Virus record (IMG/VR): IMGVR_UViG_3300028844_003505
Span: 1 to 60,730 of that record
Strand: one strand, 5' to 3'
Source: a virus
Taxonomy: Duplodnaviria; Caudoviricetes
Length of the DNA stretch: 60,730 bases
How positions within the stretch are numbered: the stretch's first letter is position 1; the number at the start of each line of letters is the position of its first letter. Made by a program: the position numbers and the translations under genes. Of the stretch, positions 1 through 60,730 are shown piece after piece. A model generated the notes under the pieces. The model was given only the letters and a program-made list of their open reading frames with translations, was not told where the DNA came from and did no database searches.

Positions 1-237
1 GATGACGATGACGATGAAGACATGGACGAAAATGTAGCTGGTAAAAAAAGATCAGCCGCACAAAGAGTAGCCGCAGGACGTGAACGAAAAAAGAAAGATG
101 CAAAGAAAATTAAGAAAAACAAAAAACTGAAACGGGTTCGTAAAACTGCCGCATTCAAAGTCAAAGTTAAGAAACGTGAAAAACTTAATGTTGGTAAGAA
201 AGCCAGAACTGCACGAAGACGTGAACAGGAACGATAA
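1..237 (+). CDS. 5'-truncated acidic/basic prohead core-like protein (gp67/gp68 region)
   Basis: Frame is open from base 1 (DDDDDED then a Lys/Arg-rich tail); lies upstream of gp21. Confidence 0.5.
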   Translation, partial: DDDDDEDMDENVAGKKRSAAQRVAAGRERKKKDAKKIKKNKKLKRVRKTAAFKVKVKKREKLNVGKKARTARRREQER

Positions 238-240
238 TCT

Positions 241-519
241 ATGAAAAAATTAGACAAGTTTTTAAATGAAGTTAGATTAGACGAAGCTACTAGAGATATG
301 TCTTTTGCGGATAGAAAAACCAAAGAAGCTATGGAAAGTCGAATCCAAGAATTATCTGATATTCACGATAAAATGATAAATCTCAATAAACGTACAATAA
401 GTCTTATGAAATCTTCAGATGTTATAAATGATAAACAAACTAATATGTTTAATAAACACATGAGAACAGCTATTGCACATATCAATAGCGCACTAAACCA
501 ACAATTTCTAGAGAAATAA
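241..519 (+). CDS. Putative internal head protein with capsid-targeting N-terminus
   Basis: Starts MKKLDKFLNE, similar to the T4 IP capsid-targeting sequence; has L-x-E protease motifs; in head module. Confidence 0.55.
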   Translation: MKKLDKFLNEVRLDEATRDMSFADRKTKEAMESRIQELSDIHDKMINLNKRTISLMKSSDVINDKQTNMFNKHMRTAIAHINSALNQQFLEK

Positions 520-750
520 ATGAAAAAATTAGACAAGTTTTTAAATGGGATTCGGTTGGATGAAGTAAAAAAGAATATTAAAGTTTCGCTGGGTCAAAAA
601 ACTCCAATTGTTGGTAAAATGGTTGATCCAGCAACTGGAGAAATTAAATACAATGTACCCCGCAAACCCGGTTGGATCAAATATAACGAATTAACCAAAG
701 CGGAAAAAGATGCGATTGATAAAGTTCCATTTCCCAAAAACCAAAGGTAA
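520..750 (+). CDS. Putative internal head protein
   Basis: Starts MKKLDKFLNG-IRLDE; first ~28 nt identical to the preceding gene. Confidence 0.55.
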   Translation: MKKLDKFLNGIRLDEVKKNIKVSLGQKTPIVGKMVDPATGEIKYNVPRKPGWIKYNELTKAEKDAIDKVPFPKNQR

Positions 751-753
751 TCT

Positions 754-1011
754 ATGAAAAATCTTAAATCATTTTTAAACGAAGTTAGAGGCGAAGTTAT
801 TCTCACAGAAGATAAAAAACAAGCACAACAAATATTTTCCAAACTAGCAAAACAAAGATTGAAAGTTGATAAAGAAGCAGGAATACTTATAAATATTGTA
901 GATACAACACTACTTAATAGAGGATTTAATATAGTAGATTTAGAATCTACTTTAAATGAATGGGATAATATTGTTGATAATATACTAAACCAACTAAAAG
1001 AACTCAAATAA
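754..1011 (+). CDS. Putative internal head protein
   Basis: Starts MKNLKSFLNEV and has ILTE motif; abuts gp21. Confidence 0.55.
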   Translation: MKNLKSFLNEVRGEVILTEDKKQAQQIFSKLAKQRLKVDKEAGILINIVDTTLLNRGFNIVDLESTLNEWDNIVDNILNQLKELK

Positions 1012-1668
1012 ATGAAATTAATTACCGAACAAAAATTCAACGACATCCACACTGGGTACGAACTAAACGAAGCCACTGGTAAAAAACGACTTCATATCGA
1101 AGGTATATTCATGCAATCGGATGTTCAAAACCAGAACGGACGTATATACCCATATCAAACATTAGTTCGTGAAGTCAACAACTTCTCTGCAAATCTCGTT
1201 GCTAAAAAACGAGCCGTAGGAGAATTAAATCATCCAGAATCTCCGACTATCAATCTTGATCGAGTATCACATTTGATTACCGATTTACGAGTAGAAGGTA
1301 AAAATTTTACTGGCAAAGCTATGATTACAGATACTCCAATGGGTAAAATTGCGGCTGGTCTACTTGGTGATGGTGTTCAACTTGGAGTATCTTCACGAGG
1401 TATGGGAACAGTTGTAAAAAATAAATCCGGTGTTGATGAAGTACAAGGCGACTTTCGACTTGCCACTATTGATATCGTAGCTGATCCATCTGCACCAGAA
1501 GCATTCGTTAATGGAATCATGGAAGGTGTTGAATGGGTTAACAAAAACGGCATTTGGTCGGAAGAACAAATCTATACGGCAAAAAAACATATAAATAATA
1601 CGGCAAGTAGAAATCTACAAGAAGAGACCGTAAAAGTGTTTCACGCATTTTTGACAGAGTTACAATAA
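1012..1668 (+). CDS. gp21: Prohead core protease gp21
   Basis: MKLITE start; IEGIFMQ..NQNGRIYP, GELNHP, GVSSRGMG and DIVADPSAPEAFV motifs. Confidence 0.97.
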   Translation: MKLITEQKFNDIHTGYELNEATGKKRLHIEGIFMQSDVQNQNGRIYPYQTLVREVNNFSANLVAKKRAVGELNHPESPTINLDRVSHLITDLRVEGKNFTGKAMITDTPMGKIAAGLLGDGVQLGVSSRGMGTVVKNKSGVDEVQGDFRLATIDIVADPSAPEAFVNGIMEGVEWVNKNGIWSEEQIYTAKKHINNTASRNLQEETVKVFHAFLTELQ

Positions 1669-1675
1669 GAATTTT

Positions 1676-1683
1676 TATAAATA
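1676..1683 (+). promoter_or_regulatory. T4-type late promoter (TATAAATA)
   Basis: Exact TATAAATA in the intergenic gap before gp22. Confidence 0.85.
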
Positions 1684-1726
1684 CTATATAACAACTATAT
1701 AAAACACACAGGAGATATTTTTTAAG

Positions 1727-2788
1727 ATGTTAGAAAAAATCAAAGAATTAATGGCAGAAGGCAAAACCAACGATGAAATCATCGATCAACTTGGTTTGTC
1801 TGAAGAAGACGTTAGAAGTCTTCGAGCAGAATCCGAGGATAAAACTTCTGATAAATTTCTTGGAATAGATAAGCCAAAAGTTAAAGGCAAAAAACAACCA
1901 ACGAATGAAGAAGACGATGACGATGACGATGAAGAAGACTCTGATGAAGAAGATGGAGATAAAAAGAAAAAAGAAAATCCATTCAAAAAAGAAGATATTG
2001 AACTTATTCAAATTTCTACTAATGATTTAGAAATTGATGAAGAAGTTTCTAGTCTTCTAGGGTCTGATCAAACTCTTTCAGAGGAAGTACGAGACAAAAC
2101 ACGGATATTGTTTGAAACGGCAGTTGTTAATGCAGTAAATACTCAATTAGCTAACGTACAAGAACAATATAACGACTTGTTAGAAGCCCAATTAGAAGAA
2201 AAATCTTCTGAATTAGTTAATCAAGTTGATTCATACATGGATCATATCATCGATACTTGGATGGAAGAAAATAAACTAGCTGTTGAAAATGGTATTCGTA
2301 CCGAACTAGCGGAAAGTTTAATCAATGACATCAAAGAAGTATTCGAAAGTCATCAGATCGAAATTCCAGAAGCAAGTGTTTCTGATCTAGAAGACTTAGC
2401 GGAAGTTGCTACTGATCTAGAAGATAAATTAGACGAAGAAATCAAAACTAATATTTCTCTGAAAAAAGAAATCACTGATATGAAAAAGGAAAAAGCTTTT
2501 TCACTTGTAAGTGAAAATCTTACTGATTCAGAAGTAGATAAATTAGTTAAATTGGTTTCTCATGTTGATTATGTTGATGACGACACATACGTAACTTCTT
2601 TGGCTACTATCAAAGAAAGTATGTTCAACAAGTCTACTGATCTTCCTGAAAAAGTACTTAATGAAAATATTGATACCGATCTAGATACTGCTGGAACAAA
2701 CAAGAATTTAAATGAAGATGATTCAAATGAAGATAAAAACAAAACTTCGATTTACTCTAAGGCAATTTCCCAAAGCGTAAAGCGTTAA
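1727..2788 (+). CDS. gp22: Prohead core scaffold protein gp22
   Basis: Acidic coiled coil; LFETAV and YMDHIIDTWMEENKLAVENGIRTELAES motifs; between gp21 and gp23. Confidence 0.93.
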   Translation: MLEKIKELMAEGKTNDEIIDQLGLSEEDVRSLRAESEDKTSDKFLGIDKPKVKGKKQPTNEEDDDDDDEEDSDEEDGDKKKKENPFKKEDIELIQISTNDLEIDEEVSSLLGSDQTLSEEVRDKTRILFETAVVNAVNTQLANVQEQYNDLLEAQLEEKSSELVNQVDSYMDHIIDTWMEENKLAVENGIRTELAESLINDIKEVFESHQIEIPEASVSDLEDLAEVATDLEDKLDEEIKTNISLKKEITDMKKEKAFSLVSENLTDSEVDKLVKLVSHVDYVDDDTYVTSLATIKESMFNKSTDLPEKVLNENIDTDLDTAGTNKNLNEDDSNEDKNKTSIYSKAISQSVKR

Positions 2789-2800
2789 ACTTCGAAATAT

Positions 2801-2808
2801 TATAAATA
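2801..2808 (+). promoter_or_regulatory. T4-type late promoter
   Basis: TATAAATA upstream of gp23 and its AGGAG RBS. Confidence 0.85.
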
Positions 2809-2850
2809 ATAGTACAAAACTTTTATATAAACAAAAAGGAGATTTAAAAG

Positions 2851-4281
2851 ATGTATCTTGCTGAAAACAATATTGATCGAACAGAAGCGGTTAGAAACAA
2901 ATGGACTGAAAATGGAGTCCTAGAGCATTCTGACTTAGCTCCTATTAACGATCCTTACAAACGGGATGCCACACTTCGACTCTTAGAAAACCAAGAGAAG
3001 TTTTTGAGTGAAGCACCTACAAACATAATTGGGGATGATCCTACAAATACGGGTAATGTACGAACATGGGACCCAATTTTAATTAGCCTAGTTAGACGAA
3101 CTATTCCTAACTTGATTGCCTTCGATGTAGTTGGCGTTCAACCTATGTCTGGACCTACTGGTTTGGTGTTCGCAATGAAAGCGAATTACACCAGTTCTGG
3201 TGGAGCAGAGGCTAGTGGACAATCAGAGTACGATACTGATTTCTCTGGTCAGAATGCTCTAACGGCTGGTGGACCTGCCAATACTTTAGGTTCTCCATTG
3301 CATGTTGACACAGATGATACCAACAATCCATTTGCTGGTACATGGTTAACTGGTACAGGAATGTTAACATCGGAGTCTGAAGCGTTAGGTGATGCTACGG
3401 ATAACCATTTCCAAGAAATGGCATTCAGCATCGAGAAGACTTCCGTTGAAGCAAAATCACGAGCATTGAAAGCTGAATACTCTCTTGAATTGCAACAAGA
3501 TTTACGAGCAGTTCATGGTTTGGATGCAGAAACCGAATTAGCAAATATTCTTTCACAAGAAATCACTGGAGAAATCAATCGGGAAATCATCCGAATGGTA
3601 TACACAGTTGCTAAACCGGGAGCGCAAAAGAACACACAATCAGCAGGAACATTTGATCTAGACACAGATGCCAATGGTAGATGGTCTGTTGAAAAATACA
3701 AAGGTCTTATGATGCAGATTGAACGAGAAGCAAACGCTATCGCTAAAGAAACACGAAGAGGAAGAGGTAATATCATTATCTGTTCATCAGATGTAGCTTC
3801 TGCTCTAGCTATGACAGGAAAATTAGATATCAACCATGCGCTTTCAACTGGTCTAGAAGTAGACGATACTGGACGAACTTTTGCTGGTGTTCTTAACGGA
3901 CGTTACAAAGTTTATATTGATCCGTATTGGACTGTAAACAACACAGAAATCGCAGTAGTTGGTTATAAAGGTACTTCTTCACCAATGGATGCTGGTGTAT
4001 TCTATGCTCCATATGTTCCATTACAAATGGTTCGTGCAGTTGGGGAAAATACTTTCCAACCAAAAATTGCGTTTAAAACACGATACGGTCTTGTTAACAA
4101 TCCTTTCTTCAAAGGTGTTAATGCTACTGTTGGTGTTAAAACACGATACGGTCTTGTTAACAATCCTTTCTTCAAAGGTGTTAATGCTACTGTTGGTGGT
4201 GATACTAGTAACCCTTGGGCGGCTGGTTCTAAAAATGTTAACGCATATTACAGAAAAATAGCGATTAAGAACATTCTATAA
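2851..4281 (+). CDS. gp23: Major capsid protein gp23
   Basis: DPILISLVRR, GVQPMSGPTGLVFAM, AKSRALKAEYSLELQQDLRAVHGLDAE, FYAPYVPL and FQPKIAFKTRYG motifs. Confidence 0.99.
   Translation: MYLAENNIDRTEAVRNKWTENGVLEHSDLAPINDPYKRDATLRLLENQEKFLSEAPTNIIGDDPTNTGNVRTWDPILISLVRRTIPNLIAFDVVGVQPMSGPTGLVFAMKANYTSSGGAEASGQSEYDTDFSGQNALTAGGPANTLGSPLHVDTDDTNNPFAGTWLTGTGMLTSESEALGDATDNHFQEMAFSIEKTSVEAKSRALKAEYSLELQQDLRAVHGLDAETELANILSQEITGEINREIIRMVYTVAKPGAQKNTQSAGTFDLDTDANGRWSVEKYKGLMMQIEREANAIAKETRRGRGNIIICSSDVASALAMTGKLDINHALSTGLEVDDTGRTFAGVLNGRYKVYIDPYWTVNNTEIAVVGYKGTSSPMDAGVFYAPYVPLQMVRAVGENTFQPKIAFKTRYGLVNNPFFKGVNATVGVKTRYGLVNNPFFKGVNATVGGDTSNPWAAGSKNVNAYYRKIAIKNIL
4073..4198 (+). repeat. Perfect 63-nt tandem duplication inside gp23
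   Basis: 4073-4135 equals 4136-4198; peptide KTRYGLVNNPFFKGVNATVG occurs twice. Confidence 0.95.
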
Positions 4282-4305
4282 ACAGTTTTTAATAGCACAT
4301 ATATT

Positions 4306-4342
4306 AAGAGGGGAGAGTCCTAACGGGCTTTCCCCTTTTTTT
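4306..4342 (+). terminator. Intrinsic terminator after gp23
   Basis: GGGGAGAGTCC-TAAC-GGGCTTTCCCC followed by a T run. Confidence 0.9.
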
Positions 4343-4559
4343 ATGATGCAACGTTAATTACTATAGTAGGCAGTATAGCACAAAACATATAAAGTGAAAG
4401 TTAGCCCCCGTAACTTTCACTTCGACACAAATTTTATTTTACCATCTCCAGAAACCACCATTTAGACATACCTTTTGACAAACAATCGTTTAAAATCATA
4501 TACTTAGAGTAAAAAAAAAGGTATGAGTTATAAGACTCTTTTAAATGGGTGTTTTTTTC

Positions 4560-4587
4560 TTGACATCGAATAAAAATCTGGTATACT
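4560..4587 (+). promoter_or_regulatory. Sigma70-type early promoter
   Basis: TTGACA-16nt-TATACT with extended -10 TG. Confidence 0.8.
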
Positions 4588-4593
4588 GTTTAC

Positions 4594-5858
4594 ATGATAA
4601 ACAATGATTCAGGAGACAAATTGATGAAGATCAAACAAATGGAAAGTGCAACTGCTAGTCTTAAAGAGATTGTTAGTATTCGAAATGCTGTTACCGACAT
4701 CGGTATTCGATTGACTCGTATTTGTGATGATCTCAATCAAGATGATTATTATGAAATGCTTCGACATCTTACCGACATTAAATGTGGACTTTTGCGGGAA
4801 GAAACACTTCGAAAATAATGGAGAAAATGTAATGGTTAGAAAAAGTTGGAAAAAAGAATATGACGAATTAGCAGAAGTTCATGCTAAAATGGTTGAAGAT
4901 AATAAGGTAGAATCCCAACGTAAGTATAATAAATATGTAATTATGGCAACTGATAAAGACGAAGAAATCAAAAGACTCAAAGAATGTGTTAAAACATTAA
5001 TATCATATATATAGGGAATCAAAACTATGATGGGACATCGAAGTATCAAAGGTCTTGCTAATTGTTTCTGTAAGTATTGTTATGGTGGGTACATCTACAA
5101 ACATCGAGTCAAAAAAGAATATTCCAGACTCAAACGCCGAAGTGATAAACACGAATTGAACAAGGAGTTGAAATTGGATGTTAGATAATTATTGGATGTT
5201 AGATTGTAGACCAAAAGATATGAAATATCTCTGGTGTTCACATAACCATGAATACTACTGGATTGATGGTATGGCATGGTCTTTTTTGCATGACTATATG
5301 GAGGTCTCTTATTATGACCCATATACAGGAGAATGGCTATGTGGGTAATATTGTATCAAAATTACTGCAAATGTCGAGCATTTTTAAAAATAAAAATTTA
5401 AGGAAATGAATTGTGATAAAATTTCACGATAAAAATATTGATTTCGAAAATCAAAATTGTGGAACTTGTATTTCGTGTCAAGGTGCGGTAACTCTTTGGT
5501 GCGTGAATGATGAAGCCGTAGAAGAAAATAAGTGTAACATGCCAAACATAATCAAACTATGTCGCCATTGGTGTCCTAATAACATCGATGATTTTTTCAT
5601 CGAATATCATTGGTGGTATCGAGTTAAAATGGCATGGAAAGAAATTCTTGGTATTTAATAAAAAGTATAATGGGAGATAAAACAATGGGTATTCAAGACG
5701 ATATTTTTGATGTGTCTGGTGATGTAAGAGACACTGACACTGGAGAAGCATTCGACAGAATTTGTAAATGGGCTTTTGATATGGAAGAACAAATTGAGGT
5801 GCTAGAACAACGTGAAGAACAATTAATAACCACAATAAAAGTTTTAAGATCATTATAA
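4594..5858 (+). other. Cluster of small early hypothetical ORFs (4594-4818, ~4831-5014, 5413-5658, ~5685-5858)
   Basis: Short plus-strand ORFs, most with GGAG/GGA RBS, after an early promoter; no recognisable motifs. Confidence 0.6.
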
Positions 5859-5896
5859 CCCCCTTTAAATCAACCATTTAGAAGGGTGTTTTTTTC

Positions 5897-5962
5897 TTGA
5901 CATTATCATTCATTCTGATATACTAGTCTCGTAAGTGAGGTTAATAACTCTTTCATGGAGAT
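5897..5962 (+). promoter_or_regulatory. Early promoter + 32-nt leader cassette, copy 1
   Basis: TTGACA-16-TATACT, then GTAAGTGAGGTTAATAACTCTTTCATGGAGAT. Confidence 0.85.
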
Positions 5963-5966
5963 GATA

Positions 5967-6359
5967 ATGAAAACGATTCAAGACGTTCCCCAAGACAGCC
6001 GATATCCCCTTCCGATTTTCAAAGTTGGTGATGGAGCCACCTACCGTATGTACTCCGATGCAAAAGCTGGTACGATTATCGAAGTTTCGAAGTCCGGCAA
6101 ACAGGTAGTCATGCAGAAAGACAAGGCAACTCTAGACCCAAATTTCAAACCTGATATTGTTCCCGGTGGATTCTCTGGTCATTGTGTCAATCAGAATGAC
6201 CAAACATACACTTATGAAGCCGATCCCGAAGGATCAACGATCAAGTTTACTGTTCGAAAATGGCGTGGGCGATATGTCTGGACGGTTGCTGGAACTACTC
6301 CTGATGGTAGAATGCAACTTGGCGAAGGTCGAAACGAGTTCTACGATTACAACTTCTAA
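5967..6359 (+). CDS. Early hypothetical protein
   Basis: ORF behind cassette copy 1 with GGAG RBS. Confidence 0.75.
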   Translation: MKTIQDVPQDSRYPLPIFKVGDGATYRMYSDAKAGTIIEVSKSGKQVVMQKDKATLDPNFKPDIVPGGFSGHCVNQNDQTYTYEADPEGSTIKFTVRKWRGRYVWTVAGTTPDGRMQLGEGRNEFYDYNF

Positions 6360-6565
6360 TAACCGGGGGATTTATTCCCCCAATACAACGGGATTATTAA
6401 AATGGATAAAGATACTTTACCACCATTAATATTTTTTATATTCGTGATGTTATCAGTTTTTGTATTGTATCATCAGGCAATAAATGATGGTACTATGGAA
6501 ATATTAAGAGAAAAATATGAAAATTCTTCATCATCAATTAATTTTCTAAAAACAGTATATTTCCG

Positions 6566-6631
6566 TTGACATTGAATCTTATTCTGGTATACTATCTTTG
6601 TAAGTGAGGTTAATAACTCTTTCATGGAGAT
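6566..6631 (+). promoter_or_regulatory. Early promoter + leader cassette, copy 2
   Basis: TTGACA-16-TATACT, identical 32-nt leader at 6600-6631. Confidence 0.85.
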
Positions 6632-6637
6632 GTTGAA

Positions 6638-6928
6638 ATGCTTAAATACGAACACATTGAACCGGGTCAAAAAATTAGAGCGTATGACTTCGAGCCATAT
6701 GGTGATTGGAGAGATGATATGTATATAGAAGGTGTTGTGGTTTCTCATGATCATCATCATGAAGCAAAAGTTCTGGTAGTTGAATGTAAGAAAGACTGTG
6801 GGCCAAAAGCCCATGAGCAATTTGGCCCAAACCGTCCTAGTAGAGTTGGTAATACTATTTTCGTTCCAATGGAAATAGCATTTCTTGAATGGGATGGTCG
6901 TGTCATTGATTTGATGGAAGCTGAATGA
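6638..6928 (+). CDS. Early hypothetical protein (possibly SH3-like)
   Basis: ORF behind cassette copy 2; PGQKIRAYDF..YIEGVV pattern. Confidence 0.7.
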   Translation: MLKYEHIEPGQKIRAYDFEPYGDWRDDMYIEGVVVSHDHHHEAKVLVVECKKDCGPKAHEQFGPNRPSRVGNTIFVPMEIAFLEWDGRVIDLMEAE

Positions 6929-6938
6929 TTTTTTTATC

Positions 6939-7004
6939 TTGACATCTACAAAAATTATGGTAAACTAGTCTCGTAAGTGAGGTTAATAACTCTTTCATGG
7001 AGAT
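6939..7004 (+). promoter_or_regulatory. Early promoter + leader cassette, copy 3
   Basis: TTGACA-16-TAAACT, identical 32-nt leader at 6973-7004. Confidence 0.85.
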
Positions 7005-7011
7005 AATGACG

Positions 7012-7863
7012 ATGAAAAACACGATCACATACAAGATTTCTTCTGGCAAAAAAAATGCTCAGTACACCCTCTGGGAAGAAAGATTTTGTCCGGCTGGAAT
7101 GGATCGGTATTCCCGAAATTATGCTAACTACATTTGTAATTTGGGAATCGATAAAGACAAAGCGATTGCCAAAGCTACCGAGATCGTAAAATCATCTGAA
7201 ATTCAATATGCCAATACCGATGTTGAAATCATCAATGCTCTGAATACAGAATTCAAACTTAATAAATATGGTGAAGGTCCAGTTGATGTTTGGGATGCTG
7301 AAAATCTTCACGAAGTTGAAGTCAACGGATGGTTTCCTTTCGGCAAACATTCTGGAGTAAAATTTGAAGATGCTCCTGATACCTATGTTCTCTGGTGGGC
7401 TGAAAAAGATTTAACCAACGAAAAGAAAAAAGGAATTATCGCACTGGTTAACGCATGTAAGAAAGTTGCGGAAAATAAAAACCTGTTTGAAAAACGAGAT
7501 GCGGAAATTGCAGAAAAGAAACGATTAAAAGACCTTGAACCAAAAAGTGAGCATGTTGGTAATGTTGGAGATCGTCAGGAATTCGAGATGACCATTGATT
7601 TTCTGAAACACTTTGATACTCAATTTGGGACTTCCTCTGTTGTCAAAGGAAAAAACTCCGATGGAAACATTGTTGTTTACTTCGGAACTGCGGAATTGGG
7701 AGTTGTTGGAGATACGGTTAAATTCTCTGCCAAAATCAAAACGCATGATGAATTTCGTGACGACAAACAAACCATCGTTGCACGTCCTACCAAAATCAAG
7801 ATCACGGAAAAAGGCGAAGCAACTCTTAAAAACGAAGAACAACAGGAGTTGTTAAATGTATAA
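7012..7863 (+). CDS. Early protein with FPFGKHxG (DUF3820-like) motif and C-terminal OB-fold-like domain
   Basis: WFPFGKHSGVKFEDAPDTYVLW; beta-rich C-terminus ending QTIVARP. Confidence 0.6.
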   Translation: MKNTITYKISSGKKNAQYTLWEERFCPAGMDRYSRNYANYICNLGIDKDKAIAKATEIVKSSEIQYANTDVEIINALNTEFKLNKYGEGPVDVWDAENLHEVEVNGWFPFGKHSGVKFEDAPDTYVLWWAEKDLTNEKKKGIIALVNACKKVAENKNLFEKRDAEIAEKKRLKDLEPKSEHVGNVGDRQEFEMTIDFLKHFDTQFGTSSVVKGKNSDGNIVVYFGTAELGVVGDTVKFSAKIKTHDEFRDDKQTIVARPTKIKITEKGEATLKNEEQQELLNV

Positions 7864-7930
7864 TAAATTTTCAAAAATACTTAATAATTATATGACGATA
7901 TCCGCATCAAAAATATAAAATGGGGAAACT

Positions 7931-8649
7931 ATGAAAATTGAAGATATGGAATCAAAACATTCAGAGGAATTAAAAATTCATCTATCGACATACGATACCG
8001 TAATTGATATCCAGATGGTAGGATACCTTGATATGTACGGAGATGGATCAAGGAACTATGTAGTATATCTGTACGACACCTTGGCTGAATGTTTTGTCCT
8101 ATCAAATTTTGAATATTACATCACACAAAAACGATGGATGTTAAGTGATATGAAACGATTTGATAAAACTGGAAAAGAGATTCCAAAACAAAAACCTAAA
8201 AAGTGGAAACACAAAAATGAAAATGATTCAATGTAGTATCTGCAATACAATAGAACGAGATGAAGACATTCGCATAAAATTCAAATTTTCAACCGGAGAA
8301 TATGAATGCCGGATGCAACTCCTTGGATTTCCAAATACCGAAGAAGACTTATGCACAAAATGTTTGTATTTATTTATTAAGAAACATTTTGAAGAAAAAA
8401 TCAAAAAACTATATCCACCACCATATAAATAACCCATTTCAATAAAGGAAGTTTATTATGATTAATACATATATTCTAGATGCCATTGTGTCTACCATTT
8501 GTGTGATTTTATCAACAATAGTAACATGGGGAGTTGTTACTAAGATATTAGGATTTACATTTAATCTATATTTAGTATTTACCGCTATTTGTTTATATGA
8601 AATAGTTTTTTATATTATAAAATATAAATCACTGGAGGTTCAAACTTGA
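7931..8649 (+). other. Three small hypothetical ORFs (7931-8236, ~8217-8432 Cys-rich, 8458-8649 two-TM)
   Basis: ORF track; CxxC pairs in the second, hydrophobic helices in the third. Confidence 0.55.
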
Positions 8650-8675
8650 CATGAATACTCAATTGATTTACTAAT

Positions 8676-8709
8676 AAAAAAGACTCCTAGTTTTCTGGGA
8701 GTCTTTTTT
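8676..8709. terminator. Bidirectional intrinsic terminator
   Basis: AAAAAAGACTCCTAG-TTTT-CTGGGAGTCTTTTTT. Confidence 0.85.
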
Positions 8710-8768
8710 GCGTTTAAACGACATATAAATAATACAGATGGATAATAATTATTATATAGGAGAACAAA

Positions 8769-8972
8769 ATGTCATCATGTGGATGTAACGGAAATTGTAA
8801 CGAACCATCTTGGAGCATTTTCGAAACACAGGAAGAATTAGAATCATACGAAAAATCTAGATGGAGAACTCTATACAAGAAAGAAGATAAGACAACAAAA
8901 TGTCCAAACTGTGGATGCAATCTTGATGAATCAACATCAAAGACATCACCCAAATATTTAACAGAAGAATAA
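8769..8972 (+). CDS. Small Cys-rich late protein
   Basis: Follows TATAAATA at 8724; CGCNGNC and CPNCGC motifs. Confidence 0.65.
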   Translation: MSSCGCNGNCNEPSWSIFETQEELESYEKSRWRTLYKKEDKTTKCPNCGCNLDESTSKTSPKYLTEE

Positions 8973-8973
8973 T

Positions 8974-9486
8974 ATGTCGATAACAAAAAATACACCAGAC
9001 AATATTAATATAACGTCACCCATAAATTTTAAAATGCAATTCACCAGATTACCGGAAGTGGAATTCTTTATACAACGTGTATCAATTCCCGCTATGGTTC
9101 TTGGTGAACTATTACAACCAACGTCATTTATAGACGAACCAAATATAGGTGATAAAATAACATTTGATCAATTGACTATCGGAATTATTGTGGATGAAGA
9201 ATTACGAAATTACGAGGCGATATATGATTGGATGGTAGGTCTAGGATTTCCAGAAGGATTTGCACAATTTAATGAATTGGAAACTTCTCCAGATGGATTA
9301 GACTCTGATGCAACTTTACACATATTAACCAATTCAGGAAATCCAATTGTGTCTATGAATTTTCAAAACATACACCCGGTATTATTAAGTTCTTTGGATT
9401 TTGATTCTTCGCTTGACGAAAATCCGATTATTATTGACGTAGGTTTTAAGTTCTCTGGAGTATTCCAAATAGATAGAAATATATAA
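8974..9486 (+). CDS. gp3: Tail tube terminator / tail completion protein gp3
   Basis: SPINFK..LPEVEFFIQRVSIP, GDKITFDQL..VDEELRNY..IYDWM motifs; upstream of uvsY/uvsW. Confidence 0.85.
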   Translation: MSITKNTPDNINITSPINFKMQFTRLPEVEFFIQRVSIPAMVLGELLQPTSFIDEPNIGDKITFDQLTIGIIVDEELRNYEAIYDWMVGLGFPEGFAQFNELETSPDGLDSDATLHILTNSGNPIVSMNFQNIHPVLLSSLDFDSSLDENPIIIDVGFKFSGVFQIDRNI

Positions 9487-9553
9487 AATAATATCTTGAC
9501 ATTTTCACAATATATGGTACACTATAATAGTAGGACTATAATATAAATTTTTT

Positions 9554-9775
9554 ATGGAGAATGATTTAATGGCATTACCTAAAGTTGGTCAACCTAAAGC
9601 AGGAACCAAATACGCAAGACGATTGACAAGACGTGAATCCGAAATTACTGGATACACACGAACCACAGTGATTGAAGCTACTAAAGATGGCGATATTGTC
9701 TTTACAAAGAAAAACGAACCTATTGTTCGTGGATCAAAGACAGCTACAAAAAAATTACTGAAATTCTGGGCATAA
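9554..9775 (+). CDS. Basic hypothetical protein
   Basis: Follows TTGACA-16-TACACT promoter at 9496-9523. Confidence 0.6.
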   Translation: MENDLMALPKVGQPKAGTKYARRLTRRESEITGYTRTTVIEATKDGDIVFTKKNEPIVRGSKTATKKLLKFWA

Positions 9776-9897
9776 CCCACATATAGACCACTCTTATATT
9801 CGACTATCATATTCTTTCCATTCCCGAAAATGGTAAATGATATTTGGAAATTCCTTTACACGAAATATAAGAGTGGTCTTTCCTTTATGGAGAACAG

Positions 9898-10326
9898 ATG
9901 ATACCAAAAGAAATTTTTAAAGAAGCAGAACAAGACGTAAAATACGGAACAGACTTAGCATCCGAGTCGTTAAAAATTCCAGAACTTCACTCAAAATATC
10001 TAAACAGACATTATTATGAAAAAGGTAAATTGAGAGAACTAACAGCAAAATTCAAAAAACTCAAAAAAGAAAAAGAATTATACTACGATGGAAAAGCTGA
10101 TCCCGAAGTTTACAAACAAAAGCCATTCCCCCTCAAATTAAACAAGATACAAATCAAACAACATATAGAGAGTGATGATGATGTTATCGACATGCAAAAA
10201 GATATTGACGATACAAATGATCTCATAGATTTTTATAAAGATGTAGTTTCCGATATAAACAAAAGATCGTACTCAATAACGAATGCGATTAAATGGAAAG
10301 AATTTACCAGTGGTAAAAACGGTTGA
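9898..10326 (+). CDS. uvsY: Recombination mediator UvsY
   Basis: LASESLKIPELHSKY, YYDGKADPEVY..KPF, RSYSITNAIKWKEF motifs. Confidence 0.93.
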   Translation: MIPKEIFKEAEQDVKYGTDLASESLKIPELHSKYLNRHYYEKGKLRELTAKFKKLKKEKELYYDGKADPEVYKQKPFPLKLNKIQIKQHIESDDDVIDMQKDIDDTNDLIDFYKDVVSDINKRSYSITNAIKWKEFTSGKNG

Positions 10327-11797
10327 TCTATCAATAACCAAAGTTAATGAAGTTTACATACACATAGACTGTGAAGATGGGATATCAAGAGAACTCCGAG
10401 AACATTTTACTTTTGAAGTGCCAAATTTCAAATTCATGCCGAAGTACAAATCTGGATTGTGGGATGGCAAAATCCGACTATTTCAATACAATAATACGAT
10501 ATATCTTGGACTGATCGAAAAGATCAAGAAATTCTGTGATATTTTTCAGTATACTTACGAAATAGAACCATCTTTATTGGTGACTTTTCCAGAAGATGCA
10601 ACATCATGGATTAAGTCATTAGATTTGTATTATAAACAAAAACCTATCGAAGCCTATTGGTATCAAATAAAAGCCGTTAATTCTGGCGTACAGGCTCCCA
10701 GAAGCACCTTTGAGTGTCCTACCGGGAGTGGTAAATCATTGATGATATACGCATGGCTAAGATGGTTCCTACCAAAGACAAAAAAGAAGCTATTATTGAT
10801 CGTTCCAAGTCAACAATTGGTGGAACAAATGTACTCCGATTTCAACCATTATTCATACAAAAATGGGTGGGATACAGATAAATATTGCTATCGACAATAT
10901 TCTGGACAAGAAAAACAACTTGACAAGAAAATATGGATAACAACTTGGCAGAGTATTTACAAACAACCAACAAAATTCTTTGATCAATTTGAAGTGTGTA
11001 TTGGTGATGAAGCGCATCATGCAACAGCACAATCATTAACAAATATTCTTACTCGACTAGAAAAGTGTCCAGTTAAAATTGGAACAACTGGTAGTCTTTC
11101 AGAGTCAACTACTCATAAATTAGTGGTGGAAGGATTATTCGGTCCCATACATAAAGTAGTAAATACCAAACAATTGATGGATGAAGGATATCTGGCTAAC
11201 TTAAAAATAAAATGTGTTCTGATTCGTCATAATGATACAATATCGAAACAGGTACGAGGTTTAAAGTATGCAGAAGAAATAAAATTTCTAATGGAGTATC
11301 AGAAACGAAATAACTTTGTAAAGAAACTTGCGCTATCGCTTCAGGGTAATACATTAATATTGTTTAATTTAGTTGACACACATGGTAAAATATTATATAA
11401 TGATATAAAGAATGCTACATCTAGACCAGTATATATTATTCATGGTAAGGCTGGAGAAATAAAGGCTAAGGATCGTGAAATAATAAGAGAACAAATGGAA
11501 TCAGAATCTGATGCTATTTTACTGGCTTCTTATGGAGTGTTTTCAACTGGTGTGAATATTAAGAATCTACAGAATTTAATATTAGCACATCCATTTAAAT
11601 CACAAATAAGAATCCTTCAATCTATCGGTAGAGTCCTAAGACTGGATGAAAAAGATAATGAAGCTGTATTATATGATATAGCTGATAACTGTTCTTTAGG
11701 AAAAACAGCTAACTTTACCTTGAAACATTGGATGAAAAGAATGGAATTATATAATCAACAAGACTTTGATTATGAAGTATTTAACTTTACTTTCTAG
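10310..11797 (+). CDS. uvsW: SF2 helicase UvsW
   Basis: WDGKIRLF, PTGSGKS, DEAH, GTTGSL, STGVNIKNL, QSIGRVLR; start codon approximate. Confidence 0.96.
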   Translation: MVKTVDLSITKVNEVYIHIDCEDGISRELREHFTFEVPNFKFMPKYKSGLWDGKIRLFQYNNTIYLGLIEKIKKFCDIFQYTYEIEPSLLVTFPEDATSWIKSLDLYYKQKPIEAYWYQIKAVNSGVQAPRSTFECPTGSGKSLMIYAWLRWFLPKTKKKLLLIVPSQQLVEQMYSDFNHYSYKNGWDTDKYCYRQYSGQEKQLDKKIWITTWQSIYKQPTKFFDQFEVCIGDEAHHATAQSLTNILTRLEKCPVKIGTTGSLSESTTHKLVVEGLFGPIHKVVNTKQLMDEGYLANLKIKCVLIRHNDTISKQVRGLKYAEEIKFLMEYQKRNNFVKKLALSLQGNTLILFNLVDTHGKILYNDIKNATSRPVYIIHGKAGEIKAKDREIIREQMESESDAILLASYGVFSTGVNIKNLQNLILAHPFKSQIRILQSIGRVLRLDEKDNEAVLYDIADNCSLGKTANFTLKHWMKRMELYNQQDFDYEVFNFTF

Positions 11798-12184
11798 GAG
11801 AGATATTATGAAATTAAATAATACTATTATATGTGAACGGTGTGCATCATCAGATGTTGATCATGTATCGGATGGAATAACTAATTATAAAGTGGTTGTT
11901 GATTATGTTTGTTCTGATTGTGATTTATTCTTTACTGTACCAACCAAAGTATCAATACAAGATTATGTTGCTAATGAAAAGATTATATCAGAAGTTGATA
12001 TTTATATCAATCGAGGATTGATATAAATGAGTATCTGTGATATGCAACATGTTAATAACAGACTACTAAAAAGTAACAGACTGTTTAAAATAGAACTTAT
12101 ATAACTTAAACCAGAACATAAACAGGATAACAGGTTTGGGTGCCTTTGTCAAGATATTATTTTATAATTTGAAAGGAAGCTATA

Positions 12185-12706
12185 ATGGAAGACTTTGATA
12201 AATTGAAAGAAGAGAAGAACAGAGTATTAGAAAATGAAGAAATGACAAAACGAATAGTTAAAGTTGGAATAAAATATGATGGTGCATCGGAGAATATTCC
12301 CAGAAGACAGACTAAGTTTTCTTCTGGTATGGATGTGTGTGCTTATATTAAAGAAGGTGGATGGATTGATATACCACCAAGAGAAACAGTACTTATAAAA
12401 ACTGGTATGTATTTGGATATCCCGAAGGGATATGAAGTACATATTAGAGGTAGATCAGGAATGGCTATTAGAGATGGTATTTTGTGTCATTACGGAACTA
12501 TCGATTCAGATTATCATGATGAAGTAGGAATTATATTACACAACACAACAAATGAAGAATTTACTATATATGATAAAAATAGAATTGCTCAAATGTTTAT
12601 ACAACCAGTATATAATATTGAGTGGAATTTTGTATCAGATGCACAATTTGAATTATCAAAAAAGAATACCCGAAATGGAGGATTTGGATCAACTGGAAAG
12701 ACATAA
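12185..12706 (+). CDS. dut: Trimeric dUTPase
   Basis: SGMDV, GRSGMA, GTIDSDY, RIAQ, RNGGFGSTG motifs. Confidence 0.96.
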   Translation: MEDFDKLKEEKNRVLENEEMTKRIVKVGIKYDGASENIPRRQTKFSSGMDVCAYIKEGGWIDIPPRETVLIKTGMYLDIPKGYEVHIRGRSGMAIRDGILCHYGTIDSDYHDEVGIILHNTTNEEFTIYDKNRIAQMFIQPVYNIEWNFVSDAQFELSKKNTRNGGFGSTGKT

Positions 12707-12723
12707 ACAGTTGATGCTTTTAC

Positions 12724-13284
12724 ATGGAAGATAACCATTATGTAGACAACAAAAAATTCTTAACTGCATTAAAACAATACAAAGATATTGTGGATGAAGC
12801 TGAGAATTCTGGTGATGAAAAACCAGAGGTTCCAGAGTACATAGCAGAATGTATTATTAAAATCGCAGAGGCATTATCATACAAACAGAATTTTTTGAAT
12901 TACACTTTCAAAGAGGATATGATTTCTGATGGTATTGAAAATTGTTTGACGTATGTTTCTAATTTTGATCCTATAAAATATAGTAACCCATTTGCGTATT
13001 TTACACAGATTGCTTATTATGCTTTTGTAAGACGAATCACTAGAGAGAAAAAACAATATTATATAAAATATAAGTTGATAGAAAATTCTGGAGTTATGGA
13101 CAATCTTGTTGGATATCAAGAACAAGATGAAAATGAATATATGTTAAATTCTTATAAGGAATATTTGCGTAGTCACGCAACGTATAATGATTATTATGAA
13201 AAAGAACAAATTAAAAAACAAAGACGAAAGCAACAAAGAAAAGATAAAAACGCAAGTACAAAAAATATCAAAAAAAGCAAGTGA
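12724..13284 (+). CDS. gp55: Late-transcription sigma factor gp55
   Basis: HYVDNKKF, YTFKEDMISDGIENC, NPFAYFTQIAYYAFVRRI motifs. Confidence 0.96.
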   Translation: MEDNHYVDNKKFLTALKQYKDIVDEAENSGDEKPEVPEYIAECIIKIAEALSYKQNFLNYTFKEDMISDGIENCLTYVSNFDPIKYSNPFAYFTQIAYYAFVRRITREKKQYYIKYKLIENSGVMDNLVGYQEQDENEYMLNSYKEYLRSHATYNDYYEKEQIKKQRRKQQRKDKNASTKNIKKSK

Positions 13285-14104
13285 TTGGTATAATGAAAAT
13301 TCTGGGGAGTTAGATTGTGAAGGTTCTGATATATTTGAATCTATATTTGAAGTTTTAACATATATGGAGGATATTATTTCTGAGCTGTATGAAGTCAAAG
13401 ATGAAGCTATTACACTACGAAGCGATTTAGAAAAAAAGATCAAACTGTACAAAAAAATTGTACAATATCATGATATATTAGATGTTGAAAATCAAAAAAT
13501 TGGAAAACAATCTGCGGCGTATTTGGATATTATTGATTGGTGTATAAATCAATTACGAGATAAAGAAAAAATAGATCAAATATTGGATAAGCTTAGTAAA
13601 GTTACTGAAATAAATTTTGCTAATATCCTACCAACACCTATTCAATTAGATGATGGCACTTTCTCTGTTCAATTTAATGAAAATATGGATTTATCTGATT
13701 CTGCAAATTGGATAATGCATAGTCAAAAGTCGAATCATTTGTGGAATGATCTTGATAAAATAGAACCACAAACAGAACCACAAACAGAACCACAAACAGA
13801 ACCACAAACAGAACCACAAACAGAACCAATTAACCCAATTAATGGAGAGGTCCATGTCATCAATCATAATGGAGATGTCGTAGCGGGTGCATATGTACAA
13901 ATAATTAATAATTATGGTACTATTCCAATAGCATCTGCTATTACTAATCAGTTTGGCAAGTGTAATCTAATAATTCCAAGTCCCTTATATCACTCAGATT
14001 TATCAATAGAAGTATCAGAAACATCAAAGAGTGGATTTGTAAAAAACAATATTAAAACCACTATATTTCCTGCAACAGATTTTTCTGTAAGAATAATTAT
14101 ATGA
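13187..14104 (+). CDS. Hypothetical protein: coiled coil, EPQT linker, Ig/carboxypeptidase-regulatory-like C-terminal domain
   Basis: GDVVAGAYVQI..AITNQFG beta motif; true start uncertain. Confidence 0.55.
   Translation: MIIMKKNKLKNKDESNKEKIKTQVQKISKKASDWYNENSGELDCEGSDIFESIFEVLTYMEDIISELYEVKDEAITLRSDLEKKIKLYKKIVQYHDILDVENQKIGKQSAAYLDIIDWCINQLRDKEKIDQILDKLSKVTEINFANILPTPIQLDDGTFSVQFNENMDLSDSANWIMHSQKSNHLWNDLDKIEPQTEPQTEPQTEPQTEPQTEPINPINGEVHVINHNGDVVAGAYVQIINNYGTIPIASAITNQFGKCNLIIPSPLYHSDLSIEVSETSKSGFVKNNIKTTIFPATDFSVRIII
13762..13828 (+). repeat. 12-nt tandem repeat (AGAACCACAAAC x5.5) encoding EPQT
   Basis: Read directly from sequence. Confidence 0.95.
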
Positions 14105-15168
14105 AAATAGCAATAATTACCGACACACATTTTGGAGCAAAGAATGATTCTCTGATATTTTCTAATTATATTATGAATTTTTATTTGAATATATTTTTTC
14201 CATACCTGATCAAACATAAAATAACACATGTAATTCATTTGGGAGATATGTTTGATCGAAGAAAATATATAAATTTTGAAATTCTAGAACGGTTTGAAAA
14301 TATGTTTATGAAGCAGTTATATAATCACCAGATTAATCTAACTATATTAACTGGAAATCATGATGTATATTATAAAAATACAAACAGATTAAATTCCTTG
14401 GATTTGTTATTGAGAGAGGGTTTGTATCAAGATTTATTAGTTTTGAATCATACACACACAATAAAATTGAATAACACTGAAATACTTTTAATTCCTTGGA
14501 TCAATGAAGAAAATTATAATGAAACTATACAAAGTATAAAGAACTCGAAAGCTAAAATTGTTCTTGGTCATTTAGAACTTGCTGGGTTTCCTATGTATAA
14601 AGGAATGACTAATCAAGAGGGTATGGATACAACTATATTTAAAAAATTTGATTTGGTTTGTTCAGGACATTTTCATCATAGATCAACAAAAGGAAACATT
14701 CATTATTTAGGATGCCCGTATGAAATTACATGGGCTGATTTTAACGATCCAAAGGGATTTCATATACTTGATACAACAACACAAGATTTAGAGTTCGTTG
14801 AAAATCCATTGAAGTTGTTTTATAAAATAATATATGATGATAAAACGACTGACTATATGACAGAACCTGTAGACATTTATAAAAACAGATATGTGAAACT
14901 TATTGTGAAGAATAAAGGGTGTGATAAGATGTATGATTATTTTGTTAATAACCTATATAATATTAATCCTGCAAACGTGGTAATATTAGATAATCTTGAT
15001 GATTATTCAGTAAGACAACATCAAACAAAGGATGTTGATGTAGAGGATACTTCAAAATTTATTACTAATTATGTTGGTGATATGGATTTGGTAGATGATC
15101 ACAAAAAAGAACTGGACGATAGATTATTAAACACTTATACGAAAGCATTGAAAATAGATAGCGAATGA
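14101..15168 (+). CDS. gp47: Recombination endonuclease gp47 (Mre11/SbcD-like)
   Basis: DTHFG, HLGDMFDRRK, GNHD, GHLE, SGHFH motifs. Confidence 0.96.
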   Translation: MKIAIITDTHFGAKNDSLIFSNYIMNFYLNIFFPYLIKHKITHVIHLGDMFDRRKYINFEILERFENMFMKQLYNHQINLTILTGNHDVYYKNTNRLNSLDLLLREGLYQDLLVLNHTHTIKLNNTEILLIPWINEENYNETIQSIKNSKAKIVLGHLELAGFPMYKGMTNQEGMDTTIFKKFDLVCSGHFHHRSTKGNIHYLGCPYEITWADFNDPKGFHILDTTTQDLEFVENPLKLFYKIIYDDKTTDYMTEPVDIYKNRYVKLIVKNKGCDKMYDYFVNNLYNINPANVVILDNLDDYSVRQHQTKDVDVEDTSKFITNYVGDMDLVDDHKKELDDRLLNTYTKALKIDSE

Positions 15169-16868
15169 TAACATTAAAAAGTATAAAATTTAAAAATTTC
15201 TTATCAGTTGGAAATACATTTGAGACTGTTTATTTAAACAAATATCCTTCCGTATTAATCAGAGGAAAAAATGGACAGGGAAAATCATTGGTTATAGATG
15301 CAATAACTTTTGCATTATTTGGAAAACCATTTAAGAAGATAAACAAACCACAGATGGTTAATTCTATAAATGGAAAAAACCTTGAAGTGCAATTGGAATT
15401 TTCTATAGGAACCAAAGAATATAAAGTTGTGCGGGGAATCAAGCCTGTTATGTTTGAGATATGGTGTGATGATATATTAATCAATCAAGATTCTAAAGCA
15501 AGAGATTATCAAAAGTTCTTAGAAGAATCTGTATTGAAATTGAATTATAAATCATTCACACAAATTGTAGTTCTTGGGTCTGCTTCTTTCGTTCCTTTTA
15601 TGCAACTAACGCCAAATGATCGAAGAATCATAATTGAAGATATTTTGGATATAAAAATATTCTCTGTTATGAAAGATATTGTAAAGGCTGATAGTGGTAT
15701 TATAAAGGAGCAACTGGAGAATATTGCTAATCAATTGGAGTTGACTAAAGAAAAAATAAAAATTCAACAACATCATATCAATATCCGAAACAAAGATAAT
15801 CAAGAGCGTATAGATGAACTAACAAAGGAATCGGATAAGTTAGATGATGTTATAGCAGATTGTATAGCTAAGAACGTACAGTACGAAAATGATATAGATT
15901 CGTTTGTTCTTACCGATGTAAGACTGCAAAGTAAACAGTTGAACAAACTTAATAATTTAAAATACACAATCGAAAATAATATCAATAATCACAAAACCCA
16001 GAAAAGTTTTTATGAAAATAATAGTGAGTGTCCGTCCTGTATGCAAGATATTACTAATGATTATAAAGAACTTATGATCGAAAAAAATTCCAGTGATATT
16101 TTGGAAATGGAAGTCGCTATTAAAAATATTGATGAAGCTATACGGGGGTGTACTATTGCTATACAGTTACATAATAATAATACGAGTGCTATAAATGATA
16201 TTCATAATAAAATTACACAAAATAATTTTGTAATAAATACATCAACAAATAGTAAAAAAAATATAGCTGAAGAAATTGTTGGATTGAGTTCTATTAAGAA
16301 TAATAGTTTTGAAGATAATCTTACAGATTTACAAAAGACATCTGTTGACCTATTAGATAAAAAAACTAACCACCTTGATGATAAATTCTACACAGATATT
16401 ATGTTGAACGTGTTAAATGATTCTGGTATTAGAACAAGAATTATTGATAATTATATACCCATAATAAATACACGAGTAAATGAATATCTTAGTGATATGG
16501 ATTTTTTTGCAAATTTTGAACTTGATAAACATTTTAATGAAACTATAAAGAGTAGATATCGAGATGAATTTTCGTACAATTCATTTTCCGAGGGAGAAAA
16601 GAAACGAATTGATATTGCTTTGTTGTTAACATGGAGAGATATTGCAACCATTAAAAATTCAGTCAATATTAATTTACTTATAATGGATGAAGTATTTGAT
16701 TCTTCTTTGGATGAATTAGGAGTAGAAGATTTATCTAAACTGTTTTATAATTTGAAAAATACTAACTTGTTTATTATTTCTCATAGAGGGGATTTACTCG
16801 AAGATAAATTTCAAAATAAAATTGATGTGGCGAAAGTTAAAAATTTCACTGTATATAAGGAGTCTTAA
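15165..16868 (+). CDS. gp46: Recombination ATPase gp46 (Rad50/SbcC-like)
   Basis: GKNGQGKS, CPSC zinc hook, FSEGEKKRID, MDEVFD motifs. Confidence 0.97.
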   Translation: MITLKSIKFKNFLSVGNTFETVYLNKYPSVLIRGKNGQGKSLVIDAITFALFGKPFKKINKPQMVNSINGKNLEVQLEFSIGTKEYKVVRGIKPVMFEIWCDDILINQDSKARDYQKFLEESVLKLNYKSFTQIVVLGSASFVPFMQLTPNDRRIIIEDILDIKIFSVMKDIVKADSGIIKEQLENIANQLELTKEKIKIQQHHINIRNKDNQERIDELTKESDKLDDVIADCIAKNVQYENDIDSFVLTDVRLQSKQLNKLNNLKYTIENNINNHKTQKSFYENNSECPSCMQDITNDYKELMIEKNSSDILEMEVAIKNIDEAIRGCTIAIQLHNNNTSAINDIHNKITQNNFVINTSTNSKKNIAEEIVGLSSIKNNSFEDNLTDLQKTSVDLLDKKTNHLDDKFYTDIMLNVLNDSGIRTRIIDNYIPIINTRVNEYLSDMDFFANFELDKHFNETIKSRYRDEFSYNSFSEGEKKRIDIALLLTWRDIATIKNSVNINLLIMDEVFDSSLDELGVEDLSKLFYNLKNTNLFIISHRGDLLEDKFQNKIDVAKVKNFTVYKES

Positions 16869-16870
16869 TA

Positions 16871-17059
16871 ATGCCATCATATACATACAAATGTAATAAG
16901 TGTAAAAAAGAAAGTGTACATTACATACCGATCCAAGATAGAAACAAACTATTAAAATGTAAGTGCAAAGGATCATTGAAGCGTCAAGTAGATAGCTTTT
17001 CTTTTATATTGAAAGGTAGTGGGTGGGCCAGAGATGGTTATAGTAATAAAAACCAATAG
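16871..17059 (+). CDS. FmdB-family zinc-ribbon protein
   Basis: MPSYTYKCNKC...FILKGSGWARDGY. Confidence 0.8.
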   Translation: MPSYTYKCNKCKKESVHYIPIQDRNKLLKCKCKGSLKRQVDSFSFILKGSGWARDGYSNKNQ

Positions 17060-17133
17060 AACTTGACTTTAGGTAATTTAAATCTTATATAATACGGACC
17101 ACAATTACAAACATTATAATAGGAGATAACCGT

Positions 17134-17454
17134 ATGTGGGATTTAGTAAGAGAATATGATAATAGACCAAAATATAAACTAAGAACTAATTATACAGTAC
17201 TTGATAAAGATGGTTCGTATGATATAGAAATAGAAGTGCCGAGATACAAAAATGAAAATTTATCAATTGAAGTAAATCAAAATATTATAGAGGTTGTTGG
17301 GAATATAAATGATGAAGTTGGATTTATTAAAAGATTTCGGTTGACATCTGATATGGACGGTGATAATATAACCAGTAACTTAGCTTATGGAGTGTTAACT
17401 ATAAATATACCATTGAATATTGAAGCAAAACCTAAGCAAATCCAAATAAAATAA
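17134..17454 (+). CDS. Small heat-shock protein (Hsp20)
   Basis: IEIEVP, FIKRFRL, AYGVLTINIP motifs. Confidence 0.85.
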   Translation: MWDLVREYDNRPKYKLRTNYTVLDKDGSYDIEIEVPRYKNENLSIEVNQNIIEVVGNINDEVGFIKRFRLTSDMDGDNITSNLAYGVLTINIPLNIEAKPKQIQIK

Positions 17455-17605
17455 TATGTTGACATTTTGGTAAAAATTTGTTACACTATAGTACAAGATT
17501 ATGAATAGATACTACAAACCAGTTCTATACTTTTTAATTTCTCCTTTTTGTATATAAATTAACTGGTTTGTAGTATCGGTTTTGATAATGAAAGGTTTAT
17601 ATATT

Positions 17606-19837
17606 ATGGCAACTAGCTCAAAATCCAGACGAAAAAAACGACTTAATGTTAGAAGAAAAGATGTTAGTACTACAAGTAAAGGTATCTTAGCCAAATTACT
17701 TGCTTCTGAAAATATCGAAATTCAACATCATGCTCACGCTCATACTGCATCTTTCGATGTTGTTAATCGAGTATTGACCCTTCCTGTTTTTAAAAACATG
17801 TCTAAAGAAATGTATGACTGGTTTATCGGTCATGAAGTTGGACATGCTTTATTTACTCCGAACTACTTACCCGAAAATTTTACAGACCCAACGTACAAAG
17901 AATATATTAATGTAGTGGAAGATATTCGAGTTGATAAAAAGATTCAACGAAAATATCCCGGTCTGAAATTTGATTATTCAAAAGGTAAAACCGATTTCTT
18001 GAAAATGCAGGAAAAGCATTTTCAAGATGCTAAGAAAAAAAACAAAAATAAAACTCATGTTGATATGTTGGACGGTATGAAGAAATTTATTGACCGAATC
18101 AATATCAGTTCAAAGGTTCCAGAAAGTCTTTATAAAGTTGACTTCACAAAAGAAGAACAAAAGTGGGTTGATCGAATCAACGATGCTGAATCTTTTAGTG
18201 ATGCTGAAATTATTTCAAAAGAATTGTTTGAGTATTGCCAAGAAGAACTTAGAAAAGAACAAGAAGAGTTGGAACAAGAACAAAATCAGAACCAACAGTC
18301 TTCTAGTAATTCTGGAAATTCTGGGGCTAGTTGTGATATTGGTGATCCATCTGGTAGTGCAAACGACACTACCAAATTAGAAGAAGATGAAAATGAATCT
18401 AAAACAACTTCCGATGAAGAAGAGAAAGAAGAAGAAGAAGAGAAAGAAGAAGATTCTGATGAAAATGAAGATGAAGAAGATTCTGATGAAGATGAAGATG
18501 AAGATTCCGATGAAGTAGAAGAAGATGAAAATGATAGTAGTTCTGGCAATTGCGGTGGAGTTGGGAATGGAACTAATAGTATTGCTCCACAAAGTACAAA
18601 ATATTTTGAAGACCTAAAAGATAAACAGGTTGATTATAATGCAAAGGTACAAATATATACTGAAATTCCTTCGCACAATATTGCAAACTTAATTGTTGGT
18701 CATAAAACTCTACATAATTCTATCTCTACATATTACAAAAATAATAAGAACAACTGTGGACCATTTCTTACTGATGTTAAAAAGAATGTAGAGAATTTTA
18801 AAACCAATAATAAAGCTATTGTAAATTCTTTTTATAAAGAGTTTGAAATGAAAAAAAGAGCGGAACAATACGCTAAAACAAGAGAATCTAAAAGTGGTGT
18901 TATTGATACCAACAAATTATCTTCTTATAAGTTTAAAGATGATATTTTTAGACGTGGTGAAATAGTACCAAATTCTAAAAATCATGGATTGGTTATGTTT
19001 GTTGATTGGTCTGGTTCTATGTCGGATGTTATTGTTTCTGTTATGGAGCAGATTACTATTCTAGTTTTGTTTTGTAGAAAAGCTGGTATCAAGTTTCAAG
19101 TATTAGCTTTTAGTGATTCTTATCATAATCGTAGTTCGAAACCTATGTATAAAAATTGCCAAGCTTCAAATACATATTTGGAATTTGGTGATTTTAAATT
19201 ATTAGAACTTTTTAATTCTAATATGAGTTCCAGAGAATTTTCTACAGCTATGTTTAATTCTAGTGCGGTTGCTATGGCATGTCGATCATATGGACATCAA
19301 CCATCTAATATGGGTTTGGGTGGAACCCCATTAAATAGTTGTATTGTTTCTGCTACTGAATGTATTGAGTTGTTTAAAAAACAAAACAATATCGAGATCA
19401 TTAATACCATTTTTCTAACTGATGGTGCATCTAATTGGGGATATTCAGTAACAAAAAATAAACGTCCTATTACTTTTGATCGGGATCGTGATAAACTTCT
19501 AGTTAAAGGTGTGAATGGTTTTACACCTGTTGATGCATCTGGTGGTAATATGACAGAAAATTTATTAACGAGATTGCAAGGTGAAATTGATACCAATGTT
19601 ATTGGTTTCTTTCTAACCAAAAATTCGAGGTCAAAAGTAAATGATGGATATACTGTCAAGGAAAATAAAGGCGGGTATAATAAATTATTTACAATTAATG
19701 CTAGTAATTTCAGTAGTGGTAGGTTACAATTAACTAAGAAAACTTACGATGACTTGTTACTTGAAATGAAAAAGAACCAAAGAAGTATCAAAGGTCAACG
19801 GGCTTTTGTTAAAAGTTTTATTGAATTGATTGCTTAA
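17606..19837 (+). CDS. CobT-like protein (HExxH domain, acidic linker, vWA domain)
   Basis: GHEVGHALFT, NVVEDIR, MIDAS DWSGSM, GGTPL, FLTDG; paired with downstream AAA ATPase; follows promoter at 17459-17487. Confidence 0.85.
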   Translation: MATSSKSRRKKRLNVRRKDVSTTSKGILAKLLASENIEIQHHAHAHTASFDVVNRVLTLPVFKNMSKEMYDWFIGHEVGHALFTPNYLPENFTDPTYKEYINVVEDIRVDKKIQRKYPGLKFDYSKGKTDFLKMQEKHFQDAKKKNKNKTHVDMLDGMKKFIDRINISSKVPESLYKVDFTKEEQKWVDRINDAESFSDAEIISKELFEYCQEELRKEQEELEQEQNQNQQSSSNSGNSGASCDIGDPSGSANDTTKLEEDENESKTTSDEEEKEEEEEKEEDSDENEDEEDSDEDEDEDSDEVEEDENDSSSGNCGGVGNGTNSIAPQSTKYFEDLKDKQVDYNAKVQIYTEIPSHNIANLIVGHKTLHNSISTYYKNNKNNCGPFLTDVKKNVENFKTNNKAIVNSFYKEFEMKKRAEQYAKTRESKSGVIDTNKLSSYKFKDDIFRRGEIVPNSKNHGLVMFVDWSGSMSDVIVSVMEQITILVLFCRKAGIKFQVLAFSDSYHNRSSKPMYKNCQASNTYLEFGDFKLLELFNSNMSSREFSTAMFNSSAVAMACRSYGHQPSNMGLGGTPLNSCIVSATECIELFKKQNNIEIINTIFLTDGASNWGYSVTKNKRPITFDRDRDKLLVKGVNGFTPVDASGGNMTENLLTRLQGEIDTNVIGFFLTKNSRSKVNDGYTVKENKGGYNKLFTINASNFSSGRLQLTKKTYDDLLLEMKKNQRSIKGQRAFVKSFIELIA

Positions 19838-19866
19838 ATTATTAAAGAGAATTGGAGAATTATATT

Positions 19867-21054
19867 ATGGTAAAGAAATCTGCAATAGCTGGATTGAAGC
19901 GAAATAGTACTAAAGAATTTATTGAAAGTGCGGAAACGGAATATGGGAAACGTACTCATGGAATTGAAAAATTATCAAGAGCCGAAATTATTCATATTCG
20001 GGATAAGTACAAATTAGCTCTACCTGCTGGAACATTTTTGAAATGTAGAATTGATCGTGGTGAATTTGATTTGTCTAAACTTAAAGGAGATTATGATATG
20101 GAAAATGAAGAAGTTGTTGAAACCGAAGCGGTATTCTCAAACGCACTTCCCAAAGGGGATTTTCAGAGTGATCTTATCCCGGCAAAAGATAAACAGTATG
20201 TACCTTGGGGAAATTATAAAGATGTAAAAAAGATTGTCGAAAGTAAAGTTTTTGCTCCAGTATTTATCACTGGACTTTCTGGAAATGGTAAAACTTCGAT
20301 GGTAGAGCAAGTGTGTGCTAATACTGGTCGAGAATATATCCGGGTTAACATCACCATTGAAACTGATGAAGATGATCTTATGGGTGGGTTTCGTTTGGTT
20401 AATGGGGAAACTAAATGGTTCGATGGACCAGTTCCAGTTGCTATGGAACGTGGAGCGGTTTTACTTATTGATGAAATCGATCTTGGTGGAAATCGGTTGA
20501 TGTGTTTGCAACCTGTATTGGAAGGTAAACCCATTTACATGAAAAAAGTAAATCGAATGGTTATCCCAAAAGCAGGATTTACTATTGTGGCAACAGCCAA
20601 CACCAAAGGTAAATCTGATGATACCGGAAATTTCATTGGTACTAACGTATTGAATGAAGCATTTTTGGATCGATTTAAATTTACCATGATGCAACATTAC
20701 CCAAACAAGACGATTGAGAAAAACATCTTGACTAAAATCGCCACAAAATTGAAAATGGATAAAACGGTTTCAGATGAATTTATTGCACATCTAATCGTTT
20801 GGGCGCAAGGTACTAGAAATCTTTATCATGATGGTGAGTTGGAAGATGTTATCACCACTCGAAGATTGGTAAACATTCTTGAATCATTTAAGATTTTTGG
20901 AACGAAGAAAAAAGCTATCCAAATGTGTCTTGAACGATTTGACGATCATACCAAACAAGCTTATGTTGATTTTTACAAAAAACTTGACGAAGGTGCTGAT
21001 CCGTTTGATGAAAAAGCTCAATCAGAATCTACTGATACAGATAGTGACGAATAG
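19867..21054 (+). CDS. CobS/MoxR-like AAA+ ATPase
   Basis: GLSGNGKT, ETDEDDLMGG, LLIDEID, ATANTKG, NEAFLDRF, ITTRRL motifs. Confidence 0.9.
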   Translation: MVKKSAIAGLKRNSTKEFIESAETEYGKRTHGIEKLSRAEIIHIRDKYKLALPAGTFLKCRIDRGEFDLSKLKGDYDMENEEVVETEAVFSNALPKGDFQSDLIPAKDKQYVPWGNYKDVKKIVESKVFAPVFITGLSGNGKTSMVEQVCANTGREYIRVNITIETDEDDLMGGFRLVNGETKWFDGPVPVAMERGAVLLIDEIDLGGNRLMCLQPVLEGKPIYMKKVNRMVIPKAGFTIVATANTKGKSDDTGNFIGTNVLNEAFLDRFKFTMMQHYPNKTIEKNILTKIATKLKMDKTVSDEFIAHLIVWAQGTRNLYHDGELEDVITTRRLVNILESFKIFGTKKKAIQMCLERFDDHTKQAYVDFYKKLDEGADPFDEKAQSESTDTDSDE

Positions 21055-21133
21055 CATGTAGTATTTTATAAATATTATGAAAACGGTACTTGGTATATCC
21101 AAGTACCGTTTTTGTGTTCTCGATTGGAATAAT

Positions 21134-21829
21134 ATGAAGATAACAGAAAAAACAAAACAACTATTACATAATTTTAGATTAATAAGTAATTCTATTGTAT
21201 TTACACCCGGAAACACAATTTCCATTGTACATAACAATAGAGTTGCATCAGCCGAAGCAACTATTTCTGAAACATTTCCTCAAGAATTTGCAATATCCGA
21301 TCTTAAAAAGTTTCTAGATATTTTAAAAACAGATGTGGAATGTGATGTTGAGTTTCATGATAATCATGTAGAGATAAGACAATCTGATAAAGGGAAATTA
21401 TTGAGTACAACGAATGTTATATATGCAAACAAAAATTTCATCCAACACAAAACTGGTGTTAGTGTTCCGACCAATGATTTAGTAACAGTTAAATTATCTG
21501 CATCTAATATAAAAGAGATATACCGAATTAGTAATGTATTGATGTTAGAAGACATGCTTATCACTGGTGATGAAAAAAATATCACATTGAAGTTGGTAAA
21601 TAAAAGTGTAAAGGGGTTGAATGATTCTTTTGAGTTGGATTTGGGAGAAAATAAATCTGGATATATATTTAGAGTGTATTTTAAAATAATGCACCTTAGA
21701 TTATTGGAGGGGGATTATACATTGCATATTAGAGATACCTTTACTGAATTTGTATTGGATAGCGAACCTGTAAAATATTGGTTGTCAAATGAACAAGATA
21801 GCGTATTTAAGGAAATAGAACATGGATAA
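21134..21829 (+). CDS. gp45: Sliding clamp gp45
   Basis: MKITEKTKQLLHNF..ISNSI, FPQEFAISDLKKFL; preceded by TATAAATA at 21067; upstream of gp44. Confidence 0.88.
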   Translation: MKITEKTKQLLHNFRLISNSIVFTPGNTISIVHNNRVASAEATISETFPQEFAISDLKKFLDILKTDVECDVEFHDNHVEIRQSDKGKLLSTTNVIYANKNFIQHKTGVSVPTNDLVTVKLSASNIKEIYRISNVLMLEDMLITGDEKNITLKLVNKSVKGLNDSFELDLGENKSGYIFRVYFKIMHLRLLEGDYTLHIRDTFTEFVLDSEPVKYWLSNEQDSVFKEIEHG

Positions 21830-22763
21830 TAAACCCGTTGAAAAGATATGGTTTGAAAAATACAGACCAAAAAAATTAGAAGATTGTATATTACCAAATA
21901 ATTTATATACCGACTTTGATAATATGATCAAGAAAGGTGACTTCCCGCATTTATTATTAACAGGTTCTCCGGGTATCGGAAAGACAACAGTAGCAAAAAT
22001 ATTGGCTACTAGTCTAGGATCAGATTATATTGTTATAAATGCATCAAAGGATAGAAACATTGATACTCTTAGACATGAGATTACCAATTTTGCATCGAGT
22101 GTAAGTTTGAATGGCAAGGAAAAAGTTATCATACTTGATGAAGGTGATTATTTAAATCCACAATCAACACAACCTGCTTTACGTGGGTTGTTAGAACAGT
22201 ATGCTAATAATTGTAGATTTATTTTCACCTGTAATTATAAAAACAAAATCTTAGAAGCATTACATTCCAGAACTTCCATCAAGTCGTTTAAAATTGATAA
22301 AGAAGAACGTGGGAAGATTGCTGTAAAATTTTTAAAGCGGATATGTGATATTCTTGATGCTGAAAATATTGTATATGATAAACAAAGTGTAGCTACACTT
22401 ATATTGAGACATCTTCCAGATTTTAGAAGAGTGTTTAATGAGCTACAAGATTCATGTTCTACGGGCGTGTACATACACAAGATAGATAAAGAATCTAATG
22501 ATGTCCAAGACTTGGTTGTACATTTAAAAGTAAAAGATTTTACGGCTATGAAGACGTGGGTTCATGAAAACATAGACAATGATCCAACTTATTTCTTCAA
22601 TATTTTATATACACATTTATATGATGTTATGAAAAAAGAGTCTATTCCACAAGCGGTAGTAATCATGGCAGATTATCAATATAAATCAGCATTCGTGATA
22701 AATCAGGAAATAAATATGGTTTCTTGCTTGACCGAAATTATGAATGAGTGTCGATTTATTTAA
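21822..22763 (+). CDS. gp44: Clamp loader large subunit gp44
   Basis: WFEKYRP, GSPGIGKTT, ILDEGD, FIFTCN, ALHSR motifs. Confidence 0.96.
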   Translation: MDNKPVEKIWFEKYRPKKLEDCILPNNLYTDFDNMIKKGDFPHLLLTGSPGIGKTTVAKILATSLGSDYIVINASKDRNIDTLRHEITNFASSVSLNGKEKVIILDEGDYLNPQSTQPALRGLLEQYANNCRFIFTCNYKNKILEALHSRTSIKSFKIDKEERGKIAVKFLKRICDILDAENIVYDKQSVATLILRHLPDFRRVFNELQDSCSTGVYIHKIDKESNDVQDLVVHLKVKDFTAMKTWVHENIDNDPTYFFNILYTHLYDVMKKESIPQAVVIMADYQYKSAFVINQEINMVSCLTEIMNECRFI

Positions 22764-22821
22764 TATCTTACGACAGTTTGTTATATAAATATTATGTAAC
22801 CCATTTCATATAGGAGAACAT

Positions 22822-23175
22822 ATGTCGGAAGATCAACATAAAAAGAATTTTGATATTGAGCTAAATGATAGTGCAATTATTATCAGAAAAACAGGTCATG
22901 TCGAAGTTATAGCATATAAGCCTAGAGATAATGATGAAATTACTGATAGTGAAGAACTGGCACTTGCATTTACTCTTGTATTGAATAATGCCGAATTATA
23001 TGAAATGGTTATGGAAAATTATGAAAATGTAATGTTGGAAGCAGAATCTGAAAATGAAGATATTGTTGGTAAAGAACTTGAAATAATAATAGAAAATGAA
23101 CAAACAAAAGATCGAGTAGCTTTGCCATTCAATAGAACTGAATATGGAAACTATGGATTTGATAATTTAAATTAA
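22822..23175 (+). CDS. Acidic hypothetical protein
   Basis: ORF with AGGAG RBS after TATAAATA at 22784. Confidence 0.65.
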   Translation: MSEDQHKKNFDIELNDSAIIIRKTGHVEVIAYKPRDNDEITDSEELALAFTLVLNNAELYEMVMENYENVMLEAESENEDIVGKELEIIIENEQTKDRVALPFNRTEYGNYGFDNLN

Positions 23176-23183
23176 GGATTTTA

Positions 23184-23585
23184 ATGAACGTATTTGATTT
23201 TGTAAATGATATATCACATGAAAAGAATTATATATTCACAGATGAAGTATCTGGAGATTATAGTATATATTTAGTAAACAAAGCTTTTAGTTATTATGTA
23301 GACACTATATATCTTATAAATGAAATTAATAAGTACCCTTCAATTTCTAAAAAGATGCATTTTGATTATTTGTTTAATACAGTTAGATCAAGAAAGCGAT
23401 TTGCTACATGGAATAAATATGTTGAAAATGAAGATTTAGATTTGATTTCAGAATATTACAATTGCAATATACATAAAGCTAAACAGATTTTAAGATTATT
23501 AACTAAGCAAGACTTAACTGAGATAACAAATTACTTAGATGTTGGTGGTATAAGTAATGTCTCCCCAAATATAGAAAGGTATTAA
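23184..23585 (+). CDS. gp62: Clamp loader small subunit gp62
   Basis: FDFVNDI, VNKAFSY..DTI, RKRFATW, LDVGG motifs. Confidence 0.9.
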   Translation: MNVFDFVNDISHEKNYIFTDEVSGDYSIYLVNKAFSYYVDTIYLINEINKYPSISKKMHFDYLFNTVRSRKRFATWNKYVENEDLDLISEYYNCNIHKAKQILRLLTKQDLTEITNYLDVGGISNVSPNIERY

Positions 23586-23589
23586 CAAG

Positions 23590-24015
23590 ATGAATCAAGA
23601 ATTGTTAGATGTGGATTGGGGTGTTGATAACATGCTAGAAGTGCAAATCAAAGAGTACGATGATTTTTCAAAAATACGAGAAACGTTGACTCGAATGGGA
23701 ATTGCTTCTAAACGAAAAGATGAAAAAATTCTTTATCAATCTTGTCATATCCTACATAAAAAACAGAAGTATTACATAGTACATTTTAAAGAATTATTTG
23801 CATTAGACGGTAAGCCGACTAATATTTCTGATAATGATATTGCCAGAAGAAATAGAATCACTGATCTTTTGAATCAATGGAATTTAGTTGAACTCCCACA
23901 CGAAATAGAGGGAGAGTTGGTTCCTGTCAGTGAAATAAAAATAATTCCTTACAAAGAAAAAGAATTTTGGGACTTACAACCAAAATATAATATAGGGAAT
24001 GATAAAAGAGGATAA
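23590..24015 (+). CDS. regA: Translational repressor RegA
   Basis: DDFSKIRETLTRMGIAS, LYQSCHILHK, YIVHFKELF motifs. Confidence 0.96.
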   Translation: MNQELLDVDWGVDNMLEVQIKEYDDFSKIRETLTRMGIASKRKDEKILYQSCHILHKKQKYYIVHFKELFALDGKPTNISDNDIARRNRITDLLNQWNLVELPHEIEGELVPVSEIKIIPYKEKEFWDLQPKYNIGNDKRG

Positions 24016-24022
24016 TTACTAA

Positions 24023-24430
24023 ATGAAAAAATATTTTTCTATTGTGATAATATTTTTTACATTATTAGTTTCTACCATTACTTATGCACATCACATTAGT
24101 TCTGAAATTGTATTTCAAACATTACACAAACTTATAAACGATACCGAATTTGAAAATGTAGGAGAGATGCATTGGAAAAATGGTAATGATAGTGGTCGTG
24201 TAGGATTGCATATAGGAATTATAAACAAACAATTAGGTAAGCCTTGTAGGATATTTGAATTAGAACATAATTTAGATGGTCTTGTATATACTGCCGAAGG
24301 TTTGTTATGTTTGGATGAATCTGGTAGTTGGGAATTGGTATCACTTATACCTGATCCAAAAAATCCAAAATTTAAACCATTAGATAAATCGCATTACAAA
24401 GAACAATATGAGGCGAATAAAAATTATTAG
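24023..24430 (+). CDS. Exported protein resembling 17-kDa surface-antigen domain
   Basis: Signal peptide; WKN..SG, PCRIF..G..C...GSW pattern. Confidence 0.55.
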   Translation: MKKYFSIVIIFFTLLVSTITYAHHISSEIVFQTLHKLINDTEFENVGEMHWKNGNDSGRVGLHIGIINKQLGKPCRIFELEHNLDGLVYTAEGLLCLDESGSWELVSLIPDPKNPKFKPLDKSHYKEQYEANKNY

Positions 24431-24449
24431 TCTTACTTTATAACTTTGA

Positions 24450-24752
24450 TTGAAAGGTATTATGTTAAAAATTCTTAGCTTAGTAAACGGAAATGAAATC
24501 ATGGGGCATGTGACGGAAGTATCAGAAAACCTATTAAAAATAGAAAAGCCATTGATACTGGCTATGAATCCAAAGGAACGGCAAATTATTTTTCTTGATT
24601 TGTTGTTGTATTCGGATGAAAAGGAAATTGAAATTAAACGAGATCATATTGTGTTTATGTCAGAACCCTTAGAGAGTATGAAAGAAAAACACAATGATTT
24701 TTGGGGGCAAGGTTCTGAAATTGTAGTACCAGATTCTACTATCATTTCTTAA
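24450..24752 (+). CDS. Conserved T4-like hypothetical protein (Sm-like fold suspected)
   Basis: LVNGNEIMG..IEKPL motif; immediately before gp43. Confidence 0.55.
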   Translation: MKGIMLKILSLVNGNEIMGHVTEVSENLLKIEKPLILAMNPKERQIIFLDLLLYSDEKEIEIKRDHIVFMSEPLESMKEKHNDFWGQGSEIVVPDSTIIS

Positions 24753-24802
24753 ATATAAAATAATTTCTTGTTATTAACAACATATTATGGTACAATATTA
24801 TT

Positions 24803-27307
24803 ATGATCCGAAAATTTTATACGAATGTATTTCCACTTAAAGGTAAAATATACGAGAGGTTTATAGACGACAATGGTTTAAAACAATTTACCAGTGTTAA
24901 CTATAAACCTTCTCTTTTTGAAGACGAATATTTACGATCCGATGGTTCTATGACACCATCTGGTTATGAAACTATTGATAAAAGACCTGCCAAAAAAATA
25001 GATTTTAAATCAATATATCAAGCCAAGCAATGGATAAAAGATAATAAAGGAATCGATAACCACAACATATATGGAAACGTGGATTTTCAATATCCATATA
25101 TTTCTGATATGTATCCTGATACTATTAATTATGATATTTCCAAGGTAGATATATTATTTTTTGATATTGAGGTAACAGCGAACAATGGATTTCCTAACGT
25201 TGATGATCCAGAAGATTCAGTTACTTCTATAACAGCACATTTAAATGGTAAATATCATGTTTTTGGTTTAGAGCAGTATACACCAAAAAGTTCCAATGTA
25301 GATTATACACTATGTTCCAGCGAACAAGATTTGTTATTTAAATTTATCACATTTTGGTCTAACGCAAAACCAGATATTGTTACTGGATGGTTTATTAAAC
25401 TGTTTGATATTCCTTATCTGATCGGTAGATGTATAAAGATTGGAATGAAAGATGAAATGAAATATCTTTCGCCTGTCAAGACAATCTTTGAAAAGTATGT
25501 ACATTTAAATAATAAAGATAATAGATGCTTCGATATATATGGAATATCTATATTAGATTATTATGACCTATATAAAAAATTCTCTCCTAAAAAACAAGAA
25601 TCATATAAATTAGGTTATATCGGATATGCCGAATTAGGATTGGACAAAATCCAAGATGATGAAATTGCTGGTTATAATTTATATAAAACAGATTATGAAA
25701 AGTTCATTGACTATAACATAAGAGATGTTGAAATTGTAGTTGAATTAGAGAGTAAATTAAAGATGATCGAATTGGTAATGTTTATAGCCTATCATGCAAA
25801 GGTTAATTACCAAGATGTTTTTTCTCCCGTTAAGACGTGGGATACCATCATTTTTAATTATCTAAAACAACATAAAATTGTTATTCCCCATAAAGATGCA
25901 AAAAGAAAAGATGCTAAATATGAGGGGGCATATGTAAAGGAGCCGAATTGTGGACGATATAATAATATATTATTATATGATTTCACATCACTATATCCCA
26001 GAATTATTTGTAGTTTGAATATAGGACCAGAAACAAAACGAGAGTATTATGATTTTGGAAGAGGTATTCAAGATGAATTGAATGGAGCAATTTCAAATAT
26101 AGATGTTGAATCAGTTCTAGAAAAAACAATGGACTTAGATGTTTTGAAGAAAGTTGGTTGTGGGATTGGTGTGAATGGTACATTATACGATAATTCGTTT
26201 CCGGGTATGTTGTCTATATTGATTAAAAAATTATCTAGTGATAGAACTGAGGCTCAAGAAAAAATGTTTGGATATCGGATTGAAGATGAATTTGGTTATG
26301 CATCTGAAATATCTTATTTGGATGTCAAACAACAGGCATTGAAAATTCTTCTTAACTCCCTGTATGGGGGATTAGGAAACCAATATTTTAGATTTTATGA
26401 TATCGACAATGCGGAAGCTGTTACTGTCACAGGACAAGCCTTGATTCAATGGGTAGAACGAAACATAAACAAGTTTTTGAATACATATTTTAATACAACT
26501 GATTTTGAATATGCATTTTATTGTGATACTGATTCTGTATTCTTAACAATACCAGATATTGATGTAGATAAATTAAAAGAATTTGGTAATAATATAATCA
26601 CTCCAAAGATAAAAGAATTGGTTGCCGAAGCTAGTGAATATTTAAATATGTATGAAAACTTTTTGTCAATGGGAATGGAAATAATAGCTAACACGGGTAT
26701 ATGGACTGCTAAGAAGCGATACATGATGAATGTTGTTCATAAGGATGGAAAGGATTATGACGAAGCTAGATTGAAGATAATGGGTATAGAGTCGGTAAGA
26801 ACATCAACACCAGAAATAGTACGCAAACGTATTGAAGAATGTATTACAATTATTTTAAGAAAGGAAAAGGCTGATGTTGAAAAATTCGTTCTTGATTTTG
26901 AAAAGGAATTTTCGTCATTACCTCCAGAAGATATTGCATTTCCAACCTCGATAAATGATATAGGCAAATATAAAAGTGATGATCTGTATTATCGTCTATA
27001 TGAAAAAGGAACTCCCATACATGTGCGGGGGAGTATTCTTTATAACAATCAGTTAACCGAACATGGGTTGACTCAATGGTATAATGAAATTAGAGATGGA
27101 GATAAAATTAAATTTGTGTATTTGATGTTGCCTAATGGTATTGGGGAGAATGTTATTTCATTTCCTTCAATACTACCAGAAGAATATGACTTACATAATT
27201 ATATAGATTATAAAACACAATTTCAAAAAACTTTTTTAGAACCAATAGAAAGAATAACAGATATTATTAATTGGAGAATTAACGGAACTCCATCGTTACC
27301 ATTTTAA
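24803..27307 (+). CDS. gp43: Family B DNA polymerase gp43
   Basis: FDIEV exonuclease, YDFTSLYP, KILLNSLYG, YCDTDS, KKRY motifs. Confidence 0.98.
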   Translation: MIRKFYTNVFPLKGKIYERFIDDNGLKQFTSVNYKPSLFEDEYLRSDGSMTPSGYETIDKRPAKKIDFKSIYQAKQWIKDNKGIDNHNIYGNVDFQYPYISDMYPDTINYDISKVDILFFDIEVTANNGFPNVDDPEDSVTSITAHLNGKYHVFGLEQYTPKSSNVDYTLCSSEQDLLFKFITFWSNAKPDIVTGWFIKLFDIPYLIGRCIKIGMKDEMKYLSPVKTIFEKYVHLNNKDNRCFDIYGISILDYYDLYKKFSPKKQESYKLGYIGYAELGLDKIQDDEIAGYNLYKTDYEKFIDYNIRDVEIVVELESKLKMIELVMFIAYHAKVNYQDVFSPVKTWDTIIFNYLKQHKIVIPHKDAKRKDAKYEGAYVKEPNCGRYNNILLYDFTSLYPRIICSLNIGPETKREYYDFGRGIQDELNGAISNIDVESVLEKTMDLDVLKKVGCGIGVNGTLYDNSFPGMLSILIKKLSSDRTEAQEKMFGYRIEDEFGYASEISYLDVKQQALKILLNSLYGGLGNQYFRFYDIDNAEAVTVTGQALIQWVERNINKFLNTYFNTTDFEYAFYCDTDSVFLTIPDIDVDKLKEFGNNIITPKIKELVAEASEYLNMYENFLSMGMEIIANTGIWTAKKRYMMNVVHKDGKDYDEARLKIMGIESVRTSTPEIVRKRIEECITIILRKEKADVEKFVLDFEKEFSSLPPEDIAFPTSINDIGKYKSDDLYYRLYEKGTPIHVRGSILYNNQLTEHGLTQWYNEIRDGDKIKFVYLMLPNGIGENVISFPSILPEEYDLHNYIDYKTQFQKTFLEPIERITDIINWRINGTPSLPF

Positions 27308-27319
27308 GGAATCTATATT

Positions 27320-28636
27320 ATGAATGATGTATTGAAAATATTAAATGAGATATCATCTACACCAAAGAAGAATTTAAAAATTGAAATATTAAAAAGGTAT
27401 CATCATTTTAAAATTTTAAAAAAAGTGTTGGTAGCTACTTACGACCCAAACATAACATATTATATTAAAAAAATTCCAGAATATACTGCTTCGGGTGATC
27501 ATGATCTTCGATGGGCTATGGATAGATTGATAAAATTGTCTGACAGAACCTATACTGGACATGATGGTATTGAGTGGTTGAAAAAAACTCTTGAAGGAGT
27601 TTCTTATACCACAGCTATAGTAATTGAACGTATTATCAAACGAGATTTGAGATGTGGGTTTTCTGCATCTACTATTAATAAAGTTTGGACTGACCTTATA
27701 CCAAAATATAAGTTGATGTTGGCGTACCCTCGTAAGGGTCATGTTTTTACTTATCCTCAAATGGCAGAGGTTAAATCAGATGGTATGCGGTGTAATGTAT
27801 TCGTTTCTGGTGATGAAATAAATTTTATCAGTAGAAGTGGAAAGCCATTAAAAATGTACGACCACATGAAAAAAGAATTTAGTATGATGGTTGCTGGTCC
27901 TGATTATGATAATGGAGATTGGGTGTTTGATGGTGAGTTGATGGTTATGAAAAATGGAGAGTTATTGGATAGAAAAACTGGAAACGGAATTTTAAATAAG
28001 GCGGTGAAGAATACTATAACCAAAGAAGAAGTTAAAGATGTTGTTATGGTGTTGTGGGATGCAGTACCACTTGCAGACTTTAATGCTGGAATATGTCGTA
28101 TCGAAGCATCTACAAGATATCATTACGTTATATGTGGAACCGCTCATATAGATTATGTATATGAGAACGAAGCAAGGCCACATTCCCCATTATTTGCAAC
28201 TGAAAATTGGATTATAAATTCAGAAGAAGAACTTGATGCTTTGTTTGAAAAAGTAATACAAGAGGGTAAAGAAGGATTGATTGTAAAAAATCCAAACGGA
28301 TTTTGGAAAAATAAGAAATCCAAAGATTGGATTAAGATGAAGTTGGAAAAGGATATAGAGTTGGTAGTTACTGGTTGGGAATATGGAAAAGCTGGAACTA
28401 AATATGAAAAGATGATGGGTGCGTTGATAGTAGAAAATCGTGATGGTACTTTGAAAGTGAGTATTGGTGGTGGTTGGAGTGACCATGATAGAGAAACCAT
28501 TACCAAATCATGTATTGGGGAAATTATAACCGTTAAATATAACACACGAATAACAAGCAAATCCTCTGATATTGAAAGTCTCTACTTACCTAGATTTGAA
28601 GAGTTTCGATATGACAAGGATGAAGCAGATTTATAG
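27320..28636 (+). CDS. gp30: ATP-dependent DNA ligase gp30
   Basis: KSDGMR, FDGEL, EGLIVK, WIKMK, SLYLPRF motifs. Confidence 0.95.
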   Translation: MNDVLKILNEISSTPKKNLKIEILKRYHHFKILKKVLVATYDPNITYYIKKIPEYTASGDHDLRWAMDRLIKLSDRTYTGHDGIEWLKKTLEGVSYTTAIVIERIIKRDLRCGFSASTINKVWTDLIPKYKLMLAYPRKGHVFTYPQMAEVKSDGMRCNVFVSGDEINFISRSGKPLKMYDHMKKEFSMMVAGPDYDNGDWVFDGELMVMKNGELLDRKTGNGILNKAVKNTITKEEVKDVVMVLWDAVPLADFNAGICRIEASTRYHYVICGTAHIDYVYENEARPHSPLFATENWIINSEEELDALFEKVIQEGKEGLIVKNPNGFWKNKKSKDWIKMKLEKDIELVVTGWEYGKAGTKYEKMMGALIVENRDGTLKVSIGGGWSDHDRETITKSCIGEIITVKYNTRITSKSSDIESLYLPRFEEFRYDKDEADL

Positions 28637-28644
28637 GAGAAGTA

Positions 28645-29700
28645 ATGTCTTTAAAAGATGAAATAGCAAGTATGTTGAAAGCATCTAAGAATGAGTTGGC
28701 AACATTGGTTGGAAAAGATGGGATCGTTGGTGAGGAAATGGAATTTATTGATACTGGTTCTTATATATTAAATGCTCAATTATCAGCATCTATATTTGGT
28801 GGATTGCCAAACAATTTAATTACTGTATTGTCTGGTAATGAAAGTGTTGGTAAAACTTATATGGCTTTACAAATGGCTAAAAACTTTCAGGATCAATATG
28901 ATACTGGTGTTATAGGATATTACGAAACAGAACATGCATTGATGACTAAAATGTTGGTTGATCGTGGGATTGATACTAATCGATGGATGCACCATCCTGT
29001 AGCAACTGTAGAAGCTTTTAGAACTCAAGCTGTAAAGGAATTAGAAAATTATAAAAAAACCTCTGAAATGAAATTGATGATGGTGCTTGATTCACTTGGA
29101 AATTTATCTACTAATAAAGAAATGGGAGATATACTTAGTGGTGATGATAAGCGAGATATGACAAGAGCCGCATTAATCAAAGGCGCATTTAGAGTATTAG
29201 CAATGGAACTTGGAAATTTAGGTGTTCCTTTAATCGTTACAAATCATGTATACGAAACTATGGCACTGTATTCATCTAAACAACAATCTGGCGGTTCTGG
29301 TGTTAGGTATGGTGCGGATACTATTTTAGAGATATCTAAGGCTCAAAACAAGGATAAAGCAAAGAATGTTATTGGTAGCATCCTAACTTTCAAAGCCGCA
29401 AAATCAAGATTGACAAGAGAAAAGTCTGTTGTTAAATCTAGATTATTTTATGATACTGGATTGGATAGATATTATGGTCTGATTGATCTTGGTGCTATTG
29501 GTGGATTGTTTAAAAAAGTTGGTAATAAGTGGGAGTGGCCTGATGGAACTTCTGAAACTGAAAACAAAATTTATGATAACCCAGCAAAATTTTTCACTTC
29601 AGATATATTATTATCGCTAGATGAAATAGCTAAAGACGTTTTTAGTTATCAATCGTCTAAAGAATTATTAGTGGTTGAAGAGGATGAAGAAATTTCTTAA
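28645..29700 (+). CDS. uvsX: RecA-like recombinase UvsX
   Basis: DTGSYILNA, GNESVGKT, LDSLGNL, DMTRA, VTNHVY motifs. Confidence 0.95.
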   Translation: MSLKDEIASMLKASKNELATLVGKDGIVGEEMEFIDTGSYILNAQLSASIFGGLPNNLITVLSGNESVGKTYMALQMAKNFQDQYDTGVIGYYETEHALMTKMLVDRGIDTNRWMHHPVATVEAFRTQAVKELENYKKTSEMKLMMVLDSLGNLSTNKEMGDILSGDDKRDMTRAALIKGAFRVLAMELGNLGVPLIVTNHVYETMALYSSKQQSGGSGVRYGADTILEISKAQNKDKAKNVIGSILTFKAAKSRLTREKSVVKSRLFYDTGLDRYYGLIDLGAIGGLFKKVGNKWEWPDGTSETENKIYDNPAKFFTSDILLSLDEIAKDVFSYQSSKELLVVEEDEEIS

Positions 29701-30194
29701 AATAGGAAAATTTATTGAGTGGCTTAAATATGATTGGGTCCATCACAAGTTTCGATTTTTTATGGAAACGATTGGAACTATATTCATGTTTATATTTATG
29801 ATACTTTTGAGTTGGTATGGCAACACAATAAATGTTGCGGTATTATTATTATTCGAAGGACTTGGTTGTATTTGCCACTGTATAAATGGATACCTTAGAC
29901 AAAGTATAAATATAATGATTCTGAACATAGTAGCATTCTTAATTGTTGTATTTGGGATATTAAAATATTTTTGGAGTTGATATGAAATTTATATGTAATG
30001 GGGATCGGGTATGGAAACCTAAATTTAGAAAGGTGTATGATGATAACCACAATAAAAAATGGGATAATGTTTTACATGAGTTAGTCACGTTATTAAAAGA
30101 GGAACGATATGAGGATTCTAATATTATGTGGTCTCATTATCAATGTGATTGTTGTAAATCATTATTTTGGGAAAGTGACCCAATAAATGGTTAA
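29675..30194 (+). other. Two hypothetical ORFs (29675-29980 multi-TM; 29982-30194)
   Basis: ORF track; hydrophobicity of the first. Confidence 0.55.
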
Positions 30195-30456
30195 ATATTC
30201 TTTTGTAGATAATTCCGAAGATGGAATCACTCATATTAGAATAGAAGAGGGTGTGTTTGTTGGTATCGTGTATAAATATGGAAAAGTTTCTTTTGGTGAA
30301 GATACTGGCAAAGGCCATTGTGATTTAAATTTTGCGTATTATATGGTTGATAATGCAAACATGATAATAAATGAACATAATGGAAAGGAATTTATAAACG
30401 TAATAGGAGATATTTTAGTAGATATTATTGAGAAACAAATACAACAATCAAAATAG
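30187..30456 (+). CDS. Conserved T4-like protein upstream of helicase (possible gp40 counterpart)
   Basis: IEEGVFVGIVYKYGKVSF motif; position between uvsX and gp41. Confidence 0.45.
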   Translation: MVKYSFVDNSEDGITHIRIEEGVFVGIVYKYGKVSFGEDTGKGHCDLNFAYYMVDNANMIINEHNGKEFINVIGDILVDIIEKQIQQSK

Positions 30457-30469
30457 AATGGGAGTTTTA

Positions 30470-31822
30470 GTGTCTAATATTAAGTTGACAGAAAAGATTA
30501 TTTTAGAAAATTTGATGTATGATTTAGAGTATATGCGAGTGATGTCTGGTTTTTTAGTATCAGATTGGTTTAGCGATAATAATAAAATTGTTTTCTTGAA
30601 AATAAAGGAACACTTCGACAAATATAATACACCACCAACAGAAGATGTTTTATTGTTGGCTATTGATAACGATGCTTCATTAAATGAAAGTGTATTTAAA
30701 GATTGTACTAATATTATACAATCATTAACTGCAACTAGTCAGAATTTGAATTGGTTGACAGATACAACAGAAAGTTGGGGAAGATCGCAAGCCATATATA
30801 ATGGGGTTCTCACTACCATTGATATTATGGACAAGGAAAAGAAAAACGAAAAATCAAAACGGTCTAGTGACGAAATACCAAATATATTATCAGATGCTAT
30901 TTCAACTGCAATTGATAAATCAGTTGGACATGATTATATTGAAGATGCTGATGCTAGATATGAGTCTTATCATAATCAGGAAGATCGTATTATGTTTGGG
31001 TTGGAATATTTCAATATAATTACCAATGGTGGGTTATTACGAAAAACACTTAATGTTATTTTAGGATCGACTGGTGGTGGAAAAACTTTAACCAAGTGTC
31101 ATCTTGCGGCTGATGCGCTTACATTAGGATATAATGTATTATATATAACACTAGAAATGTCGGAGGAAAAGATAGCAGAACGTATTGATGCTAATTTGTT
31201 AGATGTCGCCGTTGAAGATATTCCTCTTATACCGAAGTCGAATTTCAAAAGAAAGATCGAAGCATTAAAACAAAAGAAGGTTGGTAAGTTGAAGATTAAA
31301 GAGTATCCAACTGCAAATGCTAACGTAAATCATTTTAGGTTTTTACTAAACGAATTAAAAGTAAAACAGGATTTTATACCTGATATTATTTTTGTTGATT
31401 ATATTAATATTTGTTCTAGTACCAGAATAATATCTGGACAATCTCATAATACCTTCGTGTATGTGAAAGCAATAGCAGAAGAGTTGCGGGGATTAGGTCA
31501 AGAGTTTAACGTTCCTATTGTTACGTCATCACAATTTAATAGAGATGGTATGAATAGCTCTGATCCTTCGTTGACAAATACTTCTGAATCTATTGGATTA
31601 CCATTTACGGCTGATTTAATGATGGCAGTAATTATGACTGATGAATTAAAGAAGATGGGGCAAGTGCGGTATAAGCAATTAAAAAATAGATATAATGATG
31701 TTGCAAATCCTTCTAGTTTTTTAGTCGGATGTGATATTACAAAATTTAGATTATATGATATCAAACAAAGTCTGACCGGGGGTTCACAACAAAACACTAA
31801 ATTTTCGGGGTTTATTGTCTAA
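30470..31822 (+). CDS. gp41: Replicative helicase gp41
   Basis: VGHDY, TGGGKT, ITLEMSEE, IKEYPT, VDYINI, SESIGLP motifs; GTG start after GGAG. Confidence 0.96.
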   Translation: MSNIKLTEKIILENLMYDLEYMRVMSGFLVSDWFSDNNKIVFLKIKEHFDKYNTPPTEDVLLLAIDNDASLNESVFKDCTNIIQSLTATSQNLNWLTDTTESWGRSQAIYNGVLTTIDIMDKEKKNEKSKRSSDEIPNILSDAISTAIDKSVGHDYIEDADARYESYHNQEDRIMFGLEYFNIITNGGLLRKTLNVILGSTGGGKTLTKCHLAADALTLGYNVLYITLEMSEEKIAERIDANLLDVAVEDIPLIPKSNFKRKIEALKQKKVGKLKIKEYPTANANVNHFRFLLNELKVKQDFIPDIIFVDYINICSSTRIISGQSHNTFVYVKAIAEELRGLGQEFNVPIVTSSQFNRDGMNSSDPSLTNTSESIGLPFTADLMMAVIMTDELKKMGQVRYKQLKNRYNDVANPSSFLVGCDITKFRLYDIKQSLTGGSQQNTKFSGFIV

Positions 31823-32060
31823 TGCAATTACAAGTAACAAAGGAACGAATAGAAAATATGGTCAATCATTTGTACGCTCATGGAATAGATAGCGAGTCTT
31901 GGTCCGAAGATGATGTGTATTTTCTAAATATAGAAAAGATTGCTGTGTTGGAAAAAGTTAATTATATGAGTTGGATAAAAACATGGTTTCCTGCCACAGA
32001 ATTAATTGAGGAAACTGATACTATTATAAAATTATTATTAGCAGTTGAATAGGAATTATT

Positions 32061-32822
32061 ATGAATATAAAATTGATGTCTGATATTCATTTGGAATATA
32101 ATCCAAAAACAATGTTTCAAGCCTATGTGGGTTCTGGAGAAACTCTGATTTTGGCTGGGGATATTACAGATACCCATAATATAAAACGAGATTTTGAGTG
32201 GATTACTTCTCTGGACTATGAACACATTATTTTTGTATGTGGAAACCATGAATTTTATCACGGCGATTTGCAGGAAACCCGAGAAAAGATTTCTGATATT
32301 GCCTCTAAATGGAACAAACTCCATTTCTTAGATAATGATACGGTAGAGATTGATGGTATAAAATTCATAGGCACGACCTTATGGACTAATTATGATAATG
32401 AAAATCCTGTGGTTGAAACAGCTTGTATGAAAATTATGAATGATTTTTATGTGATTGATAATGGGGCAAGAGGGGTGTCTATCGAAGATTTTAAAAATGA
32501 AAATAAAGTAGCAAAGAAATTTCTTACAGACGAATTAACGAATTTAGAAAATCCTGAAAAGACGGTAGTGATTACACATCATACACCATCATGGAGATCG
32601 TGTTCCAAAGAATTCCAAGGTAGTTTAGTTAATGGGTCTTTTCATAATAAACTTGACGAATTGATAATGGACACACAACCTAAATATTGGTGTCATGGTC
32701 ATACTCATTCAGTTATGGATTATAATATTGGAGACACGAATGTAATGTGTAATCCTTTAGGGTTACGTGATATTCAAGATTCTAATACAGGGTTTAACAT
32801 CAACTGGAGTATAAATATATAA
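32061..32822 (+). CDS. Calcineurin-like metallophosphoesterase
   Basis: SDIHLE, LAGD, GNHEFY, THH, HGHTH motifs. Confidence 0.9.
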   Translation: MNIKLMSDIHLEYNPKTMFQAYVGSGETLILAGDITDTHNIKRDFEWITSLDYEHIIFVCGNHEFYHGDLQETREKISDIASKWNKLHFLDNDTVEIDGIKFIGTTLWTNYDNENPVVETACMKIMNDFYVIDNGARGVSIEDFKNENKVAKKFLTDELTNLENPEKTVVITHHTPSWRSCSKEFQGSLVNGSFHNKLDELIMDTQPKYWCHGHTHSVMDYNIGDTNVMCNPLGLRDIQDSNTGFNINWSINI

Positions 32823-32823
32823 C

Positions 32824-33396
32824 ATGGCTACTATTACAACATCATCTGGCAATATATTAAAGGATGGGGAATTATGTACTATAGCTTCTACTGATATACT
32901 ACAGATGGCTTCTGGGTCTACATCGGTAACATTTAATATTGATTATGAGGGAACTGTTAAAGGAAATTATATTATGAATAACTCGAAAAAGGTGAATGAT
33001 GCATTAGAAAAAGAATTACAAAATGTTATTGGGTTTACGATGTCTCAAGTATTAATGAAATTTCAAAATGATTCTTGGAGTGTAGCGGCTGTTGACCATT
33101 CGATACACGATGCACAAGAATCAAAAAACCATGCTATGAAACATTCTCCGGCTGGAACTAAGTTTCAAATCTTTTCATTTCCTAATGTAAATGGGAAAAT
33201 TAGTATCGATGATCTAGAAAATATAAAGATATCACCTAAAGATAATATATCTAATGAAGATATCACAGAATTAACGAATATAAAAGAACTGGCAGATCAA
33301 GTAGTTTGTTGTGATGATGAATTTTGTATGTCGTATCAATTGGAAAAAAATACTAACTGGTTATTAACATTTATTGAAAAATATTTTAAAATATGA
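32824..33396 (+). CDS. Hypothetical protein
   Basis: 190-aa ORF after TATAAATA at 32810. Confidence 0.6.
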   Translation: MATITTSSGNILKDGELCTIASTDILQMASGSTSVTFNIDYEGTVKGNYIMNNSKKVNDALEKELQNVIGFTMSQVLMKFQNDSWSVAAVDHSIHDAQESKNHAMKHSPAGTKFQIFSFPNVNGKISIDDLENIKISPKDNISNEDITELTNIKELADQVVCCDDEFCMSYQLEKNTNWLLTFIEKYFKI

Positions 33397-33577
33397 AAAA
33401 TAAAAAAACAAAAAAAGAATTTTCCGAAACACTAATGTCTATAAAATTGAAGGAAGCAATTGATAATATTGCAAAAGAGAAATTAAATAATCTTTCTAAG
33501 AAGGATGAATATTTTAAACGATTGAAAGATATACAAGACAATAAAAAATAATTATTAATAGGGAATGGAGACTGTAA

Positions 33578-35170
33578 TTGAAATATATAAAATTTAGTGA
33601 AGTACAAAAAGAAATATTAGATGTATATATAAAATTATTTAAGAAGGATAGAATACGTCCGGCAACTTCTCAATTGCGGGAAATGGATGTAACTAAAGAT
33701 AGAATAAAAAGACATTTCGGGAATATGTCTAAGTTGTTTGAAGCTAGTAAAATATATGATCCTGATTTTCATAAAACATTATTTGATGATAGTAAATTTT
33801 TATCAGAAAAATATTTTGCAACGATAAAGAAAAAGGTAAAGAAACATAAGAAATTTGTAGTAACTACGGCGATATCTTGTTGTGATATCAACAAACAATT
33901 TTTAGAAACTATAGAAAATTATTGTAAACTCAATAACGCCTTGTTATTAATAATTCCTGTTTATGATAATACCAATAACATCAATCAAAATTTTGATCCT
34001 CTATTGAATAATAAAAATATCGTTTCTAATGAACTACTTCTAAATTCTAATGTGTGTATAAGTGATATTAAAATATCTCCAAAATTTGTCGATCCAGTAA
34101 CTAGTTTAGATCGTCTTGGAAATAGAGATCATTCATTTATATATGGCTCACCAAAACAAAGACTAACATTTGTACCAAACGAGAATGATAAATATCCATT
34201 AGCATTGATGACTACAGGTGCTATCACGAATCCTTCTTATTTAACAACATCATCTAAAAATACTAAATCATCTTATATGGCTAAGAATGATCATATTATG
34301 GGTGGGGTAATTATTGAATTAATAGATGATAAATTTTTTCACTTCAGACAAATTCAACTGGATGATAGTGGAGGTTTTTATGATTTGGGTAAATACTATA
34401 ATAAAAAACGGGTTAAGAAAAATAAAGCATCTGCTTTTGTGCTTGGAGATTATCATTCTGGGGAAACGGATAAAGTCGTTGATTCTTGTTGGAAAGAAGT
34501 CATCAAAGAAGTAGGTGTAAAAAATTTAGTATTGCATGATGCTTATAATGGATTATCTATTAATCATCATGATCAACATAAAATAATTACATTAGCTAAA
34601 AAAGCAAATAATAATAAATTGAATTTAAAAAATGAAGTAAAGCAATTATCAGATGATCTTAATAAATTATCTCCGTTGGTAGATAATATCATAATTGCAA
34701 AATCTAACCATGACGAAGTATTGGCTAGATATTTACAAGAATGTAGATTCCGACACGATCCAGAAAATTTTGAATATGCTTTGGAACTTGCATTGGAGAT
34801 GGTTCGACATAATGATCCATTGAAATATGCAGTAGAAAATCAAGGATTAAATAATAAAAAGAAAATACAATGGTTGAAGCGAGATGAAAGTTTTAAAATA
34901 TGTGGTATAGAGTTGGGAGATCATGGAGACAAAGGTTCAAATGGTTCTTATGGTAATTTAAAGCAAATGGAACGAGCATATGGTAATTCTGTTACCGGAC
35001 ATACGCACGTACCAGAAATATTACGTGGTGCATTTAGAGTAGGAACTTCCAGTATATTTGATTTGGATTATAAGAGTGGGTTATCTAGTTGGATGCATAC
35101 ATCATGTCTTGTATATCCAAACGGGAACCGACAATTAATAAACGTGATTAATGGTACTTGGAAGTTATAA
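33578..35170 (+). CDS. T5 A1-like protein (N-terminal HTH-like region + metallophosphoesterase/nuclease)
   Basis: KKFVVTTA, MTTGAIT, FHFRQI, LGDYH, LHD..G.SINHH, SNHD, HGD, GHTH, SSWMH motifs. Confidence 0.7.
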   Translation: MKYIKFSEVQKEILDVYIKLFKKDRIRPATSQLREMDVTKDRIKRHFGNMSKLFEASKIYDPDFHKTLFDDSKFLSEKYFATIKKKVKKHKKFVVTTAISCCDINKQFLETIENYCKLNNALLLIIPVYDNTNNINQNFDPLLNNKNIVSNELLLNSNVCISDIKISPKFVDPVTSLDRLGNRDHSFIYGSPKQRLTFVPNENDKYPLALMTTGAITNPSYLTTSSKNTKSSYMAKNDHIMGGVIIELIDDKFFHFRQIQLDDSGGFYDLGKYYNKKRVKKNKASAFVLGDYHSGETDKVVDSCWKEVIKEVGVKNLVLHDAYNGLSINHHDQHKIITLAKKANNNKLNLKNEVKQLSDDLNKLSPLVDNIIIAKSNHDEVLARYLQECRFRHDPENFEYALELALEMVRHNDPLKYAVENQGLNNKKKIQWLKRDESFKICGIELGDHGDKGSNGSYGNLKQMERAYGNSVTGHTHVPEILRGAFRVGTSSIFDLDYKSGLSSWMHTSCLVYPNGNRQLINVINGTWKL

Positions 35171-35260
35171 TTATGATATTTTTTGATTATTCTGATATTT
35201 TACGAAAAAATGTTATATAAATATTAGGTACAATAACTTTAACTTTTACAGGAGAGTACA

Positions 35261-35371
35261 ATGGAATGGCTTAAAAGTATGTACGAAATGTGGAAAGAAC
35301 ATCCGATAGAATGTGGCGCAACTGCTTGTGTTGGATATGCTATTTCCTGCATTGTTGGGTTAATACTATAA
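35261..35371 (+). CDS. Unannotated 36-aa late membrane peptide
   Basis: TATAAATA at 35216, AGGAG RBS, MEWLKSMYEMWKEHPIECGATACVGYAISCIVGLIL. Confidence 0.6.
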   Translation: MEWLKSMYEMWKEHPIECGATACVGYAISCIVGLIL

Positions 35372-35497
35372 AAAAATAAGAATAGGAATATATATATATC
35401 ACAGTATATATTCCTATTCCAACTACTGTTAAAGTTAAACTAGAAATTAATATAATATAACTTAAAAATATAAACACAAAAGAGGATTCATACAAAA

Positions 35498-37657
35498 ATG
35501 ACTTTATGGGGAACAAACACATCGGCTGTACTTGCTTCAGCTAATATCAAAATAGAAACACAACCTGTCGCTGGTGATATTGTTAGAATTGGTGCTGATC
35601 CAGCAAATACACTTACCTATCAGTTTGTAGCATCCTCTCCCGGTGCGACTGCTGGTGGAATTGTTCAAGTTCTGATCGGATCAGATGTAAATGATACTAC
35701 CGATAATCTTGTATCTGCTATTTCTGATGCTGGTGTGGGTGGTGGTGTTGAAGGTACAGATTTTGGAGTTACCACAACAGCACATTCAGAAGTTACACCA
35801 ACATGGCCCGGATCAGTAAATATTATTACTTTAACTGCGGTTGCGGGTGGACGATTAGGAAGAGAAGTTAAATTATTTTCTTCATCTGAAGGAATTGCTT
35901 TAGATGCGGAAAGACTTCAAGGTGGGATTAATGCTGATGAAGGGAAACCAAAAAATTATAGTACTCCAGAAAAATCATTGATATTTGGTTCTGAATCTGG
36001 ATGGTCAAAACGAGTACATATATCCTCACGAGCAGAACAGGAGTTACCTTTTGTAACGATTCCTGCTGACACAGAAACAGTTGTAATTGGAGCCAAAACT
36101 TATACATTCCAAACAACGTTGACTGATGTAAATGGAAACGTACAAATCGTAGCTGGTAATATTGATGCTACTGTAGAAAATCTTGTTCGAGCTATCAATC
36201 TAACTGGAACTCCCGGTACAGATTATGCAACTTCGATGACAAAAAATACAGATGTTACGGCGGTTAAATCCACAAATAACATCCTGAAAATTTCTGCTAT
36301 CGATAGTGGAACTCGATCAAATGGACTAGCTCTTTCAGCTACTACAACGGATGGTTGGACACAAGTTGCGCTTGAAGGTGGACAAAATTTCAGAGGATCA
36401 CCTGCTAAAGGCGAATTGACATTTTCTGGAAATCCAGCAAATGGAGAAACCGTTTCTATTGATCAAAGAGATGGAAGTGCTAAAGTTTATACTTTCCAAA
36501 CTGTATTGACTGATTCAGATGGTAATGTTCATAGAGGTGGGGATGCAACAGCATCAATGAATAATTTAATAAATGCTATTAATCTTGGTGCGGGTGCGGG
36601 AGTTGATTATGCTACTTCTACAACACTTCATAATTTAGCTAAAGCTTCACGAAGTAATAAAGTTGGTGATATCATGAACATCGAAGCTAAGGAAATTGGA
36701 GACCATGTTAACCAAGGAAACTTAACAGAGACTGGCGCAAATTTAGCATGGACAAATGCAACATACACTGGTGGTCATACTGAAAAAGAAGTTCTAGTTG
36801 ATATTGGTGGATTGGATGTTACATTAGGGGTTGTAAACGTAACTGGAATTACTCTTACTAATGTACCTGCCGATAAACAATATTCAAATACAACTCTTGA
36901 TAAAATTATTGTCCGGGTTGCATATAATGAAAAAGTTGTATACAACGGAGTGGGATCGCCAACAGTTGGTCTAACATTCTCTGGTAATGATCCAGCGCAA
37001 AGTGTAACAGCATCAATTATATCCGTTGCAGGACAAGCATTGCCATACATGGAATTTGAATATGTGGTAGGAGCTATTGGAGTTCAAGCCACAGAAACAT
37101 TTAGTATTCCAAACAACAATTTTGTTAATAACGAAACAATCACAATTAATTCTGTTGTGTATACATTTAAAACTACATTGACTCCTGCAAATGGAGAAAT
37201 TTTAATTGGAGCAACTGCCGCCGAAACTAGAGACAATATTGTAAGCGCAATTGAAGGAACAACAGCAGGGGCTGATGTAACTTATGGTGTGGGTGCATCT
37301 TCTCCACACGGAACAGTTACGGCAGTTGCCGATGGAGCCGATGTAGATATTACGGCGGTTGATCCGGGTACTGGACCAAACTCATTTGGTACAACGGATA
37401 CAATTACCGATGCTGGATTGATTTGGGGTGCGGCATCAATGTCTGGTGGAACAAATGGAATATTCGCTCTTGCGGGTGAAGTTGCATTGAACGGAACTTC
37501 TATTACTCTTGGTGGTGGTGGAATTTTTGAAGCAGATAGCGAAGGTGTTGCAACTGCACAAGCTGTACCAAATGACTTTACGGCTGGTGGTGCTGATGGA
37601 GCAACAAATATTGTTACGCCATTCAATGCGAGTGTTGCAGAAGTTCTAGTTAATTAA
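35498..37657 (+). CDS. Large virion surface/decoration protein with four internal repeats
   Basis: MTLWG start; repeated (N)ETV.I...YTFQT.LTD..GNV..G......NL..AI units; Gly/Thr/Ala-rich. Confidence 0.7.
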   Translation: MTLWGTNTSAVLASANIKIETQPVAGDIVRIGADPANTLTYQFVASSPGATAGGIVQVLIGSDVNDTTDNLVSAISDAGVGGGVEGTDFGVTTTAHSEVTPTWPGSVNIITLTAVAGGRLGREVKLFSSSEGIALDAERLQGGINADEGKPKNYSTPEKSLIFGSESGWSKRVHISSRAEQELPFVTIPADTETVVIGAKTYTFQTTLTDVNGNVQIVAGNIDATVENLVRAINLTGTPGTDYATSMTKNTDVTAVKSTNNILKISAIDSGTRSNGLALSATTTDGWTQVALEGGQNFRGSPAKGELTFSGNPANGETVSIDQRDGSAKVYTFQTVLTDSDGNVHRGGDATASMNNLINAINLGAGAGVDYATSTTLHNLAKASRSNKVGDIMNIEAKEIGDHVNQGNLTETGANLAWTNATYTGGHTEKEVLVDIGGLDVTLGVVNVTGITLTNVPADKQYSNTTLDKIIVRVAYNEKVVYNGVGSPTVGLTFSGNDPAQSVTASIISVAGQALPYMEFEYVVGAIGVQATETFSIPNNNFVNNETITINSVVYTFKTTLTPANGEILIGATAAETRDNIVSAIEGTTAGADVTYGVGASSPHGTVTAVADGADVDITAVDPGTGPNSFGTTDTITDAGLIWGAASMSGGTNGIFALAGEVALNGTSITLGGGGIFEADSEGVATAQAVPNDFTAGGADGATNIVTPFNASVAEVLVN

Positions 37658-37677
37658 AATTATTATTTGGAGGTATT

Positions 37678-38043
37678 ATGTCAGTAGATTTTACAAAATA
37701 TCCTCCACCTTGGGCTAAGGATGCAATCGCAACTAAGTCTGGGTGGATGGATAAACAAACTGGTGAAGTTTTAGTAGCAGTTAGTAATCTTGATTTGAAA
37801 AAACTAAATAAGAAACCTGTTTCTAAAAAACCAAAAGCTAAATTGGTTAAGAAGTCAAAGAAACCTGCAAAATTTTTGGTGACACATCCTGATGGTAAGA
37901 AAGAAAAAATATCAGAATTGAAATCATTTGCAGAACAACATGAGCTACAACCAACTCACCTATACAAGGTGATATCTGGTAAATTAAAGCACCATAAGAA
38001 CTTTAAAATCAGTAAAATTGGGGCGAAAACTAAAGATAAATAA
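37678..38043 (+). CDS. Conserved T4-like basic protein
   Basis: PPWAKDAIATKSGWMDKQTGEVLV motif plus a NUMOD/HTH-like C-terminus. Confidence 0.55.
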   Translation: MSVDFTKYPPPWAKDAIATKSGWMDKQTGEVLVAVSNLDLKKLNKKPVSKKPKAKLVKKSKKPAKFLVTHPDGKKEKISELKSFAEQHELQPTHLYKVISGKLKHHKNFKISKIGAKTKDK

Positions 38044-38108
38044 TTGTATTGACACTAATACTGTATTATGGTACATTATTACTGTATCTAATACTTTATT
38101 AGGAGTCT

Positions 38109-38630
38109 GTGATGTTTAAGAAAGTATTCTTTCTTGTGTTACTGATTTTAACTGTGTTTACAAATACCTGTTTGGGGTTTGATGATCCAGAAGTACCAGA
38201 AGATAAATATATTGTTAGTGTTGATATCGATACGATGCCAGCTAACATAGCATTTTATTATGATACTGATGCAGACGGAACCGTTGATATCATTTTTTAT
38301 TTTCCGTTAGTTTCTCCGGCTCTCAATAGTGCGTATAGTGAAAATCCAAATCCTAAACGATGTAAGTGGAAAACATATGAAGAAGATTTTTACCCAATAT
38401 GCGAATCTGTTATAGATCACGGAGATTTTTGGTTTGTTTATATGGTAGCTCCAACAGTATCGGAACAATCGGTTTATATGGTTATTAAAAAATTTACTGC
38501 ATATGAATATGCGGCAACTCCATCAGGTAACATTCAAGGTGCTGAAAACACGTACAAGGATATTAAAGAATATGATCCTAGTGCTGATCCACAGTATAAT
38601 GAATTGATGGATTTTACAGAAGCCCAATAA
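38109..38630 (+). CDS. Exported acidic protein
   Basis: Signal peptide, DTDADGTVD Ca-binding-like loop, own sigma70 promoter at 38049. Confidence 0.6.
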   Translation: MMFKKVFFLVLLILTVFTNTCLGFDDPEVPEDKYIVSVDIDTMPANIAFYYDTDADGTVDIIFYFPLVSPALNSAYSENPNPKRCKWKTYEEDFYPICESVIDHGDFWFVYMVAPTVSEQSVYMVIKKFTAYEYAATPSGNIQGAENTYKDIKEYDPSADPQYNELMDFTEAQ

Positions 38631-38633
38631 TGA

Positions 38634-39029
38634 ATGAGCAACTTCCAAAATATTACAGACTCTAATTATTTGTTATACGCAATGCGAGGATATGAAAATC
38701 CTCATTGTGTTGATGTTCTAGAATTTGATGAAGACCTAAAGAAAATAAAATATCTCAAAAAATTATTCTCTCTGTATCGAAAAGATGGAGAACTCAAAGA
38801 ACGACTAATCCTAAATCATCTGATTACATTTTTCAATGTATTTGAATTTGAACATGCGATACGGATTCTTTTTTTACGAGTAGACGAATCACATTATTCT
38901 TTACTTAAAAGTTTTTTAGTGTATCTTAATAAAATGCCAGATGAAGTTTGTGGTATAAATGGAAAAAATATCAATCGAGAAGATTTAGTAATCGAAGAAA
39001 ATATATTACAAATATTAAGGAAACTATAA
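38634..39029 (+). CDS. Conserved T4-like hypothetical protein
   Basis: YAMRGYENPHC..EFDEDLKKIKYLK..LKERLILNH motif. Confidence 0.75.
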   Translation: MSNFQNITDSNYLLYAMRGYENPHCVDVLEFDEDLKKIKYLKKLFSLYRKDGELKERLILNHLITFFNVFEFEHAIRILFLRVDESHYSLLKSFLVYLNKMPDEVCGINGKNINREDLVIEENILQILRKL

Positions 39030-39466
39030 TGAAAACATACAAAGAATTGATGGAAGAACTTAATGAAGCTAAAGAAAATCAATTAGCAAATACAGTAAGA
39101 ATTGATCCAAATACAAGTTCATTTCGTAGTGGAGAATCTTTTAAAGGTTATACAGATGCAGATATTGTTGCAACGATAAAACAGAAACACACAAAGGCCG
39201 GAAATTATCAATATTTGTTTAGAATTAAAAACAGTCGTGATAATTCAGAATTCAAACCGGGATCAGGATTTACTTTAGTTAGAATTTCTAATCCATTAAC
39301 ATCTCATGATGGTAGTGCTTCTATTGCCAGAATTGATTTAAAAACTGGTAGAATTTCGTTTGTTGATGATGCACATTATACCGCTACAGACGAAGTGAAG
39401 TGGGAACGATTTTTTAAATTCACTGATTTACTAGTGGTGCAACCTAAATATTTTGGAATTAATTAA
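39029..39466 (+). CDS. Putative internal head protein
   Basis: Likely start MKTYKELMEELNEA, very close to T4 IP capsid-targeting MKTYQEFIAE. Confidence 0.65.
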   Translation: MKTYKELMEELNEAKENQLANTVRIDPNTSSFRSGESFKGYTDADIVATIKQKHTKAGNYQYLFRIKNSRDNSEFKPGSGFTLVRISNPLTSHDGSASIARIDLKTGRISFVDDAHYTATDEVKWERFFKFTDLLVVQPKYFGIN

Positions 39467-40053
39467 TGGCTGGATCATTTGATTTATTTGTTGCATATAA
39501 ATTCATTAAAATATTGACGACACCTTGGGAAGAACAAGAAGCTTTTGCTTTTGGTATCATCGATGACAAAGGAAAATTTCTAAGAAAATCGAGATCACTA
39601 AAGACACGAGAGGAAAGAAATTCTTTTACAGTTTTCCATCGACTTATATTTAACATAAAGAGGTTACTGGAAAAAACTGGAATTGGTAAGTCTAAATTAT
39701 TTACATTTACTGCCGGATTATTCTTACTCAAAGAAGGAAAACTCGACACAACTTTTGAAGATTTGGATTGGACTGAATTTGAAGATATTGATATAAACGA
39801 GTTAGAAAATCAACTACCTTCATTTTTAGACTTCATCAAAGAAGATGCCGAAGTTTTACGAAAGGGTACTTACAAACTGGTAAACGATGTATTTGCTGAT
39901 GAAACCAAAATCGGAAATCTGGGTGATTTGGTAACAGTTCCTAAAAATACCAAGGCTATTGGAAATCTACTAGGTCAACCAGTATTTGATGTATTTCACA
40001 AGAAAACAAAACAACTTATCAAAGTATCTCTTGAAGATATTATCGAGGTATGA
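39466..40053 (+). CDS. Conserved T4-like hypothetical virion protein
   Basis: DLFVAYKFIKILTTPW..AFAFGIIDDKG, FHRLIFNIKRL motifs. Confidence 0.7.
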   Translation: MAGSFDLFVAYKFIKILTTPWEEQEAFAFGIIDDKGKFLRKSRSLKTREERNSFTVFHRLIFNIKRLLEKTGIGKSKLFTFTAGLFLLKEGKLDTTFEDLDWTEFEDIDINELENQLPSFLDFIKEDAEVLRKGTYKLVNDVFADETKIGNLGDLVTVPKNTKAIGNLLGQPVFDVFHKKTKQLIKVSLEDIIEV

Positions 40054-40085
40054 TATGGTTAAAATATTAAATAAAACGAGTTTAA

Positions 40086-40517
40086 ATGAAGACATTTAAG
40101 CAATACCTGTACGAAGCCTGTGATGTTGATAAAGAAGTGACTAGAAGCGATCTCAAGGCGTTAGAACGGCAATTAGATGCCATGTGGAAAGTCCTAAAAA
40201 TCGATATAGAGTTTCCCGGTCACTTTTTCGATAGAATCAATGATCCTAGAAACGATAAGCAAATTACCGTGTGCGATGTGTTTGATTTATTTAAGAAATT
40301 ATTCGGAAAATCTGGTAAGAAAATATCGAATCAGGTATTCAAAATCAAGACCGGAAAAGATTTTCAAGCAGTTGCCAAGGATATAAATACTAATGTGAAT
40401 ATACCATTCACTCTAGAATGGAATCCCAGATCAGAAGAAATGGAACTGATCACAAAAACTATCATTCGAAAAAAGAATTTTAAATCTGCTTCTGATGATA
40501 AGAAATTTGAGGTATAG
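40086..40517 (+). CDS. Capsid-targeted protein, possible BECR-fold RNase
   Basis: MKTFKQYLYEA start; HFFDRINDPRN and KTIIRKKNF motifs. Confidence 0.5.
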   Translation: MKTFKQYLYEACDVDKEVTRSDLKALERQLDAMWKVLKIDIEFPGHFFDRINDPRNDKQITVCDVFDLFKKLFGKSGKKISNQVFKIKTGKDFQAVAKDINTNVNIPFTLEWNPRSEEMELITKTIIRKKNFKSASDDKKFEV

Positions 40518-40673
40518 TTATGGAAAAACAACTCAGTCCAGAATGGTTTGAAGAGACCGACAACGAACCCGAAACTTGGCATGACGAAGAAAATGATAAG
40601 TGGTATTGGGTGTCTGATGGTCATTTTTTCGAATGCAATCCCGAAATAGAACAACCTACAAAAAGAGAGATCG

Positions 40674-42836
40674 ATGAAATTTAAAGATTATTTAAAAGAA
40701 ATTAAAATAAAAGATATAGCTACTAAAGAAAAAGAACTTTTTGGTGGAAATGAAATAGTTAAAGCCGCAAGAAAAATTAAAAAAGAAATAAAAAAAGATA
40801 AATCCGATGATCTAGTTGTTTTTGGAATTACAACAAAGGGTGGGTTGCGAGTAGCACGAATAAAAAAAGACGATAAAATAGAACCGGGATTTCAAATTGT
40901 AGAATCTTCTTTAATTGAAGAATTTATAAACGAAGCATTTAAACCTAATCCACTTACTAAAATGAACACCGTAAATACATTTTATGCTCAATCATTTACG
41001 AATGGTGATATGATATTTGCTTTTACTTGGGCAACAAATAAAAATGGTGGATTTCTAGCAGTAACATACGAAACTGATAGAAAAGTTGCTAAGACTGCTA
41101 ATATTGCTCCTGCATTTTTTGATTTATGGAGTCCTATTAAACCATCCGAAATTAAGAAATTAGACAATAAAGCATTATCTAAAATGGAAAAGGTAATTGA
41201 AAAATTACAAAAAAAAGATCAATCTCCGGTTTCTGGATTTGATTTTGCTCCGGGGATACTTAGTGATTCTGTCATAAACGAAGACCTAAAGCTTAGTAAA
41301 AAGGATAACGCTGTTATTGATGCGTTCATTGATGGCAAATCTGCTACATCTAAAAAATTAGATACAGACGGAAAAACTCTTGACGGTCTTTGGATGGGTG
41401 GTTCTGGAATTGCTGGTAAAGATTCTTCTGGAAAAATTGTCATGGGTCCAATAGGTGGTCGGTCTGGACAAACCGTACAGAAAAAATTACGGAAGCTTGC
41501 TCCAAAGAATGATATCAAGGAGTCGGCAAATTCATTTAAAGATTTTGTTACAGAGGGAAAAGAAACTAGAGTTTTAAAAATTGCATTGCTTGATAATAAT
41601 CAAATTACTTTAGATTTTTTTGAGCCACCAAATTTCAAATTTCCTGATAAATCTGCTGATAAAATGATAAAATGGAAAGATGTTCCAGATATAGTAAAAA
41701 AACAAGCTATCGGAAAGATAACTACTAGTAATAAATTTGCAAAAAATAATTCAATGAAGGTTAAAGATTTTACATCTAGTTTTAAATCTAGAAATATAAA
41801 AGAGATGCCTAAACAAATAAAAAGAATATCTTTTATAGATGATAGTTTTAAAAAAACTGTACATTTATATTTTTTTGAAGTTGATTTTTCTATTACTGAA
41901 GGAAAGGGATCGAAAAAATACATCAAGGAAGTAGCAGAACCCAAAGGTATTAAAGACATGTTATTAATGTTTAAAAATCCTGAAGCATTATATGTATTTA
42001 ATGTTGGTGGTAAAACATTATCGATATCTACCGTTAAGGGAAGAATTAAAGATGTAAGTGATAATCAAAACAATCTCCGTATGATTGGAAATTCAAATCC
42101 TATAACATGGCGGGATGTTCCAGATTTTGTTGCAAAGGAAGTAGTAAAATATATAAAAAATGGATTAACCGAAGATGCTCCTACAAACAGTGCATCGTCT
42201 GGAAATATAGATTTTACTCCGACTAAAAAGAAAAAACGAGACAAGTTTGCAGAGCATACCATATTCGAAGTTGATTGTGAAACATTCTCTAAAGTAAAAC
42301 GAGAAAAAATAACTTTCGAGCGTATGGCAAAACACTTCAACATTCAAGATGGTGTTGGAGCAGAGATACATAAATTTAACAGAACACATCCATACGAGGG
42401 TATTGTACTCCAAGACGAACAATCAAAAGCCATGATGTTCTTCAAACGAAAAAGAAATAAGCCAGTAAAAGAAAGTATTAACGAAGCGAAATTGAATAGT
42501 TCTGATTTCTTATCTAAAGGAATTTATAATATGCAGGGTAGAAAAGTACAAGGAACTAGATCAGCGAATTTATCTTTAAATGCATTGATGAAAGATGGAG
42601 AAACATTACAGCCGTTGACATGGAAAGAATATAAAAGTTTAAATGTTCCTGAATCAGCATCTGAATTTAGTAAAGAACAGTTTGTAAATTCTCTATTTTC
42701 TAAAGAAAAGAATTTTGGAAAGAAAGTAGACTTCAATGCATTGAATCGTAGAAATGCTTCTTTTGAAGAAAAAATAGATTGGATATTGAAAAACACAAGT
42801 ATAAAATTAACTAAAAAGGGAATCCCTAGTATTTAA
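40674..42836 (+). CDS. Large capsid-targeted multidomain protein (possible polyprotein)
   Basis: MKFKDYLKE start and several internal I/L/V-x-E motifs bounding distinct segments. Confidence 0.6.
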   Translation: MKFKDYLKEIKIKDIATKEKELFGGNEIVKAARKIKKEIKKDKSDDLVVFGITTKGGLRVARIKKDDKIEPGFQIVESSLIEEFINEAFKPNPLTKMNTVNTFYAQSFTNGDMIFAFTWATNKNGGFLAVTYETDRKVAKTANIAPAFFDLWSPIKPSEIKKLDNKALSKMEKVIEKLQKKDQSPVSGFDFAPGILSDSVINEDLKLSKKDNAVIDAFIDGKSATSKKLDTDGKTLDGLWMGGSGIAGKDSSGKIVMGPIGGRSGQTVQKKLRKLAPKNDIKESANSFKDFVTEGKETRVLKIALLDNNQITLDFFEPPNFKFPDKSADKMIKWKDVPDIVKKQAIGKITTSNKFAKNNSMKVKDFTSSFKSRNIKEMPKQIKRISFIDDSFKKTVHLYFFEVDFSITEGKGSKKYIKEVAEPKGIKDMLLMFKNPEALYVFNVGGKTLSISTVKGRIKDVSDNQNNLRMIGNSNPITWRDVPDFVAKEVVKYIKNGLTEDAPTNSASSGNIDFTPTKKKKRDKFAEHTIFEVDCETFSKVKREKITFERMAKHFNIQDGVGAEIHKFNRTHPYEGIVLQDEQSKAMMFFKRKRNKPVKESINEAKLNSSDFLSKGIYNMQGRKVQGTRSANLSLNALMKDGETLQPLTWKEYKSLNVPESASEFSKEQFVNSLFSKEKNFGKKVDFNALNRRNASFEEKIDWILKNTSIKLTKKGIPSI

Positions 42837-42856
42837 TCGGGGAGAAATTAAATATT

Positions 42857-43342
42857 ATGCCACCATTTCTTGCTGGTCTAGCTGGTAAACTAATAATCGG
42901 AGCCGTTGTTGTATCTTCGTTGTTTGGATATTGGATGCATCTAAAATCTGAAATATCTACTCTCGAAAAAAACAATATGACTCTGAAAATAAATACTGGT
43001 AAGTTAGATGATGCTATTGCAGTACAAAAATCTACCATTGAAAAAATGAAGAAAGATTTTGTCAACATTGAGAAATCAAAAAACAAAATAGAAGCGGAAA
43101 AAAAGAAATCAGAAAAAAAAGTTGTTGCTTTGAAGAAAAAATTTAACAAAATTACCAAATCTGGTAAGAAACGTGACCTAAATAATATTGCACAACGAAA
43201 ACCTAAGATGTTTGAAAAAATCATAAACAGAGCCTCTATATTTAGAAATAGATGTCTAGAAATAGCTACTGGTTCTCTAGTAACTGAATCAGATTCTAAA
43301 AATACAGTATGTCCAGAGTTGGTGAAGCCCAATGTGGAATAA
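42857..43342 (+). CDS. Inner-membrane spanin (Rz/PseT.3-like)
   Basis: N-terminal TM, coiled coil, C-terminal Cys; overlaps a lipoprotein gene. Confidence 0.75.
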   Translation: MPPFLAGLAGKLIIGAVVVSSLFGYWMHLKSEISTLEKNNMTLKINTGKLDDAIAVQKSTIEKMKKDFVNIEKSKNKIEAEKKKSEKKVVALKKKFNKITKSGKKRDLNNIAQRKPKMFEKIINRASIFRNRCLEIATGSLVTESDSKNTVCPELVKPNVE

Positions 43343-43670
43343 ATTAATTATGATTCTTGTAACACTGTTTATTTTAGTTGGGTGTGCAACATCATTAGAA
43401 AAAAAAGTAAAGATTATTAATCACGAAGTAAAAAAGACACCATTGAATATTCCAAGTCTTTCTCCTTTACATATAGAAAATGTAAAATGGTATGTGGTGG
43501 AATATGATGGAAAATGGTATATTGCCTATGTTGTTGAAGATTATGAAACCATTTCAAGTAATATGGAAAAACTCCAGAATTATATATTGGAGCAAAATCT
43601 AATTATCAATCAATATAAACAATATTACGAAACAGAAAGTAATGAACCAAAACTTAAACATGGAAACTAG
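43332..43670 (+). CDS. Outer-membrane spanin lipoprotein (Rz1/PseT.2-like)
   Basis: Lipobox LVGC, Pro-containing segment, C-terminal YYE. Confidence 0.75.
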   Translation: MWNKLIMILVTLFILVGCATSLEKKVKIINHEVKKTPLNIPSLSPLHIENVKWYVVEYDGKWYIAYVVEDYETISSNMEKLQNYILEQNLIINQYKQYYETESNEPKLKHGN

Positions 43671-44148
43671 AGTTGCTTTATTAGAAAAAGATATGGGACA
43701 AGTATCGAATCTATTGGATAAATTGGATAGTACCATAGAATCTATAGAAAGACTGACTCATAGCTTATCTAGTGGTATAAGTCTCCATGAATTAAAATTA
43801 GGAGATTCAGAACGTACTAATAAAGATATAGTTAATCTGGTGGAAACTCGTAGAGTCGAAGCCGTGAATAATAATAATATGGTTCATGATAGATTAAATA
43901 CATATATCAAGGAAAATGCAGAGCGACATGAAAAATTTGAAAAAGATTTGAACAATTCAATAAACAGTATGCGTACATGCATGAGCGAATCTAATAATAA
44001 ATTTAGAACTGAATTGCGGGACGAACTAAAAGAGTTAAGTAAGTCGAGAAATATTATTTTGGGAATAGGACTGGCGATTATAACCATCCTGAATTTACTT
44101 CCCACAATTTATAATTGGCTTTCAACTACAGGGGTTCCTGTACCATAA
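43642..44148 (+). CDS. Coiled-coil protein with C-terminal TM (holin/XhlA-like candidate)
   Basis: RVALLEKD..LDSTIE coiled coil, TM IILGIGLAIITILNLL; follows the spanins. Confidence 0.5.
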   Translation: MNQNLNMETRVALLEKDMGQVSNLLDKLDSTIESIERLTHSLSSGISLHELKLGDSERTNKDIVNLVETRRVEAVNNNNMVHDRLNTYIKENAERHEKFEKDLNNSINSMRTCMSESNNKFRTELRDELKELSKSRNIILGIGLAIITILNLLPTIYNWLSTTGVPVP

Positions 44149-44174
44149 CATAATAGACCAAAACGACTTATTTT

Positions 44175-44209
44175 AAACCCCTAGATCGTTTTGGTCTAGG
44201 GGTTTTTTT
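44175..44209 (+). terminator. Intrinsic terminator ending late/lysis transcript
   Basis: AAACCCCTAGA-loop-TCTAGGGGTTT plus T run. Confidence 0.85.
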
Positions 44210-44212
44210 ATG

Positions 44213-44241
44213 TTGACAAATGACTACATGTTTGCTATCAT
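44213..44241 (+). promoter_or_regulatory. Sigma70-type promoter opening the RNA island
   Basis: TTGACA-17-TATCAT with TG extension. Confidence 0.75.
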
Positions 44242-44251
44242 GTGTACATAA

Positions 44252-44320
44252 GTCTTGGAGATGTTGGTTCGATTCCATCCCTGACGAAGAGTAGCATAAT
44301 ATGGCCTAATGCGCCAAGAC
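44252..44320 (+). ncRNA. Circularly permuted tRNA-like RNA 1
   Basis: GTCTTGG / T arm GTTGG-TTCGATT-CCATC / short hairpin / TA-GCAT-AATATGGCCTA-ATGC D arm / CCAAGAC. Confidence 0.7.
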
Positions 44321-44352
44321 GATTTTTGAAGATTTTATCTGGAGAGTGTATT

Positions 44353-44556
44353 ATGGAAATGGAAAAAGATTATAGTACGATGGATGTTGATGAATTGAAA
44401 GCGGTAAAAGCCGAATTGGAAAAAAGTATCGAAGATGGAAATAACTTCCTAAATACCTGTGGAGCAACCAATCTTTGGAGAAAGAATGTAGAATTTGTAA
44501 TGGATGAAGAAAAAATTGAACTCCAACACGTCAATAATTTACTTAATTATTTATAA
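44353..44556 (+). CDS. Hypothetical protein
   Basis: GGAG RBS at 44341; the ORF-track upstream extension overlaps the ncRNA. Confidence 0.6.
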   Translation: MEMEKDYSTMDVDELKAVKAELEKSIEDGNNFLNTCGATNLWRKNVEFVMDEEKIELQHVNNLLNYL

Positions 44557-44967
44557 AATAATATCTTGACATTCTCCCAATAATTTGTTAGAATGGTATT
44601 TCAAGATTAGCAATTTGTTGGGAGTCTTTATGGGAAGAACCAGAATATATAAAGAAGTTGATTCTAAGGAATTTGTTAAACAATTAAAAGCAAATAATAA
44701 AAAGATAGATTTGAGTCGAGTATCGTGGAAAATAATATACGATACAAAACTCAGCAGTAAAGTCGAAATTCCAAGGATAGTTGAAACTATGAAAGTACGA
44801 CATGGAGTTTACGACTTGAGTAGAGTGTAATTACTAACCCTAAAATTTGAATAATCAGATTGGAGGTAGCCGATGAATTTCATGGCTTGCACTATACGAA
44901 GTTTAATTTAAATTTTTACAACTAACTTATAAATTAAACTAAACTAGAGACTAGGGGTACAATTTTC

Positions 44968-45101
44968 GGATTTAATATTCATAACTAGTACTGATAAATA
45001 CGCTATCCATTAGAGGATAGAAAAGGAGGTTAGATTCCTTCACAATCGTAGAGAGATTGTTAGTATAATGCAGGGAAACTTATAGTTTATCATAAAAATC
45101 C
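44968..45101 (+). ncRNA. Circularly permuted tRNA-like RNA 2
   Basis: TGATAAA/TTTATCA closing stem, CTATCC/GGATAG hairpin, T arm GGAGG-TTAGATT-CCTTC, closed acceptor ACAATC/GATTGT, D-like arm. Confidence 0.6.
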
Positions 45102-45402
45102 AATCAAGATAGAATTTTCTTTTGGTTGAAGTCCACAAAAAATCGGGGTTTGTATAATGATCCTAAAATCCCAAATCAATATGCATATAATGAGATGATA
45201 TAGAAGTAATAATAGAAGGTATACAGGCTATGGGGCTAATAACCTGAAAGAATGGTGATGACCTTTCTTTAAAGCCCCAAAAATTCGGTATAAATTTTAC
45301 AGGCCGGGGAGTCAGTATCGCCGGGTGGGTCGGGTAGCTTGGGGGCTACCAAAGGTTTTCTGGTTTATCCTTGGGCAAGAAAAACCAGACAAAAATTTTT
45401 AT

Positions 45403-45471
45403 CTTCCCTTGCAAACGGAAGTGGTTCAGGTGTATGAGTTAAGTGGTTCTCATATAAATAAAAAACCACCA
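45403..45471 (+). ncRNA. Hairpin + pseudoknot RNA ending ACCA, copy 1
   Basis: CTTCC-CTTGCAAAC-GGAAG; TATGAG/CTCATA stem; loop GTGGTT pairs tail AACCAC. Confidence 0.55.
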
Positions 45472-45480
45472 GAAAATTAT

Positions 45481-45553
45481 GTCTTCGTGCAAAAGAAGGG
45501 CCTACGCAGATATGAGTTTGGAAGTTCTCATATAAAACAAAAACTATCCACCA
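45481..45553 (+). ncRNA. Hairpin + pseudoknot RNA ending ACCA, copy 2
   Basis: CTTC-GTGCAAAA-GAAG; TATGAG/CTCATA stem; loop TGGAAGTT pairs tail AACTATCCA. Confidence 0.55.
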
Positions 45554-45559
45554 AATTTT

Positions 45560-45635
45560 TGTAGTGTAGTATAATCGGTATTGCGCCTGTCTGTTAAACA
45601 GTAAGATGTAGGTTCGAGTCCTACCACTACAGCCA
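45560..45635 (+). tRNA. tRNA-Asn(GTT)
   Basis: Cloverleaf, U1-A72, G73, encoded CCA. Confidence 0.93.
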
Positions 45636-45639
45636 ATAT

Positions 45640-45715
45640 GTACCTGTAGCTCAGTTGGTAGAGCGTTTGTCTGTTAAACAAATGGTCGTAGGTTCAAGTC
45701 CTACCGGGTACTCCA
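45640..45715 (+). tRNA. tRNA with GTT anticodon (Asn) and atypical acceptor
   Basis: Cloverleaf; G1-C72, U73, CCA. Confidence 0.88.
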
Positions 45716-45846
45716 AAAGAGAAATAATATGGAACAAGAAATAAAAAAATTCTTCGACAAAACATTGGTTCCAGCTTTAGAAAATATGACCAAAGAAGAA
45801 TTGTTAAAATTGGATTGGTTTACAATAGAGGTTCCAGATAATAATG

Positions 45847-45930
45847 TCCGAAGTGGGATGAGAGATGATAACACCGTCCGTTAGGTAGCACCTACACACG
45901 CTAGGGGTAGTGTCCTAGCCTTCGGAATCA
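45847..45930 (+). ncRNA. Degenerate cloverleaf tRNA mimic
   Basis: TCCGAAG/CTTCGGA closing stem + ATCA end; three inner hairpins, the middle one with a 3-nt loop. Confidence 0.5.
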
Positions 45931-46028
45931 TTTTTTTATAAGAGTATATTACGAACAATTGGAAAGATGAATGGGTTGGTATTGAAAAAACACTTGACAA
46001 ATAATTTATATATGATAGGATATAAATC

Positions 46029-46514
46029 ATGAAAACTATAAACGAAACATTGGAATTTATCAAAGAAGCCCACAAAGGTCAAATTGACAAATCGGGTATT
46101 GAATACTGGAAACATCCACTACAAGTTATGTTGTTACTTCCTCCGAATGCTACTATTACCGAACAATATGTAGCATTACTTCATGATGTTTTAGAAGATA
46201 CGGAGTATACAGAAAAAGATTTGCTTAATCTTGGATACACACAACAAATTGTCGATGCAGTAAAATTAGTTTCGAGAGATAAAAATCAAACTTATAATGA
46301 ATTTATCAATAGTATTATTGATAGTAATAACATAACCGCAATAGTAGTTAAAATTACTGATATGGTTCATAATATGTCAGAAGAAAGATTTGAAAAGTTA
46401 TCTGAAGAAAATAAGATAAAACAAAATGAAATCAATGAAAAAAGATATAAACCAAATATGAAAAAATTAGCTAATAAATTAGTAGAACTTGTCAAGTTAG
46501 GAATAAAATTATAA
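46029..46514 (+). CDS. HD-domain (p)ppGpp-hydrolase-like protein (small alarmone hydrolase/Mesh1-like)
   Basis: AHKGQ.DKSG..Y..HP, ALLHDVLEDT, VKITDMVHN motifs. Confidence 0.85.
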   Translation: MKTINETLEFIKEAHKGQIDKSGIEYWKHPLQVMLLLPPNATITEQYVALLHDVLEDTEYTEKDLLNLGYTQQIVDAVKLVSRDKNQTYNEFINSIIDSNNITAIVVKITDMVHNMSEERFEKLSEENKIKQNEINEKRYKPNMKKLANKLVELVKLGIKL

Positions 46515-46518
46515 TTTT

Positions 46519-46593
46519 CCCTCTATAGTGTAATGGACAACACAGGAGTTTTCTACACTTTTAATTCGGGTTCGAATCCTGATAGGGGGTCCA
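46519..46593 (+). tRNA. tRNA-Arg(TCT)
   Basis: Cloverleaf with CCA. Confidence 0.9.
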
Positions 46594-46603
46594 AAAATAA
46601 AAT

Positions 46604-46668
46604 GGTAGAGTTCCCCGGAGGGGGGGATATAGTACTGTAGGTGGTTCGATCCCATCACTCTATCGCCA
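46604..46668 (+). ncRNA. 65-nt tRNA mimic without a normal anticodon arm
   Basis: 8-bp acceptor GGTAGAGT/ACTCTATC + GCCA; T arm GGTGG-TTCGATC-CCATC. Confidence 0.65.
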
Positions 46669-46676
46669 AATATCAT

Positions 46677-46891
46677 GCGAGATTAGTAGGAGTGACCATA
46701 CTAGTTAAACGGATACTTCTACTGTCACGCACCACATATCATGTGCCAAGGTTTTTTGTAATCATTTTATACTAGTTACGGATGTTGAGAAATACTTGGC
46801 ACACCAAATATCATGAGGGGTTCTTGTCTAACTCATACTAGTTAAACGGATGAAGACGGATTAAGATGGTTAATAGCCAGAACCCTCACCA
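46677..46891 (+). ncRNA. Array of three CCA-tailed hairpin RNAs (46677-46734, 46743-46806, 46815-46891)
   Basis: Each preceded by ATATCAT, closed by a terminal stem, ends ACCA and carries ATACTAGTTA(AA)CGGAT. Confidence 0.7.
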
Positions 46892-46893
46892 AA

Positions 46894-46992
46894 TTTTGAG
46901 TTATATCTAAAACAGGATTGCATGGGTGGCATCTGTGTAAGCGGGTTGACGTTGGGCCTAAGCCAAGGCGAGCAACTATTTATAACTCAAAA
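46894..46992 (+). ncRNA. Structured three-way-junction RNA candidate
   Basis: TTTTGAGTTATA/TATAACTCAAAA closing stem enclosing two GC-richer hairpins. Confidence 0.5.
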
Positions 46993-47006
46993 ACAATTTT
47001 TTACAT

Positions 47007-47081
47007 GGTCCTATCGTTTAGTGGTTAGGACTCTTGATTGTCGATCAAGTAGCCGGAGTTCGATTCTCCGTAGGACCGCCA
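47007..47081 (+). tRNA. tRNA-Asp(GTC)
   Basis: Cloverleaf, G73, CCA. Confidence 0.93.
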
Positions 47082-47102
47082 TTTATTATATAAAGGAATT
47101 AT

Positions 47103-47345
47103 ATGTTTTATCCAATTAAGGTTTATTCAGGGAAAGAATTAGAAGATTATACAAAAGAATCTGGTGATATTATGTCTTCTAAAGTTAGGAAAAATAAAAA
47201 AGGTAAAATAATTTCTCCTAAGCAACTGGATAAAGAATATTGGAACGAATTTGAAAAACAAGAAAAAATATTAAAGGATTTGTCAGTTGGTGTTGTTGAT
47301 GTAAAACAACCAGCCGTTCCTTATAATGATGTGTATTACGAATAA
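47103..47345 (+). CDS. Hypothetical protein
   Basis: ORF with AAGGA RBS between tRNAs. Confidence 0.55.
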   Translation: MFYPIKVYSGKELEDYTKESGDIMSSKVRKNKKGKIISPKQLDKEYWNEFEKQEKILKDLSVGVVDVKQPAVPYNDVYYE

Positions 47346-47354
47346 AATTATTAA

Positions 47355-47430
47355 GCCTTCATAGCTCCAATGGTAGAGCAGGAACTTTGTAAGTTCATGG
47401 TTGGGAGTTCGAATCTCTCTGAAGGCTCCA
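47355..47430 (+). tRNA. tRNA-Thr(TGT)
   Basis: Cloverleaf, CCA. Confidence 0.92.
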
Positions 47431-47678
47431 TTTTTTATCAAAAAGGAATATATATGCAAAATTATAATATAGCTACAACAACCAAAATGTGTACGATGAT
47501 TATTGCAGATTATAATGAACATATGAAACGAAGTATTCCAGAAGTACAAGAACAGTTTCCAGAAATGGATGACAAAGAAATTTTATATTTACTATTACAA
47601 AAATCGATGGAAATATTTGAACAAAACGATTGTCTTTGGAATTAATAATAGAATAAACTCAATAGAGAAGGTTCGATC

Positions 47679-47714
47679 ATGACACAATTTAACACATACA
47701 AACACAAACCATAG
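47679..47714 (+). promoter_or_regulatory. Leader peptide MTQFNTYKHKP upstream of tRNA-Lys
   Basis: AGAGAAGG upstream; two AAA codons; its 3' end is complementary to the tRNA-Lys 5' end. Confidence 0.45.
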
Positions 47715-47761
47715 CCTGTACACCATGCGCCTTGCGTATACGTGTACATGCGTATTAACGT

Positions 47762-47838
47762 GGGCTGTTGGTGTCAATGGTTAGCACATCCGACTTTTAA
47801 TCGGTAAGGTGTAGGTTCGAATCCTATACGGCCTACCA
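47762..47838 (+). tRNA. tRNA-Lys(TTT)
   Basis: Cloverleaf, CCA. Confidence 0.93.
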
Positions 47839-47879
47839 ATTTTTTTGTTGACAAAGAATAAAAATGAGGTTATATTGTT

Positions 47880-48170
47880 ATGGACAAATTAAAAATAGAA
47901 TCTGATGGTGAAAAAAAAGATATTCTTCGAGGAAGATCATTTAAAACATATTGCTTCAATTGTGAATATATAATTAAAGCATCTGAATATAGGGGAAGAG
48001 TTCATTTATGTTCTATAGTAGGTCTTACTTCATATGTTGGAACATATGCAGAGATGCAACCATGTTCGGATGTTAATCTTCATGGGGATTGTGAAGAATA
48101 TAAGCAAGTAAAAATACCAGAAGCAAAACCGGGATTCATCGATACTGTTATACAATGGTTTAAAGAATGA
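47880..48170 (+). CDS. Cys-rich hypothetical protein
   Basis: CFNC..C..C..N.HGDC; own promoter at 47848. Confidence 0.6.
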   Translation: MDKLKIESDGEKKDILRGRSFKTYCFNCEYIIKASEYRGRVHLCSIVGLTSYVGTYAEMQPCSDVNLHGDCEEYKQVKIPEAKPGFIDTVIQWFKE

Positions 48171-48246
48171 GAAGATTGTGGTTAATAATAGTTATCATAA
48201 TTATCTCGATAATAATGTTACTTAAAAATTTATAGGAGAATATGAT

Positions 48247-48723
48247 ATGAATACATCTGAAACACCAACAAAAGACAACGTACTAAGGAGAACCATCCAT
48301 CTACGAGAAAGACTTAATGGCGTAGTCCAACCGACAGGTGGCGCAACGGTTACTTGTGATTACGACAAAGATACCAAACAACTCAGGTTTGCAGTTGCTT
48401 TGTGTTCGACCAAAGATGGGTTTTGTAAGAAAAAAGGTCGATTAATCTCACAAGGAAGACTGGTTACTGGGTTTGTTGCTGATGATCCATATACAATGAT
48501 CGCCGGACATCGGTTTGTTTTTCGTGCTACTGTTCCTGAAAATGTTAGGTTTGTAAATGTTATTTATGATACTATTCAGGATGTATTGAAAAATGATAAA
48601 TGGATCAAAGAACCAGATGTAAGCAATCTGGAAGATATTGCGTATCTTTGCGAAGATACTATCCATTACACAACACAGAAATATACAGAAGAAAATCTAT
48701 TGACACAGCCAATAGATTATTAA
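48247..48723 (+). CDS. Phage hypothetical protein
   Basis: GGATV..AVALCSTKDGFCKKKGR motif; AGGAG RBS. Confidence 0.65.
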   Translation: MNTSETPTKDNVLRRTIHLRERLNGVVQPTGGATVTCDYDKDTKQLRFAVALCSTKDGFCKKKGRLISQGRLVTGFVADDPYTMIAGHRFVFRATVPENVRFVNVIYDTIQDVLKNDKWIKEPDVSNLEDIAYLCEDTIHYTTQKYTEENLLTQPIDY

Positions 48724-48729
48724 AAACTA

Positions 48730-48808
48730 TGCGAGTTCGCCTAGTCTGGTCTAAGGCATCTGTTTCATACGCAGATTAACGTTGGTTCAAATCCAACACT
48801 CGCAACCA
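48730..48808 (+). tRNA. tRNA-CAT (Met; fMet/Ile2 not excluded)
   Basis: Cloverleaf, CAT anticodon, CCA. Confidence 0.88.
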
Positions 48809-48814
48809 AAATAT

Positions 48815-48974
48815 GAGAGAGTGTGTATCGGTTTATACTATGGGAGTGGAGAAAGTTCTGTTAGTAATAGTCACTTATAAGGTTACTAATGTAGTGTTCA
48901 TAATCCCGCAAGATATTGATAGCATGTTATTATATATCAGCCGTTAGCGAATATCCAACAATACACATTCTCCC
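48815..48974 (+). ncRNA. ~160-nt multibranch structured RNA candidate
   Basis: GAGAGAGTGTGTAT/ATACACATTCTCCC closing stem; inner TTAGTAAT/GTTACTAA and CCGTTAGCGG hairpins. Confidence 0.55.
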
Positions 48975-48982
48975 TTTTTAAT

Positions 48983-49057
48983 GGTGGATATAGTTCAAGT
49001 AGAACGGTTCGGTTGTGACCCGGATTGTTGTGGGTTCAAGTCCCATTATTCACCCCA
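48983..49057 (+). tRNA. tRNA-His(GTG)
   Basis: G-1:C73 pair, GTG anticodon, CCA; short D loop. Confidence 0.88.
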
Positions 49058-49093
49058 ATTAATTTAATAACTTAAACCTTTGAGGATTTTATT

Positions 49094-50245
49094 ATGAGCG
49101 AAAATGAAACCATTACAAAAAAGTTTGTACCAACAAATCACAATGTACTGAAAACGGATAATGATAATCATATCGTTGCCAAAAATATTAGCAGTACGGT
49201 AGAACTTAATTCATCATTTCATGAGATGGATGTCTATGGTATTATCAACATGAGATCGTTGAAAAATTTTGATGATTTCTTGAAAGAGTTTCCAAGTAAA
49301 GAGTTTACTGCAAACTTCGATGATTCTTTCAATCTGAAATTGGATTATACTTCGGTTTATAATATTGTAAAGAATTTTGGAGAACTGGCATTATATCAAA
49401 ATCGGTATTACTCGAAATATAAAAATTGTTTGTGTTTGTTTAATATAGATGCTGATTCTAAGAAAACTCAGTTTTCGTATGATATTTATGGTCATGATAT
49501 GACTGAAGTTTTGTCGGTTGCAAACGAGTTTTATAAATCTATCGAAACTTATATTTTTGATGAAAACCATATCAATCTTAAATGGTTGTATATGGACGAA
49601 AATAAACAGTCGAGAGATCATGATGTACAAGTAAAGTATGACGATGTTGTGTTGGCAGAAGCATATCCATTTATTGAAAACTTCTCCAACTACATCGATA
49701 ACTATTTGAATAGTGAAGAAACTATTCTGGTATTGCAGGGAGAACCGGGAACTGGTAAGACTCGATTGATTCGACAGTTGTTAACGGCAATGTCTAAGTT
49801 CCACAATGGTAATAAATATTTTGGATTCACAACATCACCAGAGTTGATTGACAAAGAAACTTTTTACATGCAGTTTTTGTTAAGTGATGGTTATGGTGGA
49901 ATGGTTCTTGAAGATTCTGATACCAGTATTACTTCAAGAAAAAAAATCAGCGAGAACACAACGATCAGTAAAATGTTATTTGCTTCTGATGGATTTATTC
50001 CGCATAATAAGAAAATTATTTTGAGTACAAATCTTGATGTAACAGACATCGATGATGCGATTACTCGAAGTGGACGATGTTATGATTTTGTAAAGACTCG
50101 AAAATTGAGTCCAACCGAAATCAGAACTTTCATGGATGCATACAACAAGAAATTTAATTTGAGTGTCGAGATTCGAGAATTTCATCAAGATGCTCCGTTG
50201 TGTGATGTTTATAAAGCAATAAAGAATACAACAGAAAAGAAATAA
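49094..50245 (+). CDS. AAA+ ATPase
   Basis: GEPGTGKT, VLEDSD, ILSTN, DDAITRSGRC motifs. Confidence 0.85.
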   Translation: MSENETITKKFVPTNHNVLKTDNDNHIVAKNISSTVELNSSFHEMDVYGIINMRSLKNFDDFLKEFPSKEFTANFDDSFNLKLDYTSVYNIVKNFGELALYQNRYYSKYKNCLCLFNIDADSKKTQFSYDIYGHDMTEVLSVANEFYKSIETYIFDENHINLKWLYMDENKQSRDHDVQVKYDDVVLAEAYPFIENFSNYIDNYLNSEETILVLQGEPGTGKTRLIRQLLTAMSKFHNGNKYFGFTTSPELIDKETFYMQFLLSDGYGGMVLEDSDTSITSRKKISENTTISKMLFASDGFIPHNKKIILSTNLDVTDIDDAITRSGRCYDFVKTRKLSPTEIRTFMDAYNKKFNLSVEIREFHQDAPLCDVYKAIKNTTEKK

Positions 50246-50252
50246 GTTTAAT

Positions 50253-50330
50253 CGGAGTGTAGCACAGTCTGGTCAGCGCACATGCTTTGGGAGCATGGGG
50301 TCGTAGGTTCGAATCCTACCACTCCGACCA
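50253..50330 (+). tRNA. tRNA-Pro(TGG)
   Basis: Cloverleaf, C1-G72, CCA. Confidence 0.95.
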
Positions 50331-50346
50331 AATTAATTTAGAAAGT

Positions 50347-50421
50347 CTGGAATGTAGGTGTTGAATCCTACCATCAAAATAGAGTTATGGATGTTTCGAT
50401 GTAGTTTAAGAAAAACACCAG
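50347..50421 (+). ncRNA. Circularly permuted tRNA-like RNA 3
   Basis: CTGG / T arm GTAGG-TGTTGAAT-CCTAC / CATC...GATG closed acceptor / TA-GTTT-AAGAA-AAAC / CCAG. Confidence 0.6.
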
Positions 50422-50436
50422 CTTAGAATTAAAAGA

Positions 50437-50536
50437 GCCGAGAGTATGGGTTCGAATCCCATTATGTAATTAAAGTGTATGCCTATCCATAACTATTTAT
50501 ATATTTATCATATAGTTTAATTGGTAGAACATCGGC
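50437..50536 (+). ncRNA. Circularly permuted tRNA-like RNA 4
   Basis: GCCGA / ATGGG-TTCGAAT-CCCAT / TATG...CATA closed acceptor / TAGTTTAATTGGTAGAACA / TCGGC. Confidence 0.75.
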
Positions 50537-50602
50537 GTTTACCTTTCGCTAGGGTGTAGTGTAACAGAACATAAACAATTATTTAAGTTAGGGGGTCTAA
50601 CT

Positions 50603-51733
50603 ATGAATAAATTTAAAGCACCAGAAGAAGCATCTAACATATATATAGACCATGTTAGCAAAAAAGCAAAGTTTGATTATTTGATTTATATTGGAAGATT
50701 TCAACCATTTCATAATGGACACAAGAAAGTAGTTGAAACTGGTTGTGCTATTTCAGATAAAGTGATTATATTGTGTGGTTCGTGTAATGTTCCTAGAACT
50801 ATTAAGAATCCATTTATATTTGAAGAACGAAAGAATTATATAGAGAAAACATTCGAGCATACTGAATATAAAGATCAGGTTATTATTAGAGGTCTTAATG
50901 ATATGGCATCTAATTCCGAATGGATAATTCAAGTCCAAAATATAATTAATGCATTGACAGAAGCTAATATCTCTGAAAATGTAAAGATTGGAATTATTGG
51001 ACATATGAAAGATGAATCATCTTGGTATCTGGAAAAATTGAATCTAGAATTTATTGAAGTTGGTATTTACAAAGACAGTACAAATATTGCAAATAAAAAA
51101 GTAGATTCTACTGATATTAGGAATCATATTTTTACAAATGAGCAGTACGAGTATAAAAATATAATTTCTGATGCAATGCAATATTGGCTTGAAGATTGGA
51201 AACGAGAAAAATGGGATGTGTATGAACATCTTCAAAAAGAGTATAAATTCAATAAAGAATATAAAAAGCAATGGGAAGGTTCTCCATTCCCTGTTCAATT
51301 TGTAACTGTTGATGCAGTAGTAGTTCAAAATGGACATATTCTTCTAATACAAAGAAAAACACAACCGGGTAAAGATTTATGGGCATTGCCGGGTGGGTTT
51401 TTAAATGAAGATGAAACATTACGTGAAGGAGTTTTACGAGAACTTAAAGAAGAAACACAATTAAAAGTTCCATCTAAGATTTTAGCAACACATATTCAAA
51501 ATCAAAATTCAATAGCTTTTGATAATCCACATAGATCGTTGAGGGGTAGAACAATTACTCACGTATTTGTTTTTAACTTACAACCTGATCCAGAAACTGG
51601 ATTATCTAATATCAAAGGCTCCGATGATGCGAAAGATGCTAAATGGGTTCCTTTGAACGAGTTCGACAAGATGGCAAAGGAAATGTTTGAAGATCATTAT
51701 TTTATTGCCGAGCATTTTATTAAACAATTATAA
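50603..51733 (+). CDS. nadM: Bifunctional NMN adenylyltransferase / Nudix ADP-ribose pyrophosphatase (NadM-Nudix, NatV-like)
   Basis: IGRFQPFHNGH, STDIR, ALPGGF..ETL..GVLRELKEET, GSDDAKDAKW motifs. Confidence 0.95.
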   Translation: MNKFKAPEEASNIYIDHVSKKAKFDYLIYIGRFQPFHNGHKKVVETGCAISDKVIILCGSCNVPRTIKNPFIFEERKNYIEKTFEHTEYKDQVIIRGLNDMASNSEWIIQVQNIINALTEANISENVKIGIIGHMKDESSWYLEKLNLEFIEVGIYKDSTNIANKKVDSTDIRNHIFTNEQYEYKNIISDAMQYWLEDWKREKWDVYEHLQKEYKFNKEYKKQWEGSPFPVQFVTVDAVVVQNGHILLIQRKTQPGKDLWALPGGFLNEDETLREGVLRELKEETQLKVPSKILATHIQNQNSIAFDNPHRSLRGRTITHVFVFNLQPDPETGLSNIKGSDDAKDAKWVPLNEFDKMAKEMFEDHYFIAEHFIKQL

Positions 51734-51770
51734 TTACAATATTAATAACTTATTTTAAGGGGGTCTTAAA

Positions 51771-53204
51771 ATGAATAAACGAAATATTATTTTAAATACT
51801 GATAGTTATAAACTTAGTCACTATAAACAATATCCAAAAGACACACAAACGATTTACTCTTATATTGAAAGTCGTGGTGGTCGATTTGATAAAACATTAT
51901 TCTTTGGTTTGCAAATGTTTATTAAAGAATATTTACAGAAACCGATCACCGCAGTAGATATTCTTGAAGCAAAAGATGTTGCAGAAAAACATGGTCTTTC
52001 CTTTAATGAGGAAGGATGGAATTACATTCTTAAAGAACATGGTGGCAAACTACCATTAAAAATCAGAGCAGTTAATGAAGGTGTTCTTGTTCCAGTATCT
52101 AATGTGATGGTGACGATGGAAAATACTGATCCGAAATGTTTTTGGCTAACTAACTATATCGAAACAGCACTGTTGCGAGCAATTTGGTATCCAACCACAG
52201 TAGCTACACAGAGTTATGAGATAAAGAAAATGATTTATAAATACTTAGAGGAAACTTCTGATGATCCAGATACAGAGATTGGTTTCAAATTACATGATTT
52301 TGGTGCAAGGGGAGTATCTAGCTTTGAGTCTGCTGGTATTGGTGGACTTGCACATCTTATAAATTTTATGGGTACAGATACGCTTACGGCTCTCCTGTAC
52401 GCCCGTGAATATTATAATGAAGATATGGCGGGATTTTCTTGTAACGCATCCGAACATTCTACTATTACTGCATGGGGTCGTAAGTTCGAGCGAGAAGCAT
52501 ACGAGAATATGATAAATCAGTATGGTGGCGAGGGTAAGATGTTTGCTTGTGTATCTGATTCTTATGATATCTATAATGCAGTAAACAATATTTGGGGAAA
52601 TCAACTAAAAGAAAAGGTTATTAATAATGGTGCTAGATTAATTATCAGACCTGATTCTGGAGTTCCAGAAAAAGTTGTTCCGCAAATTTTAAAAGACCTT
52701 ATGAACCATTTTGGTTCTACCAAAAATTCTAAAGGATATTTGGTATTGCCGGATTATGTTCGAGTTATTCAAGGTGATGGAATTAATTTTGATTCTATTA
52801 AACGTATTCTTGAAAAACTAAAAGAATGTGGAATTAGTGCCGACAACGTTGCGTTTGGTATGGGTGGAGCATTGTTGCAACAGTTAGACAGAGATACACA
52901 ACAATTTGCAATGAAATGTTCTGCTATCTTGAGAGATAATAAATGGGAAGATGTTTACAAAGAACCAGTGACTGATGCTGGTATGTCTTTTCAGAAAAAA
53001 TCTAAGCCGGGAAGATTGACTCTGATTTGGGATAATGTCAAGAAAAAACACAGAACAGAAAGATATCCATTAGCACACCAACCTTGGCAAGCAGGACCAG
53101 CTAATGAATGGTCTCATATGGAAGTAATGCATACTGTTTTTGAAAATGGAAAACTAGTTGCAGAATCTTCTTTGAAAGATATTCGTAGTAGAGTTAAATT
53201 ATAA
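51771..53204 (+). CDS. nadV: Nicotinamide phosphoribosyltransferase
   Basis: TDSYKLSH, LHDFGARG, ASEHS, VSDSYD, IRPDSG, IQGDG, FGMGGALLQ motifs. Confidence 0.96.
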   Translation: MNKRNIILNTDSYKLSHYKQYPKDTQTIYSYIESRGGRFDKTLFFGLQMFIKEYLQKPITAVDILEAKDVAEKHGLSFNEEGWNYILKEHGGKLPLKIRAVNEGVLVPVSNVMVTMENTDPKCFWLTNYIETALLRAIWYPTTVATQSYEIKKMIYKYLEETSDDPDTEIGFKLHDFGARGVSSFESAGIGGLAHLINFMGTDTLTALLYAREYYNEDMAGFSCNASEHSTITAWGRKFEREAYENMINQYGGEGKMFACVSDSYDIYNAVNNIWGNQLKEKVINNGARLIIRPDSGVPEKVVPQILKDLMNHFGSTKNSKGYLVLPDYVRVIQGDGINFDSIKRILEKLKECGISADNVAFGMGGALLQQLDRDTQQFAMKCSAILRDNKWEDVYKEPVTDAGMSFQKKSKPGRLTLIWDNVKKKHRTERYPLAHQPWQAGPANEWSHMEVMHTVFENGKLVAESSLKDIRSRVKL

Positions 53205-53227
53205 ATAATAATCTTGGATGGCGTTTT

Positions 53228-53314
53228 ATGAAAAAAAATCTATTTGTGAAGGATAATATCAAATCAGAGATATACGGGAGCATGAAATATGCTCCCGTAG
53301 CTCAATGGCAGTAG
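53228..53314 (+). promoter_or_regulatory. Leader ORF reading into tRNA-Ile(UAU) with an anti-acceptor hairpin
   Basis: MKKNLFVKDNIKSEIYGSMKYAPVAQWQ; ATA codon at 53270 directly precedes TACGGGAGCAT, which pairs with ATGCTCCCGTA. Confidence 0.5.
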
Positions 53315-53362
53315 CGGTCTCCTTATAAGAGATTGACGTAGGTTCGAATCCTACCGGGAGCA
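53291..53362 (+). tRNA. tRNA-Ile(TAT)
   Basis: Cloverleaf, loop CT-TAT-AA, A73; CCA not encoded. Confidence 0.85.
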
Positions 53363-53397
53363 TAATTTATGCTCATAAAATTTAAAGGGGTATAATT

Positions 53398-53856
53398 ATG
53401 ATTGATAAATTTGAAGGTGATTATAGATTTTTATCTAATTTTTGGGAGTGTCCTATTCTTTGGAATGGTGTTACATATAAATCAGCAGAACATTTTTATC
53501 AAGCTAGAAAAGCAATAACACCAGAAGATCACGAAAAAATTCGTAATGCTTCAGTCTCTGAATGCAAACGAATTGGTAATAGAATAGATATTCGTGATGA
53601 TTGGGATAGTATTAAAATTCGTGTCATGGATGATGTTGTGTTTTTAAAGTTTACACAGAACAAAGATTTACAAATAAAACTCATGAAAACATTTCCTTCT
53701 CGATTAGTTGAAGGTAATACATGGCATGATAATTTTTGGGGAAATTGTACTTGTAAAAAATGCAGTAAACAATTTGGAAAGAATTATTTAGGACAAACTC
53801 TAGAACATTGGAGACAAATGTTTATTGTGGATATGATAGAAAAATTGGGGTCGTAG
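53398..53856 (+). CDS. NADAR family ADP-ribosylhydrolase (YbiA-like)
   Basis: FLSNF, SAEHFYQARK, LKFTQN, LVEGNTWHDNFWG, GKNYLG motifs. Confidence 0.92.
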   Translation: MIDKFEGDYRFLSNFWECPILWNGVTYKSAEHFYQARKAITPEDHEKIRNASVSECKRIGNRIDIRDDWDSIKIRVMDDVVFLKFTQNKDLQIKLMKTFPSRLVEGNTWHDNFWGNCTCKKCSKQFGKNYLGQTLEHWRQMFIVDMIEKLGS

Positions 53857-53923
53857 CTAAATTGGGAAAGCACCTGCTTTGCACGTAGAAGATGTGAGAG
53901 TTCGAATCTCTCCGACTCCACCA
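53847..53923 (+). tRNA. tRNA-Ala(TGC)
   Basis: G3:U70, TGC anticodon, ACCA. Confidence 0.93.
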
Positions 53924-53984
53924 AATTATTTAATAAGAAAGTATCGAAATTGATATTTATTAATTTAAACGAAAGTGAATACGT

Positions 53985-54629
53985 ATGAAAAAAAATTATA
54001 GTAAACTTGTTTACATCATGGATCGATCTGGTTCTATGCATGGATTGACTGAAAAATCTGTAGAAGGATTTAATTCTTTTGTTCAAGATCAAAAGAAAAT
54101 TGAAGGAACCGCAGATTTAACTCTTGCAATTTTTGATACTGAATATGAAACAGTATTTGAAGATGTAGATATTAAATCTGTTCATCCAATCACGGAAAAA
54201 GATATTTATGCAAGAGGTATGACAGCATTGTTGGATGCTATTGGTAGAACAATCGATTCTGTAGGATCAAAGATAGATAAACTTGGGGAAAATCAAAAAC
54301 CAGAACATGTTGTAGTTGTGGTTATGACAGATGGACACGAAAATTCCTCACAAGAATACAATAGAGAACAAATTAAAAAGTTGATTACCCAACAGGAAGA
54401 TGTTTATAATTGGAATTTTCTATTCATGGGAGCAAATCAAGACTCATTTGCTACTGGTGGTGGTCTAGGATTTAAGAGCGGAAATATTTCAAATTTTGAC
54501 GCATCTATTCAAGGAGCCGCAACTGCATATTCAACAACTTCAAATTTTGTTGGTAATCTTCGATGTAAGGTAGAAAATAAATCTTTGTCAGATACATACA
54601 AAGACGAAGAAGAAAAATTATCAAAATAA
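53985..54629 (+). CDS. vWA-domain protein
   Basis: DRSGSM, TALLDAIG, MTDGHENSS, FLFMGANQD motifs. Confidence 0.9.
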   Translation: MKKNYSKLVYIMDRSGSMHGLTEKSVEGFNSFVQDQKKIEGTADLTLAIFDTEYETVFEDVDIKSVHPITEKDIYARGMTALLDAIGRTIDSVGSKIDKLGENQKPEHVVVVVMTDGHENSSQEYNREQIKKLITQQEDVYNWNFLFMGANQDSFATGGGLGFKSGNISNFDASIQGAATAYSTTSNFVGNLRCKVENKSLSDTYKDEEEKLSK

Positions 54630-54634
54630 CTTGT

Positions 54635-54708
54635 AGGGAATTAGTATAATGGTAGTACGTTTCTTTTACATGGAAAATGCGGGGGTTCGATACCCTCATT
54701 CCCTACCA
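54635..54708 (+). tRNA. tRNA-Val(TAC)
   Basis: Cloverleaf, ACCA. Confidence 0.9.
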
Positions 54709-54787
54709 TTTTGATGTGGAAAAATATAAAATAATATCTTGACGTATCAATGAAGTTGTGTTACACTGTATTATAACAATCAAACAA

Positions 54788-54862
54788 GCGGGTATAGTTC
54801 AATTGGTAGAACTACTGCCTTCCAAGCAGAAGACATCGGTTCGATTCCGGTTATCCGCTCCA
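54788..54862 (+). tRNA. tRNA-Gly(TCC)
   Basis: GCG acceptor start, U73, CCA; promoter TTGACG-17-TACACT at 54739. Confidence 0.93.
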
Positions 54863-55041
54863 TATAACTGTCAGGAGACTAATTATGGTAAATGATTTAG
54901 ATACAATACACACCAAAAAAATTAATTCTGGTCTTATGGTTCATGTTAACGGACACCCATTGAGTGTAGAAGAAGAAAAGAAGTTGAAAAAATGTATTAA
55001 GAAATCAAGAAAATCATTGAATATAAAGAAGTAGATATTAT

Positions 55042-55102
55042 GCCTTGAAGCTATTTATAATTTCATACATGTCGGTATGGATGGAATAGTGGATAGGCTC
55101 CA
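55042..55102 (+). ncRNA. CCA-tailed hairpin RNA, divergent member of the ATAC...GGAT family
   Basis: GCCT/AGGC + TCCA end; apical TTTCATAC-ATGTCG-GTATGGATG. Confidence 0.45.
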
Positions 55103-55110
55103 AATAACTT

Positions 55111-55186
55111 TCCAAGGTAGCTTACATGGTGAAAGCATTCGGTTGAAGCCCGATAGAGGTGGGATCGTTACCTACCCTTGGAACCA
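55111..55186 (+). tRNA. tRNA-Phe(GAA) with atypical T loop
   Basis: Cloverleaf, ACCA; T loop ATCGTTA. Confidence 0.82.
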
Positions 55187-55217
55187 AATTTATTATTAAT
55201 TTTTTAATCATGGAGAA

Positions 55218-55976
55218 ATGATTATGCCAAAATTACATGAAATTCTAGCAGTAGAAGGATCGGTACAGGGAGCATCAAAGGATATTATCAAGGAAACTGA
55301 AAATACCTTTACCAACAAATCCACACATTTTCGTGGTGGTGTTAAACAGTATGTTCCTTTCTCTGAAGATGAAAAGGAATCCGAAGCATATCAAGAGTCA
55401 ACCGAAATGGTAACTTCGGTAGACAAGAAACTCGAACATTTTTGGGGAGTAGTTTCTAATGAATTGGATGTTACCTTCCAAAAAGAATGTACCAATCAGG
55501 AAGCGGTTGCTGATATTATTGTGGAAGGAAAAACTTTAAAAACAGGAGTTCCTGTTGGATTCTTGCTTGGTCTCGAAGCTAAGATCAAAGAATGGCGAAG
55601 AGTTCTTAAAGCAATTCCAACTCTACAACCGGGTGTAAAATGGGAACGAGATGTAGACCGGGGAGAAGATGTTTGGACTACAACACCTGATCCGGCGTTT
55701 CGAACACGTAAAGAAGTTCGATTCAAAGTTATGGTTCCTCCAACGGAAAAACATCCTGCCCAACTTGAGAAATGGAACGAGCAAGTTAATTGTGGTAAAT
55801 TCAATACAACCATTTGGTCTGGTGAGTATTCTACCGCACAAAAAGCAGAATTGCTAACTCGTTTGGATAGACTCGAACATGGTGTTAAACAAGCACGTAA
55901 TAGAGCCAATTCAATCGAAGTAAAAGATTTAGAAATTTCAGATGAATTAAGAAATTATTTAATCAGAGGTATTTAA
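55218..55976 (+). CDS. Conserved helical protein of unknown function (DUF7873-like, from recollection)
   Basis: KLHEILAVE, VPVGFLLGLE, IPTLQP..W, PPTEKHPAQ, WSG, AR.RAN motifs. Confidence 0.6.
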   Translation: MIMPKLHEILAVEGSVQGASKDIIKETENTFTNKSTHFRGGVKQYVPFSEDEKESEAYQESTEMVTSVDKKLEHFWGVVSNELDVTFQKECTNQEAVADIIVEGKTLKTGVPVGFLLGLEAKIKEWRRVLKAIPTLQPGVKWERDVDRGEDVWTTTPDPAFRTRKEVRFKVMVPPTEKHPAQLEKWNEQVNCGKFNTTIWSGEYSTAQKAELLTRLDRLEHGVKQARNRANSIEVKDLEISDELRNYLIRGI

Positions 55977-56070
55977 TTTTGTGGTGCAATTTTATTATTA
56001 TTATTAGCGACAACATATCATTATCGTTATAATATTAGCCACCAAATTTATTGTAAATCTTCTATATATA

Positions 56071-56179
56071 GTATGTTGCAGACCCTTAAACATTAAGGAA
56101 TGGGTTCGAATCCCATCCCAGCCTCCAAAATTATCATGGCTGGGTAGTTTAATGGCAGAACGTAATGGTATTAGCATAC
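56071..56179 (+). ncRNA. Circularly permuted tRNA with internal CCA (RNA 5)
   Basis: CATTA / ATGGG-TTCGAAT-CCCAT / CCCAGCC-TCCA / spacer AAATTATCAT / GGCTGGG-TA-GTTTAATGGCAGAAC-G / TAATG. Confidence 0.8.
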
Positions 56180-56211
56180 ACGGGACTGTTAAGAGAATTA
56201 TGTAGAATACA

Positions 56212-56281
56212 AACAGTCGCCCAACTGGTTAGGGCAATAGTTATTGAAAACTATCGGTTGCGGGTTCGATTCCCGCCTGTT
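56212..56281 (+). ncRNA. tRNA-like element with 5-bp acceptor, non-7-nt anticodon loop and no CCA
   Basis: Good D arm GCCC-AACTGGTTA-GGGC and T arm GCGGG-TTCGATT-CCCGC. Confidence 0.65.
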
Positions 56282-56292
56282 AAAACAACTTT

Positions 56293-56328
56293 GGGGAGTC
56301 GGCAAGGATATGTCGGCTCCCTTCTTTT
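56293..56328 (+). terminator. Intrinsic terminator
   Basis: GGGAGTCGGCA...TGTCGGCTCCC-TTCTTTT. Confidence 0.75.
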
Positions 56329-56342
56329 ATATTTAAAAAATT

Positions 56343-56546
56343 ATGAATGAATATTGGCAATTTCCAAAACCGGATATACTAAAACGAATTGGATTTCCAT
56401 GCTCCTTTTGTAGCAGTAATCATGAAGACGATGGTGTATACATCATAGCGGGTCCGGGTGTTTATATATGTAGTGAGTGTGTGGAACTGTGTAACGAAGT
56501 ATTGGCAGAACAAAATAAAAAATCACATAATGCGGTAGGATTTTAA
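56343..56546 (+). CDS. Stand-alone ClpX C4 zinc-binding domain
   Basis: CSFC...[21 protein letters not shown]. Confidence 0.88.
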
Positions 56547-56547
56547 A

Positions 56548-57126
56548 ATGAGTGTACGATTAGACAAATTTTTAGTAATTGATCTTGAAGCTACTTGTTG
56601 GGAAGATGGTGTTGCTCCAAATGGAAAACTTCAAAAAGAAGAATCTGAAATTATTGAAATAGGAGTATGTGAAGTATTTAAATTGGATAATAAATACCAT
56701 ACCGGAAGATTGCAAAGTTATTATGTAAAACCAACAAAACATATTATAAGTGATTATTGTGAAGAATTAACAGGTATATCAGAATCACTATTGGAAGATA
56801 AAGGAACTACTTTAGATAGAGCATTGCATAACTTCAATAAAGATTTCGCCCCAAAATATAAACCATATATGGCATGGGGAAATTATGATAAGAAACAAAT
56901 CTTAAAGGAATGTGAAGAAAAGCAGATACTTAATAGGTATAAATTTTCAGATACATATCTAAATATAAAGAATTTGTTTTCATTAAAATATGGATTAGAT
57001 AAAGAAATTAGATTGAGTAAAGCATTAGAACTTGCAGGTATGGAATTTATTGGAAATGCTCATAGTGGAAAAGATGATGCACACAATACAGCTAGAATTT
57101 TATTGAAACTTATTAACCCTCTATAG
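56548..57126 (+). CDS. DEDDh 3'-5' exonuclease (ERI1/KapD-like)
   Basis: VIDLEATC, EIIEIG, ELTGI, WGNYD, HSGKDDA motifs. Confidence 0.9.
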   Translation: MSVRLDKFLVIDLEATCWEDGVAPNGKLQKEESEIIEIGVCEVFKLDNKYHTGRLQSYYVKPTKHIISDYCEELTGISESLLEDKGTTLDRALHNFNKDFAPKYKPYMAWGNYDKKQILKECEEKQILNRYKFSDTYLNIKNLFSLKYGLDKEIRLSKALELAGMEFIGNAHSGKDDAHNTARILLKLINPL

Positions 57127-57190
57127 TGTAATGGATGCATACGACTCTTCGAAAGTCTTGGTCAGGGTTCGAATCCTTGTGGGGGGTCCA
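57117..57190 (+). tRNA. tRNA-Arg(TCG)
   Basis: Cloverleaf, CCA; 5' end shared with tRNA-Arg(TCT). Confidence 0.88.
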
Positions 57191-57209
57191 AATAAAGATG
57201 GGATAAATT

Positions 57210-57629
57210 ATGAATATGATATCTGAAAAAATCAATAAATGGCATGTTGAAAATTGTGAAATATTAGAACCAGAAACATCAAATTTTTTGGAAATATTAG
57301 AACAGGATGTCAGCGAACTCAAAACGGTTGAAAGTAATAAAGCTGAGTTAGCTAATTTAATTGTTGAACATCAAAGAGAGATATCTGGATGGGAAGAAGA
57401 AGTATCCTCATATAAGTCTTCATATTATGATTTGAAAGAGTGTATAGAAACTTTGACAGATGATATCATACACGAGGTATCAAACATAAAACAAACGATA
57501 ATTGATGAATATTTATATGATTTGAAAGACGTTGATAAAAAAACATATATAGAAGAAAAGTTACGATTGTACGAAAATAACATTGATAATCATATATGGA
57601 AATTTAATAGCAACAATTATCATTTTTAA
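57210..57629 (+). CDS. Coiled-coil hypothetical protein
   Basis: ORF track. Confidence 0.55.
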   Translation: MNMISEKINKWHVENCEILEPETSNFLEILEQDVSELKTVESNKAELANLIVEHQREISGWEEEVSSYKSSYYDLKECIETLTDDIIHEVSNIKQTIIDEYLYDLKDVDKKTYIEEKLRLYENNIDNHIWKFNSNNYHF

Positions 57630-57631
57630 AC

Positions 57632-57706
57632 GGGTCGATAGTGTAACGGTAACATGACAGTCTCCAAAACTGTTCGATGTGGGTTCGAATCCTACTCTAC
57701 CCGCCA
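57632..57706 (+). tRNA. tRNA-Trp(CCA)
   Basis: Cloverleaf, G73, CCA. Confidence 0.9.
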
Positions 57707-57721
57707 AAAATAAATACATAC

Positions 57722-57796
57722 AGGGGATTGGTGTAACGGTTATCACGTTTGGTTTTGGTCCAGAAGATACGAGTTCGATTCTTGTATCCCCTTCCA
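57722..57796 (+). tRNA. tRNA-Gln(TTG)
   Basis: Cloverleaf, CCA. Confidence 0.88.
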
Positions 57797-57819
57797 CCTT
57801 TAAATAGGAGTGAGTAAAA

Positions 57820-58119
57820 ATGAGTAAAATACACAAGTACGATCAATATACACAATTAAGAAAAGATCAAAAAGCAGAGTTTGTTAATAATCAATTAATA
57901 AATATAATTGATGATATCGAAAGAAATTTACTACTATATCAAGAAAAAGTGGATGAAGTAAAATCAAAAAAAGAAATGTTAAAAAAGGTTTTAGAAAGTG
58001 ATGATGTAGATGAAATTTTTCATTATATTAGTAATAACTGTAATAATCATAGTAGAGGATATGATATTGACGAACAGTGGAGAATTTTTCAAGATAAAAC
58101 AAAACTAAATAGAGGATAA
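57820..58119 (+). CDS. Hypothetical protein
   Basis: AGGAG RBS. Confidence 0.6.
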   Translation: MSKIHKYDQYTQLRKDQKAEFVNNQLINIIDDIERNLLLYQEKVDEVKSKKEMLKKVLESDDVDEIFHYISNNCNNHSRGYDIDEQWRIFQDKTKLNRG

Positions 58120-58124
58120 ATATT

Positions 58125-58559
58125 ATGACAGACTCATTTTTGAAGATTATAAAGATGGATGCAGATAAAGCACGTAGAGCCGGAGAAAAGGATAAAGCAA
58201 CATCATTGATGACTCTATACTCCGAAGCATATATGAAAGGTAAGAATCGTGGTAATCGTGAAACTACCGATGACGAAGTTCTTGATATGATTCAAGTATT
58301 TGTTAAAAATATTGATGCTCTATTAGAACATCCATGCAATGCAGATTTCCGAGAAAAAGCAAAAATTGAACGAGAATTGCTATCTTCATATCTACCAGAA
58401 AAACTTACAGAAGAACAATTGGTAAATATGATCAACTCATATACTAAAAAATTAGAGATTACATCAATTGGTCAGGTTATGAAATGGTTGAAAGAAACAG
58501 TTCCAAATCAATATGATTCGAAACAAGCTTCCACAATAGCTAGGAGTTTTTTATCATAA
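58125..58559 (+). CDS. GatB/YqeY-domain protein
   Basis: TTDDEVL..I...VK, ERELLSSYLPEKLTEEQL, IGQVMKWLK motifs. Confidence 0.85.
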   Translation: MTDSFLKIIKMDADKARRAGEKDKATSLMTLYSEAYMKGKNRGNRETTDDEVLDMIQVFVKNIDALLEHPCNADFREKAKIERELLSSYLPEKLTEEQLVNMINSYTKKLEITSIGQVMKWLKETVPNQYDSKQASTIARSFLS

Positions 58560-58584
58560 CAAAAGTTCTTTAAGAAGGGATGGT

Positions 58585-59241
58585 ATGGAGTTAGTAGAAA
58601 CCGAATTGCCGGGTTGTTACCATTTAAAGTCAGTAAGTCAATATGAATTAGTTGCAACATTTATGAGGATGCAAGAATTTTATGAATCGAATATAGATGG
58701 TATTCGTGGAGTATATTTTAGTATAGAAGAATTCATGGATGCATATGCAAAAGAACATGGCAACTTTACATATTTTGTTGATTGGGTTGGTTTTAATTTA
58801 AGTAGTAGAATAATAAGAGAATTTTATAGAAAATTTCCAGTTAAAAAATTAACCAACAGAGAGAAAGAATTTAAAGAACTAATAGCTCCTATTTTAAAAA
58901 CTAGAAGAAAGTTTTGTATTATAGGAACATTTCAAAAGCTATCAAAAAAAGAATATAGCACATACGAACATGAAATGGCACATGGATTATATTTCTTAAA
59001 TAAGAAGTATAAGAAAAAAATGGATACTATGTTAGAGTCTCTTGGCGATTTCAAGCAACCATGTTTTGATATACTAAAGAAAAAGGGATATGATGAAACA
59101 GTTTATTATGATGAATTGCAAGCATATCTGGCAACATCAAAATATAATTATTTGAAGAAAAAACACTATACAAAATATATAAGCAAACCTCTTGTCTTAG
59201 AATTTAGAAAAGTGTTTTTAGAATTTAAATCGAGGATGTAA
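58585..59241 (+). CDS. Hypothetical HExxH (zincin-like) protein
   Basis: FMRMQEFYES, HEMAHGLY, DELQAY motifs. Confidence 0.65.
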   Translation: MELVETELPGCYHLKSVSQYELVATFMRMQEFYESNIDGIRGVYFSIEEFMDAYAKEHGNFTYFVDWVGFNLSSRIIREFYRKFPVKKLTNREKEFKELIAPILKTRRKFCIIGTFQKLSKKEYSTYEHEMAHGLYFLNKKYKKKMDTMLESLGDFKQPCFDILKKKGYDETVYYDELQAYLATSKYNYLKKKHYTKYISKPLVLEFRKVFLEFKSRM

Positions 59242-59247
59242 ATTATA

Positions 59248-59478
59248 ATGATATATGTTTTAATGGGATCAATAGTCTTATTTTGTTTGTTTGTGGTATT
59301 TTCTGTGATATTTCCAACTACTGGAAATCTTTTGATAGATAAAACAGATAAAGTTGAAAAAGTATTTGACAATTGGTGGGAAAGATGTATAATAGATAAA
59401 ATAAAGAAATTTGATAATTGGATGTTTGATAAAATAAAGAAATTTGATAATTGGATGTTTGATAAAATAAAGAAATAA
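59248..59478 (+). CDS. Small TM protein with 11-aa repeats
   Basis: N-terminal TM; DKIKKFDNWMF repeats. Confidence 0.55.
   Translation: MIYVLMGSIVLFCLFVVFSVIFPTTGNLLIDKTDKVEKVFDNWWERCIIDKIKKFDNWMFDKIKKFDNWMFDKIKK
59395..59476 (+). repeat. 33-nt tandem repeat x2.5
   Basis: GATAAAATAAAGAAATTTGATAATTGGATGTTT. Confidence 0.9.
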
Positions 59479-59489
59479 AGGAAAGTAAG

Positions 59490-59552
59490 ATGGACGACTA
59501 TTATTATAGAGAAAATCACATAACTAATAAGGTGAGTTGCATGAATGGTTAA
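59490..59552 (+). promoter_or_regulatory. Leader ORF MDDYYYRENHITNKVSCMNG reading into tRNA-Tyr
   Basis: AAGGAAAG RBS; TAT-TAT-TAT; stop codon lies in the tRNA D arm. Confidence 0.5.
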
Positions 59553-59616
59553 ATGACCCGGTTGTAACCCGGAGGTACGGACACCGTTATAGGTTCGAAT
59601 CCTATGCTCACCACCA
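59531..59616 (+). tRNA. tRNA-Tyr(GTA)
   Basis: Class II cloverleaf with long variable arm, ACCA. Confidence 0.9.
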
Positions 59617-59626
59617 AATATATTGT

Positions 59627-59701
59627 GGCGGTATAGACTAACGGTTAGGTCACATGACTTTCACTCATGTAGTTCGGGTTCAAATCCCGATATCGTCACC
59701 A
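59627..59701 (+). tRNA. tRNA-Glu(TTC)
   Basis: Cloverleaf, ACCA. Confidence 0.9.
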
Positions 59702-59729
59702 AAATTAATTTTAATTTATAGGAGTTTAA

Positions 59730-60730
59730 ATGAAAAAATTTTTACTAAGTATTATGATAGTTTTATTTTTAGCAACACCCGTTCTTGCTGAATTTTCAGC
59801 AGAAGAAAATGACCAAATTACAATCTTGCACCAAGCTGGTGAAGAATTTAGTGTGGCTGTTGATACTGCTCTTGCTGGATGGGACACAGATCAAGCATCA
59901 CCCATGCCATTTGATATTTATAGAGTAGGAAAGATTAAATCTGACTTAGTAGATAGTAATATTCGGTTGTTGGGTTCGGCAACTGGTAATGTTGTAGGAT
60001 TTCCTCTTTACCCTAATAATAATCAATTGACTGGTGATCGAGCAACCGATGTAGAAAATGCTTGGATATATGTAGATGAAGTTATTAAAGAAATAAATAG
60101 AATTTCAAATAACATGAATAATGTGCGAAATGGAAATATCGCTGAATCCTATGCAGATCAATTGACATTATCTCAGAGTCAGTTGGCAGAAGTTATTTTG
60201 ATGTTAGAATCTATAGATCGTTCATTATCATTTTCTGAACCATACTTAGATATATTTCCATTACAATTTGGTCCACATGGAGATTTCCTAAATGCTCAAA
60301 AATCATTAGGAGAAAGTAGACGATTACTATTTTATTCAGGTATTCAATTACATTTTGCCTTGACTAGAACAAATACTAATCATACTGAAAACGTTGTCGA
60401 TTATAGTGACTGTGTGCAAAGATTATTTACAAAACTATCATGGATTGCTAATTTGTCAAACAACGTACCTGTAGATAATGAGGCTAGTGCTGTACTCAAT
60501 GCTACGGGCGAAGGATTAGAGCGAGCATCAGTTTTGGTGGCATTGAAACAGATTGAGGTAGCCAATAGAGATATGCCAAGAGATTATGATTGTGCTATCG
60601 GCAAATTGACTGGCATGATGGTAGACGAAGAAGATAAAGAAGCTAGAAAATTAATTGGCAGTTCTATTAGTTTTCTAACAAGAGGATGGTTGAACGGTCC
60701 TGATGGATGGAACAATAACTTTATGCAAAT
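59730..60730 (+). CDS. 3'-truncated exported protein
   Basis: AGGAG RBS; signal peptide MKKFLLSIMIVLFLATPVLA; appears open to the window end. Confidence 0.7.
   Translation, partial: MKKFLLSIMIVLFLATPVLAEFSAEENDQITILHQAGEEFSVAVDTALAGWDTDQASPMPFDIYRVGKIKSDLVDSNIRLLGSATGNVVGFPLYPNNNQLTGDRATDVENAWIYVDEVIKEINRISNNMNNVRNGNIAESYADQLTLSQSQLAEVILMLESIDRSLSFSEPYLDIFPLQFGPHGDFLNAQKSLGESRRLLFYSGIQLHFALTRTNTNHTENVVDYSDCVQRLFTKLSWIANLSNNVPVDNEASAVLNATGEGLERASVLVALKQIEVANRDMPRDYDCAIGKLTGMMVDEEDKEARKLIGSSISFLTRGWLNGPDGWNNNFMQ

Follow-up and report, generated by a model that had tools for sequence, protein, structure and literature searches.

Tandem candidate acceptor-end mimics in the leader of a tRNA gene cluster of a marine T4-like phage

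Introduction

What kind of element is repeated in tandem directly in front of the tRNA genes of a T4-like phage, and does it act as RNA, as DNA or as a coding sequence? The question is raised by a viral fragment of 60,730 nt, analysed here over its whole length (the window). It derives from a marine T4-like phage, with a DNA polymerase 39% identical to gp43 of cyanomyophages. Phage tRNA clusters are now viewed as a means of countering tRNA-damaging host enzymes, as put forward in PMC10264068 and PMC13096335. In the window, two tandem units of 78 nt (45397-45474 and 45475-45552) end 6 nt before the first of 21 tRNA genes. A preliminary description had presented them as pseudoknotted RNAs ending in ACCA and had proposed a likeness to plant-virus tRNA-like structures (TLS) or to type III antitoxins.

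Position and architecture of the two units

The + strand carries all tRNAs and every large ORF except one (594-1076). Besides tRNAs, the island encodes an HD_4-like hydrolase, an NMNAT-Nudix protein, NAMPT, NADAR and an RNase T-family exonuclease. Promoter-like sites are located upstream of the units at ~45040-45160, and a scan of the + strand between these sites and the tRNAs found no terminator-like site. CCA is encoded by 18 of the 21 tRNA genes, the next base being A or T in 17 of these 18, and 12 of the 21 tRNA leaders end in T. The period of the tRNA genes is 80 nt, compared with a unit period of 78-82 nt. When contigs from three DNA runs were compared with 44800-46100, the element was covered by the probable source sample only, with no variants there. 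A search for RNA runs containing this stretch listed none. The features are given below.

45319..45396, + strand: candidate degenerate third copy ("unit 0"), suggested by direct repeats D5 and D3 and inverted repeat I10; low confidence
45397..45474, + strand: unit 1 (78 nt) with H1, linker, pseudoknot domain and ACCA tail; covariance model 91.5 bits; 78-nt period
45403..45421, + strand: H1 of unit 1, CUUCC (45403-07) with GGAAG (45417-21), 9-nt loop CTTGCAAAC (RNA CUUGCAAAC)
45431..45456, + strand: S1 of unit 1, 8-bp stem of TGTATGAG (45431-38) and CTCATATA (45449-56), -6.8 kcal/mol alone
45443..45471, + strand: S2 of unit 1, loop GUGGUU (45443-48) with tail AACCAC (45464-69); ACCA at 45468-71
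45475..45553, + strand: unit 2 with H1, linker, pseudoknot domain and ACCA tail; covariance model 95.6 bits
45482..45499, + strand: H1 of unit 2, UCUUC (45482-86) with GAAGG (45495-99), 8-nt loop GTGCAAAA (RNA GUGCAAAA)
45510..45533, + strand: S1 of unit 2, 7-bp stem of ATATGAG (45510-16) and CTCATAT (45527-33), -5.4 kcal/mol
45519..45553, + strand: S2 of unit 2, TGGAAGTT (RNA UGGAAGUU; 45519-26) with AACTATCCA (RNA AACUAUCCA; 45542-50)
45554..45715, + strand: A/U spacer (6 nt), then two tRNA-Asn(GTT) genes, 45560-45635 and 45640-45715, the first of the 21 tRNA genes

Both units share one layout: a 5-bp hairpin displaying UGCAAA (H1), an invariant AU-rich hairpin (S1), an A-rich linker, a tail, ACCA and an A/U-rich trailer. 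The 5-bp stem of H1 in unit 2 includes one U-G pair. The S1 loop has 10 nt in each case, TTAAGTGGTT (RNA UUAAGUGGUU) in unit 1 and TTTGGAAGTT (RNA UUUGGAAGUU) in unit 2, and the linker of unit 1 is AATAAAA. In S2 of unit 2, A46 is bulged and ACCA is located at 45550-53. All sequence features named in the preliminary description were found in place in both copies. This holds as well for the second GTGGTT of unit 1 (45421-26), part of an exact 9-nt repeat AAGTGGTTC; the nested fold which it had been suspected to allow is the minimum-free-energy structure. The proposed resemblance of H1 to a Cys or Ala anticodon loop finds no support, as the conserved U-GCA-AA is displayed in loops of 9 and 8 nt rather than 7.

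On steric grounds, both units could plausibly form an H-type pseudoknot: loop 1 comprises 3-4 nt, no base separates the helices and the A-rich loop 2 comprises 7-8 nt. With ACCA left unpaired, S2 shrinks to 4 bp in unit 1 (G45-C67 to U48-A64) and comprises 7 bp plus the bulge in unit 2, giving stacked helices of 12 and 14 bp, respectively. Both units then show U at -1, a G(+1)-C pair and an A discriminator. The overhangs disagree, with CA following the 6-bp S2 of unit 1 and CCA following the 8-bp S2 of unit 2. The units end in CCA-CCA-gaaaatt and CCA-CCA-aattttt, closely resembling the CACCA-CCA-aatat of tRNA-Tyr.

In minimum-free-energy folding, unit 1 adopts the competing nested structure, with four of the five H1 pairs kept, and the whole of unit 2 takes another fold in which H1 and S1 are dropped. 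Folding z-scores were weak, at -1.82 and +0.21 in the two units and -0.86 over the leader of 400 nt.

Comparison of the two copies

As paralogues that have diverged, the units share 47 of 78 positions (60%) at an ungapped period of 78 nt, which bears out the earlier view of two related tandem copies. Their 26-nt core, TATGAGTT-N5-GTTCTCATATAAA, occurs at these two sites only in the window with up to three mismatches, and at none in 100 shuffles. The covariance model R1 was built from both copies and run across the window with filters off. Unit 2 (95.6 bits) and unit 1 (91.5 bits) were followed by a next best score of 22.6 bits, and no third copy was detected by the model.

Divergence is distributed unevenly, as invariant blocks of 8 and 13 nt, at UGCAAA and at the S1 hairpin, stand inside a pair of 60% identity. 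H1 stays a 5-bp hairpin in both copies despite changes at most stem positions. Each S1 loop pairs best with its own tail: 6 bp are formed in unit 1 and 8 bp with one bulge in unit 2, compared with 4 and 3 after swapping the tails. The tails differ in length by 4 nt, and this difference is matched by four substitutions in a loop of constant length. In a joint test, which randomised only the positions differing between the copies, cognate pairing of this quality had a chance of 0.57% with loops and tails randomised and of 0.08% with tails only.

Loop-tail pairing in a single copy is by itself not rare. The observed score was equalled in 1860 of 20000 tail shuffles (9%) for unit 1 and in 541 of 20000 for unit 2. 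Among the 370 hairpins with a 6-bp stem in the window, 23 reached a score of at least 6 and four a score of at least 8, two of the latter being unit 2 itself. The two-row alignment contains two clean compensatory pairs, to which the pseudoknot helix and H1 contribute one each; this count has no significance on two rows, being equalled by 135 of 500 shuffles. Of the loop-tail covariation apparent at first sight, the copy-specific match (6 and 8 versus 4 and 3) is retained, and the formal pair count is not significant. No phylogenetic covariation is available, because no homologue was found. The S1 stem is identical in both copies and does not covary; its invariance lends no support to pairing, and sequence-specific recognition or a DNA motif would fit equally well.

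Searches for known families and relatives

A cmscan with 4227 Rfam families detected no TLS, antitoxin or riboswitch in the window at gathering threshold, nor in 1001 nt and 166 nt around the element at E up to 10. The same holds for ToxI and preQ1, the families that had been singled out for such a search (no match on 166 nt at E up to 10). ARAGORN listed 20 tRNAs in the whole window, none of them within 45380-45559. For 45380-45570 its standard and mitochondrial modes gave no gene, and the mitochondrial mode with lowered threshold gave two doubtful calls. The Rfam tRNA model did not match at the units, and neither a T-loop motif, searched in the S1 loops UUAAGUGGUU and UUUGGAAGUU, nor a D-loop motif was found. 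A degenerate tRNA copy was rejected, since semi-global alignment of the units to the 21 tRNAs scored like shuffles (p = 0.26-0.62). The tmRNA, 6S RNA and Y-RNA-like classes were dismissed without Rfam or ARAGORN support; a YrlA match of 36 bits merely covers the two tRNA-Asn genes.

Relatives were sought by sequence pattern, by neighbouring genes and by the model R1. The exact 26-nt core pattern was present at one locus in IMG/VR (L003) and at two in JGI metagenomes (L089, L090). All three are one unrelated hairpin, antisense to a tRNA-Asn gene array and devoid of the UGCAAA hairpin, a matching tail and CCA. A looser pattern, TATGAG-N10-CTCATATAAA, had 54 matches at 52 IMG/VR loci, none with an upstream TGCAAA or a CCA tail. 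One of them, L096, shows strong loop-tail pairing and was rejected, since this element belongs to an unrelated gene, in whose 5' UTR it lies. With the HD protein as a handle one locus was obtained (L004, 51% identity), which is non-syntenic and lacks the element, and the 720-aa upstream protein found no relative. Loci retrieved through the DNA polymerase numbered 80, with identities of 34-43%. The complete records of 25 loci, namely 23 of these 80 (mostly longer contigs) together with L003 and L004, were scanned with R1, which gave four weak matches (E 0.04-0.06, 18-21 bits), none with the architecture. In a blastn search of 45160-45559 against GenBank phages nothing was below E = 0.1. Thus, no homologue of the units was found in IMG/VR, JGI metagenomes or GenBank phages, and because of this their function, as discussed below, is put forward as a hypothesis.

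Discussion

We regard the two units as candidate modules of a tRNA leader which mimic the acceptor end of a tRNA, are handled by the tRNA-processing machinery and are positioned like the species 1 and species 2 RNAs of T4. We assign a probability of about 0.4 to this tentative reading. In this view, the 5' leader of a long phage tRNA transcript would contain the units as structured RNA modules. Each would consist of an anticodon-arm-like hairpin with U-GCA-AA and an H-type pseudoknot (or an equivalent S2 minihelix), whose outer helix would leave (A)CCA unpaired at its end, ahead of an A/U-rich trailer, the 3' end design of the phage tRNAs. Modules and tRNAs are presumed to be co-transcribed. 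RNase P, cutting where tRNA-Asn begins, and further cuts within the A/U spacers could then free the 3' sides of the modules, and trimming by 3' exonucleases could leave CCA adjoining the helix.

RNase P may, in addition, act on the modules themselves. According to PMC12710915, bacterial RNase P cuts an H-type pseudoknot bearing a 3' RCCA within loop 1, and its substrates include TLS pseudoknots and phage RNAs. The enzyme may thus read the pseudoknot with RCCA as an acceptor mimic and cut loop 1, where G45 of unit 1 and G20 (45520) of unit 2 are predicted to be the first bases after the cut. Such processing would yield small RNAs that mimic tRNA ends, with a genomic logic comparable to T4 species 1 and species 2.

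The RNAs of T4 are a close parallel in organisation. T4 relies on tRNA-processing enzymes to make its species 1 and 2 RNAs. As proposed for the units, they (rnaC, rnaD) are small tandem non-tRNA RNAs which adjoin a tRNA gene on the tRNA strand of a T4-like phage. In the T4 record, rnaD and rnaC are annotated in tandem directly beside tRNA-Arg, and rnaD runs into an encoded CACCA and then aattat, an A/T-rich trailer as in the units. The sequences themselves show no similarity, as blastn-short of 45160-45559 against rnaC and rnaD returned only words of 7-8 nt with E of 1 or more. The T4 RNAs also differ in length (119 and 139 nt versus ~75-80 nt) and lie at the 3' end of their cluster, whereas the units lie at the 5' end. 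Moreover, rnaC possesses a canonical T-arm, GGTTCGAATCC; the units lack a T-arm and have the pseudoknot option. To our knowledge, rnaC and rnaD have no assigned function, and the T4 record labels them only as 'small, stable RNA'.

A second comparison concerns TLS of the TYMV type. In these structures, as predicted for the units, pairing between a hairpin loop and a 3' strand with a terminal ACCA makes the stacked helix end imitate an acceptor stem, the pseudoknot is preceded by an anticodon-like hairpin, and the pseudoknots are RNase P substrates in the account of PMC12710915. In contrast, the units would have a stacked helix of 12-14 bp without a capping T-loop or a T-loop/D-loop elbow. They belong to a DNA phage and not to a genome 3' end, their anticodon-like loops have 8-9 nt, and there is no Rfam match. 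In unit 1, part of the ACCA, single-stranded in TLS, is consumed by the 6-bp S2. The TLS likeness first proposed is accordingly kept in part: the plausible pseudoknot, the copy-specific match and ACCA with its A/T-rich trailer speak for it. Against it stand the missing Rfam match, T-loop/D-loop motif and ARAGORN tRNA, and the location inside a DNA-phage transcript without a genomic 3' end.

The preQ1-I riboswitch is built from a hairpin with an A-rich 3' tail which runs along the stem and pairs with the loop at its end. The units share the hairpin, the A-rich 3' tail and, as predicted, the pairing of the tail end with the loop. They differ in having no unpaired loop segment between S2 and S1 for a ligand-reading base, in lying upstream of tRNAs instead of que genes or transporters, and in giving no Rfam match (E up to 10 on 166 nt).

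Apart from the acceptor-mimic reading, the units could be the functionless remains of an old tandem duplication of a tRNA leader or a tRNA-like gene, in which hairpins and complementarity are residual or fortuitous. We think this unlikely. The element is a singleton with no homologue in the collections searched, its folding z-scores are weak, and its period of 78-82 nt equals that of the tRNA genes (80 nt). Repeats D3 and D5 suggest that a further degenerate copy may be located upstream, and another phage (L003) has tRNA-Asn arrays interspersed with degenerate copies. However, the divergence is strikingly uneven, with invariant runs of 8 and 13 nt at 60% identity. Pairing in H1 and S2 has survived many substitutions, the joint chance of the cognate match being 0.08-0.57%, and none of the 21 tRNAs is detectably similar to the units.

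The region might instead encode a protein of 79 aa with two repeats of 26 residues and the core motif Y-E-(L/F)-x-x-S-H-I, which we judge rather unlikely. Neither this ORF nor the late-promoter octamer considered below had been noted in the preliminary description. The reading frame is the following.

45325..45564, + strand: ORF of 79 codons with a GTG start and a TAG stop inside tRNA-Asn, in frame through both units

An open stretch of 100 codons (45262-45564) exists in this frame, compared with 4 and 7 codons around 45450 in the other two, and the repeat period is exactly 26 codons (78 nt) without an indel. A gene caller has recorded the product in a public protein collection. Its coding score is not matched by any off-frame window of real genes, but it amounts to only 0.11 per codon compared with 0.54 +/- 0.18 in 151 real coding windows, 0.7% of which are as low. 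Differences between the repeats fall on codon positions 1, 2 and 3 in a ratio of 12/8/11, and the codon differences comprise no synonymous and 18 non-synonymous changes. All eight conserved codons (8/8) keep the third base, a pattern of constraint at the nucleotide rather than the protein level. The start codon is GTG, and the closest GGAG-type motif begins 18 nt upstream. The TAG stop lies inside tRNA-Asn, beyond the expected RNase P cut, so that processed transcripts would be stop-less, which argues against the ORF. No match was obtained by tblastn against phages at E up to 10, a search of 5.8 billion proteins (only those of 43-139 residues) gave the query alone, and the top Pfam match had E = 0.09. 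A protein would also not predict the copy-specific complementarity of loop and tail.

Two observations made on this ORF carry little weight. An AlphaFold2 single-sequence model of the product reached a pLDDT of 45, which is uninformative and not negative. A Shine-Dalgarno test is weak both ways, as a GGAG-type motif is found in the strict upstream window of 14 of 40 large ORFs. Separately, a -1 frameshift signal was rejected: unit 1 contains an A-AAA-AAC heptamer, but this does not match the ORF register and is 43 nt away from the next pseudoknot.

It is distinctly unlikely, in our opinion, that the core acts as DNA, as a T4-type late promoter and/or a 7-bp inverted-repeat operator (ATATGAG-N10-CTCATAT) controlling transcription of the tRNA cluster. 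One promoter octamer lies inside unit 1.

45453..45460, + strand: T4-type late-promoter octamer TATAAATA, overlapping the S1 3' strand and the linker of unit 1

The octamer TATAAATA occurs 24 times in the window versus 14.1 +/- 3.3 expected, 17 times on the coding strand, and several sites are located 30-50 nt before start codons; from this excess and placement, the phage probably uses late promoters of the T4 type. A stem sequence in S1 that is invariant instead of covarying would also suit a DNA element. At the corresponding place, however, unit 2 carries TATAAAAC and no octamer, and the half-sites of the inverted repeat are 17 bp apart, centre to centre. The copy-specific loop-tail match, the kept H1 and the ends with ACCA plus trailer would be left unexplained.

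The units could also be a leader RNA which acts in cis and is never released, serving processive antitermination or, as a stabiliser or processing guide of the precursor, a tRNA/ORF transcript of ~15 kb. Their place at the extreme 5' end of the cluster, past the promoter-like sites at ~45040-45160, the two hairpins per unit and the lack of a terminator ahead of the tRNAs agree with such a role. No curated cis-regulatory family of Rfam was matched, however, and the tRNA-like ACCA ends would not be accounted for, so that we hold this to be very unlikely.

If the modules are released as acceptor-end mimics, our guess is that they could compete for, or act as decoys of, enzymes which recognise the acceptor ends of tRNAs, in a region rich in genes of counter-defence type. 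A bolder version sees in them minimal tRNA-like RNAs of a DNA phage, in which a pseudoknot stands in for the 5' acceptor strand and a released ACCA-3'OH makes them decoys or sponges for host defence enzymes. We attach only a small probability to this version. The targets would be enzymes directed against the acceptor ends or anticodon loops of tRNAs, such as those of the toxSAS/CapRel type, and toxSAS enzymes are described as pyrophosphorylating the CCA ends of tRNAs. The setting would be an anti-defence island beside the HD_4-like hydrolase, the NAD-salvage genes and NADAR. If this were true, RNA-based tRNA-mimic counter-defence would be seen here for the first time, and so would a pseudoknotted acceptor of TLS type outside RNA viruses.

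Under the acceptor-mimic reading in general, a marine T4-like phage distant from T4 would possess another, unrelated pair of tRNA-end-like RNAs, which would suggest that RNAs of this kind are recurring, functional companions of tRNA clusters. The idea of tRNA-like structures would also reach past RNA viruses if a DNA phage were to carry a pseudoknotted acceptor mimic. An ORF or a decayed repeat would be merely of local interest.

The proposed type III antitoxin mimic, a pseudo-ToxI-like RNA neutralising a host endoribonuclease of ToxN type, is scarcely credible. ToxI-like arrays consist of near-identical repeats of ~34-48 nt beside a toxin gene of the ToxN/AbiQ/CptN type. The units resemble ToxI and its relatives as tandem direct repeats, capable of forming pseudoknots and with A-rich single-stranded segments, in a phage/defence setting with neighbouring genes of counter-defence type. 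But they differ in unit length (78 nt), copy number (just two) and identity (60%), have no Rfam match at E up to 10, are followed by tRNAs in place of a terminator and toxin gene, and the window, ~33% of the genome, gave no match to PF13958 (ToxN_toxin) in six frames; the antitoxin claim is thus unsupported.

A minor observation concerns the sequence directly upstream of unit 1, the low-confidence unit 0. The direct repeat D5 links it to the later copies with 78% identity over 18 nt at a spacing of 81. It contains a hairpin GGUAGC/GCUACC, followed by CUGGUUU/AAACCAG around a small hairpin, and its tail AAAAACCAGACAAAAATT, which has no CCA, is similar to the tail of unit 1.

Genomic context and structure of the units

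The window (IMG/VR viral contig, 60,730 bases) has an estimated completeness of about 33%, and its sequence is contained in marine metagenome runs. Its DNA polymerase is of the T4 gp43 type and shows 38-40% identity to the enzymes of cyanomyophages and Pelagibacter phage HTVC008M; therefore, the window derives from a distant marine T4-like phage. The + strand carries every large ORF except one (594-1076) and, from 45560 to 59701, a total of 21 tRNA genes (20 by ARAGORN; 21 by Rfam with one borderline), with small ORFs and accessory genes scattered among them. Both units are located in a stretch of ~730 nt without a convincing gene (44831-45559), which abuts the 5′ side of the first tRNA gene:

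45560 (start), + strand, tRNA-Asn(GTT), first tRNA of the cluster

The two tandem units were correctly observed in the preliminary description. They occupy 45397-45474 and 45475-45552, follow each other ungapped with a period of exactly 78 nt and share the same base at 47 of 78 positions, the blocks without any change being TGCAAA and the core TATGAGTT-N5-GTTCTCATATAAA. This core is present in the window only at the two unit sites, even if three mismatches are allowed, and was matched in 0 of 100 shuffles. A covariance model of both copies, run with filters off, detected no third copy in the window.

Parts of the units, from 5′ to 3′
H1, each unit: 5-bp hairpin, UGCAAA inside a loop of 9 or 8 nt
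Spacer after H1, each unit: 9-10 nt
S1, each unit: AU-rich hairpin of 7-8 bp with a 10-nt loop
Linker after S1, each unit: A-rich, 7-8 nt
Tail, each unit: pairs by complementarity with the 3′ part of the S1 loop
S2, unit 1 (tail with S1 loop): GUGGUU/AACCAC
S2, unit 2 (tail with S1 loop): UGGAAGUU/AACUAUCCA, one A bulged

S2 abuts the 3′ strand of S1 with zero bases between them, and the loops L1 and L3 comprise 3-4 nt and 7-8 nt, an arrangement typical of classical H-type pseudoknots. The free energies are modest, with -6.8 (unit 1) and -5.4 kcal/mol (unit 2) for S1 and -5.0 and -3.6 kcal/mol for S2 as a lone hairpin; nested-fold z-scores are -1.82 and +0.21, respectively. A nested fold had been raised as a caveat for unit 1, and rightly so: a second GUGGUU is found at 45421-26, and the nested alternative is the minimum-free-energy fold. 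In the corresponding fold of the whole unit 2 (45475-45556, -12.7 kcal/mol), a long hairpin at ~45477-45515 displaces H1 and S1 while the S2 hairpin stays, so two conformers are possible.

For each unit alone, the evidence for loop-tail pairing is weak. Tail shuffles score at least as high as observed in 9.3% (unit 1) and 2.7% (unit 2) of cases, and of the 370 hairpins in the window whose stem has 6 bp, a downstream complement of at least 6 is present in 23 and one of at least 8 in four, two of the latter being unit 2 itself. Considered jointly, the evidence is better: with randomisation confined to positions that differ between the copies, both units matched their actual scores in 0.57% of trials when loops and tails were varied together and in 0.08% when only the tails were. 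The fit of a loop to its own tail is 6 in unit 1 and 8 in unit 2, against 4 and 3 across copies. Compared with unit 1, the tail in unit 2 has 4 additional nt; the loop length is the same, and 4 of 10 loop positions are changed to match. H1 is still a 5-bp hairpin in both units although its stem positions mostly differ. The formal count of compensatory pairs on the two-row alignment gives a single clean pair in each of S2 and H1; with two rows, significance is out of reach, and 135 of 500 shuffles equal this count. S1 says nothing about pairing, since it never varies.

tRNA-like 3′ ends

The most telling feature of the units is their 3′ ends. Unit 1 ends in ...AACCA-CCA-gaaaatt and unit 2 in ...ATCCA-CCA-aattttt, nearly matching the phage tRNA-Tyr (...CACCA-CCA-aatat). 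CCA is encoded in 18 of the 21 tRNA genes and followed by A or T in 17 of these, usually opening an A/T run; the leader ends with T in 12 of 21. When ACCA is taken as discriminator plus CCA and kept unpaired, unit 2 retains a 7-bp helix of acceptor length with one bulge and unit 1 a 4-bp helix on the 8-bp S1 (12 bp stacked), both with U at -1 and a closing pair G(+1)-C. Kosek et al. (PMC12710915) show that bacterial RNase P cleaves an H-type pseudoknot bearing a 3′ RCCA in loop 1, and they count TLS pseudoknots and certain phage RNAs among its substrates.

No terminator-like site was detected on the + strand from the promoter-like sites (about 45040-45160) to the tRNAs, and co-transcription of units and tRNAs is therefore the natural expectation. 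Upstream of the units, GTT(A/T)GTATAATG occurs twice (45059-45070 and 45148-45159, 89 nt apart) as candidate tandem -10 elements of the tRNA operon, and a 21-nt repeat is found at 45126-46 and 45268-88.

Our best explanation, with a probability of roughly 0.4, is that the units are leader RNA modules of the tRNA operon which imitate the acceptor end of a tRNA and are handled by the tRNA maturation machinery. What is demonstrated is their anatomy, their copy-specific complementarity and their tRNA-like ends; the modules would be transcribed and then processed by this machinery into presumably stable small RNAs with CCA ends, and any function is putative. It is a guess, with which the neighbourhood fits, that they play a role in a conflict over tRNAs, a subject treated in PMC10264068, PMC13096335 and toxSAS work. 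The tRNA cluster is interleaved between 46029 and 57126 with accessory genes of counter-defence type:

46029-46514, HD_4-like hydrolase (E = 1.2e-4, under the Pfam cut-off)
50603-51733, NMNAT-like cytidylyltransferase + Nudix
51771-53204, NAMPT
53398-53856, NADAR
55218-55976, DUF7873
56548-57126, RNase T-family exonuclease

Within the cluster, ARAGORN assigns neither an amino acid nor a full anticodon (two bases, tg) to the tRNA-like gene at 56210-56284 (Rfam 45.8 bits), which is followed by ACA instead of an encoded CCA. A borderline match at 50395-50470 (29.3 bits, cut-off 29; no ARAGORN call) and tRNA-Ile(TAT) at 53290-53363 are also without encoded CCA and followed by TAA, in contrast to 18 of 21 tRNAs. 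CCACCA occurs at 56 sites in the window (14.7 +/- 4.1 expected); 43 lie on the - strand, so that TGGTGG is common on the coding one, and the 13 + strand sites include the two unit ends and two real tRNA ends (Ala, Tyr). An unrelated phage (locus L003, 5200-5900; also L089 and L090) carries a tRNA-Asn(GTT) array with interspersed degenerate tRNA-Asn-like copies.

Alternative explanations

It is unlikely that the units are decayed duplicates. Their period equals the tRNA gene period and a possible degenerate 'unit 0' is present at 45319-45396, but uneven conservation and retained pairings argue for constraint. Slightly less probable is a protein-coding repeat, a genuine competitor missed by the preliminary description: a 79-codon frame from GTG (45325) to TAG (45564) spans both units within an open stretch of 100 codons, and the repeat corresponds to exactly 26 codons. 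However, its coding score of 0.11 per codon is under that of 99.3% of real coding windows, the repeats differ 12/8/11 times by codon position, all 18 codon changes between them being non-synonymous, and third positions are identical in conserved codons. Furthermore, the stop codon lies within tRNA-Asn, past the expected RNase P cut, homologues were not found, and a protein would not predict the copy-specific loop-tail complementarity.

A DNA element built on the T4 late-promoter octamer TATAAATA, one copy of which lies inside unit 1, appears improbable, since unit 2 carries TATAAAAC at this position. The octamer has 24 sites in the window (14.1 +/- 3.3 expected), favours the coding (+) strand (17 vs 7 on the other) and lies 30-50 nt ahead of several ORF start codons (1676, 2801, 8424, 8724, 22784, 35216); excess and placement point to T4-type late promoters in this phage. 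We consider it more improbable still that the units form a cis-acting leader element which is never released. The antitoxin mimic of type III proposed earlier is very improbable and has little to support it, with no ToxI match in Rfam and no ToxN-family gene in the window.

Comparison with known RNAs and search for relatives

In its logic, the closest known system comes from T4, whose two small stable RNAs, rnaD and rnaC (species 2 and 1), are annotated as tandem neighbours adjoining tRNA-Arg; rnaD runs into CACCA and then an A/T trailer. There is no sequence similarity to the units, whose architecture differs from that of rnaC with its true T-arm. The pseudoknotted acceptor of plant-virus TLS is the closest structural idea; however, the family-defining features are absent from the units and the Rfam TLS models gave no match. 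Because the logic is nearest to rnaD/rnaC and the TLS-defining features are lacking, we rate the units as a variant within the non-tRNA companions of T4-like tRNA clusters, a singleton of putative function.

The 4227 Rfam families, including ToxI and preQ1 named for this check in the preliminary description, yielded no match to the units, either at the gathering threshold (window) or at E up to 10 (1001 nt and 166 nt). Membership in the curated TLS, ToxI, preQ1, tmRNA and 6S families is thereby excluded within the reach of such models. ARAGORN reported no tRNA in the unit region in standard or mitochondrial mode, and the likeness to any of the 21 tRNAs was not above that of shuffled sequences.

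Scans of IMG/VR and JGI metagenomes with the core pattern returned an unrelated hairpin only, none of 54 matches to a looser pattern resembled the units, and no protein-anchored locus had a similar element. Nothing alike was detected by the two-copy covariance model, run on the complete records of 25 loci (23 of them among 80 DNA-polymerase loci), or by blastn against GenBank phages. The nearest DNA-polymerase relatives show 34-43% identity; the lineage is therefore isolated within the collections searched. A search for RNA runs that contain this stretch found none. The DNA contigs aligned to it, from the single covering sample, contained no sequence variants inside the element.

Two other hairpins were observed. 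On the - strand at 44168-44215, between an ORF end (44148) and an ORF start (44242), a CCCTAG/CTAGGG hairpin has an 11-nt loop whose 10-nt flank complement is the strongest loop-flank match of the 370 hairpins scanned; when the + strand is read, this complement precedes the hairpin on its 5′ side. In an unrelated viral contig (locus L096, 7830-7995), a promoter-like site is followed by a 5′ UTR with a TATGAG/CTCATA hairpin. Its loop GATTCC pairs with GGAATC beyond an A-rich linker, ~40 nt before the start of the next long ORF (7992), and this element may be a regulatory pseudoknot.

What the first reader, a model, noticed from the sequence alone, without database searches (positions are those of the whole stretch)
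46669..46891. Array of CCA-tailed hairpin RNAs displaying a conserved ATACTAGTTA(AA)CGGAT motif
Seen: three consecutive units, each with an ATATCAT leader, a terminal stem (GCG/CGC, GTGCCAAG/CTTGGCAC, GAGGG..TTCT/AGAACCCTC), an ACCA end and the same apical motif, while stem sequences are unrelated. That pattern suggests selection on structure plus loop. A fourth divergent unit lies at 55042-55102. Known: T4 carries CCA-ended stable RNAs of unknown function in its tRNA cluster, and ANGGA motifs are bound by CsrA/RsmA. Inference: tRNA-processing signals are reused to release small protein-binding decoys (CsrA sponge, antitoxin mimic or nuclease decoy).
Basis: partly seen in the sequence, partly recalled or inferred. 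Interest (0 to 1): 0.8.

Follow-up and report, generated by a model that had tools for sequence, protein, structure and literature searches.

The report
CCA-tailed hairpin RNA trio in phage
An uncultured marine T4-like phage carries, inside its tRNA operon, three back-to-back genes for small hairpin RNAs that end like tRNAs and share one 15-17-letter loop sequence, which suggests a purpose-built small RNA whose target is still unknown.

Summary
The core observation holds. At 46669-46891 there are three tandem units of 58, 64 and 77 nt. Each is preceded by NATATCAT, starts with G, closes into its own hairpin and ends in ACCA. Each carries ATACTAGTTA(AA)CGGAT near the tip. The stem arms are unrelated in sequence, yet each 5' arm pairs only with its own 3' arm. 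This pattern is best explained by selection on the ends, the fold and the loop. The units lie in a gene-free run between tRNA-Arg(UCU) and tRNA-Asp and are laid out like tRNA-tRNA junctions, as T4 rnaD and rnaC follow tRNA-Arg.

The "fourth unit" at 55042-55102 is another CCA-ended hairpin, not a family member.

I found no homologue in viral contigs, prokaryote genomes, Rfam or related phages. There is no antisense target in the window.

The CsrA idea fits only the loose ANGGAN rule.

Best reading: tRNA-style processed small RNAs that display a ligand-binding loop, with the ligand unknown.

This scan has noted CCA-ended minihelices in other phages, but nothing that resembles this stretch.

The parts
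46519..46593 (+). tRNA-Arg(UCU), first gene of the gene-free RNA run
   Evidence: ARAGORN; Rfam RF00005, 55.7 bits
46604..46668 (+). tRNA-like mini RNA with an acceptor stem, a T arm and a GCCA end but no anticodon arm; directly precedes unit 1
   Evidence: Sequence; weak tRNA-Sec match, 17.4 bits, E 0.85; fold
46669..46676 (+). 8-nt spacer/leader AATATCAT before unit 1; putative RNase P leader with U at -1
46677..46734 (+). Unit 1: 58-nt hairpin, GCG...CGC closing stem, ACCA end
   Evidence: MFE -19.5 kcal/mol, z -4.11, 0 of 200 shuffles as good
46698..46714 (+). Loop motif copy 1, ATACTAGTTAAACGGAT
   Evidence: mean P(unpaired) 0.81
46735..46742 (+). 8-nt spacer/leader CATATCAT before unit 2
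46743..46806 (+). Unit 2: 64-nt hairpin, 8-bp closing stem GTGCCAAG/CTTGGCAC, ACCA end
   Evidence: MFE -18.7 kcal/mol, z -3.63, 0 of 200 shuffles
46769..46783 (+). Loop motif copy 2, ATACTAGTTACGGAT (lacks the AA)
   Evidence: mean P(unpaired) 0.64
46807..46814 (+). 8-nt spacer/leader AATATCAT before unit 3
46815..46891 (+). Unit 3: 77-nt hairpin, closing stem GAGGG(G)TTCT/AGAACCCTC with one bulged G, ACCA end
   Evidence: MFE -19.9 kcal/mol, z -1.46, 21 of 200 shuffles as good
46835..46851 (+). Loop motif copy 3, ATACTAGTTAAACGGAT
   Evidence: mean P(unpaired) 0.49
46856..46861 (+). Second ACGGAT in unit 3, 4 nt after the motif
   Evidence: Sequence
46893..47006 (+). 114-nt structured, more GC-rich spacer between unit 3 and tRNA-Asp; no CCA end
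   Evidence: MFE -28.9 kcal/mol, z -2.25; no Rfam match at E <= 10
47007..47081 (+). tRNA-Asp(GUC), last gene of the run
55042..55102 (+).
   Evidence: Fold z -2.41; absent from profile hits

Best explanation
The three units are paralogous small-RNA genes embedded in a polycistronic tRNA transcript of a distant T4-like marine phage.

Inferred steps: the precursor is cut by host RNase P between U-1 and G+1 of each unit. The 3' side is trimmed back to the encoded ACCA, as for the neighbouring tRNAs. This releases stable hairpins of 58, 64 and 77 nt.

The ends and the closing helix serve only for maturation and stability. The working part is the shared, largely unpaired 15-17-nt apical element AUACUAGUUA(AA)CGGAU, shown three times on different stems. 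It most probably binds a trans factor, more likely a protein than an RNA, so the trio would act as a multivalent decoy or sponge.

Shown: the anatomy, the context and the paralogue conservation pattern. Inferred: the processing. Unknown: the ligand.
For: Context. All 20 ARAGORN tRNAs and all large ORFs lie on the + strand. The run 46519-47081 has no credible ORF, no terminator-like site and only chance-level promoter-like sites.

Layout. The layout matches tRNA junctions. 18 of 20 tRNAs encode NCCA, and tRNA-tRNA spacers are 4-15 AU-rich nt, for example ATAT and AATATATTGT.

RNase P determinants. All 3 units have U-1, G+1:C72 and A73-CCA. PMC11143913 (passages) names U-1, the G+1/C+72 pair and the RCCA-RPR pairing as RNase P determinants. 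It also states that hairpin-loop model substrates, phage M3 RNA and phage C4 antisense RNA are cleaved.

Selection signature. The leader, motif and ACCA are identical across units. The arms are unrelated (6 of 6 comparisons not significant) but each is complementary only to its own partner.

Fold. Each unit folds on its own, also within the 563-nt precursor. z scores are -4.11, -3.63 and -1.46.

Independent sample. A contig from another sample and study covers 46657-46810 with 1 differing letter, so the sequence is not an assembly artefact.

Precedent. T4 rnaD and rnaC directly follow tRNA-Arg(UCU), and rnaD has an encoded ACCA at its 3' end.
Against: No RNA data exist for this phage.

No homologue was found, so conservation rests on three paralogues in one genome. 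The 17-mer gave 0 matches in viral contigs. The degenerate motif gave 51 single-copy matches that look like chance. Six related large records (G001-G007 without G003; G003 was searched only for tRNAs) were at control level. Prokaryote genomes gave 2 chance-like matches.

U3 alone is not more stable than shuffles, and its motif is half paired. U1 has only 3 closing pairs before a mismatch.

No partner protein or RNA was identified. The distance from the CCA end to the loop differs between units, so a ligand that reads both ends at once is unlikely.
Confidence: 0.4

Rival explanations
1. CsrA/RsmA sponge. The ACGGAU elements, one each in U1 and U2 and two in U3, bind and titrate a host CsrA-family regulator.
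For: ACGGAU fits the ANGGAN loop rule for RsmE. CsrB-type RNAs carry repeated GGA sites in hairpin loops (PMC7652899, passages). The phage genes have GGAG/AGGA-type ribosome sites upstream of their starts, so the host probably uses Shine-Dalgarno sites.
Against: The ACA that was 100% conserved in the SELEX consensus RUACARGGAUGU is absent. High-affinity sites are hexaloops on stems of 4 bp or fewer, and pairing of the GGA lowers affinity. Here the GG is predicted paired in U1 and U2 and lies at the 3' edge of a 12-13-nt loop. CsrA does not explain the equally conserved 10 nt upstream, AUACUAGUUA. The host is unknown, and no CsrA gene is in the window.
Confidence: 0.1
2. Antisense regulators of the P1/P7 C4 type. 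These would be RNase P-matured hairpin RNAs whose loop pairs with a complementary site in a phage or host mRNA.
For: RNase P processes the phage-derived antisense C4 RNA (PMC11143913, passage). That C4 acts through loop sequences is recalled from memory, not seen in a call. A conserved unpaired loop on variable stems suits a seed sequence.
Against: No target lies in the 60.7 kb held. The longest perfect complement is 9 nt, and 259 of 300 shuffled motifs (long form) and 249 of 300 (short form) do as well or better. The best duplex is -14.5 kcal/mol, and 25 of 25 shuffles find an equal or better one; for the short form it is -16.4, with 13 of 25. Motif sub-words are not enriched at translation starts. 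Only about 33% of the genome is in the record, and the host is unknown.
Confidence: 0.12
3. Cis-acting processing or insulation modules. The hairpins would only space and protect the flanking tRNAs in the precursor and would have no function after release.
For: They are built from processing signals and lie between tRNAs. Another structured but CCA-less spacer follows at 46893-47006.
Against: A spacer role does not explain three identical copies of a 15-17-nt loop sequence on unrelated stems. It also does not explain why most other tRNA junctions in the island manage without such hairpins.
Confidence: 0.15
4. Decaying tRNA-derived relics. The motif would be the remains of a D arm (U8-A9-G10...A14...G18G19...A21) and the units would be dying pseudo-tRNAs.
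For: A profile of the first 28 nt of 19 phage tRNAs aligns TAGTTAAACGGAT to positions 8-23 in U1 and U3. The island holds other tRNA-like fragments.
Against: Those alignments have E = 47 and 130 and rank 11th and 15th of 28 background hits, so they are not significant. There is no tRNA match at E <= 10. Neutral decay would not keep three blocks identical while randomising the arms and preserving their pairing. The motif starts at nt 22-27 of the units, not at nt 8.
Confidence: 0.08
5. DNA-level site. The ACTAGT palindrome with its flanks would be a protein-binding or nuclease site repeated three times.
For: ACTAGT is a 6-bp palindrome. This genome avoids many palindromes (34 of 64 absent) yet keeps ACTAGT 13 times.
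Against: The other 10 ACTAGT copies do not share the flanks. The palindrome is only 6 of the 15-17 conserved bases. The strict coupling to leader, stem and ACCA on the transcribed strand is an RNA signature. The motif has 0 copies on the reverse strand.
Confidence: 0.05

Closest known systems
Phage T4 stable RNAs rnaD (species 2) and rnaC (species 1)
   Same: Both are small non-tRNA RNAs in tandem inside the tRNA cluster of a T4-type phage, on the tRNA strand, directly after tRNA-Arg(UCU), with spacers of 1-6 nt. rnaD has an encoded ACCA at its 3' end. Their roles are unknown (PMC3014915 and PMC9697503, passages).
   Different: There is no sequence similarity: the best blastn matches to the array region are 7-12 nt with E >= 0.86. 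The T4 RNAs are 119 and 139 nt, are not simple hairpins, are not paralogues of each other and share no loop motif. rnaC carries a T arm.
Hairpin-type RNase P substrates (acceptor/T-stem model hairpins, pre-4.5S RNA, phage M3 RNA)
   Same: A single helix closed by the 5' and 3' ends, a 5' leader, G+1:C72 and a 3' RCCA (PMC11143913, passages; features in the units).
   Different: The units have no T loop, and their stems are longer and interrupted. Cleavage was not tested. The details of M3 RNA are recalled from memory and were not seen in a call.
Phage P1/P7 C4 antisense RNA
   Same: A phage regulatory RNA matured by RNase P. It is about the size of the units and acts through exposed loop sequences; both of these points are recalled from memory.
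   Different: No complementary target was found here. There are three copies, on different stems.
CsrB/RsmZ-type CsrA-sequestering RNAs
   Same: Several hairpins that each show a GGA-containing element; ACGGAU fits ANGGAN.
   Different: There are only 4 sites. The GGA is not centred in a short hexaloop, the ACA is missing, and a further 10 conserved nt are unexplained. The units are tRNA-operon products rather than independent terminator-ended sRNA genes.
Type III antitoxin RNAs (ToxI-like tandem repeats)
   Same: Tandem RNA units cut out of one precursor, a strategy phages are known to copy (recalled from memory).
   Different: ToxI-type units are near-identical repeats of about 34-45 nt (recalled from memory). 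Here the units are 58-77 nt with unrelated arms.

Membership tests
Canonical tRNA (Rfam RF00005) | Cloverleaf with D, anticodon and T arms, detectable by tRNA models | tested here: not met
   ARAGORN and Rfam and 21 tRNAs, none in 46669-46891. No tRNA-clan match to the units at E <= 10.
Canonical tRNA (Rfam RF00005) | Acceptor helix closed by the 5' and 3' ends, followed by a discriminator and CCA | tested here: met
   ACCA in 3 of 3 units. Closing helices of 3 bp (U1, then a mismatch), 8 bp (U2) and 9 bp with one bulge (U3).
Hairpin-type RNase P substrates | 5' leader with U at -1, a G+1:C72 pair and a 3' RCCA able to pair with the P15 loop | tested here: met
   All 3 units read ...CAU|G...C-ACCA. 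Determinants as listed in PMC11143913.
Hairpin-type RNase P substrates | Actual cleavage at -1/+1 by RNase P | not testable with these tools
   Needs an enzyme assay or 5'-end mapping.
T4 rnaC/rnaD | Sequence or structure homology to rnaC or rnaD | tested here: not met
   blastn with word size 7 gave only 7-12-nt matches, E >= 0.86.
T4 rnaC/rnaD | Position in the tRNA cluster just downstream of tRNA-Arg(UCU), on the same strand | tested here: met
CsrA/RsmA-sequestering sRNA | Repeated A(N)GGA(N) elements | tested here: met
   ACGGAU occurs once in U1, once in U2 and twice in U3. Rule from PMC7652899.
CsrA/RsmA-sequestering sRNA | GGA unpaired in the loop (typically a hexaloop) of a short hairpin, with ACA upstream as in the SELEX consensus | tested here: not met
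   P(unpaired) of the GG is about 0 in U1 and low in U2. The loops are 12-13 nt and no ACA is present. This rests on predicted folds only.
CsrA/RsmA-sequestering sRNA | A CsrA-family protein in the host or the phage | tested here: inconclusive
   No PF02599 match in the 60.7-kb record, which is 33% of the genome. The host is unknown.
Type III antitoxin RNA (ToxI-like) | Near-identical tandem direct repeats | tested here: not met
   Arms unrelated in 6 of 6 comparisons.
Type III antitoxin RNA (ToxI-like) | Adjacent ToxN-like endoribonuclease gene or a known cognate toxin | not tested
   No ToxN search was run. Neighbouring ORFs gave HD_4 or no Pfam match.
C4-type antisense RNA | Complementary target site for the loop | tested here: not met
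   within the window only.

The most novel reading that the evidence does not exclude
The trio is a phage-made multivalent RNA decoy. The host's own tRNA-maturation enzymes cut three hairpins out of the tRNA transcript. Their common loop then soaks up a host RNA-binding regulator or defence protein, such as a CsrA-type protein or a factor that inspects tRNA-like RNAs. This would be an RNA counter-defence in an island that also carries NAD-rebuilding, NADAR, alarmone-hydrolase-like and RNase T-like genes.
Probability: 0.2. Interest if true: 0.8.

Novelty: new variant of a known kind. Interest (0 to 1): 0.5.

Why it matters
Small stable RNAs in phage tRNA clusters have been known since T4 species 1 and 2. 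Reviews still list their roles as unknown.

This trio is unusually easy to read. Three paralogues keep the processing ends, the fold and one loop sequence while everything else has been replaced. That pattern marks the loop as the working part and gives a direct experimental handle: the loop as bait, and loop mutants as controls.

If the loop binds a host factor, tRNA operons would be a delivery route for phage RNA decoys, and similar CCA-ended hairpins in other phages could be read the same way. If it binds nothing, the units are still a compact natural example of non-tRNA RNAs built on tRNA processing signals.

Tried and rejected
Homologue searches that found nothing useful:
- The exact 17-mer gave 0 matches in viral contigs.
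- The degenerate motif in viral contigs gave 51 single-copy loci. Several share one coding-like context, and none has a second copy or a CCA-closed hairpin by eye.
- The 17-mer in 596 Gb of prokaryote genomes gave 2 matches, neither in a CCA hairpin.
- Motif and whole-unit profiles were run over all 299 fetched loci (1,868,171 bases). The whole-unit profile gave 21 hits at E <= 10, all covering only the motif part. 19 of them lie in loci that had been fetched by the motif itself; the other two are L008 (E 0.79) and L136 (E 5.1).
- The motif with up to 2 mismatches gave 2 matches against 2 control matches in G001, and 6 against 5 control in five more large related records.

Searches for syntenic relatives through neighbouring proteins:
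- The HD protein alone gave 1 relative, at 51% identity.
- The 65%-identical homologue P0002 gave none.
- The DUF7873 protein gave none.
- The metagenome scan with the HD alignment used a pattern that was too general.
- The same alignment in viral contigs gave 80 loci. I scanned 14 of these 80 for tRNAs, and 0 of 14 had one within 3 kb, so an alarmone-hydrolase/tRNA-island link is not general.

The tRNA islands of G001 and G002 were fetched and scanned for CCA-closed hairpins. There are no tandem arrays and no shared loop motif.

My first CCA-stem scan, which required 6 bp, did not discriminate: 110 hits on the + strand against 159 on the - strand.

A RegA-operator mimic was considered because a RegA homologue lies at 23632-23997. 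Motif sub-words are not enriched at translation starts, and the similarity to the T4 SELEX consensus is weak.

A loop-to-loop link to AGTTATGGAT (50383) and its complement (50485) was considered. The 10-mer with up to 1 mismatch occurs at chance level, 10 matches against 10.9 expected.

ACUAGU self-pairing between loops is possible on paper but could not be tested.

Expression: no RNA holder was listed among the 6 sequencing runs. The laid contigs gave only sparse, near-identical DNA cover.

No covariance model was built, because three units of unequal length could not be aligned structurally by the alignment tool.

The literature searches found no paper describing this RNA.

Full report
What the window is. 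The window is a whole IMG/VR virus record of 60,730 bases, estimated 33% complete, with 29-35% G+C. It encodes a T4-type major head protein, DNA polymerase, helicases and an SbcC-like protein, and a RegA translational repressor homologue at 23632-23997 (E 2.5e-40). The polymerase is at most about 40% identical to those of cyanomyophages and Pelagibacter phage HTVC008M. Head-protein relatives in IMG/VR reach 53-63% identity. Near-identical DNA occurs in marine metagenome runs. It is therefore a distant, uncultured marine T4-like phage, and its host is unknown.

The tRNA island. From 45560 to 59701 the + strand carries 20 ARAGORN tRNAs, and Rfam finds 21 tRNA matches. Between them lie genes for an HD_4 (alarmone-hydrolase-like) protein, NADAR, an NMNAT-Nudix protein, NAMPT, an RNase T-like exonuclease and YqeY.

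The observation. Between tRNA-Arg(UCU) (46519-46593) and tRNA-Asp (47007-47081) there is no credible ORF, no terminator-like site, and only chance-level promoter-like sites: 15 found against 11.0 +/- 3.6 in shuffles. The run contains the following elements:
- a tRNA-like mini RNA at 46604-46668;
- unit U1 at 46677-46734 (58 nt);
- unit U2 at 46743-46806 (64 nt);
- unit U3 at 46815-46891 (77 nt);
- a 114-nt structured spacer at 46893-47006.
Each unit is preceded by an 8-nt spacer NATATCAT, starts with G and ends in ACCA. The junction CCANATATCATG occurs exactly three times in the window, all here. The motif ATACTAGTTA(N0-2)CGGAT occurs three times forward, never on the reverse strand and never in the backwards control.

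Fold. Each unit folds as its own hairpin, also when the whole 563-nt precursor is folded. z scores against 200 shuffles are -4.11, -3.63 and -1.46, with 0, 0 and 21 shuffles folding as well. The motif is mostly unpaired in U1 and U2 (mean 0.81 and 0.64) and half paired in U3 (0.49).

Is it more than a diverged tandem duplication? Outside the three shared blocks the arms are no more alike than shuffled sequence: in 6 of 6 comparisons the fraction of shuffles scoring at least as well was 0.19-1.0. Yet each 5' arm pairs strongly only with its own 3' arm, at -16.8, -17.4 and -16.5 kcal/mol against -4.0 to -11.4 for the six cross pairs. Neutral decay would not leave three blocks of 8, 15-17 and 4 nt identical while randomising the rest and preserving pairing. 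Selection on the ends, the fold and the loop is the economical reading. An independent sample from another study holds a contig covering 46657-46810 with one differing letter, so the array is not an assembly artefact.

The "fourth unit". 55042-55102 is a UCCA-ended hairpin, 8 nt before tRNA-Phe, with an ATATTAT leader. It lacks the motif. It does not appear among the 23 hits of a motif profile or the 29 hits of a whole-unit profile at E <= 1000, where the true units score E 1.3e-5 to 2.6e-3 and 1.3e-15 to 8.9e-11. It is another CCA-ended hairpin of the island, not a family member.

Why an RNA processed like a tRNA. 18 of 20 tRNAs in the island encode NCCA followed by A/U-rich sequence. Adjacent tRNAs are separated by 4-15-nt AU-rich spacers, such as ATAT and AATATATTGT. 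10 of 20 have U at -1. The units copy this layout exactly and add U-1, G+1:C72 and A73-CCA in all three. The JBC review of RNase P (PMC11143913, passages) names the A248/N-1 contact, the G+1/C+72 pair and the RCCA-RPR pairing as determinants. It states that hairpin-loop model substrates, pre-4.5S RNA, phage M3 RNA and the phage-derived antisense C4 RNA are RNase P substrates. Processing here is inferred, not shown.

Known families. Rfam gives no match to the units even at E <= 10; the only hit in 46590-47010 is a weak tRNA-Sec match on the mini RNA. T4 offers a positional parallel. In NC_000866, rnaD (119 nt) and rnaC (139 nt) directly follow tRNA-Arg(UCU) on the tRNA strand, and the DNA reads ...GCGCACCA at the rnaD 3' end. 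Their roles are still called unknown (PMC3014915 and PMC9697503, passages). There is no sequence similarity to the array.

Search for relatives. This failed throughout, and it is the main weakness of the case. The 17-mer gave 0 matches in 2.9 million viral contigs. The degenerate motif gave 51 single-copy, chance-like matches. There were 2 chance-like matches in 596 Gb of prokaryote genomes. Six large related records were at control level. No whole-unit profile hit appeared in 299 fetched loci. Neighbouring proteins have no close relatives: the HD protein has one at 51%, while P0002 and DUF7873 have none. The look-up of encoding contigs, which might have reached the three contigs on record for the identical HD protein (longest 68,674 bases), was closed. 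The tRNA islands of the two nearest records, G001 and G002, have no comparable array. Of the 80 phage loci with an HD_4 gene I scanned 14 for tRNAs, and none had one within 3 kb. The adjacency of that gene to the array is therefore not a conserved link.

What the loop might do, tested readings:
- CsrA. ACGGAU fits ANGGAN. However, the review of CsrA (PMC7652899, passages) reports the SELEX consensus RUACARGGAUGU with ACA and GGA invariant. It also reports GGA in hexaloops on short stems, and lower affinity when the loop is larger or the GGA is paired. Here ACA is absent, the loops are 12-13 nt, and the GG is predicted paired in U1 and U2. The 10 conserved nt upstream are unexplained. No CsrA gene is in the window.
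- Antisense. The longest perfect complement on the + strand is 9 nt, which 259 of 300 and 249 of 300 shuffled motifs equal or beat. The best duplex of the long motif, -14.5 kcal/mol, is equalled or beaten by 25 of 25 shuffles, and that of the short motif, -16.4, by 13 of 25. Only a third of the genome is held.
- RegA operator mimic. Motif sub-words are not enriched near translation starts.
- D-arm relic. A profile of tRNA 5' parts aligns the motif to positions 8-23, but at E 47 and 130, ranks 11 and 15 of 28.
- DNA site. ACTAGT occurs 13 times, the other 10 without the flanks.
- Self-pairing. The loop contains the self-complementary ACUAGU, so loop-loop pairing between units is possible. This could not be tested.

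Verdict. The three-unit array is real and carries a selection signature. It is best read as three paralogous small-RNA genes that use tRNA maturation signals to release hairpins showing a common loop. Because the distance from the CCA end to the loop differs between units, the ends and the loop most likely act separately: the ends for maturation and stability, the loop for binding. I put about 0.65-0.7 on "processed small RNAs" and 0.4 on the full statement that the loop is a trans-acting binding platform. CsrA specifically is at about 0.1. The array is a new variant of a known kind, the non-tRNA stable RNAs of phage tRNA clusters. Earlier notes of this scan report CCA-ended minihelices in other phage tRNA arrays (unchecked leads), but no stretch resembling this one was on record.

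Noticed in passing
window 46604-46668: A 65-nt tRNA-like RNA with an 8-bp acceptor-type stem, a good T arm (GGTGG-TTCGATC-CCATC) and a GCCA end, but a GC-rich hairpin in place of the D arm and no anticodon arm. Its only Rfam match is a weak tRNA-Sec hit (17.4 bits, E 0.85).
   Followed up: partly
window 46893-47006: A 114-nt, more GC-rich structured element closed by a 12-bp AU-rich stem, lying between unit 3 and tRNA-Asp. It has no CCA end and no Rfam match (MFE -28.9 kcal/mol, z -2.25).
   Followed up: partly
window 45273-45351: A 79-nt element closed by AGCCCC/GGGGCT and ending in ACCA, about 200 nt before the two tRNA-Asn genes. It is not called a tRNA by ARAGORN or Rfam.
   Followed up: no
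window 50331-50540: After tRNA-Pro there are T-arm-like and D-arm-like pieces in an unusual order. A D-arm profile hits 50510-50531 (E 0.13) and Rfam gives a borderline tRNA at 50395-50470. AGTTATGGAT at 50383 has its exact reverse complement at 50485.
   Followed up: partly
window 1-60730: Strong palindrome avoidance. 34 of 64 six-base palindromes are absent, against 9 of 48 composition-matched non-palindromes. AGATCT and CTTAAG each have 0 copies with 19.7 expected, and CGCG has 0 with 38 expected. This suggests pressure from many restriction systems.
   Followed up: partly
window 23632-23997: A RegA translational-repressor homologue (PF01818, 132.9 bits), as in the replication gene cluster of T4-type phages.
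   Followed up: partly
window 46029-58559: The tRNA island is interleaved with genes for an HD_4 alarmone-hydrolase-like protein, NMNAT-Nudix, NAMPT, NADAR, an RNase T-like exonuclease, YqeY, an AAA ATPase and DUF7873. Together they look like a counter-defence and tRNA-care gene set.
   Followed up: partly
window 56210-56284: ARAGORN calls a tRNA with an undetermined two-base anticodon ('tRNA-???'), and Rfam scores it 45.8 bits. It has no encoded CCA.
   Followed up: no
L298:15403-15440 (G001): A 38-nt perfect minihelix, CCTGGTGG...CCACCAGG, followed by ACCA, inside the tRNA island of the 273-kb related phage. It is unrelated in sequence to the trio.
   Followed up: no
L301 (T4 NC_000866 70908-71247): In T4 the two stable RNAs rnaD and rnaC follow tRNA-Arg(UCU) with spacers of 1 and 6 nt. 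This is the same relative position as the array here.
   Followed up: yes

Follow-up and report, generated by a model that had tools for sequence, protein, structure and literature searches.

Leader frames upstream of three phage tRNA genes: a conserved candidate tri-tyrosine frame at tRNA-Tyr and a predicted anti-acceptor hairpin at tRNA-Ile

The described systems closest to the tRNA leaders considered here are the leader-peptide transcription attenuators of enterobacterial amino-acid operons (trpL, hisL, pheL, and thrL) and translational attenuation of the ermC and cat type, in which ribosome pausing in a leader frame opens a hairpin. Pairing between the two flanks of a stable RNA is also familiar, both from the leader-trailer stalks of rRNA operons, which are cut by RNase III, and from leader-trailer pairing in pre-tRNAs. 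The tRNA clusters of T4-type phages contain interspersed small frames as well as some tRNAs that lack CCA and need a 3′ endonuclease and CCA addition. We know of no report of a conserved tri-tyrosine frame in T4.

The window analyzed here is the whole 60,730-nucleotide stretch of IMG/VR record IMGVR_UViG_3300028844_003505, a fragment of an uncultured, AT-rich, T4-like marine phage. It carries the T4-type core genes for the major head protein (phrog_138, E 2e-152) and DNA polymerase (phrog_262, E 6e-261). The cultured phages that match best, at 38-40% identity, are T4-like cyanophages and a pelagiphage, and the polymerase is only ~39% identical to that of any cultured phage. Twenty tRNA calls, 19 of them typed, span positions 45560-59701 (~14 kb) and are packed among small genes. 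Core genes, a tRNA cluster interleaved with small frames, and one CCA-less tRNA are all found together as in T4-type phages, although the cluster is much larger here. CCA is encoded in 18 of the 20 calls, the exceptions being tRNA-Ile(UAU) and an odd tRNA-like call at 56210. The stops of real-looking genes lie 2-9 nt 5′ of six tRNAs [tRNA-Arg(TCT), Thr, Met, Pro, Val, and Trp], while a NADAR gene (Pfam, E 6e-27) and an RNase_T gene (Pfam, E 3e-15) end 10 nt inside tRNA-Ala and tRNA-Arg(TCG), with no cognate codons near the ends of either. A frame running into a tRNA is ordinary in this genome. The tRNA genes would sit in translated, polycistronic transcripts of early type, from which the tRNAs would have to be excised.

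Table 1. Features of the three tRNA leaders, in positions of the window.
Feature	Position	Strand	Remarks
Lys leader frame MTQFNTYKHKP	47679-47714	+	11 codons and TAG; two AAA; G-free A/C-rich spacer
Imperfect hairpin between Lys frame and tRNA	47714-47751	+	no U-run after it; z -0.67 and -1.07
tRNA-Lys(UUU)	47762-47838	+	CCA encoded; T-run next
Promoter-like TTGACA-17-TATATT 3′ of tRNA-Lys	47848-47876	+	
Ile leader frame	53228-53314	+	28 codons; stop inside tRNA D region
ATA, codon 15 of Ile frame	53270-53272	+	abuts anti-acceptor arm TACGGGAGCAT
11-bp anti-acceptor hairpin	53273-53299	+	loop GAAAT; TACGGGAGCAT (53273-53283) pairs with ATGCTCCCGTA (53289-53299)
tRNA-Ile(UAU)	53290-53363	+	sole typed tRNA of 19 without encoded CCA
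20-nt inverted repeat around tRNA-Ile	53278-53297 and 53355-53374	+	arms 90% complementary
Perfect consensus sigma-70-type promoter TTGACA-16-TATAAT	59366-59393	+	TG before -10; absent from L095
Three 33-nt tandem repeats	59386-59476	+	begin at -10 element; absent from L095
Tyr leader frame MDDYYYRENHITNKVSCMNG	59490-59552	+	AAGGAAAG before ATG; ends 22 nt inside tRNA-Tyr
TAT TAT TAT in Tyr frame	59499-59507	+	TAT TAC TAT in L095
tRNA-Tyr(GUA)	59531-59616	+	
tRNA-Glu(UUC)	59627-59701	+	

The original prediction was that short frames containing cognate codons, located 5′ of tRNA-Lys, tRNA-Ile, and tRNA-Tyr, may act as attenuators supplying tRNA on demand. All three frames are present as described (Table 1). 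Their starts show Shine-Dalgarno-like pairing (Lys -6.3, Ile -5.5, and Tyr -5.6 kcal/mol) within the range of real genes, where 53 gene starts have a median of -5.7 kcal/mol, compared to -1.8 across 1597 ATGs; each can accordingly be read as a leader frame with a ribosome-binding site whose translation is predicted. The enrichment of cognate codons that had been proposed as a check was not found in short frames 5′ of tRNAs, either in the window or in leaders outside it. For the short upstream frames of the 19 typed tRNAs, the matching scores add up to 7.4, below the mean of 8.68 obtained by permuting labels (P=0.72), and 127 non-identical leaders from other phage loci score 54.7 against 52.2 (P=0.32). 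The caveat attached to the prediction, that AAA, ATA, and TAT are common codons, was well placed, as they make up 7.1%, 2.7%, and 3.1% of codon usage in the window. Binomial tails for the cognate counts are 0.24 for Lys (2/10 codons), 0.37 for Ile (1 ATA in 27 codons), and 0.035 for Tyr (3/19). Tyrosine runs occur in 9/876 short frames of the window, and 0.13 short frames with a run of at least three of one amino acid would be expected beside a cognate tRNA per window under random placement.

The leaders also differ in kind. The Lys leader has no significant structure (fold z-scores -0.67 and -1.07), the Ile leader combines strong structure with a weak codon case, and the Tyr leader is unstructured (+0.42 and -0.09). 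Nine terminator-like sites were found in 45000-60730, none of them within 47679-47761, 53228-53289, or 59490-59530. Given that cognate enrichment, terminators, and a shared architecture are all missing, a common system of the three leaders is not supported. The Tyr case resembles the leader-peptide attenuators in having a short, Shine-Dalgarno-led frame with three tandem cognate codons directly upstream of the product, whereas the Lys frame has two separated cognate codons and the Ile frame has one. Unlike the attenuators, none of the leaders has an intrinsic terminator between frame and tRNA or the alternative 1:2, 2:3, and 3:4 hairpins; the Ile leader does have two mutually exclusive folds, but neither is a terminator. 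Furthermore, the controlled product here would be the tRNA itself, and the Tyr frame enters that product rather than stopping before a terminator.

The Lys frame (ATG ACA CAA TTT AAC ACA TAC AAA CAC AAA CCA TAG) would be a chance frame in an A/C-rich spacer, since two AAA per 10 codons matches the codon usage of the window. A leader segment had been described as pairing with the 5′ end of tRNA-Lys, but this amounts to 6 pairs and stands at chance level, with a fold z of -1.07 that 30/200 shuffles equal and a duplex z of -1.2 that 37/300 equal. No relative with this tRNA was found.

The Tyr leader is as first described, with a tri-tyrosine frame that runs into its tRNA. In the window its ATG lies 12 nt past the stop of a preceding 76-codon frame. 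The sigma-70-type promoter lies within that 76-codon frame, ~100 nt 5′ of the Tyr frame. Structure prediction gives no RNA switch for this A/U-rich leader, and the peptide has no match to a PHROG family. The motif of the frame does not recur elsewhere in the window, and it is therefore not a repeated promoter or operator word.

Conservation was assessed in one syntenic relative, locus L095, in which the neighboring gene (218-aa) is 61% identical and the order of gene, frame, tRNA-Tyr, and tRNA-Glu is the same. The frame is kept in this relative (1/1) as MD[DE]YYYRENHI. The blastn match begins at the ATG of the frame in both (position 1576 of L095 and 59490 of the window), AAGGAA lies upstream in both genomes, and the start codon in L095 shares bases with the stop that precedes it (TAATG). 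Identity over the first 38 nt of the frame is 35/38 (92%), compared to 63/86 (73%) for tRNA-Tyr, 54/75 (72%) for tRNA-Glu, and ~47% for the flanks (14/30 before the ATG and 16/33 after tRNA-Glu). Among 1147 alignment windows of 38 nt, only the core of the 218-aa gene equals the identity of the Tyr frame. The substitutions from the window to L095 are GAC>GAA (D>E), TAT>TAC (synonymous), and ACT>ATT, and the unchanged state of 8/9 synonymous sites fits codon bias, as estimated by hand from codon counts. Beyond the conserved part, the frames differ in reading frame and length, with 20 codons in the window and 17 in L095. A frame of this type is absent from four distinct tRNA-Tyr leaders of distant phages (L012, L116, L129 type, and L158). 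On this alignment the tri-tyrosine frame appears as a conserved element, and it is probably translated; with one relative and three substitutions, coding and non-coding constraint on it are inseparable. Its conservation is what the original prediction leads one to expect, yet it is not specific to that idea.

The specific mechanism that we favor for the Tyr leader is put forward tentatively, as possible rather than probable, and consists in ribosome traffic and slow tyrosine decoding gating the maturation of tRNA-Tyr. Translation of the frame would bring ribosomes up to and into the first 14-22 nt of the tRNA, and this traffic would hold the 5′ acceptor strand and D arm unfolded, delaying cleavage by RNase P. 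When the three Tyr codons, located 24-32 nt upstream, are decoded slowly, ribosomes would be kept off the tRNA, and with ribosomes held back the Tyr-Glu precursor would fold and be cut. However, the occurrence of three tyrosines beside tRNA-Tyr is only mildly unlikely by the counts given above, and a ribosome terminating within the tRNA departs again, so the effect may be small.

A serious contender, though short of a probable one, is that this is a functional leader whose tyrosine run is incidental and senses nothing. The 38 nt could serve the Tyr-Glu precursor as a non-coding element for binding, processing, or stability, or the frame could be kept for translational coupling to the upstream gene or for a tiny peptide. 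What has been seen is conservation and not its cause, and an unstructured A/U-rich leader resembles the sites of single-strand-specific nucleases or proteins. Runs of three tyrosines are common in AT-rich frames, and other genes of the window also abut or overlap tRNAs. This contender fits less well with homology that starts exactly at the ATG, with the AAGGAA retained upstream of it, and with third codon positions accounting for two of three substitutions, including a silent change in the tyrosine run. The unlike C-terminal parts argue against a trans-acting peptide, and the lack of a PHROG match also counts against this contender.

At tRNA-Ile, an ATA codon does directly precede an 11-bp anti-acceptor hairpin, formed between the 5′ acceptor strand of the tRNA and a copy of its 3′ acceptor strand located in the leader. 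The hairpin has a z of -5.52 (0/200 shuffles as good) and a duplex z of -5.82 (0/300). It constitutes half of the 20-nt inverted repeat, which offers two options, namely the acceptor stem extended by nine leader-trailer pairs, or two hairpins that lock both acceptor strands. The leader-trailer duplex has a z of -3.74, with 0/300 shuffles as good. Duplex z reaches at most -2.91 for the other 19 tRNA calls of the window, and 0/130 background tRNAs from other phage loci fall below -4. The minimum free energy fold of 53265-53385 is a cloverleaf on the extended stem (-44.0 kcal/mol, pair probability 0.91), and the enforced two-hairpin fold, at -41.9 kcal/mol, is nearly isoenergetic with it. The 5′ prefixes up to 53364 retain the leader hairpin, and the cloverleaf becomes best only once the trailer is transcribed. 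In these computed folds the anti-acceptor hairpin competes with the acceptor stem: the leader arm would capture the 5′ acceptor strand first, and transcription of the trailer would then favor the cloverleaf with its nine-pair extension. No relative was found for the tRNA-Ile(UAU) locus.

As in ermC and cat attenuation, a functional strand is sequestered in a hairpin that the Ile frame enters, and ribosome occupancy of the 5′ arm of this hairpin would release its partner. Here, however, the sequestered strand is a tRNA acceptor strand rather than a ribosome-binding site, the competing fold is supplied by a 3′ trailer, and any pausing would rest on one ATA codon. This single codon adds no evidence for a codon role. 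Its placement is precisely such that a ribosome pausing there would cover the leader arm, which a reading without a codon role takes as coincidence. The flanks also resemble leader-trailer stalks, as they form a helix continuous with the terminal stem, found in this window at tRNA-Ile only. Unlike the known stalks, this one is short, its cleavage is putative, and it consists of acceptor-strand copies, which create a second fold that locks the tRNA. The repeat may be a folding and processing device, serving as a stalk for endonucleolytic excision independently of the ATA codon; the tRNA itself would require a 3′ cut and CCA addition.

It is unlikely, but worth weighing, that the Ile flanks are instead an evolutionary scar that is now functionless, in which tandem duplication plus deletion, or recombination, left copies of the tRNA ends when the tRNA was acquired. 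The leader copy TACGGGAGCAT is almost identical to the 3′ end of the tRNA (TACCGGGAGCAT), ATGCTC in the trailer is a repeat of the 5′ end, and both copies lie 5 nt away from the tRNA. In lacking CCA, tRNA-Ile differs from the other typed tRNAs, and no tRNA-Ile adjoins the NadV homologues of 12 other phage loci. Nevertheless, two independent scars with the exact lengths and spacing for a nine-pair extension and for nearly isoenergetic folds would be much to ask of chance, and nothing similar was seen among the 130 other phage tRNAs.

Very unlikely is the view that nothing here is functional and that the likeness of the Tyr leader to L095 comes from a tRNA-Tyr/Glu cassette having been exchanged recently, and not from selection. 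Only a single relative is at hand and tRNA islands are mosaics, L095 having an additional 115-codon frame and lacking the 76-codon frame and promoter; however, exchange predicts tRNAs as similar as the frame, and they are considerably less so. Phage tRNAs are reported to counter tRNA-targeting defenses (PMC10264068; PMC11555353). This supports the reading, in line with the original prediction, in which the Lys, Ile, and Tyr leaders are all stall sensors that release phage tRNA only upon depletion of the host isoacceptor, as anticodon nucleases could cause; still, despite the three Shine-Dalgarno-led frames, the ATA abutting a real anti-acceptor hairpin, and the tyrosine run kept in L095, it is highly improbable, as cognate codons are common in the window and not enriched, Lys structure and pairing are at chance level, terminators and a shared architecture are lacking, and real genes enter tRNAs without cognate codons.

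Ultimately, we lean toward the view that the three cases are heterogeneous and form no three-tRNA system, while the Ile structure and the Tyr frame are real. Conservation of the Tyr frame and the Ile hairpin are the features that exceed chance, and what endures of the tRNA-on-demand idea lies in these two and not in a common system. Bolder, and unlikely, is the proposal that the tri-tyrosine frame is a terminator-free, ribosome-read gauge of tyrosine decoding. Ribosomes passing through it unhindered would enter tRNA-Tyr and unfold its first third, those delayed at the Tyr codons would halt before the tRNA, and the Tyr-Glu precursor would fold and be cut only when charged tRNA-Tyr is scarce; in its boldest form, the double lock on tRNA-Ile(UAU) would likewise be opened by ribosomes waiting at AUA. 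If true, the tRNA gene would gauge its own product and close a feedback loop.

The original prediction held that tRNA-Lys(UUU), tRNA-Ile(UAU) and tRNA-Tyr(GUA) are made on demand, each behind a short leader frame containing the codon that the tRNA reads. All three frames are present in the window as described, and their start codons have SD-like pairing in the range of real gene starts, which is equalled by 9–15% of 1597 ATGs. A common control system for the three tRNAs is not supported, as cognate codons are not enriched and no terminator-like site was found within the Lys, Ile or Tyr leader. Two real and separate features remain: a conserved tri-tyrosine frame before tRNA-Tyr and a doubly locked tRNA-Ile(UAU).

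Positions of the leader frames, their tRNAs and neighbouring genes in the window
Feature	Position	Strand	Remarks
HD-domain protein gene	46029-46514		Pfam, weak match
Lys frame	47679-47714	+	Reads MTQFNTYKHKP, with AAA CAC AAA
tRNA-Lys(UUU)	47762-47838	+	
Ile frame	53228-53314	+	Passes ATA (53270-53272) into TACGGGAGCAT
tRNA-Ile(UAU)	53290-53363	+	
NADAR-domain gene stop	53847-53856		10 nt inside tRNA-Ala
RNase_T-family exonuclease gene	56548-57126		Pfam
RNase_T-family exonuclease gene stop	57117-57126		10 nt inside tRNA-Arg(TCG)
YqeY-like protein gene	58125-58559		Pfam
Gene for 218-aa protein	58585-59241		
Tyr frame	59490-59552	+	Reads MDDYYYRENHITNKVSCMNG; ends 22 nt inside tRNA-Tyr
tRNA-Tyr(GUA)	59531-59616	+	

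The window is the entire IMG/VR record (60,730 bases, completeness rating 33%), with a G+C content of 28–39%. Its T4-type large genes encode the major head protein, a gp43-type DNA polymerase, a DnaB-like helicase, a ligase and an SbcC-like nuclease. Among cultured phages the polymerase reaches at most about 40% identity, the best matches being T4-like cyanophages and Pelagibacter phage HTVC008M. Window DNA is contained in two DNA sequencing runs, both from one marine metagenome sample from which the window may originate, and in no RNA run among the runs listed.

The + strand carries all 20 tRNA genes that ARAGORN calls, which lie within 45560–59701; Rfam confirms these genes and adds further weak tRNA-like matches. 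The small genes between the tRNAs, several of them supported by Pfam, include those for an HD domain, an AAA ATPase, an NMN adenylyltransferase-Nudix protein and NadV, as well as NADAR, DUF7873, an RNase_T-family exonuclease and a YqeY-like protein. The exonuclease, YqeY-like and HD-domain proteins are candidates for phage-made trimming of tRNA ends or other tRNA-related functions. At six tRNAs a gene stop lies only 2–9 nt before the tRNA start. Since the NADAR and RNase_T genes end inside tRNA-Ala and tRNA-Arg(TCG), overlap between gene and tRNA is routine in this phage, and these two Pfam-supported genes together with the six close stops indicate that ribosomes routinely reach tRNA 5′ ends. 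This crowded setting argues against over-reading a frame that enters a tRNA.

The island also holds unusual tRNA-like elements. One, at 56078–56192, is permuted, running from T arm through 3′ acceptor strand, CCA and a 10-nt linker to a 5′ acceptor strand that matches the 3′ one and a part resembling a D arm, and it gives a weak Rfam match to YrlA (26.8 bits, E 0.04). Its 17-nt T arm recurs at 50446–50462, within a weak tRNA match (29.3 bits; 50395–50470). The stretch 56210–56322 begins with a tRNA-like gene, typed '???' by ARAGORN and scoring 45.8 bits against Rfam tRNA, which has no CCA; by eye its acceptor stem is poor and its anticodon loop seems to have 8 nt. After this gene comes a terminator-like hairpin (56293–56322) that is stronger than any other in the region.

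The statistical case for the leaders was judged against codon usage in 38 long frames (12,997 codons), where AAA accounts for 7.1%, ATA for 2.7% and TAT for 3.1%. Frames of 2–45 codons starting at most 110 nt upstream of each of the 19 typed tRNAs were scored for the codons which that tRNA decodes, by their best binomial tail, with reshuffled tRNA labels as the null. For matched pairs the summed score is 7.4, and reshuffling gives a mean of 8.68 (sd 2.02, P = 0.72); at least one cognate codon occurs in 13 of the 19 leaders (P = 0.65), and six of 340 mismatched leader-tRNA pairs outscore the best matched pair. The same permutation test on 127 non-identical tRNA leaders of other phage loci gave 54.7 against 52.2 (P = 0.32), so the predicted enrichment of cognate codons before tRNAs is found in neither set. 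The sole matched run of three among the 127 is the homologue of the Tyr frame in L095, a metagenome contig. Of the 876 short frames on the + strand of the window, 84 contain one amino acid three or more times in a row, nine of these being Tyr runs, and random placement would be expected to put 0.13 such frames per window beside a cognate tRNA. Because of this permutation null, and because runs are common in AT-rich frames, the codon coincidence by itself carries little weight. The caveat that accompanied the prediction was well placed: in AT-rich phage DNA, frames with AAA, ATA or TAT beside a cognate tRNA readily arise by chance, and claims of cognate-codon leaders need a permutation control and relatives.

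Relatives of the leaders proved scarce. Among cultured phages, a search in near mode matched two of 50,697 records, at tRNA-Pro only, and in distant mode only tRNA bodies were matched, among the best 25 of 72, 8 of 303, 8 of 506 and 30 of 486 records. In IMG/VR, a NadV query returned 12 loci, in which NadV has no tRNA-Ile(UAU) neighbour, a 383-aa ATPase query found no relative, and the major head protein reached 63% identity at most. The exact tRNA-Ile pattern, the exact tRNA-Tyr pattern and a back-translated leader each gave 0 matches in IMG/VR. A looser leader pattern gave two chance matches there, in coding region with no nearby tRNA, and the GTDB genomes held one match, likewise by chance, within bacterial coding sequence.

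For the Lys leader, the frame with AAA CAC AAA stands, and the predicted pairing with the tRNA 5′ end does not stand out as a special feature: the hairpin and the 6-pair contact are no better than shuffles (z −0.67, −1.07 and −1.2). The leader was also considered as one of the island's tRNA-like or CCA-tailed hairpin elements and rejected, having no Rfam match and no T-arm-like pairing by eye.

The structure at tRNA-Ile(UAU) is of another order. As predicted, an 11-bp anti-acceptor hairpin directly follows the ATA codon, formed by pairing of TACGGGAGCAT with the first bases of the tRNA, and its z-scores against shuffles (−5.5 and −5.8) are far outside chance; none of 130 tRNAs of other loci has a comparable hairpin (best z −3.27). 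The hairpin is half of a 20-nt inverted repeat around the tRNA (53278–53297 and 53355–53374, 90% complementary). With both flanks present, the best predicted fold is a normal cloverleaf in which nine pairs between leader and trailer lengthen the acceptor stem (−44.0 kcal/mol, z −5.6, pair probability 0.91). An alternative, with the 5′ acceptor strand bound by the leader and the 3′ strand by the trailer, is only 2.1 kcal/mol worse. For all 5′ prefixes of the transcript the hairpin fold is predicted to be best until the trailer is made. This tRNA alone among the typed tRNAs of the window lacks an encoded CCA. From these predicted folds we infer that the repeat may serve the folding and excision of this tRNA, whose 3′ end has to be cut and supplied with CCA. 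The main rival explanation is that the flanks are the scar of a duplication, and no relative of the leader was found at the NadV loci, with the exact tRNA-Ile pattern in IMG/VR or among the cultured-phage matches listed. A ribosome waiting at the ATA codon would cover the leader arm of the hairpin; one common ATA codon cannot carry a claim of ribosome waiting. The locus is a clean, testable case of a tRNA with flanks that specify a misfolding trap as well as the way out of it.

Upstream of the Tyr frame lies the gene for a 218-aa protein with a conserved HE.AH motif and no Pfam family. It has 69 homologous proteins, including P0002 (74% identity), P0007 (65%), P0003 (63%), P0004 (61%) and P0006 (59%), and at least one tRNA gene lies within 3 kb of a homologue in 33 of 80 IMG/VR loci (L099–L178), which suggests that the family is linked to phage tRNA islands. 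A metagenome scan with this protein recovered L095 as the only close homologue. There the neighbouring protein is 61% identical and the order is the same: 218-aa gene, short frame, tRNA-Tyr, tRNA-Glu. An L095 fragment at 1920–1965, after tRNA-Glu, is T-arm-like (GGTTCGATTCC type) with no ARAGORN call, and may be another tRNA-like element like those in the window.

The predicted Tyr frame, with TAT-TAT-TAT and an end inside tRNA-Tyr, is present, and in L095 it takes the form MDEYYYRENHIIKCGVA. The DNA match starts precisely at the ATG of the frame, whose first 38 nt agree at 35 positions, against 63/86 for tRNA-Tyr, 54/75 for tRNA-Glu and about 47% for adjoining outside sequences; elsewhere in the alignment this similarity is equalled in the core of the 218-aa gene alone. 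From window to L095 the codon changes are D>E, TAT>TAC (silent, within the Tyr run) and T>I. Beyond the conserved part the two frames enter tRNA-Tyr in different registers, both stopping in the D arm. The start codon of the L095 frame shares bases with the stop codon of the 218-aa gene; that of the window frame comes 12 nt downstream of the stop of a 76-codon frame, which has no counterpart in L095. Within this 76-codon frame, at 59366–59476, are a perfect consensus promoter (TTGACA-16-TATAAT with TG) and three 33-nt tandem repeats, the −10 element being the start of the first repeat; both are absent from L095. Contigs of the source marine sample show no variant within 59447–59724, and include one with a 21-nt insertion after 59296.

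Fold prediction gives an unstructured leader in both genomes. With one relative and three substitutions to compare, the conserved bases may also be a non-coding element. As a protein-coding alternative, a peptide gene fits less well than a cis-acting translated leader, since only the N-terminal dozen codons are conserved, the C-terminus is free and the start is coupled to a preceding stop. No PHROG family matches the 20-codon (Tyr), 28-codon (Ile) or 76-codon frame, and no frame of the Tyr type precedes the tRNA-Tyr genes of more remote phages, for which four distinct leaders were compared. Since it occurs once in the window, the Tyr leader was rejected as a repeated word of promoter or operator kind.

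For a translated Tyr leader, the mechanism considered most likely, which we hold only tentatively and regard as rather doubtful, is the second variant of the original prediction, in which ribosomes are kept out of the tRNA. Unhindered translation would run ribosomes across the tRNA-Tyr 5′ acceptor strand and its D arm. Slow decoding of the Tyr run would, by the geometry of the sequence, hold them at least 11 nt short of the tRNA, which would permit folding and cutting. Such a leader would work like a leader-peptide attenuator, but it is not filed as one because two defining features, the terminator and the alternative hairpins, are missing.

To our knowledge, the regulation and maturation of phage tRNAs have been little studied. 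The portions of the literature that our search returned held nothing relevant on leader-peptide or upstream-frame control of phage tRNA genes, and no description of a terminator-free leader-peptide sensor acting directly on a tRNA. In the excerpts retrieved, phage tRNAs are now credited with countering host defences that cleave tRNAs and with a role in codon supply (PMC10264068, PMC11555353). If the Tyr frame gates the maturation of tRNA-Tyr, ribosome occupancy would take the place of the terminator in it, and the frame would be a leader-peptide sensor with direct control over a tRNA. Both the tri-tyrosine frame and the tRNA-Ile element are testable, and the former would gain real interest from proof that it senses tyrosine decoding.

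Follow-up and report, generated by a model that had tools for sequence, protein, structure and literature searches.

Why should a phage tRNA gene be bracketed by sequences able to pair with, and thereby dismantle, its own acceptor stem? The question is raised by a tRNA-Ile(UAU) gene in the IMG/VR virus record IMGVR_UViG_3300028844_003505, of which the whole stretch of 60,730 bases (32.2% G+C, estimated completeness 33%) was analysed and is called the window here; its sequence is present in sequencing runs labelled marine metagenome. The tRNAs of phages tend to be regarded as plain codon-usage supplements. The precursor of this one is computed to be bistable through copies of its own acceptor strands, a property not shared by any other of the 600 tRNAs surveyed. 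If these flanks are selected, the locus would be a natural counterpart of engineered RNase P riboswitches, with control exerted through pre-tRNA folding and applied to the rare UAU reading of AUA. If they are scars, it would be a clean example of an inverted duplication that crippled a structured-RNA gene and of a second duplication that rescued it.

Judged by its sequence, the source virus is a marine T4-like phage. The T4-type set of Pfam matches in the window comprises the gp23 capsid protein, the prohead scaffold, UvsW, a family-B DNA polymerase, the gp45 clamp, a gp44-type loader, a RecA-family recombinase, a DnaB-type helicase and an SMC-type ATPase adjoining a Metallophos nuclease; the ATPase/nuclease pair, the recombinase and the helicase would correspond to T4 gp46/47, UvsX and gp41, respectively. 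From 45.5 kb onward, ARAGORN finds 20 tRNA genes and Rfam gives 21 matches, all on the plus strand and interspersed with small genes. Two tRNA-like remnants also occur: the one at 56210-56284, to which ARAGORN assigns no amino acid, has a 5-bp acceptor, a 6-nt anticodon loop and no CCA, and the one at 50395-50470 has a T arm only. Because of these decayed pieces, the tRNA region of the window appears to be prone to rearrangement. The tRNA-Ile(UAU) gene sits in a 193-nt gap between two protein-coding genes, NAMPT and NADAR, and the features of the locus are collected in Table 1.

Table 1. The tRNA-Ile(UAU) gene, its neighbours and the pairing segments of its precursor, in positions of the window
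Feature	Position	Strand	Basis or remark
Nicotinamide phosphoribosyltransferase (NAMPT) gene, upstream of tRNA-Ile(UAU)	51771-53204	+	Pfam NAPRTase 7.1e-57, NAMPT_N 5.5e-32
Hypothetical 28-codon leader ORF, running across segment 1 into the tRNA	53228-53314	+	Translation; gene status putative
Segment 1, upstream inverted copy (anti-acceptor), TACGGGAGCAT	53273-53283	+	Exact reverse complement of 53289-53299
Leader:trailer helix, leader strand	53278-53290	+	Partner 53362-53374; 12 pairs, one G.U
Segment 2, ATGCTCCCGTA: leader bases -2 and -1 plus tRNA positions 1-9	53289-53299	+	
tRNA-Ile(UAU), G1 to discriminator A73	53291-53362	+	Infernal/Rfam RF00005, 62.6 bits; anticodon TAT at 53324-53326
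Segment 3: 3' acceptor strand (53355-53361), A73 and trailer +1/+2	53355-53364	+	
TAA in place of CCA	53363-53365	+	Sequence 3' of A73; 18 of 20 ARAGORN tRNAs end in CCA
Segment 4, downstream inverted copy, TATGCTC	53368-53374	+	
NADAR-domain protein gene, downstream of tRNA-Ile(UAU)	53398-53856	+	Pfam NADAR 6.3e-27

The tRNA body is that of a genuine, probably functional gene without an encoded CCA. It is a member of RF00005, with a complete cloverleaf and a score above the gathering threshold of 29 bits, and ranks seventh of the 21 tRNA matches; ARAGORN, which types it as tRNA-Ile(tat), sets the limits at 53290-53363. The acceptor stem has 7 bp, the D stem 3 bp plus C13.U22, and the anticodon and T stems 5 bp each. 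The anticodon lies within the 7-nt loop CTTATAA, and the molecule runs from G1 at 53291 to C72 and A73, the latter at 53362. Isoleucyl-tRNA synthetase of E. coli uses A73, A37, A38, C4:G69, U12:A23 and C29:G41 as identity elements, and all six are present here. AUA accounts for 340 of the 1013 Ile codons in the 36 long ORFs (2.65% of codons) and the other tRNAs of the window mostly carry U34 in their anticodons (ARAGORN); because of this high use of AUA and this prevalence of U34, an AUA reader fits the tRNA set of the window. Among the tRNAs of the window this gene is the only AUA reader found, apart from the tRNA with anticodon CAT at 48730 if that one is of the Ile2 type. The original prediction had singled the gene out as the sole one of 19 tRNAs without a genomic CCA, which is correct for the 19 tRNAs that ARAGORN types; the tRNA-like piece at 56210-56284 is the other exception among the 20.

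The missing CCA is familiar from T4, a T4-type phage with its own AUA-reading isoleucine tRNA that has no encoded CCA either. The CCA-less tRNAs of T4 are followed by TAT (Ile), CT (Pro) and TAA (Ser), the last being the trailer start found in the window, and those for Ile and Ser share with the present gene a U-rich trailer beginning with U. Maturation of such tRNAs requires 3' trimming and CCA addition; in T4, it depends on RNase BN and follows an obligatory order of steps. T4 tRNA-Ile differs from the tRNA of the window in having the anticodon CAT instead of TAT and in its clustered position, 1 nt downstream of tRNA-Thr; moreover, its acceptor strands are not copied in inverted orientation. 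A UAU anticodon that reads AUA without lysidine is described for tRNA-Ile of Mycoplasma mobile (PMC3575796) and for a suppressor of a tilS deletion in B. subtilis (PMC3919564). These are cellular tRNAs, and the abstracts on them mention no flanking capture hairpins, whereas the gene of the window is phage-borne and without an encoded CCA.

The architecture of the precursor, on the other hand, is real and unusual, the tRNA itself being otherwise an ordinary CCA-less phage type. All strings quoted in the original prediction were found where it had placed them. Segment 1 mirrors the start of the tRNA as far as U8 and A9, and the resulting 5' hairpin (segments 1 and 2) has 11 of 11 Watson-Crick pairs around the loop GAAAT (53284-53288), while the 3' hairpin, formed by GAGCATA (53358-53364) and segment 4, has 7 of 7 pairs around the loop ATT. 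The 5' repeat can therefore capture the 5' acceptor strand and the 3' repeat the 3' strand. Each segment has more than one possible partner: segment 2 pairs either with segment 1 or, through tRNA positions 1-7, with the 3' acceptor strand, and segment 4 can alternatively pair with segment 1 and the leader.

How unusual this arrangement is was assessed with 600 unique tRNA loci predicted by ARAGORN, in the window, in viral loci obtained via NAMPT or tRNA patterns and in 118 metagenome loci obtained via a loop-only tRNA-Ile(UAU) pattern; exact duplicates, tRNAs less than 40 nt from a locus end and two copies of the window were left out. This set is non-random: tRNA-Ile(UAU) is over-represented in it and contributes 110 loci. 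Capture of the 5' acceptor strand by a perfect hairpin of 8 bp or more was seen at a single tRNA, the tRNA-Ile(UAU) of the window, which is also the only one with capture hairpins of 6 bp or more at both ends. Single-sided capture hairpins of at least 6 bp, with the tRNA of the window counted, were found at 4 of the 600 on the 5' side and at 3 of the 600 on the 3' side. The two flanks thus appear to belong together, in the manner expected of a lock and its compensator, since capture on both sides is seen once where each side alone is seen so rarely.

Two other explanations of the hairpins were rejected. The motif GGGAGCAT occurs five times in the window against 0.55 expected; three of the occurrences are within the tRNA-Ile(UAU) locus and the remaining two in tRNA-Pro and in an ORF, a distribution that does not suit a dispersed repeat. 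Likewise, neither hairpin was picked up as an intrinsic terminator in a scan of 52900-53700, in which the single terminator-like site lay at 52964-52982.

The two flanks also pair with each other, a point absent from the original prediction. The upstream element complements the 5' acceptor strand and the downstream element the 3' strand, and therefore the two elements are complementary to one another. The pairs of this leader:trailer helix are 53288-53290 with 53362-53364 and 53278-53286 with 53366-53374, separated by an A.A mismatch (53287/53365); the inner pairs are A/U throughout. Stacked in silico on the 7-bp acceptor stem, the helix gives a duplex of about 20 bp, and the cloverleaf standing on it is the minimum free energy (MFE) fold of 53260-53390 (-44.0 kcal/mol, z -4.46), with probabilities of about 0.79 for the leader:trailer pairs.

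The precursor can accordingly be viewed as four segments with two sets of exclusive pairings: in computed folds, 1:2 together with 3:4 gives two hairpins and no acceptor stem, and 2:3 together with 1:4 gives the cloverleaf on its helix of about 20 bp. For 53255-53395, the nearest-neighbour estimates, which ignore tertiary contacts, Mg2+, modifications, ribosomes and helicases, are -40.0 kcal/mol for the cloverleaf with the leader:trailer helix, -35.5 for the two hairpins with the anticodon and T arms, -27.6 for the 5' hairpin with the anticodon and T arms, and -23.2 for the cloverleaf alone. Over the same range, the pair probabilities are about 0.79 for the acceptor stem and 0.20 for the hairpin, and the two-hairpin fold makes up about 20% of the ensemble; in a long mRNA context at 37 °C its share is 63-76%. 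For six transcript ranges containing both flanks, the probability of the acceptor stem varied between 0.22 and 0.93 at 37 °C and between 0.10 and 0.93 at 20 °C. When the leader was kept and the trailer was absent (53264-53362), this probability fell to 0.0 and that of the 5' hairpin was 0.99, and removal of the leader gave an acceptor stem with a probability of 0.99. In MFE folds of the growing transcript, the 5' hairpin was kept through end 53368 and had switched by 53372, and the direct-path barrier out of the two-hairpin state was 20.7 kcal/mol.

In silico, the precursor has two mutually exclusive folds of similar stability. The two-hairpin alternative without an acceptor stem, put forward in the original prediction, is therefore a true competitor of the cloverleaf, which does not dominate regardless of its flanks, as its loss in the presence of the leader and absence of the trailer indicates. 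The further claim that the tRNA is locked by the copies was not borne out, because pairing between the two flanks restores the cloverleaf. In the cell either fold may dominate, as the modelled balance swings over the whole range given above with the transcript ends chosen.

The explanation that we favour, although tentatively, is that local inverted duplications gave rise first to an anti-acceptor and then to its compensator, the locus being a lineage-specific compensated accident and not a dedicated regulator. The upstream copy would act as the anti-acceptor, seizing the 5' strand once it is transcribed, and the downstream copy would neutralise it by pairing with it, so that the acceptor stem is set free. 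The simplest link between the two events is that the second duplication was selected since it neutralised the first. Two independent neutral events at one gene would be unlikely given the scarcity of single-sided hairpins, and indeed two independent duplications at the gene ends are improbable unless the second was selected, which is what this reading assumes. The perfect repeats of 11 bp and 7 bp in a phage of 32% GC could equally be explained by selection.

As to the way in which the copies arose, they most likely did so locally, for instance by template switching during replication. A direct copy of the tRNA 3' end would require a 1-nt deletion to yield segment 1, and beyond the short copies the similarity between the flanks and the tRNA is 15 matches in 65 and 19 in 67, against 16.0 and 16.5 expected. 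The copies are perfect, but the two 8-nt spacers agree at only 5 of their 8 bases. The chance-level similarity of the flanks and the three differences in eight between the spacers led to the rejection of remnants of a tandem tRNA array, and the contrast between differing spacers and perfect copies to that of a rolling-circle or greater-than-unit-length insertion. An inverted duplication next to its source is favoured by the exact reverse complementarity of the copy, by the lack of any wider resemblance of the flanks to the tRNA and by the spacer differences. Template switching during replication can make perfect RNA hairpins in one event, and the hairpins so produced are described as perfect reverse-complement repeats beside their source with arbitrary loops (PMC8794818), as found here; the tRNA-Ile(UAU) differs in that two such events would be needed, one for each end of the gene.

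In the compensated precursor, the intact trailer would be needed for the acceptor stem to form. On known enzymology, RNase P would then cut after the A(-2)U(-1) leader, with which the leader of this tRNA ends, and an RNase Z/BN-type enzyme would cut after A73, followed by CCA addition, as for the CCA-less tRNAs of T4. The gene belongs to the CCA-less class in that A73 is followed directly by TAA, and the RNase Z/CCA route is putative; no gene for a CCA-adding enzyme was found in the window, so that the enzyme would presumably be that of the host. RNase Z is reported to act on CCA-less precursors as an endonuclease (PMC2777011). For E. coli RNase P, AU is described as the optimal dinucleotide at the leader end, and two or more leader pairs that extend the acceptor stem lower kcat/Km (PMC9433436). 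Because two leader pairs already inhibit the enzyme in that account, the 12-pair helix must first be opened or cut. By analogy with E. coli, the rescued fold may itself be a poor RNase P substrate, and another nuclease may be needed.

In an alternative that is unlikely but survives better than the other rivals, the leader:trailer helix is itself the selected feature, a processing stalk that lengthens the acceptor stem to about 20 bp and of which the two hairpins are by-products. In such a model, the stalk may insulate the tRNA in a polycistronic mRNA, protect its ends or serve as an RNase III-type site at which maturation of this single CCA-less tRNA starts; the continuous leader/trailer duplex of about 20 bp that a stem of this type calls for is present in silico (7-bp acceptor and 12 pairs, one mismatch). 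The leader:trailer fold is the MFE fold for short transcripts. In addition, the two spacers are complementary at 4 of 5 positions (rough chance about 0.08-0.09), although such pairing is not needed for the two-hairpin fold. The inner A/U pairs could breathe and so admit RNase P and RNase Z. However, segment 1 pairs over 11 bp with the tRNA, U8 and A9 included, but contributes just 6 of these 11 bases to the leader:trailer helix; no copy of the acceptor stem would be needed for a stalk; and the hairpins are perfect, whereas the helix contains a G.U pair and an A.A mismatch.

Long helices of this kind do recur. Extensions of at least 6 pairs were found at 14 of the 600 tRNAs, 11 of which lack CCA, and among the 110 tRNA-Ile(UAU) loci, 64 of them without CCA, five have extensions of at least 10 pairs, that of the window included, and all five are without CCA. 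Further support is provided by the tRNA-His genes of three viral contigs (L023, L028 and L066), which have leader:trailer helices of 13-14 bp with a different sequence, and because of these three such helices can be said to recur at phage tRNAs. Precedent is also known from the processing helices of rRNA operons (PMC10250234), which, as that source describes them, resemble the tRNA-Ile(UAU) locus, the loci L099, L161, L181 and L198 and the three tRNA-His genes, all of these tRNAs being CCA-less, in having a leader:trailer duplex of about 12-14 pairs on a terminal stem. In contrast to all of these, the outer helix of the tRNA-Ile(UAU) of the window copies the acceptor stem, with strands able to fold back on the tRNA, and the other four tRNA-Ile(UAU) loci with long extensions carry no capture hairpins. 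The metagenome tRNA-Ile(UAU) loci with long helices were rejected as close analogues and are loose ones only, since L181 is bacterial and further conserved elements flank both L099 and L181; the bacterial context of these two is conserved and more complex, and the phenomenon may be a different one there. The link between helices and CCA loss is marginal, and within the window itself 19 of the 20 tRNAs have at most 3 extra pairs beyond the acceptor stem.

A true conformational switch, in which the two-hairpin trap gates maturation of the AUA reader, is what the original prediction had proposed, and we regard it as rather doubtful. The part of that proposal which stood is the bistable folding, as computed; there is as yet no evidence for a deliberate switch, and no trigger has been identified. 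In its favour, the trap forms first in prefix folding and has the direct-path barrier given above, the two folds are nearly isoenergetic, and the topology, 1:2 and 3:4 versus 2:3, is of the leader-peptide attenuator type. In E. coli, RNase P has been brought under the control of synthetic riboswitches (PMC7897497), in which a hidden leader or acceptor strand blocks the enzyme, as the trap would do here; these riboswitches are man-made. Against the switch, the reasoning is post hoc and concerns a single sequence, and near-equal energies follow automatically from the geometry of the copies. The rationale of the original prediction, a potentially toxic tRNA that has to be kept in check, lost most of its force, as 109 other unique tRNA-Ile(UAU) loci lack capture on both sides, and there is no sign that the tRNA is toxic. 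In addition, B. subtilis tolerates a U34 tRNA-Ile: a strain living on this tRNA is described as showing low-level misreading of AUG and growth about that of the wild type (PMC3919564).

A specific form of the switch, which we consider highly improbable, would work as an attenuator. The trp and his leader-peptide attenuators consist of four segments with mutually exclusive pairings and a cognate codon in a short ORF. The present locus is similar in its four exclusive-pairing segments and in a short ORF with the cognate codon just before segment 1; it differs in that there is no terminator at the tRNA-Ile(UAU), the output would be tRNA maturation, and the ORF is hypothetical. With AUA decoding scarce, a ribosome stalled at the AUA of this leader ORF would mask segment 1, the acceptor stem would form and RNase P would release the tRNA; with ample AUA decoding, the precursor would snap into the two-hairpin trap and stay in the NAMPT-NADAR mRNA. 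If this were true, the tRNA would be under feedback control by its own codon at the level of precursor folding. The only AUA codon of the 28-codon ORF, at 53270-53272, is directly 5' of segment 1, and the Shine-Dalgarno (SD) duplex of the ORF (-5.5 kcal/mol) places it in the top 12% of 1597 ATGs and is a median value for the genes of the phage, with 17 of the 36 long ORFs as strong or stronger. Against this, AUA makes up the share of all codons given above, and an in-frame cognate codon at most 40 nt upstream, after an ATG, is also found at 2 of the 18 other tRNAs (Trp and Gln). Moreover, a sigma-70-like -10 element at 53252-57, itself a weak match to the consensus (6 such sites against 3.6 expected), would start a transcript inside the ORF.

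It is somewhat more doubtful than a switch in general that the gene is simply decaying, that is, that it lost its CCA, gained the repeats by rearrangement and is now largely trapped on its way to becoming a tRNA-like remnant. This would agree with its being the sole typed tRNA without CCA, with the two remnants nearby and with the dominance of the trap in a long context according to the folding model. It is opposed by the tRNA body, which is intact with a mid-range score and has kept all the Ile identity elements listed above, by the phage's codon usage, in which one third of the Ile codons are AUA and no second reader is apparent apart from the CAT tRNA already mentioned, and by the fact that absence of CCA is normal for T4 tRNA-Ile.

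Hardly credible, finally, is a DNA-level element, in which the two GGGAGCAT-N5-ATGCTC palindromes, a direct repeat 80 bp apart, would bind a dimeric protein or recombinase and the tRNA would be an excisable cassette: similar palindromes do flank the tRNA body and the homing endonuclease gene segB is annotated inside the T4 tRNA cluster, but the motif is not dispersed, with two copies only outside the locus, no recombinase is seen adjoining it, and exact-pattern scans of viral and genome contigs found neither an empty nor an occupied site elsewhere.

Searches of phage records and of viral, metagenome and genome contigs yielded no relative of the locus. In 50,697 records of cultured phages, blastn with 52700-54100 returned only NAMPT pieces or generic tRNAs, none of the 19 matches covering at least 80% of the query, and blastn with the tRNA and its flanks gave none in 520 with that coverage; the tRNA alone matched tRNA-Lys and tRNA-Asn genes of the phage records. 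Exact-pattern scans gave no match to the tRNA body in viral, metagenome and genome contigs, nor to the 5' hairpin with the tRNA start in viral and genome contigs. None of 12 NAMPT relatives (38-62% identical over long matches) has a tRNA-Ile near the NAMPT gene, and the whole records of five of them contain only tRNA-Ile(GAU), at most 77% alike. No natural pre-tRNA with flanks that copy its own acceptor strands was found in the literature searched. Flank copies are absent from five class-I tRNA-Ile(UAU) genes of viral contigs, four of which are without CCA. The gp23 relatives, of which 80 of 599 were kept, are 53-63% identical. Of the sequencing runs listed for the locus, none is an RNA run, and two from the probable source sample match the stretch without a difference. 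A third run, from an estuary metagenome of another study, contains two identical 151-nt pieces at 53714-53864 and 53934-54084, neither of them over the tRNA, so that the reads show no population variation there.

Long helices formed by pairing of the 5' and 3' flanks (leader:trailer helices) were found at the tRNA-His genes of three viral contigs from the comparison set, where they extend over 13-14 bp. The frame aggt-G...CACCCC-(t/A)a is common to all three genes, two of which are missing a full CCA. The outer helix sequences vary from one contig to another with complementarity kept, and, as far as the sequences go, these flanks have the appearance of a processing stalk that serves phage tRNA-His and is both conserved and co-varying.

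A helix of about 14 bp also lies under the CCA-less tRNA-Ile(UAU) of two bacterial metagenome contigs, L099 and L181, for which the Rfam search returned no match besides tRNA. The two flanks in L099 resemble another copy of this tRNA, interrupted so that it is present as a 5' half and a 3' half. Both loci carry a common downstream element of the form GTT(T/C)(C/T)CCGCCACATTAATTA, and a related sequence, GGTTTCCCGCCAC, is also located 3' of tRNA-Val in L181.

Coordinates of the features discussed
Feature	Sequence	Position	Remark
Two tRNA-Asn(GTT) genes, diverged, tandem	window	45560-45715	spacing 4 nt
Borderline Rfam tRNA match	window	50395-50470	29.3 bits (threshold 29)
NMN adenylyltransferase-like + NUDIX fusion	window	50603-51733	
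NAMPT	window	51771-53204	
NADAR-domain protein	window	53398-53856	
tRNA-like sequence	window	56210-56284	Rfam 45.8 bits
RNase T/DEDD-family exonuclease gene	window	56548-57126	Pfam RNase_T 2.7e-15
tRNA-His	L023	826-898	
tRNA-His	L028	7113-7187	
tRNA-His	L066	9645-9719	
tRNA-Ile(UAU), CCA-less	L099	270-470 (locus with flanks)	
tRNA-Ile(UAU), CCA-less	L181	6090-6300 (locus with flanks)	minus strand

In the window, the tRNA-Ile(UAU) is surrounded by an NAD salvage block (50603-53856). The exonuclease gene is located within the tRNA region, and its predicted product is a possible phage contribution to the trimming of tRNA 3' ends. Past tRNA duplication in this region is shown by the tandem, diverged tRNA-Asn(GTT) pair.

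The tRNA-like sequence has an acceptor stem of only five pairs, lacks CCA and was assigned no amino acid by ARAGORN; its anticodon stem can be drawn either as 6 bp with a 6-nt loop or as 5 bp with an 8-nt loop. Two possible identities are a decayed tRNA and a tRNA-like stable RNA resembling rnaC or rnaD of T4, which are likewise located within the tRNA region of their genome. The borderline match, at which ARAGORN called no tRNA and where folding yields the T arm alone (z = 0.24), is probably a tRNA remnant downstream of tRNA-Pro.

As for codon usage, compared between window positions 2851-4281 and 24803-27307, AUA is avoided among the Ile codons of the capsid (2/26) and scaffold (2/23) genes but is common in the DNA polymerase gene (36/85); therefore, the AUA reader may be more important to replication genes than to those of the capsid and scaffold.
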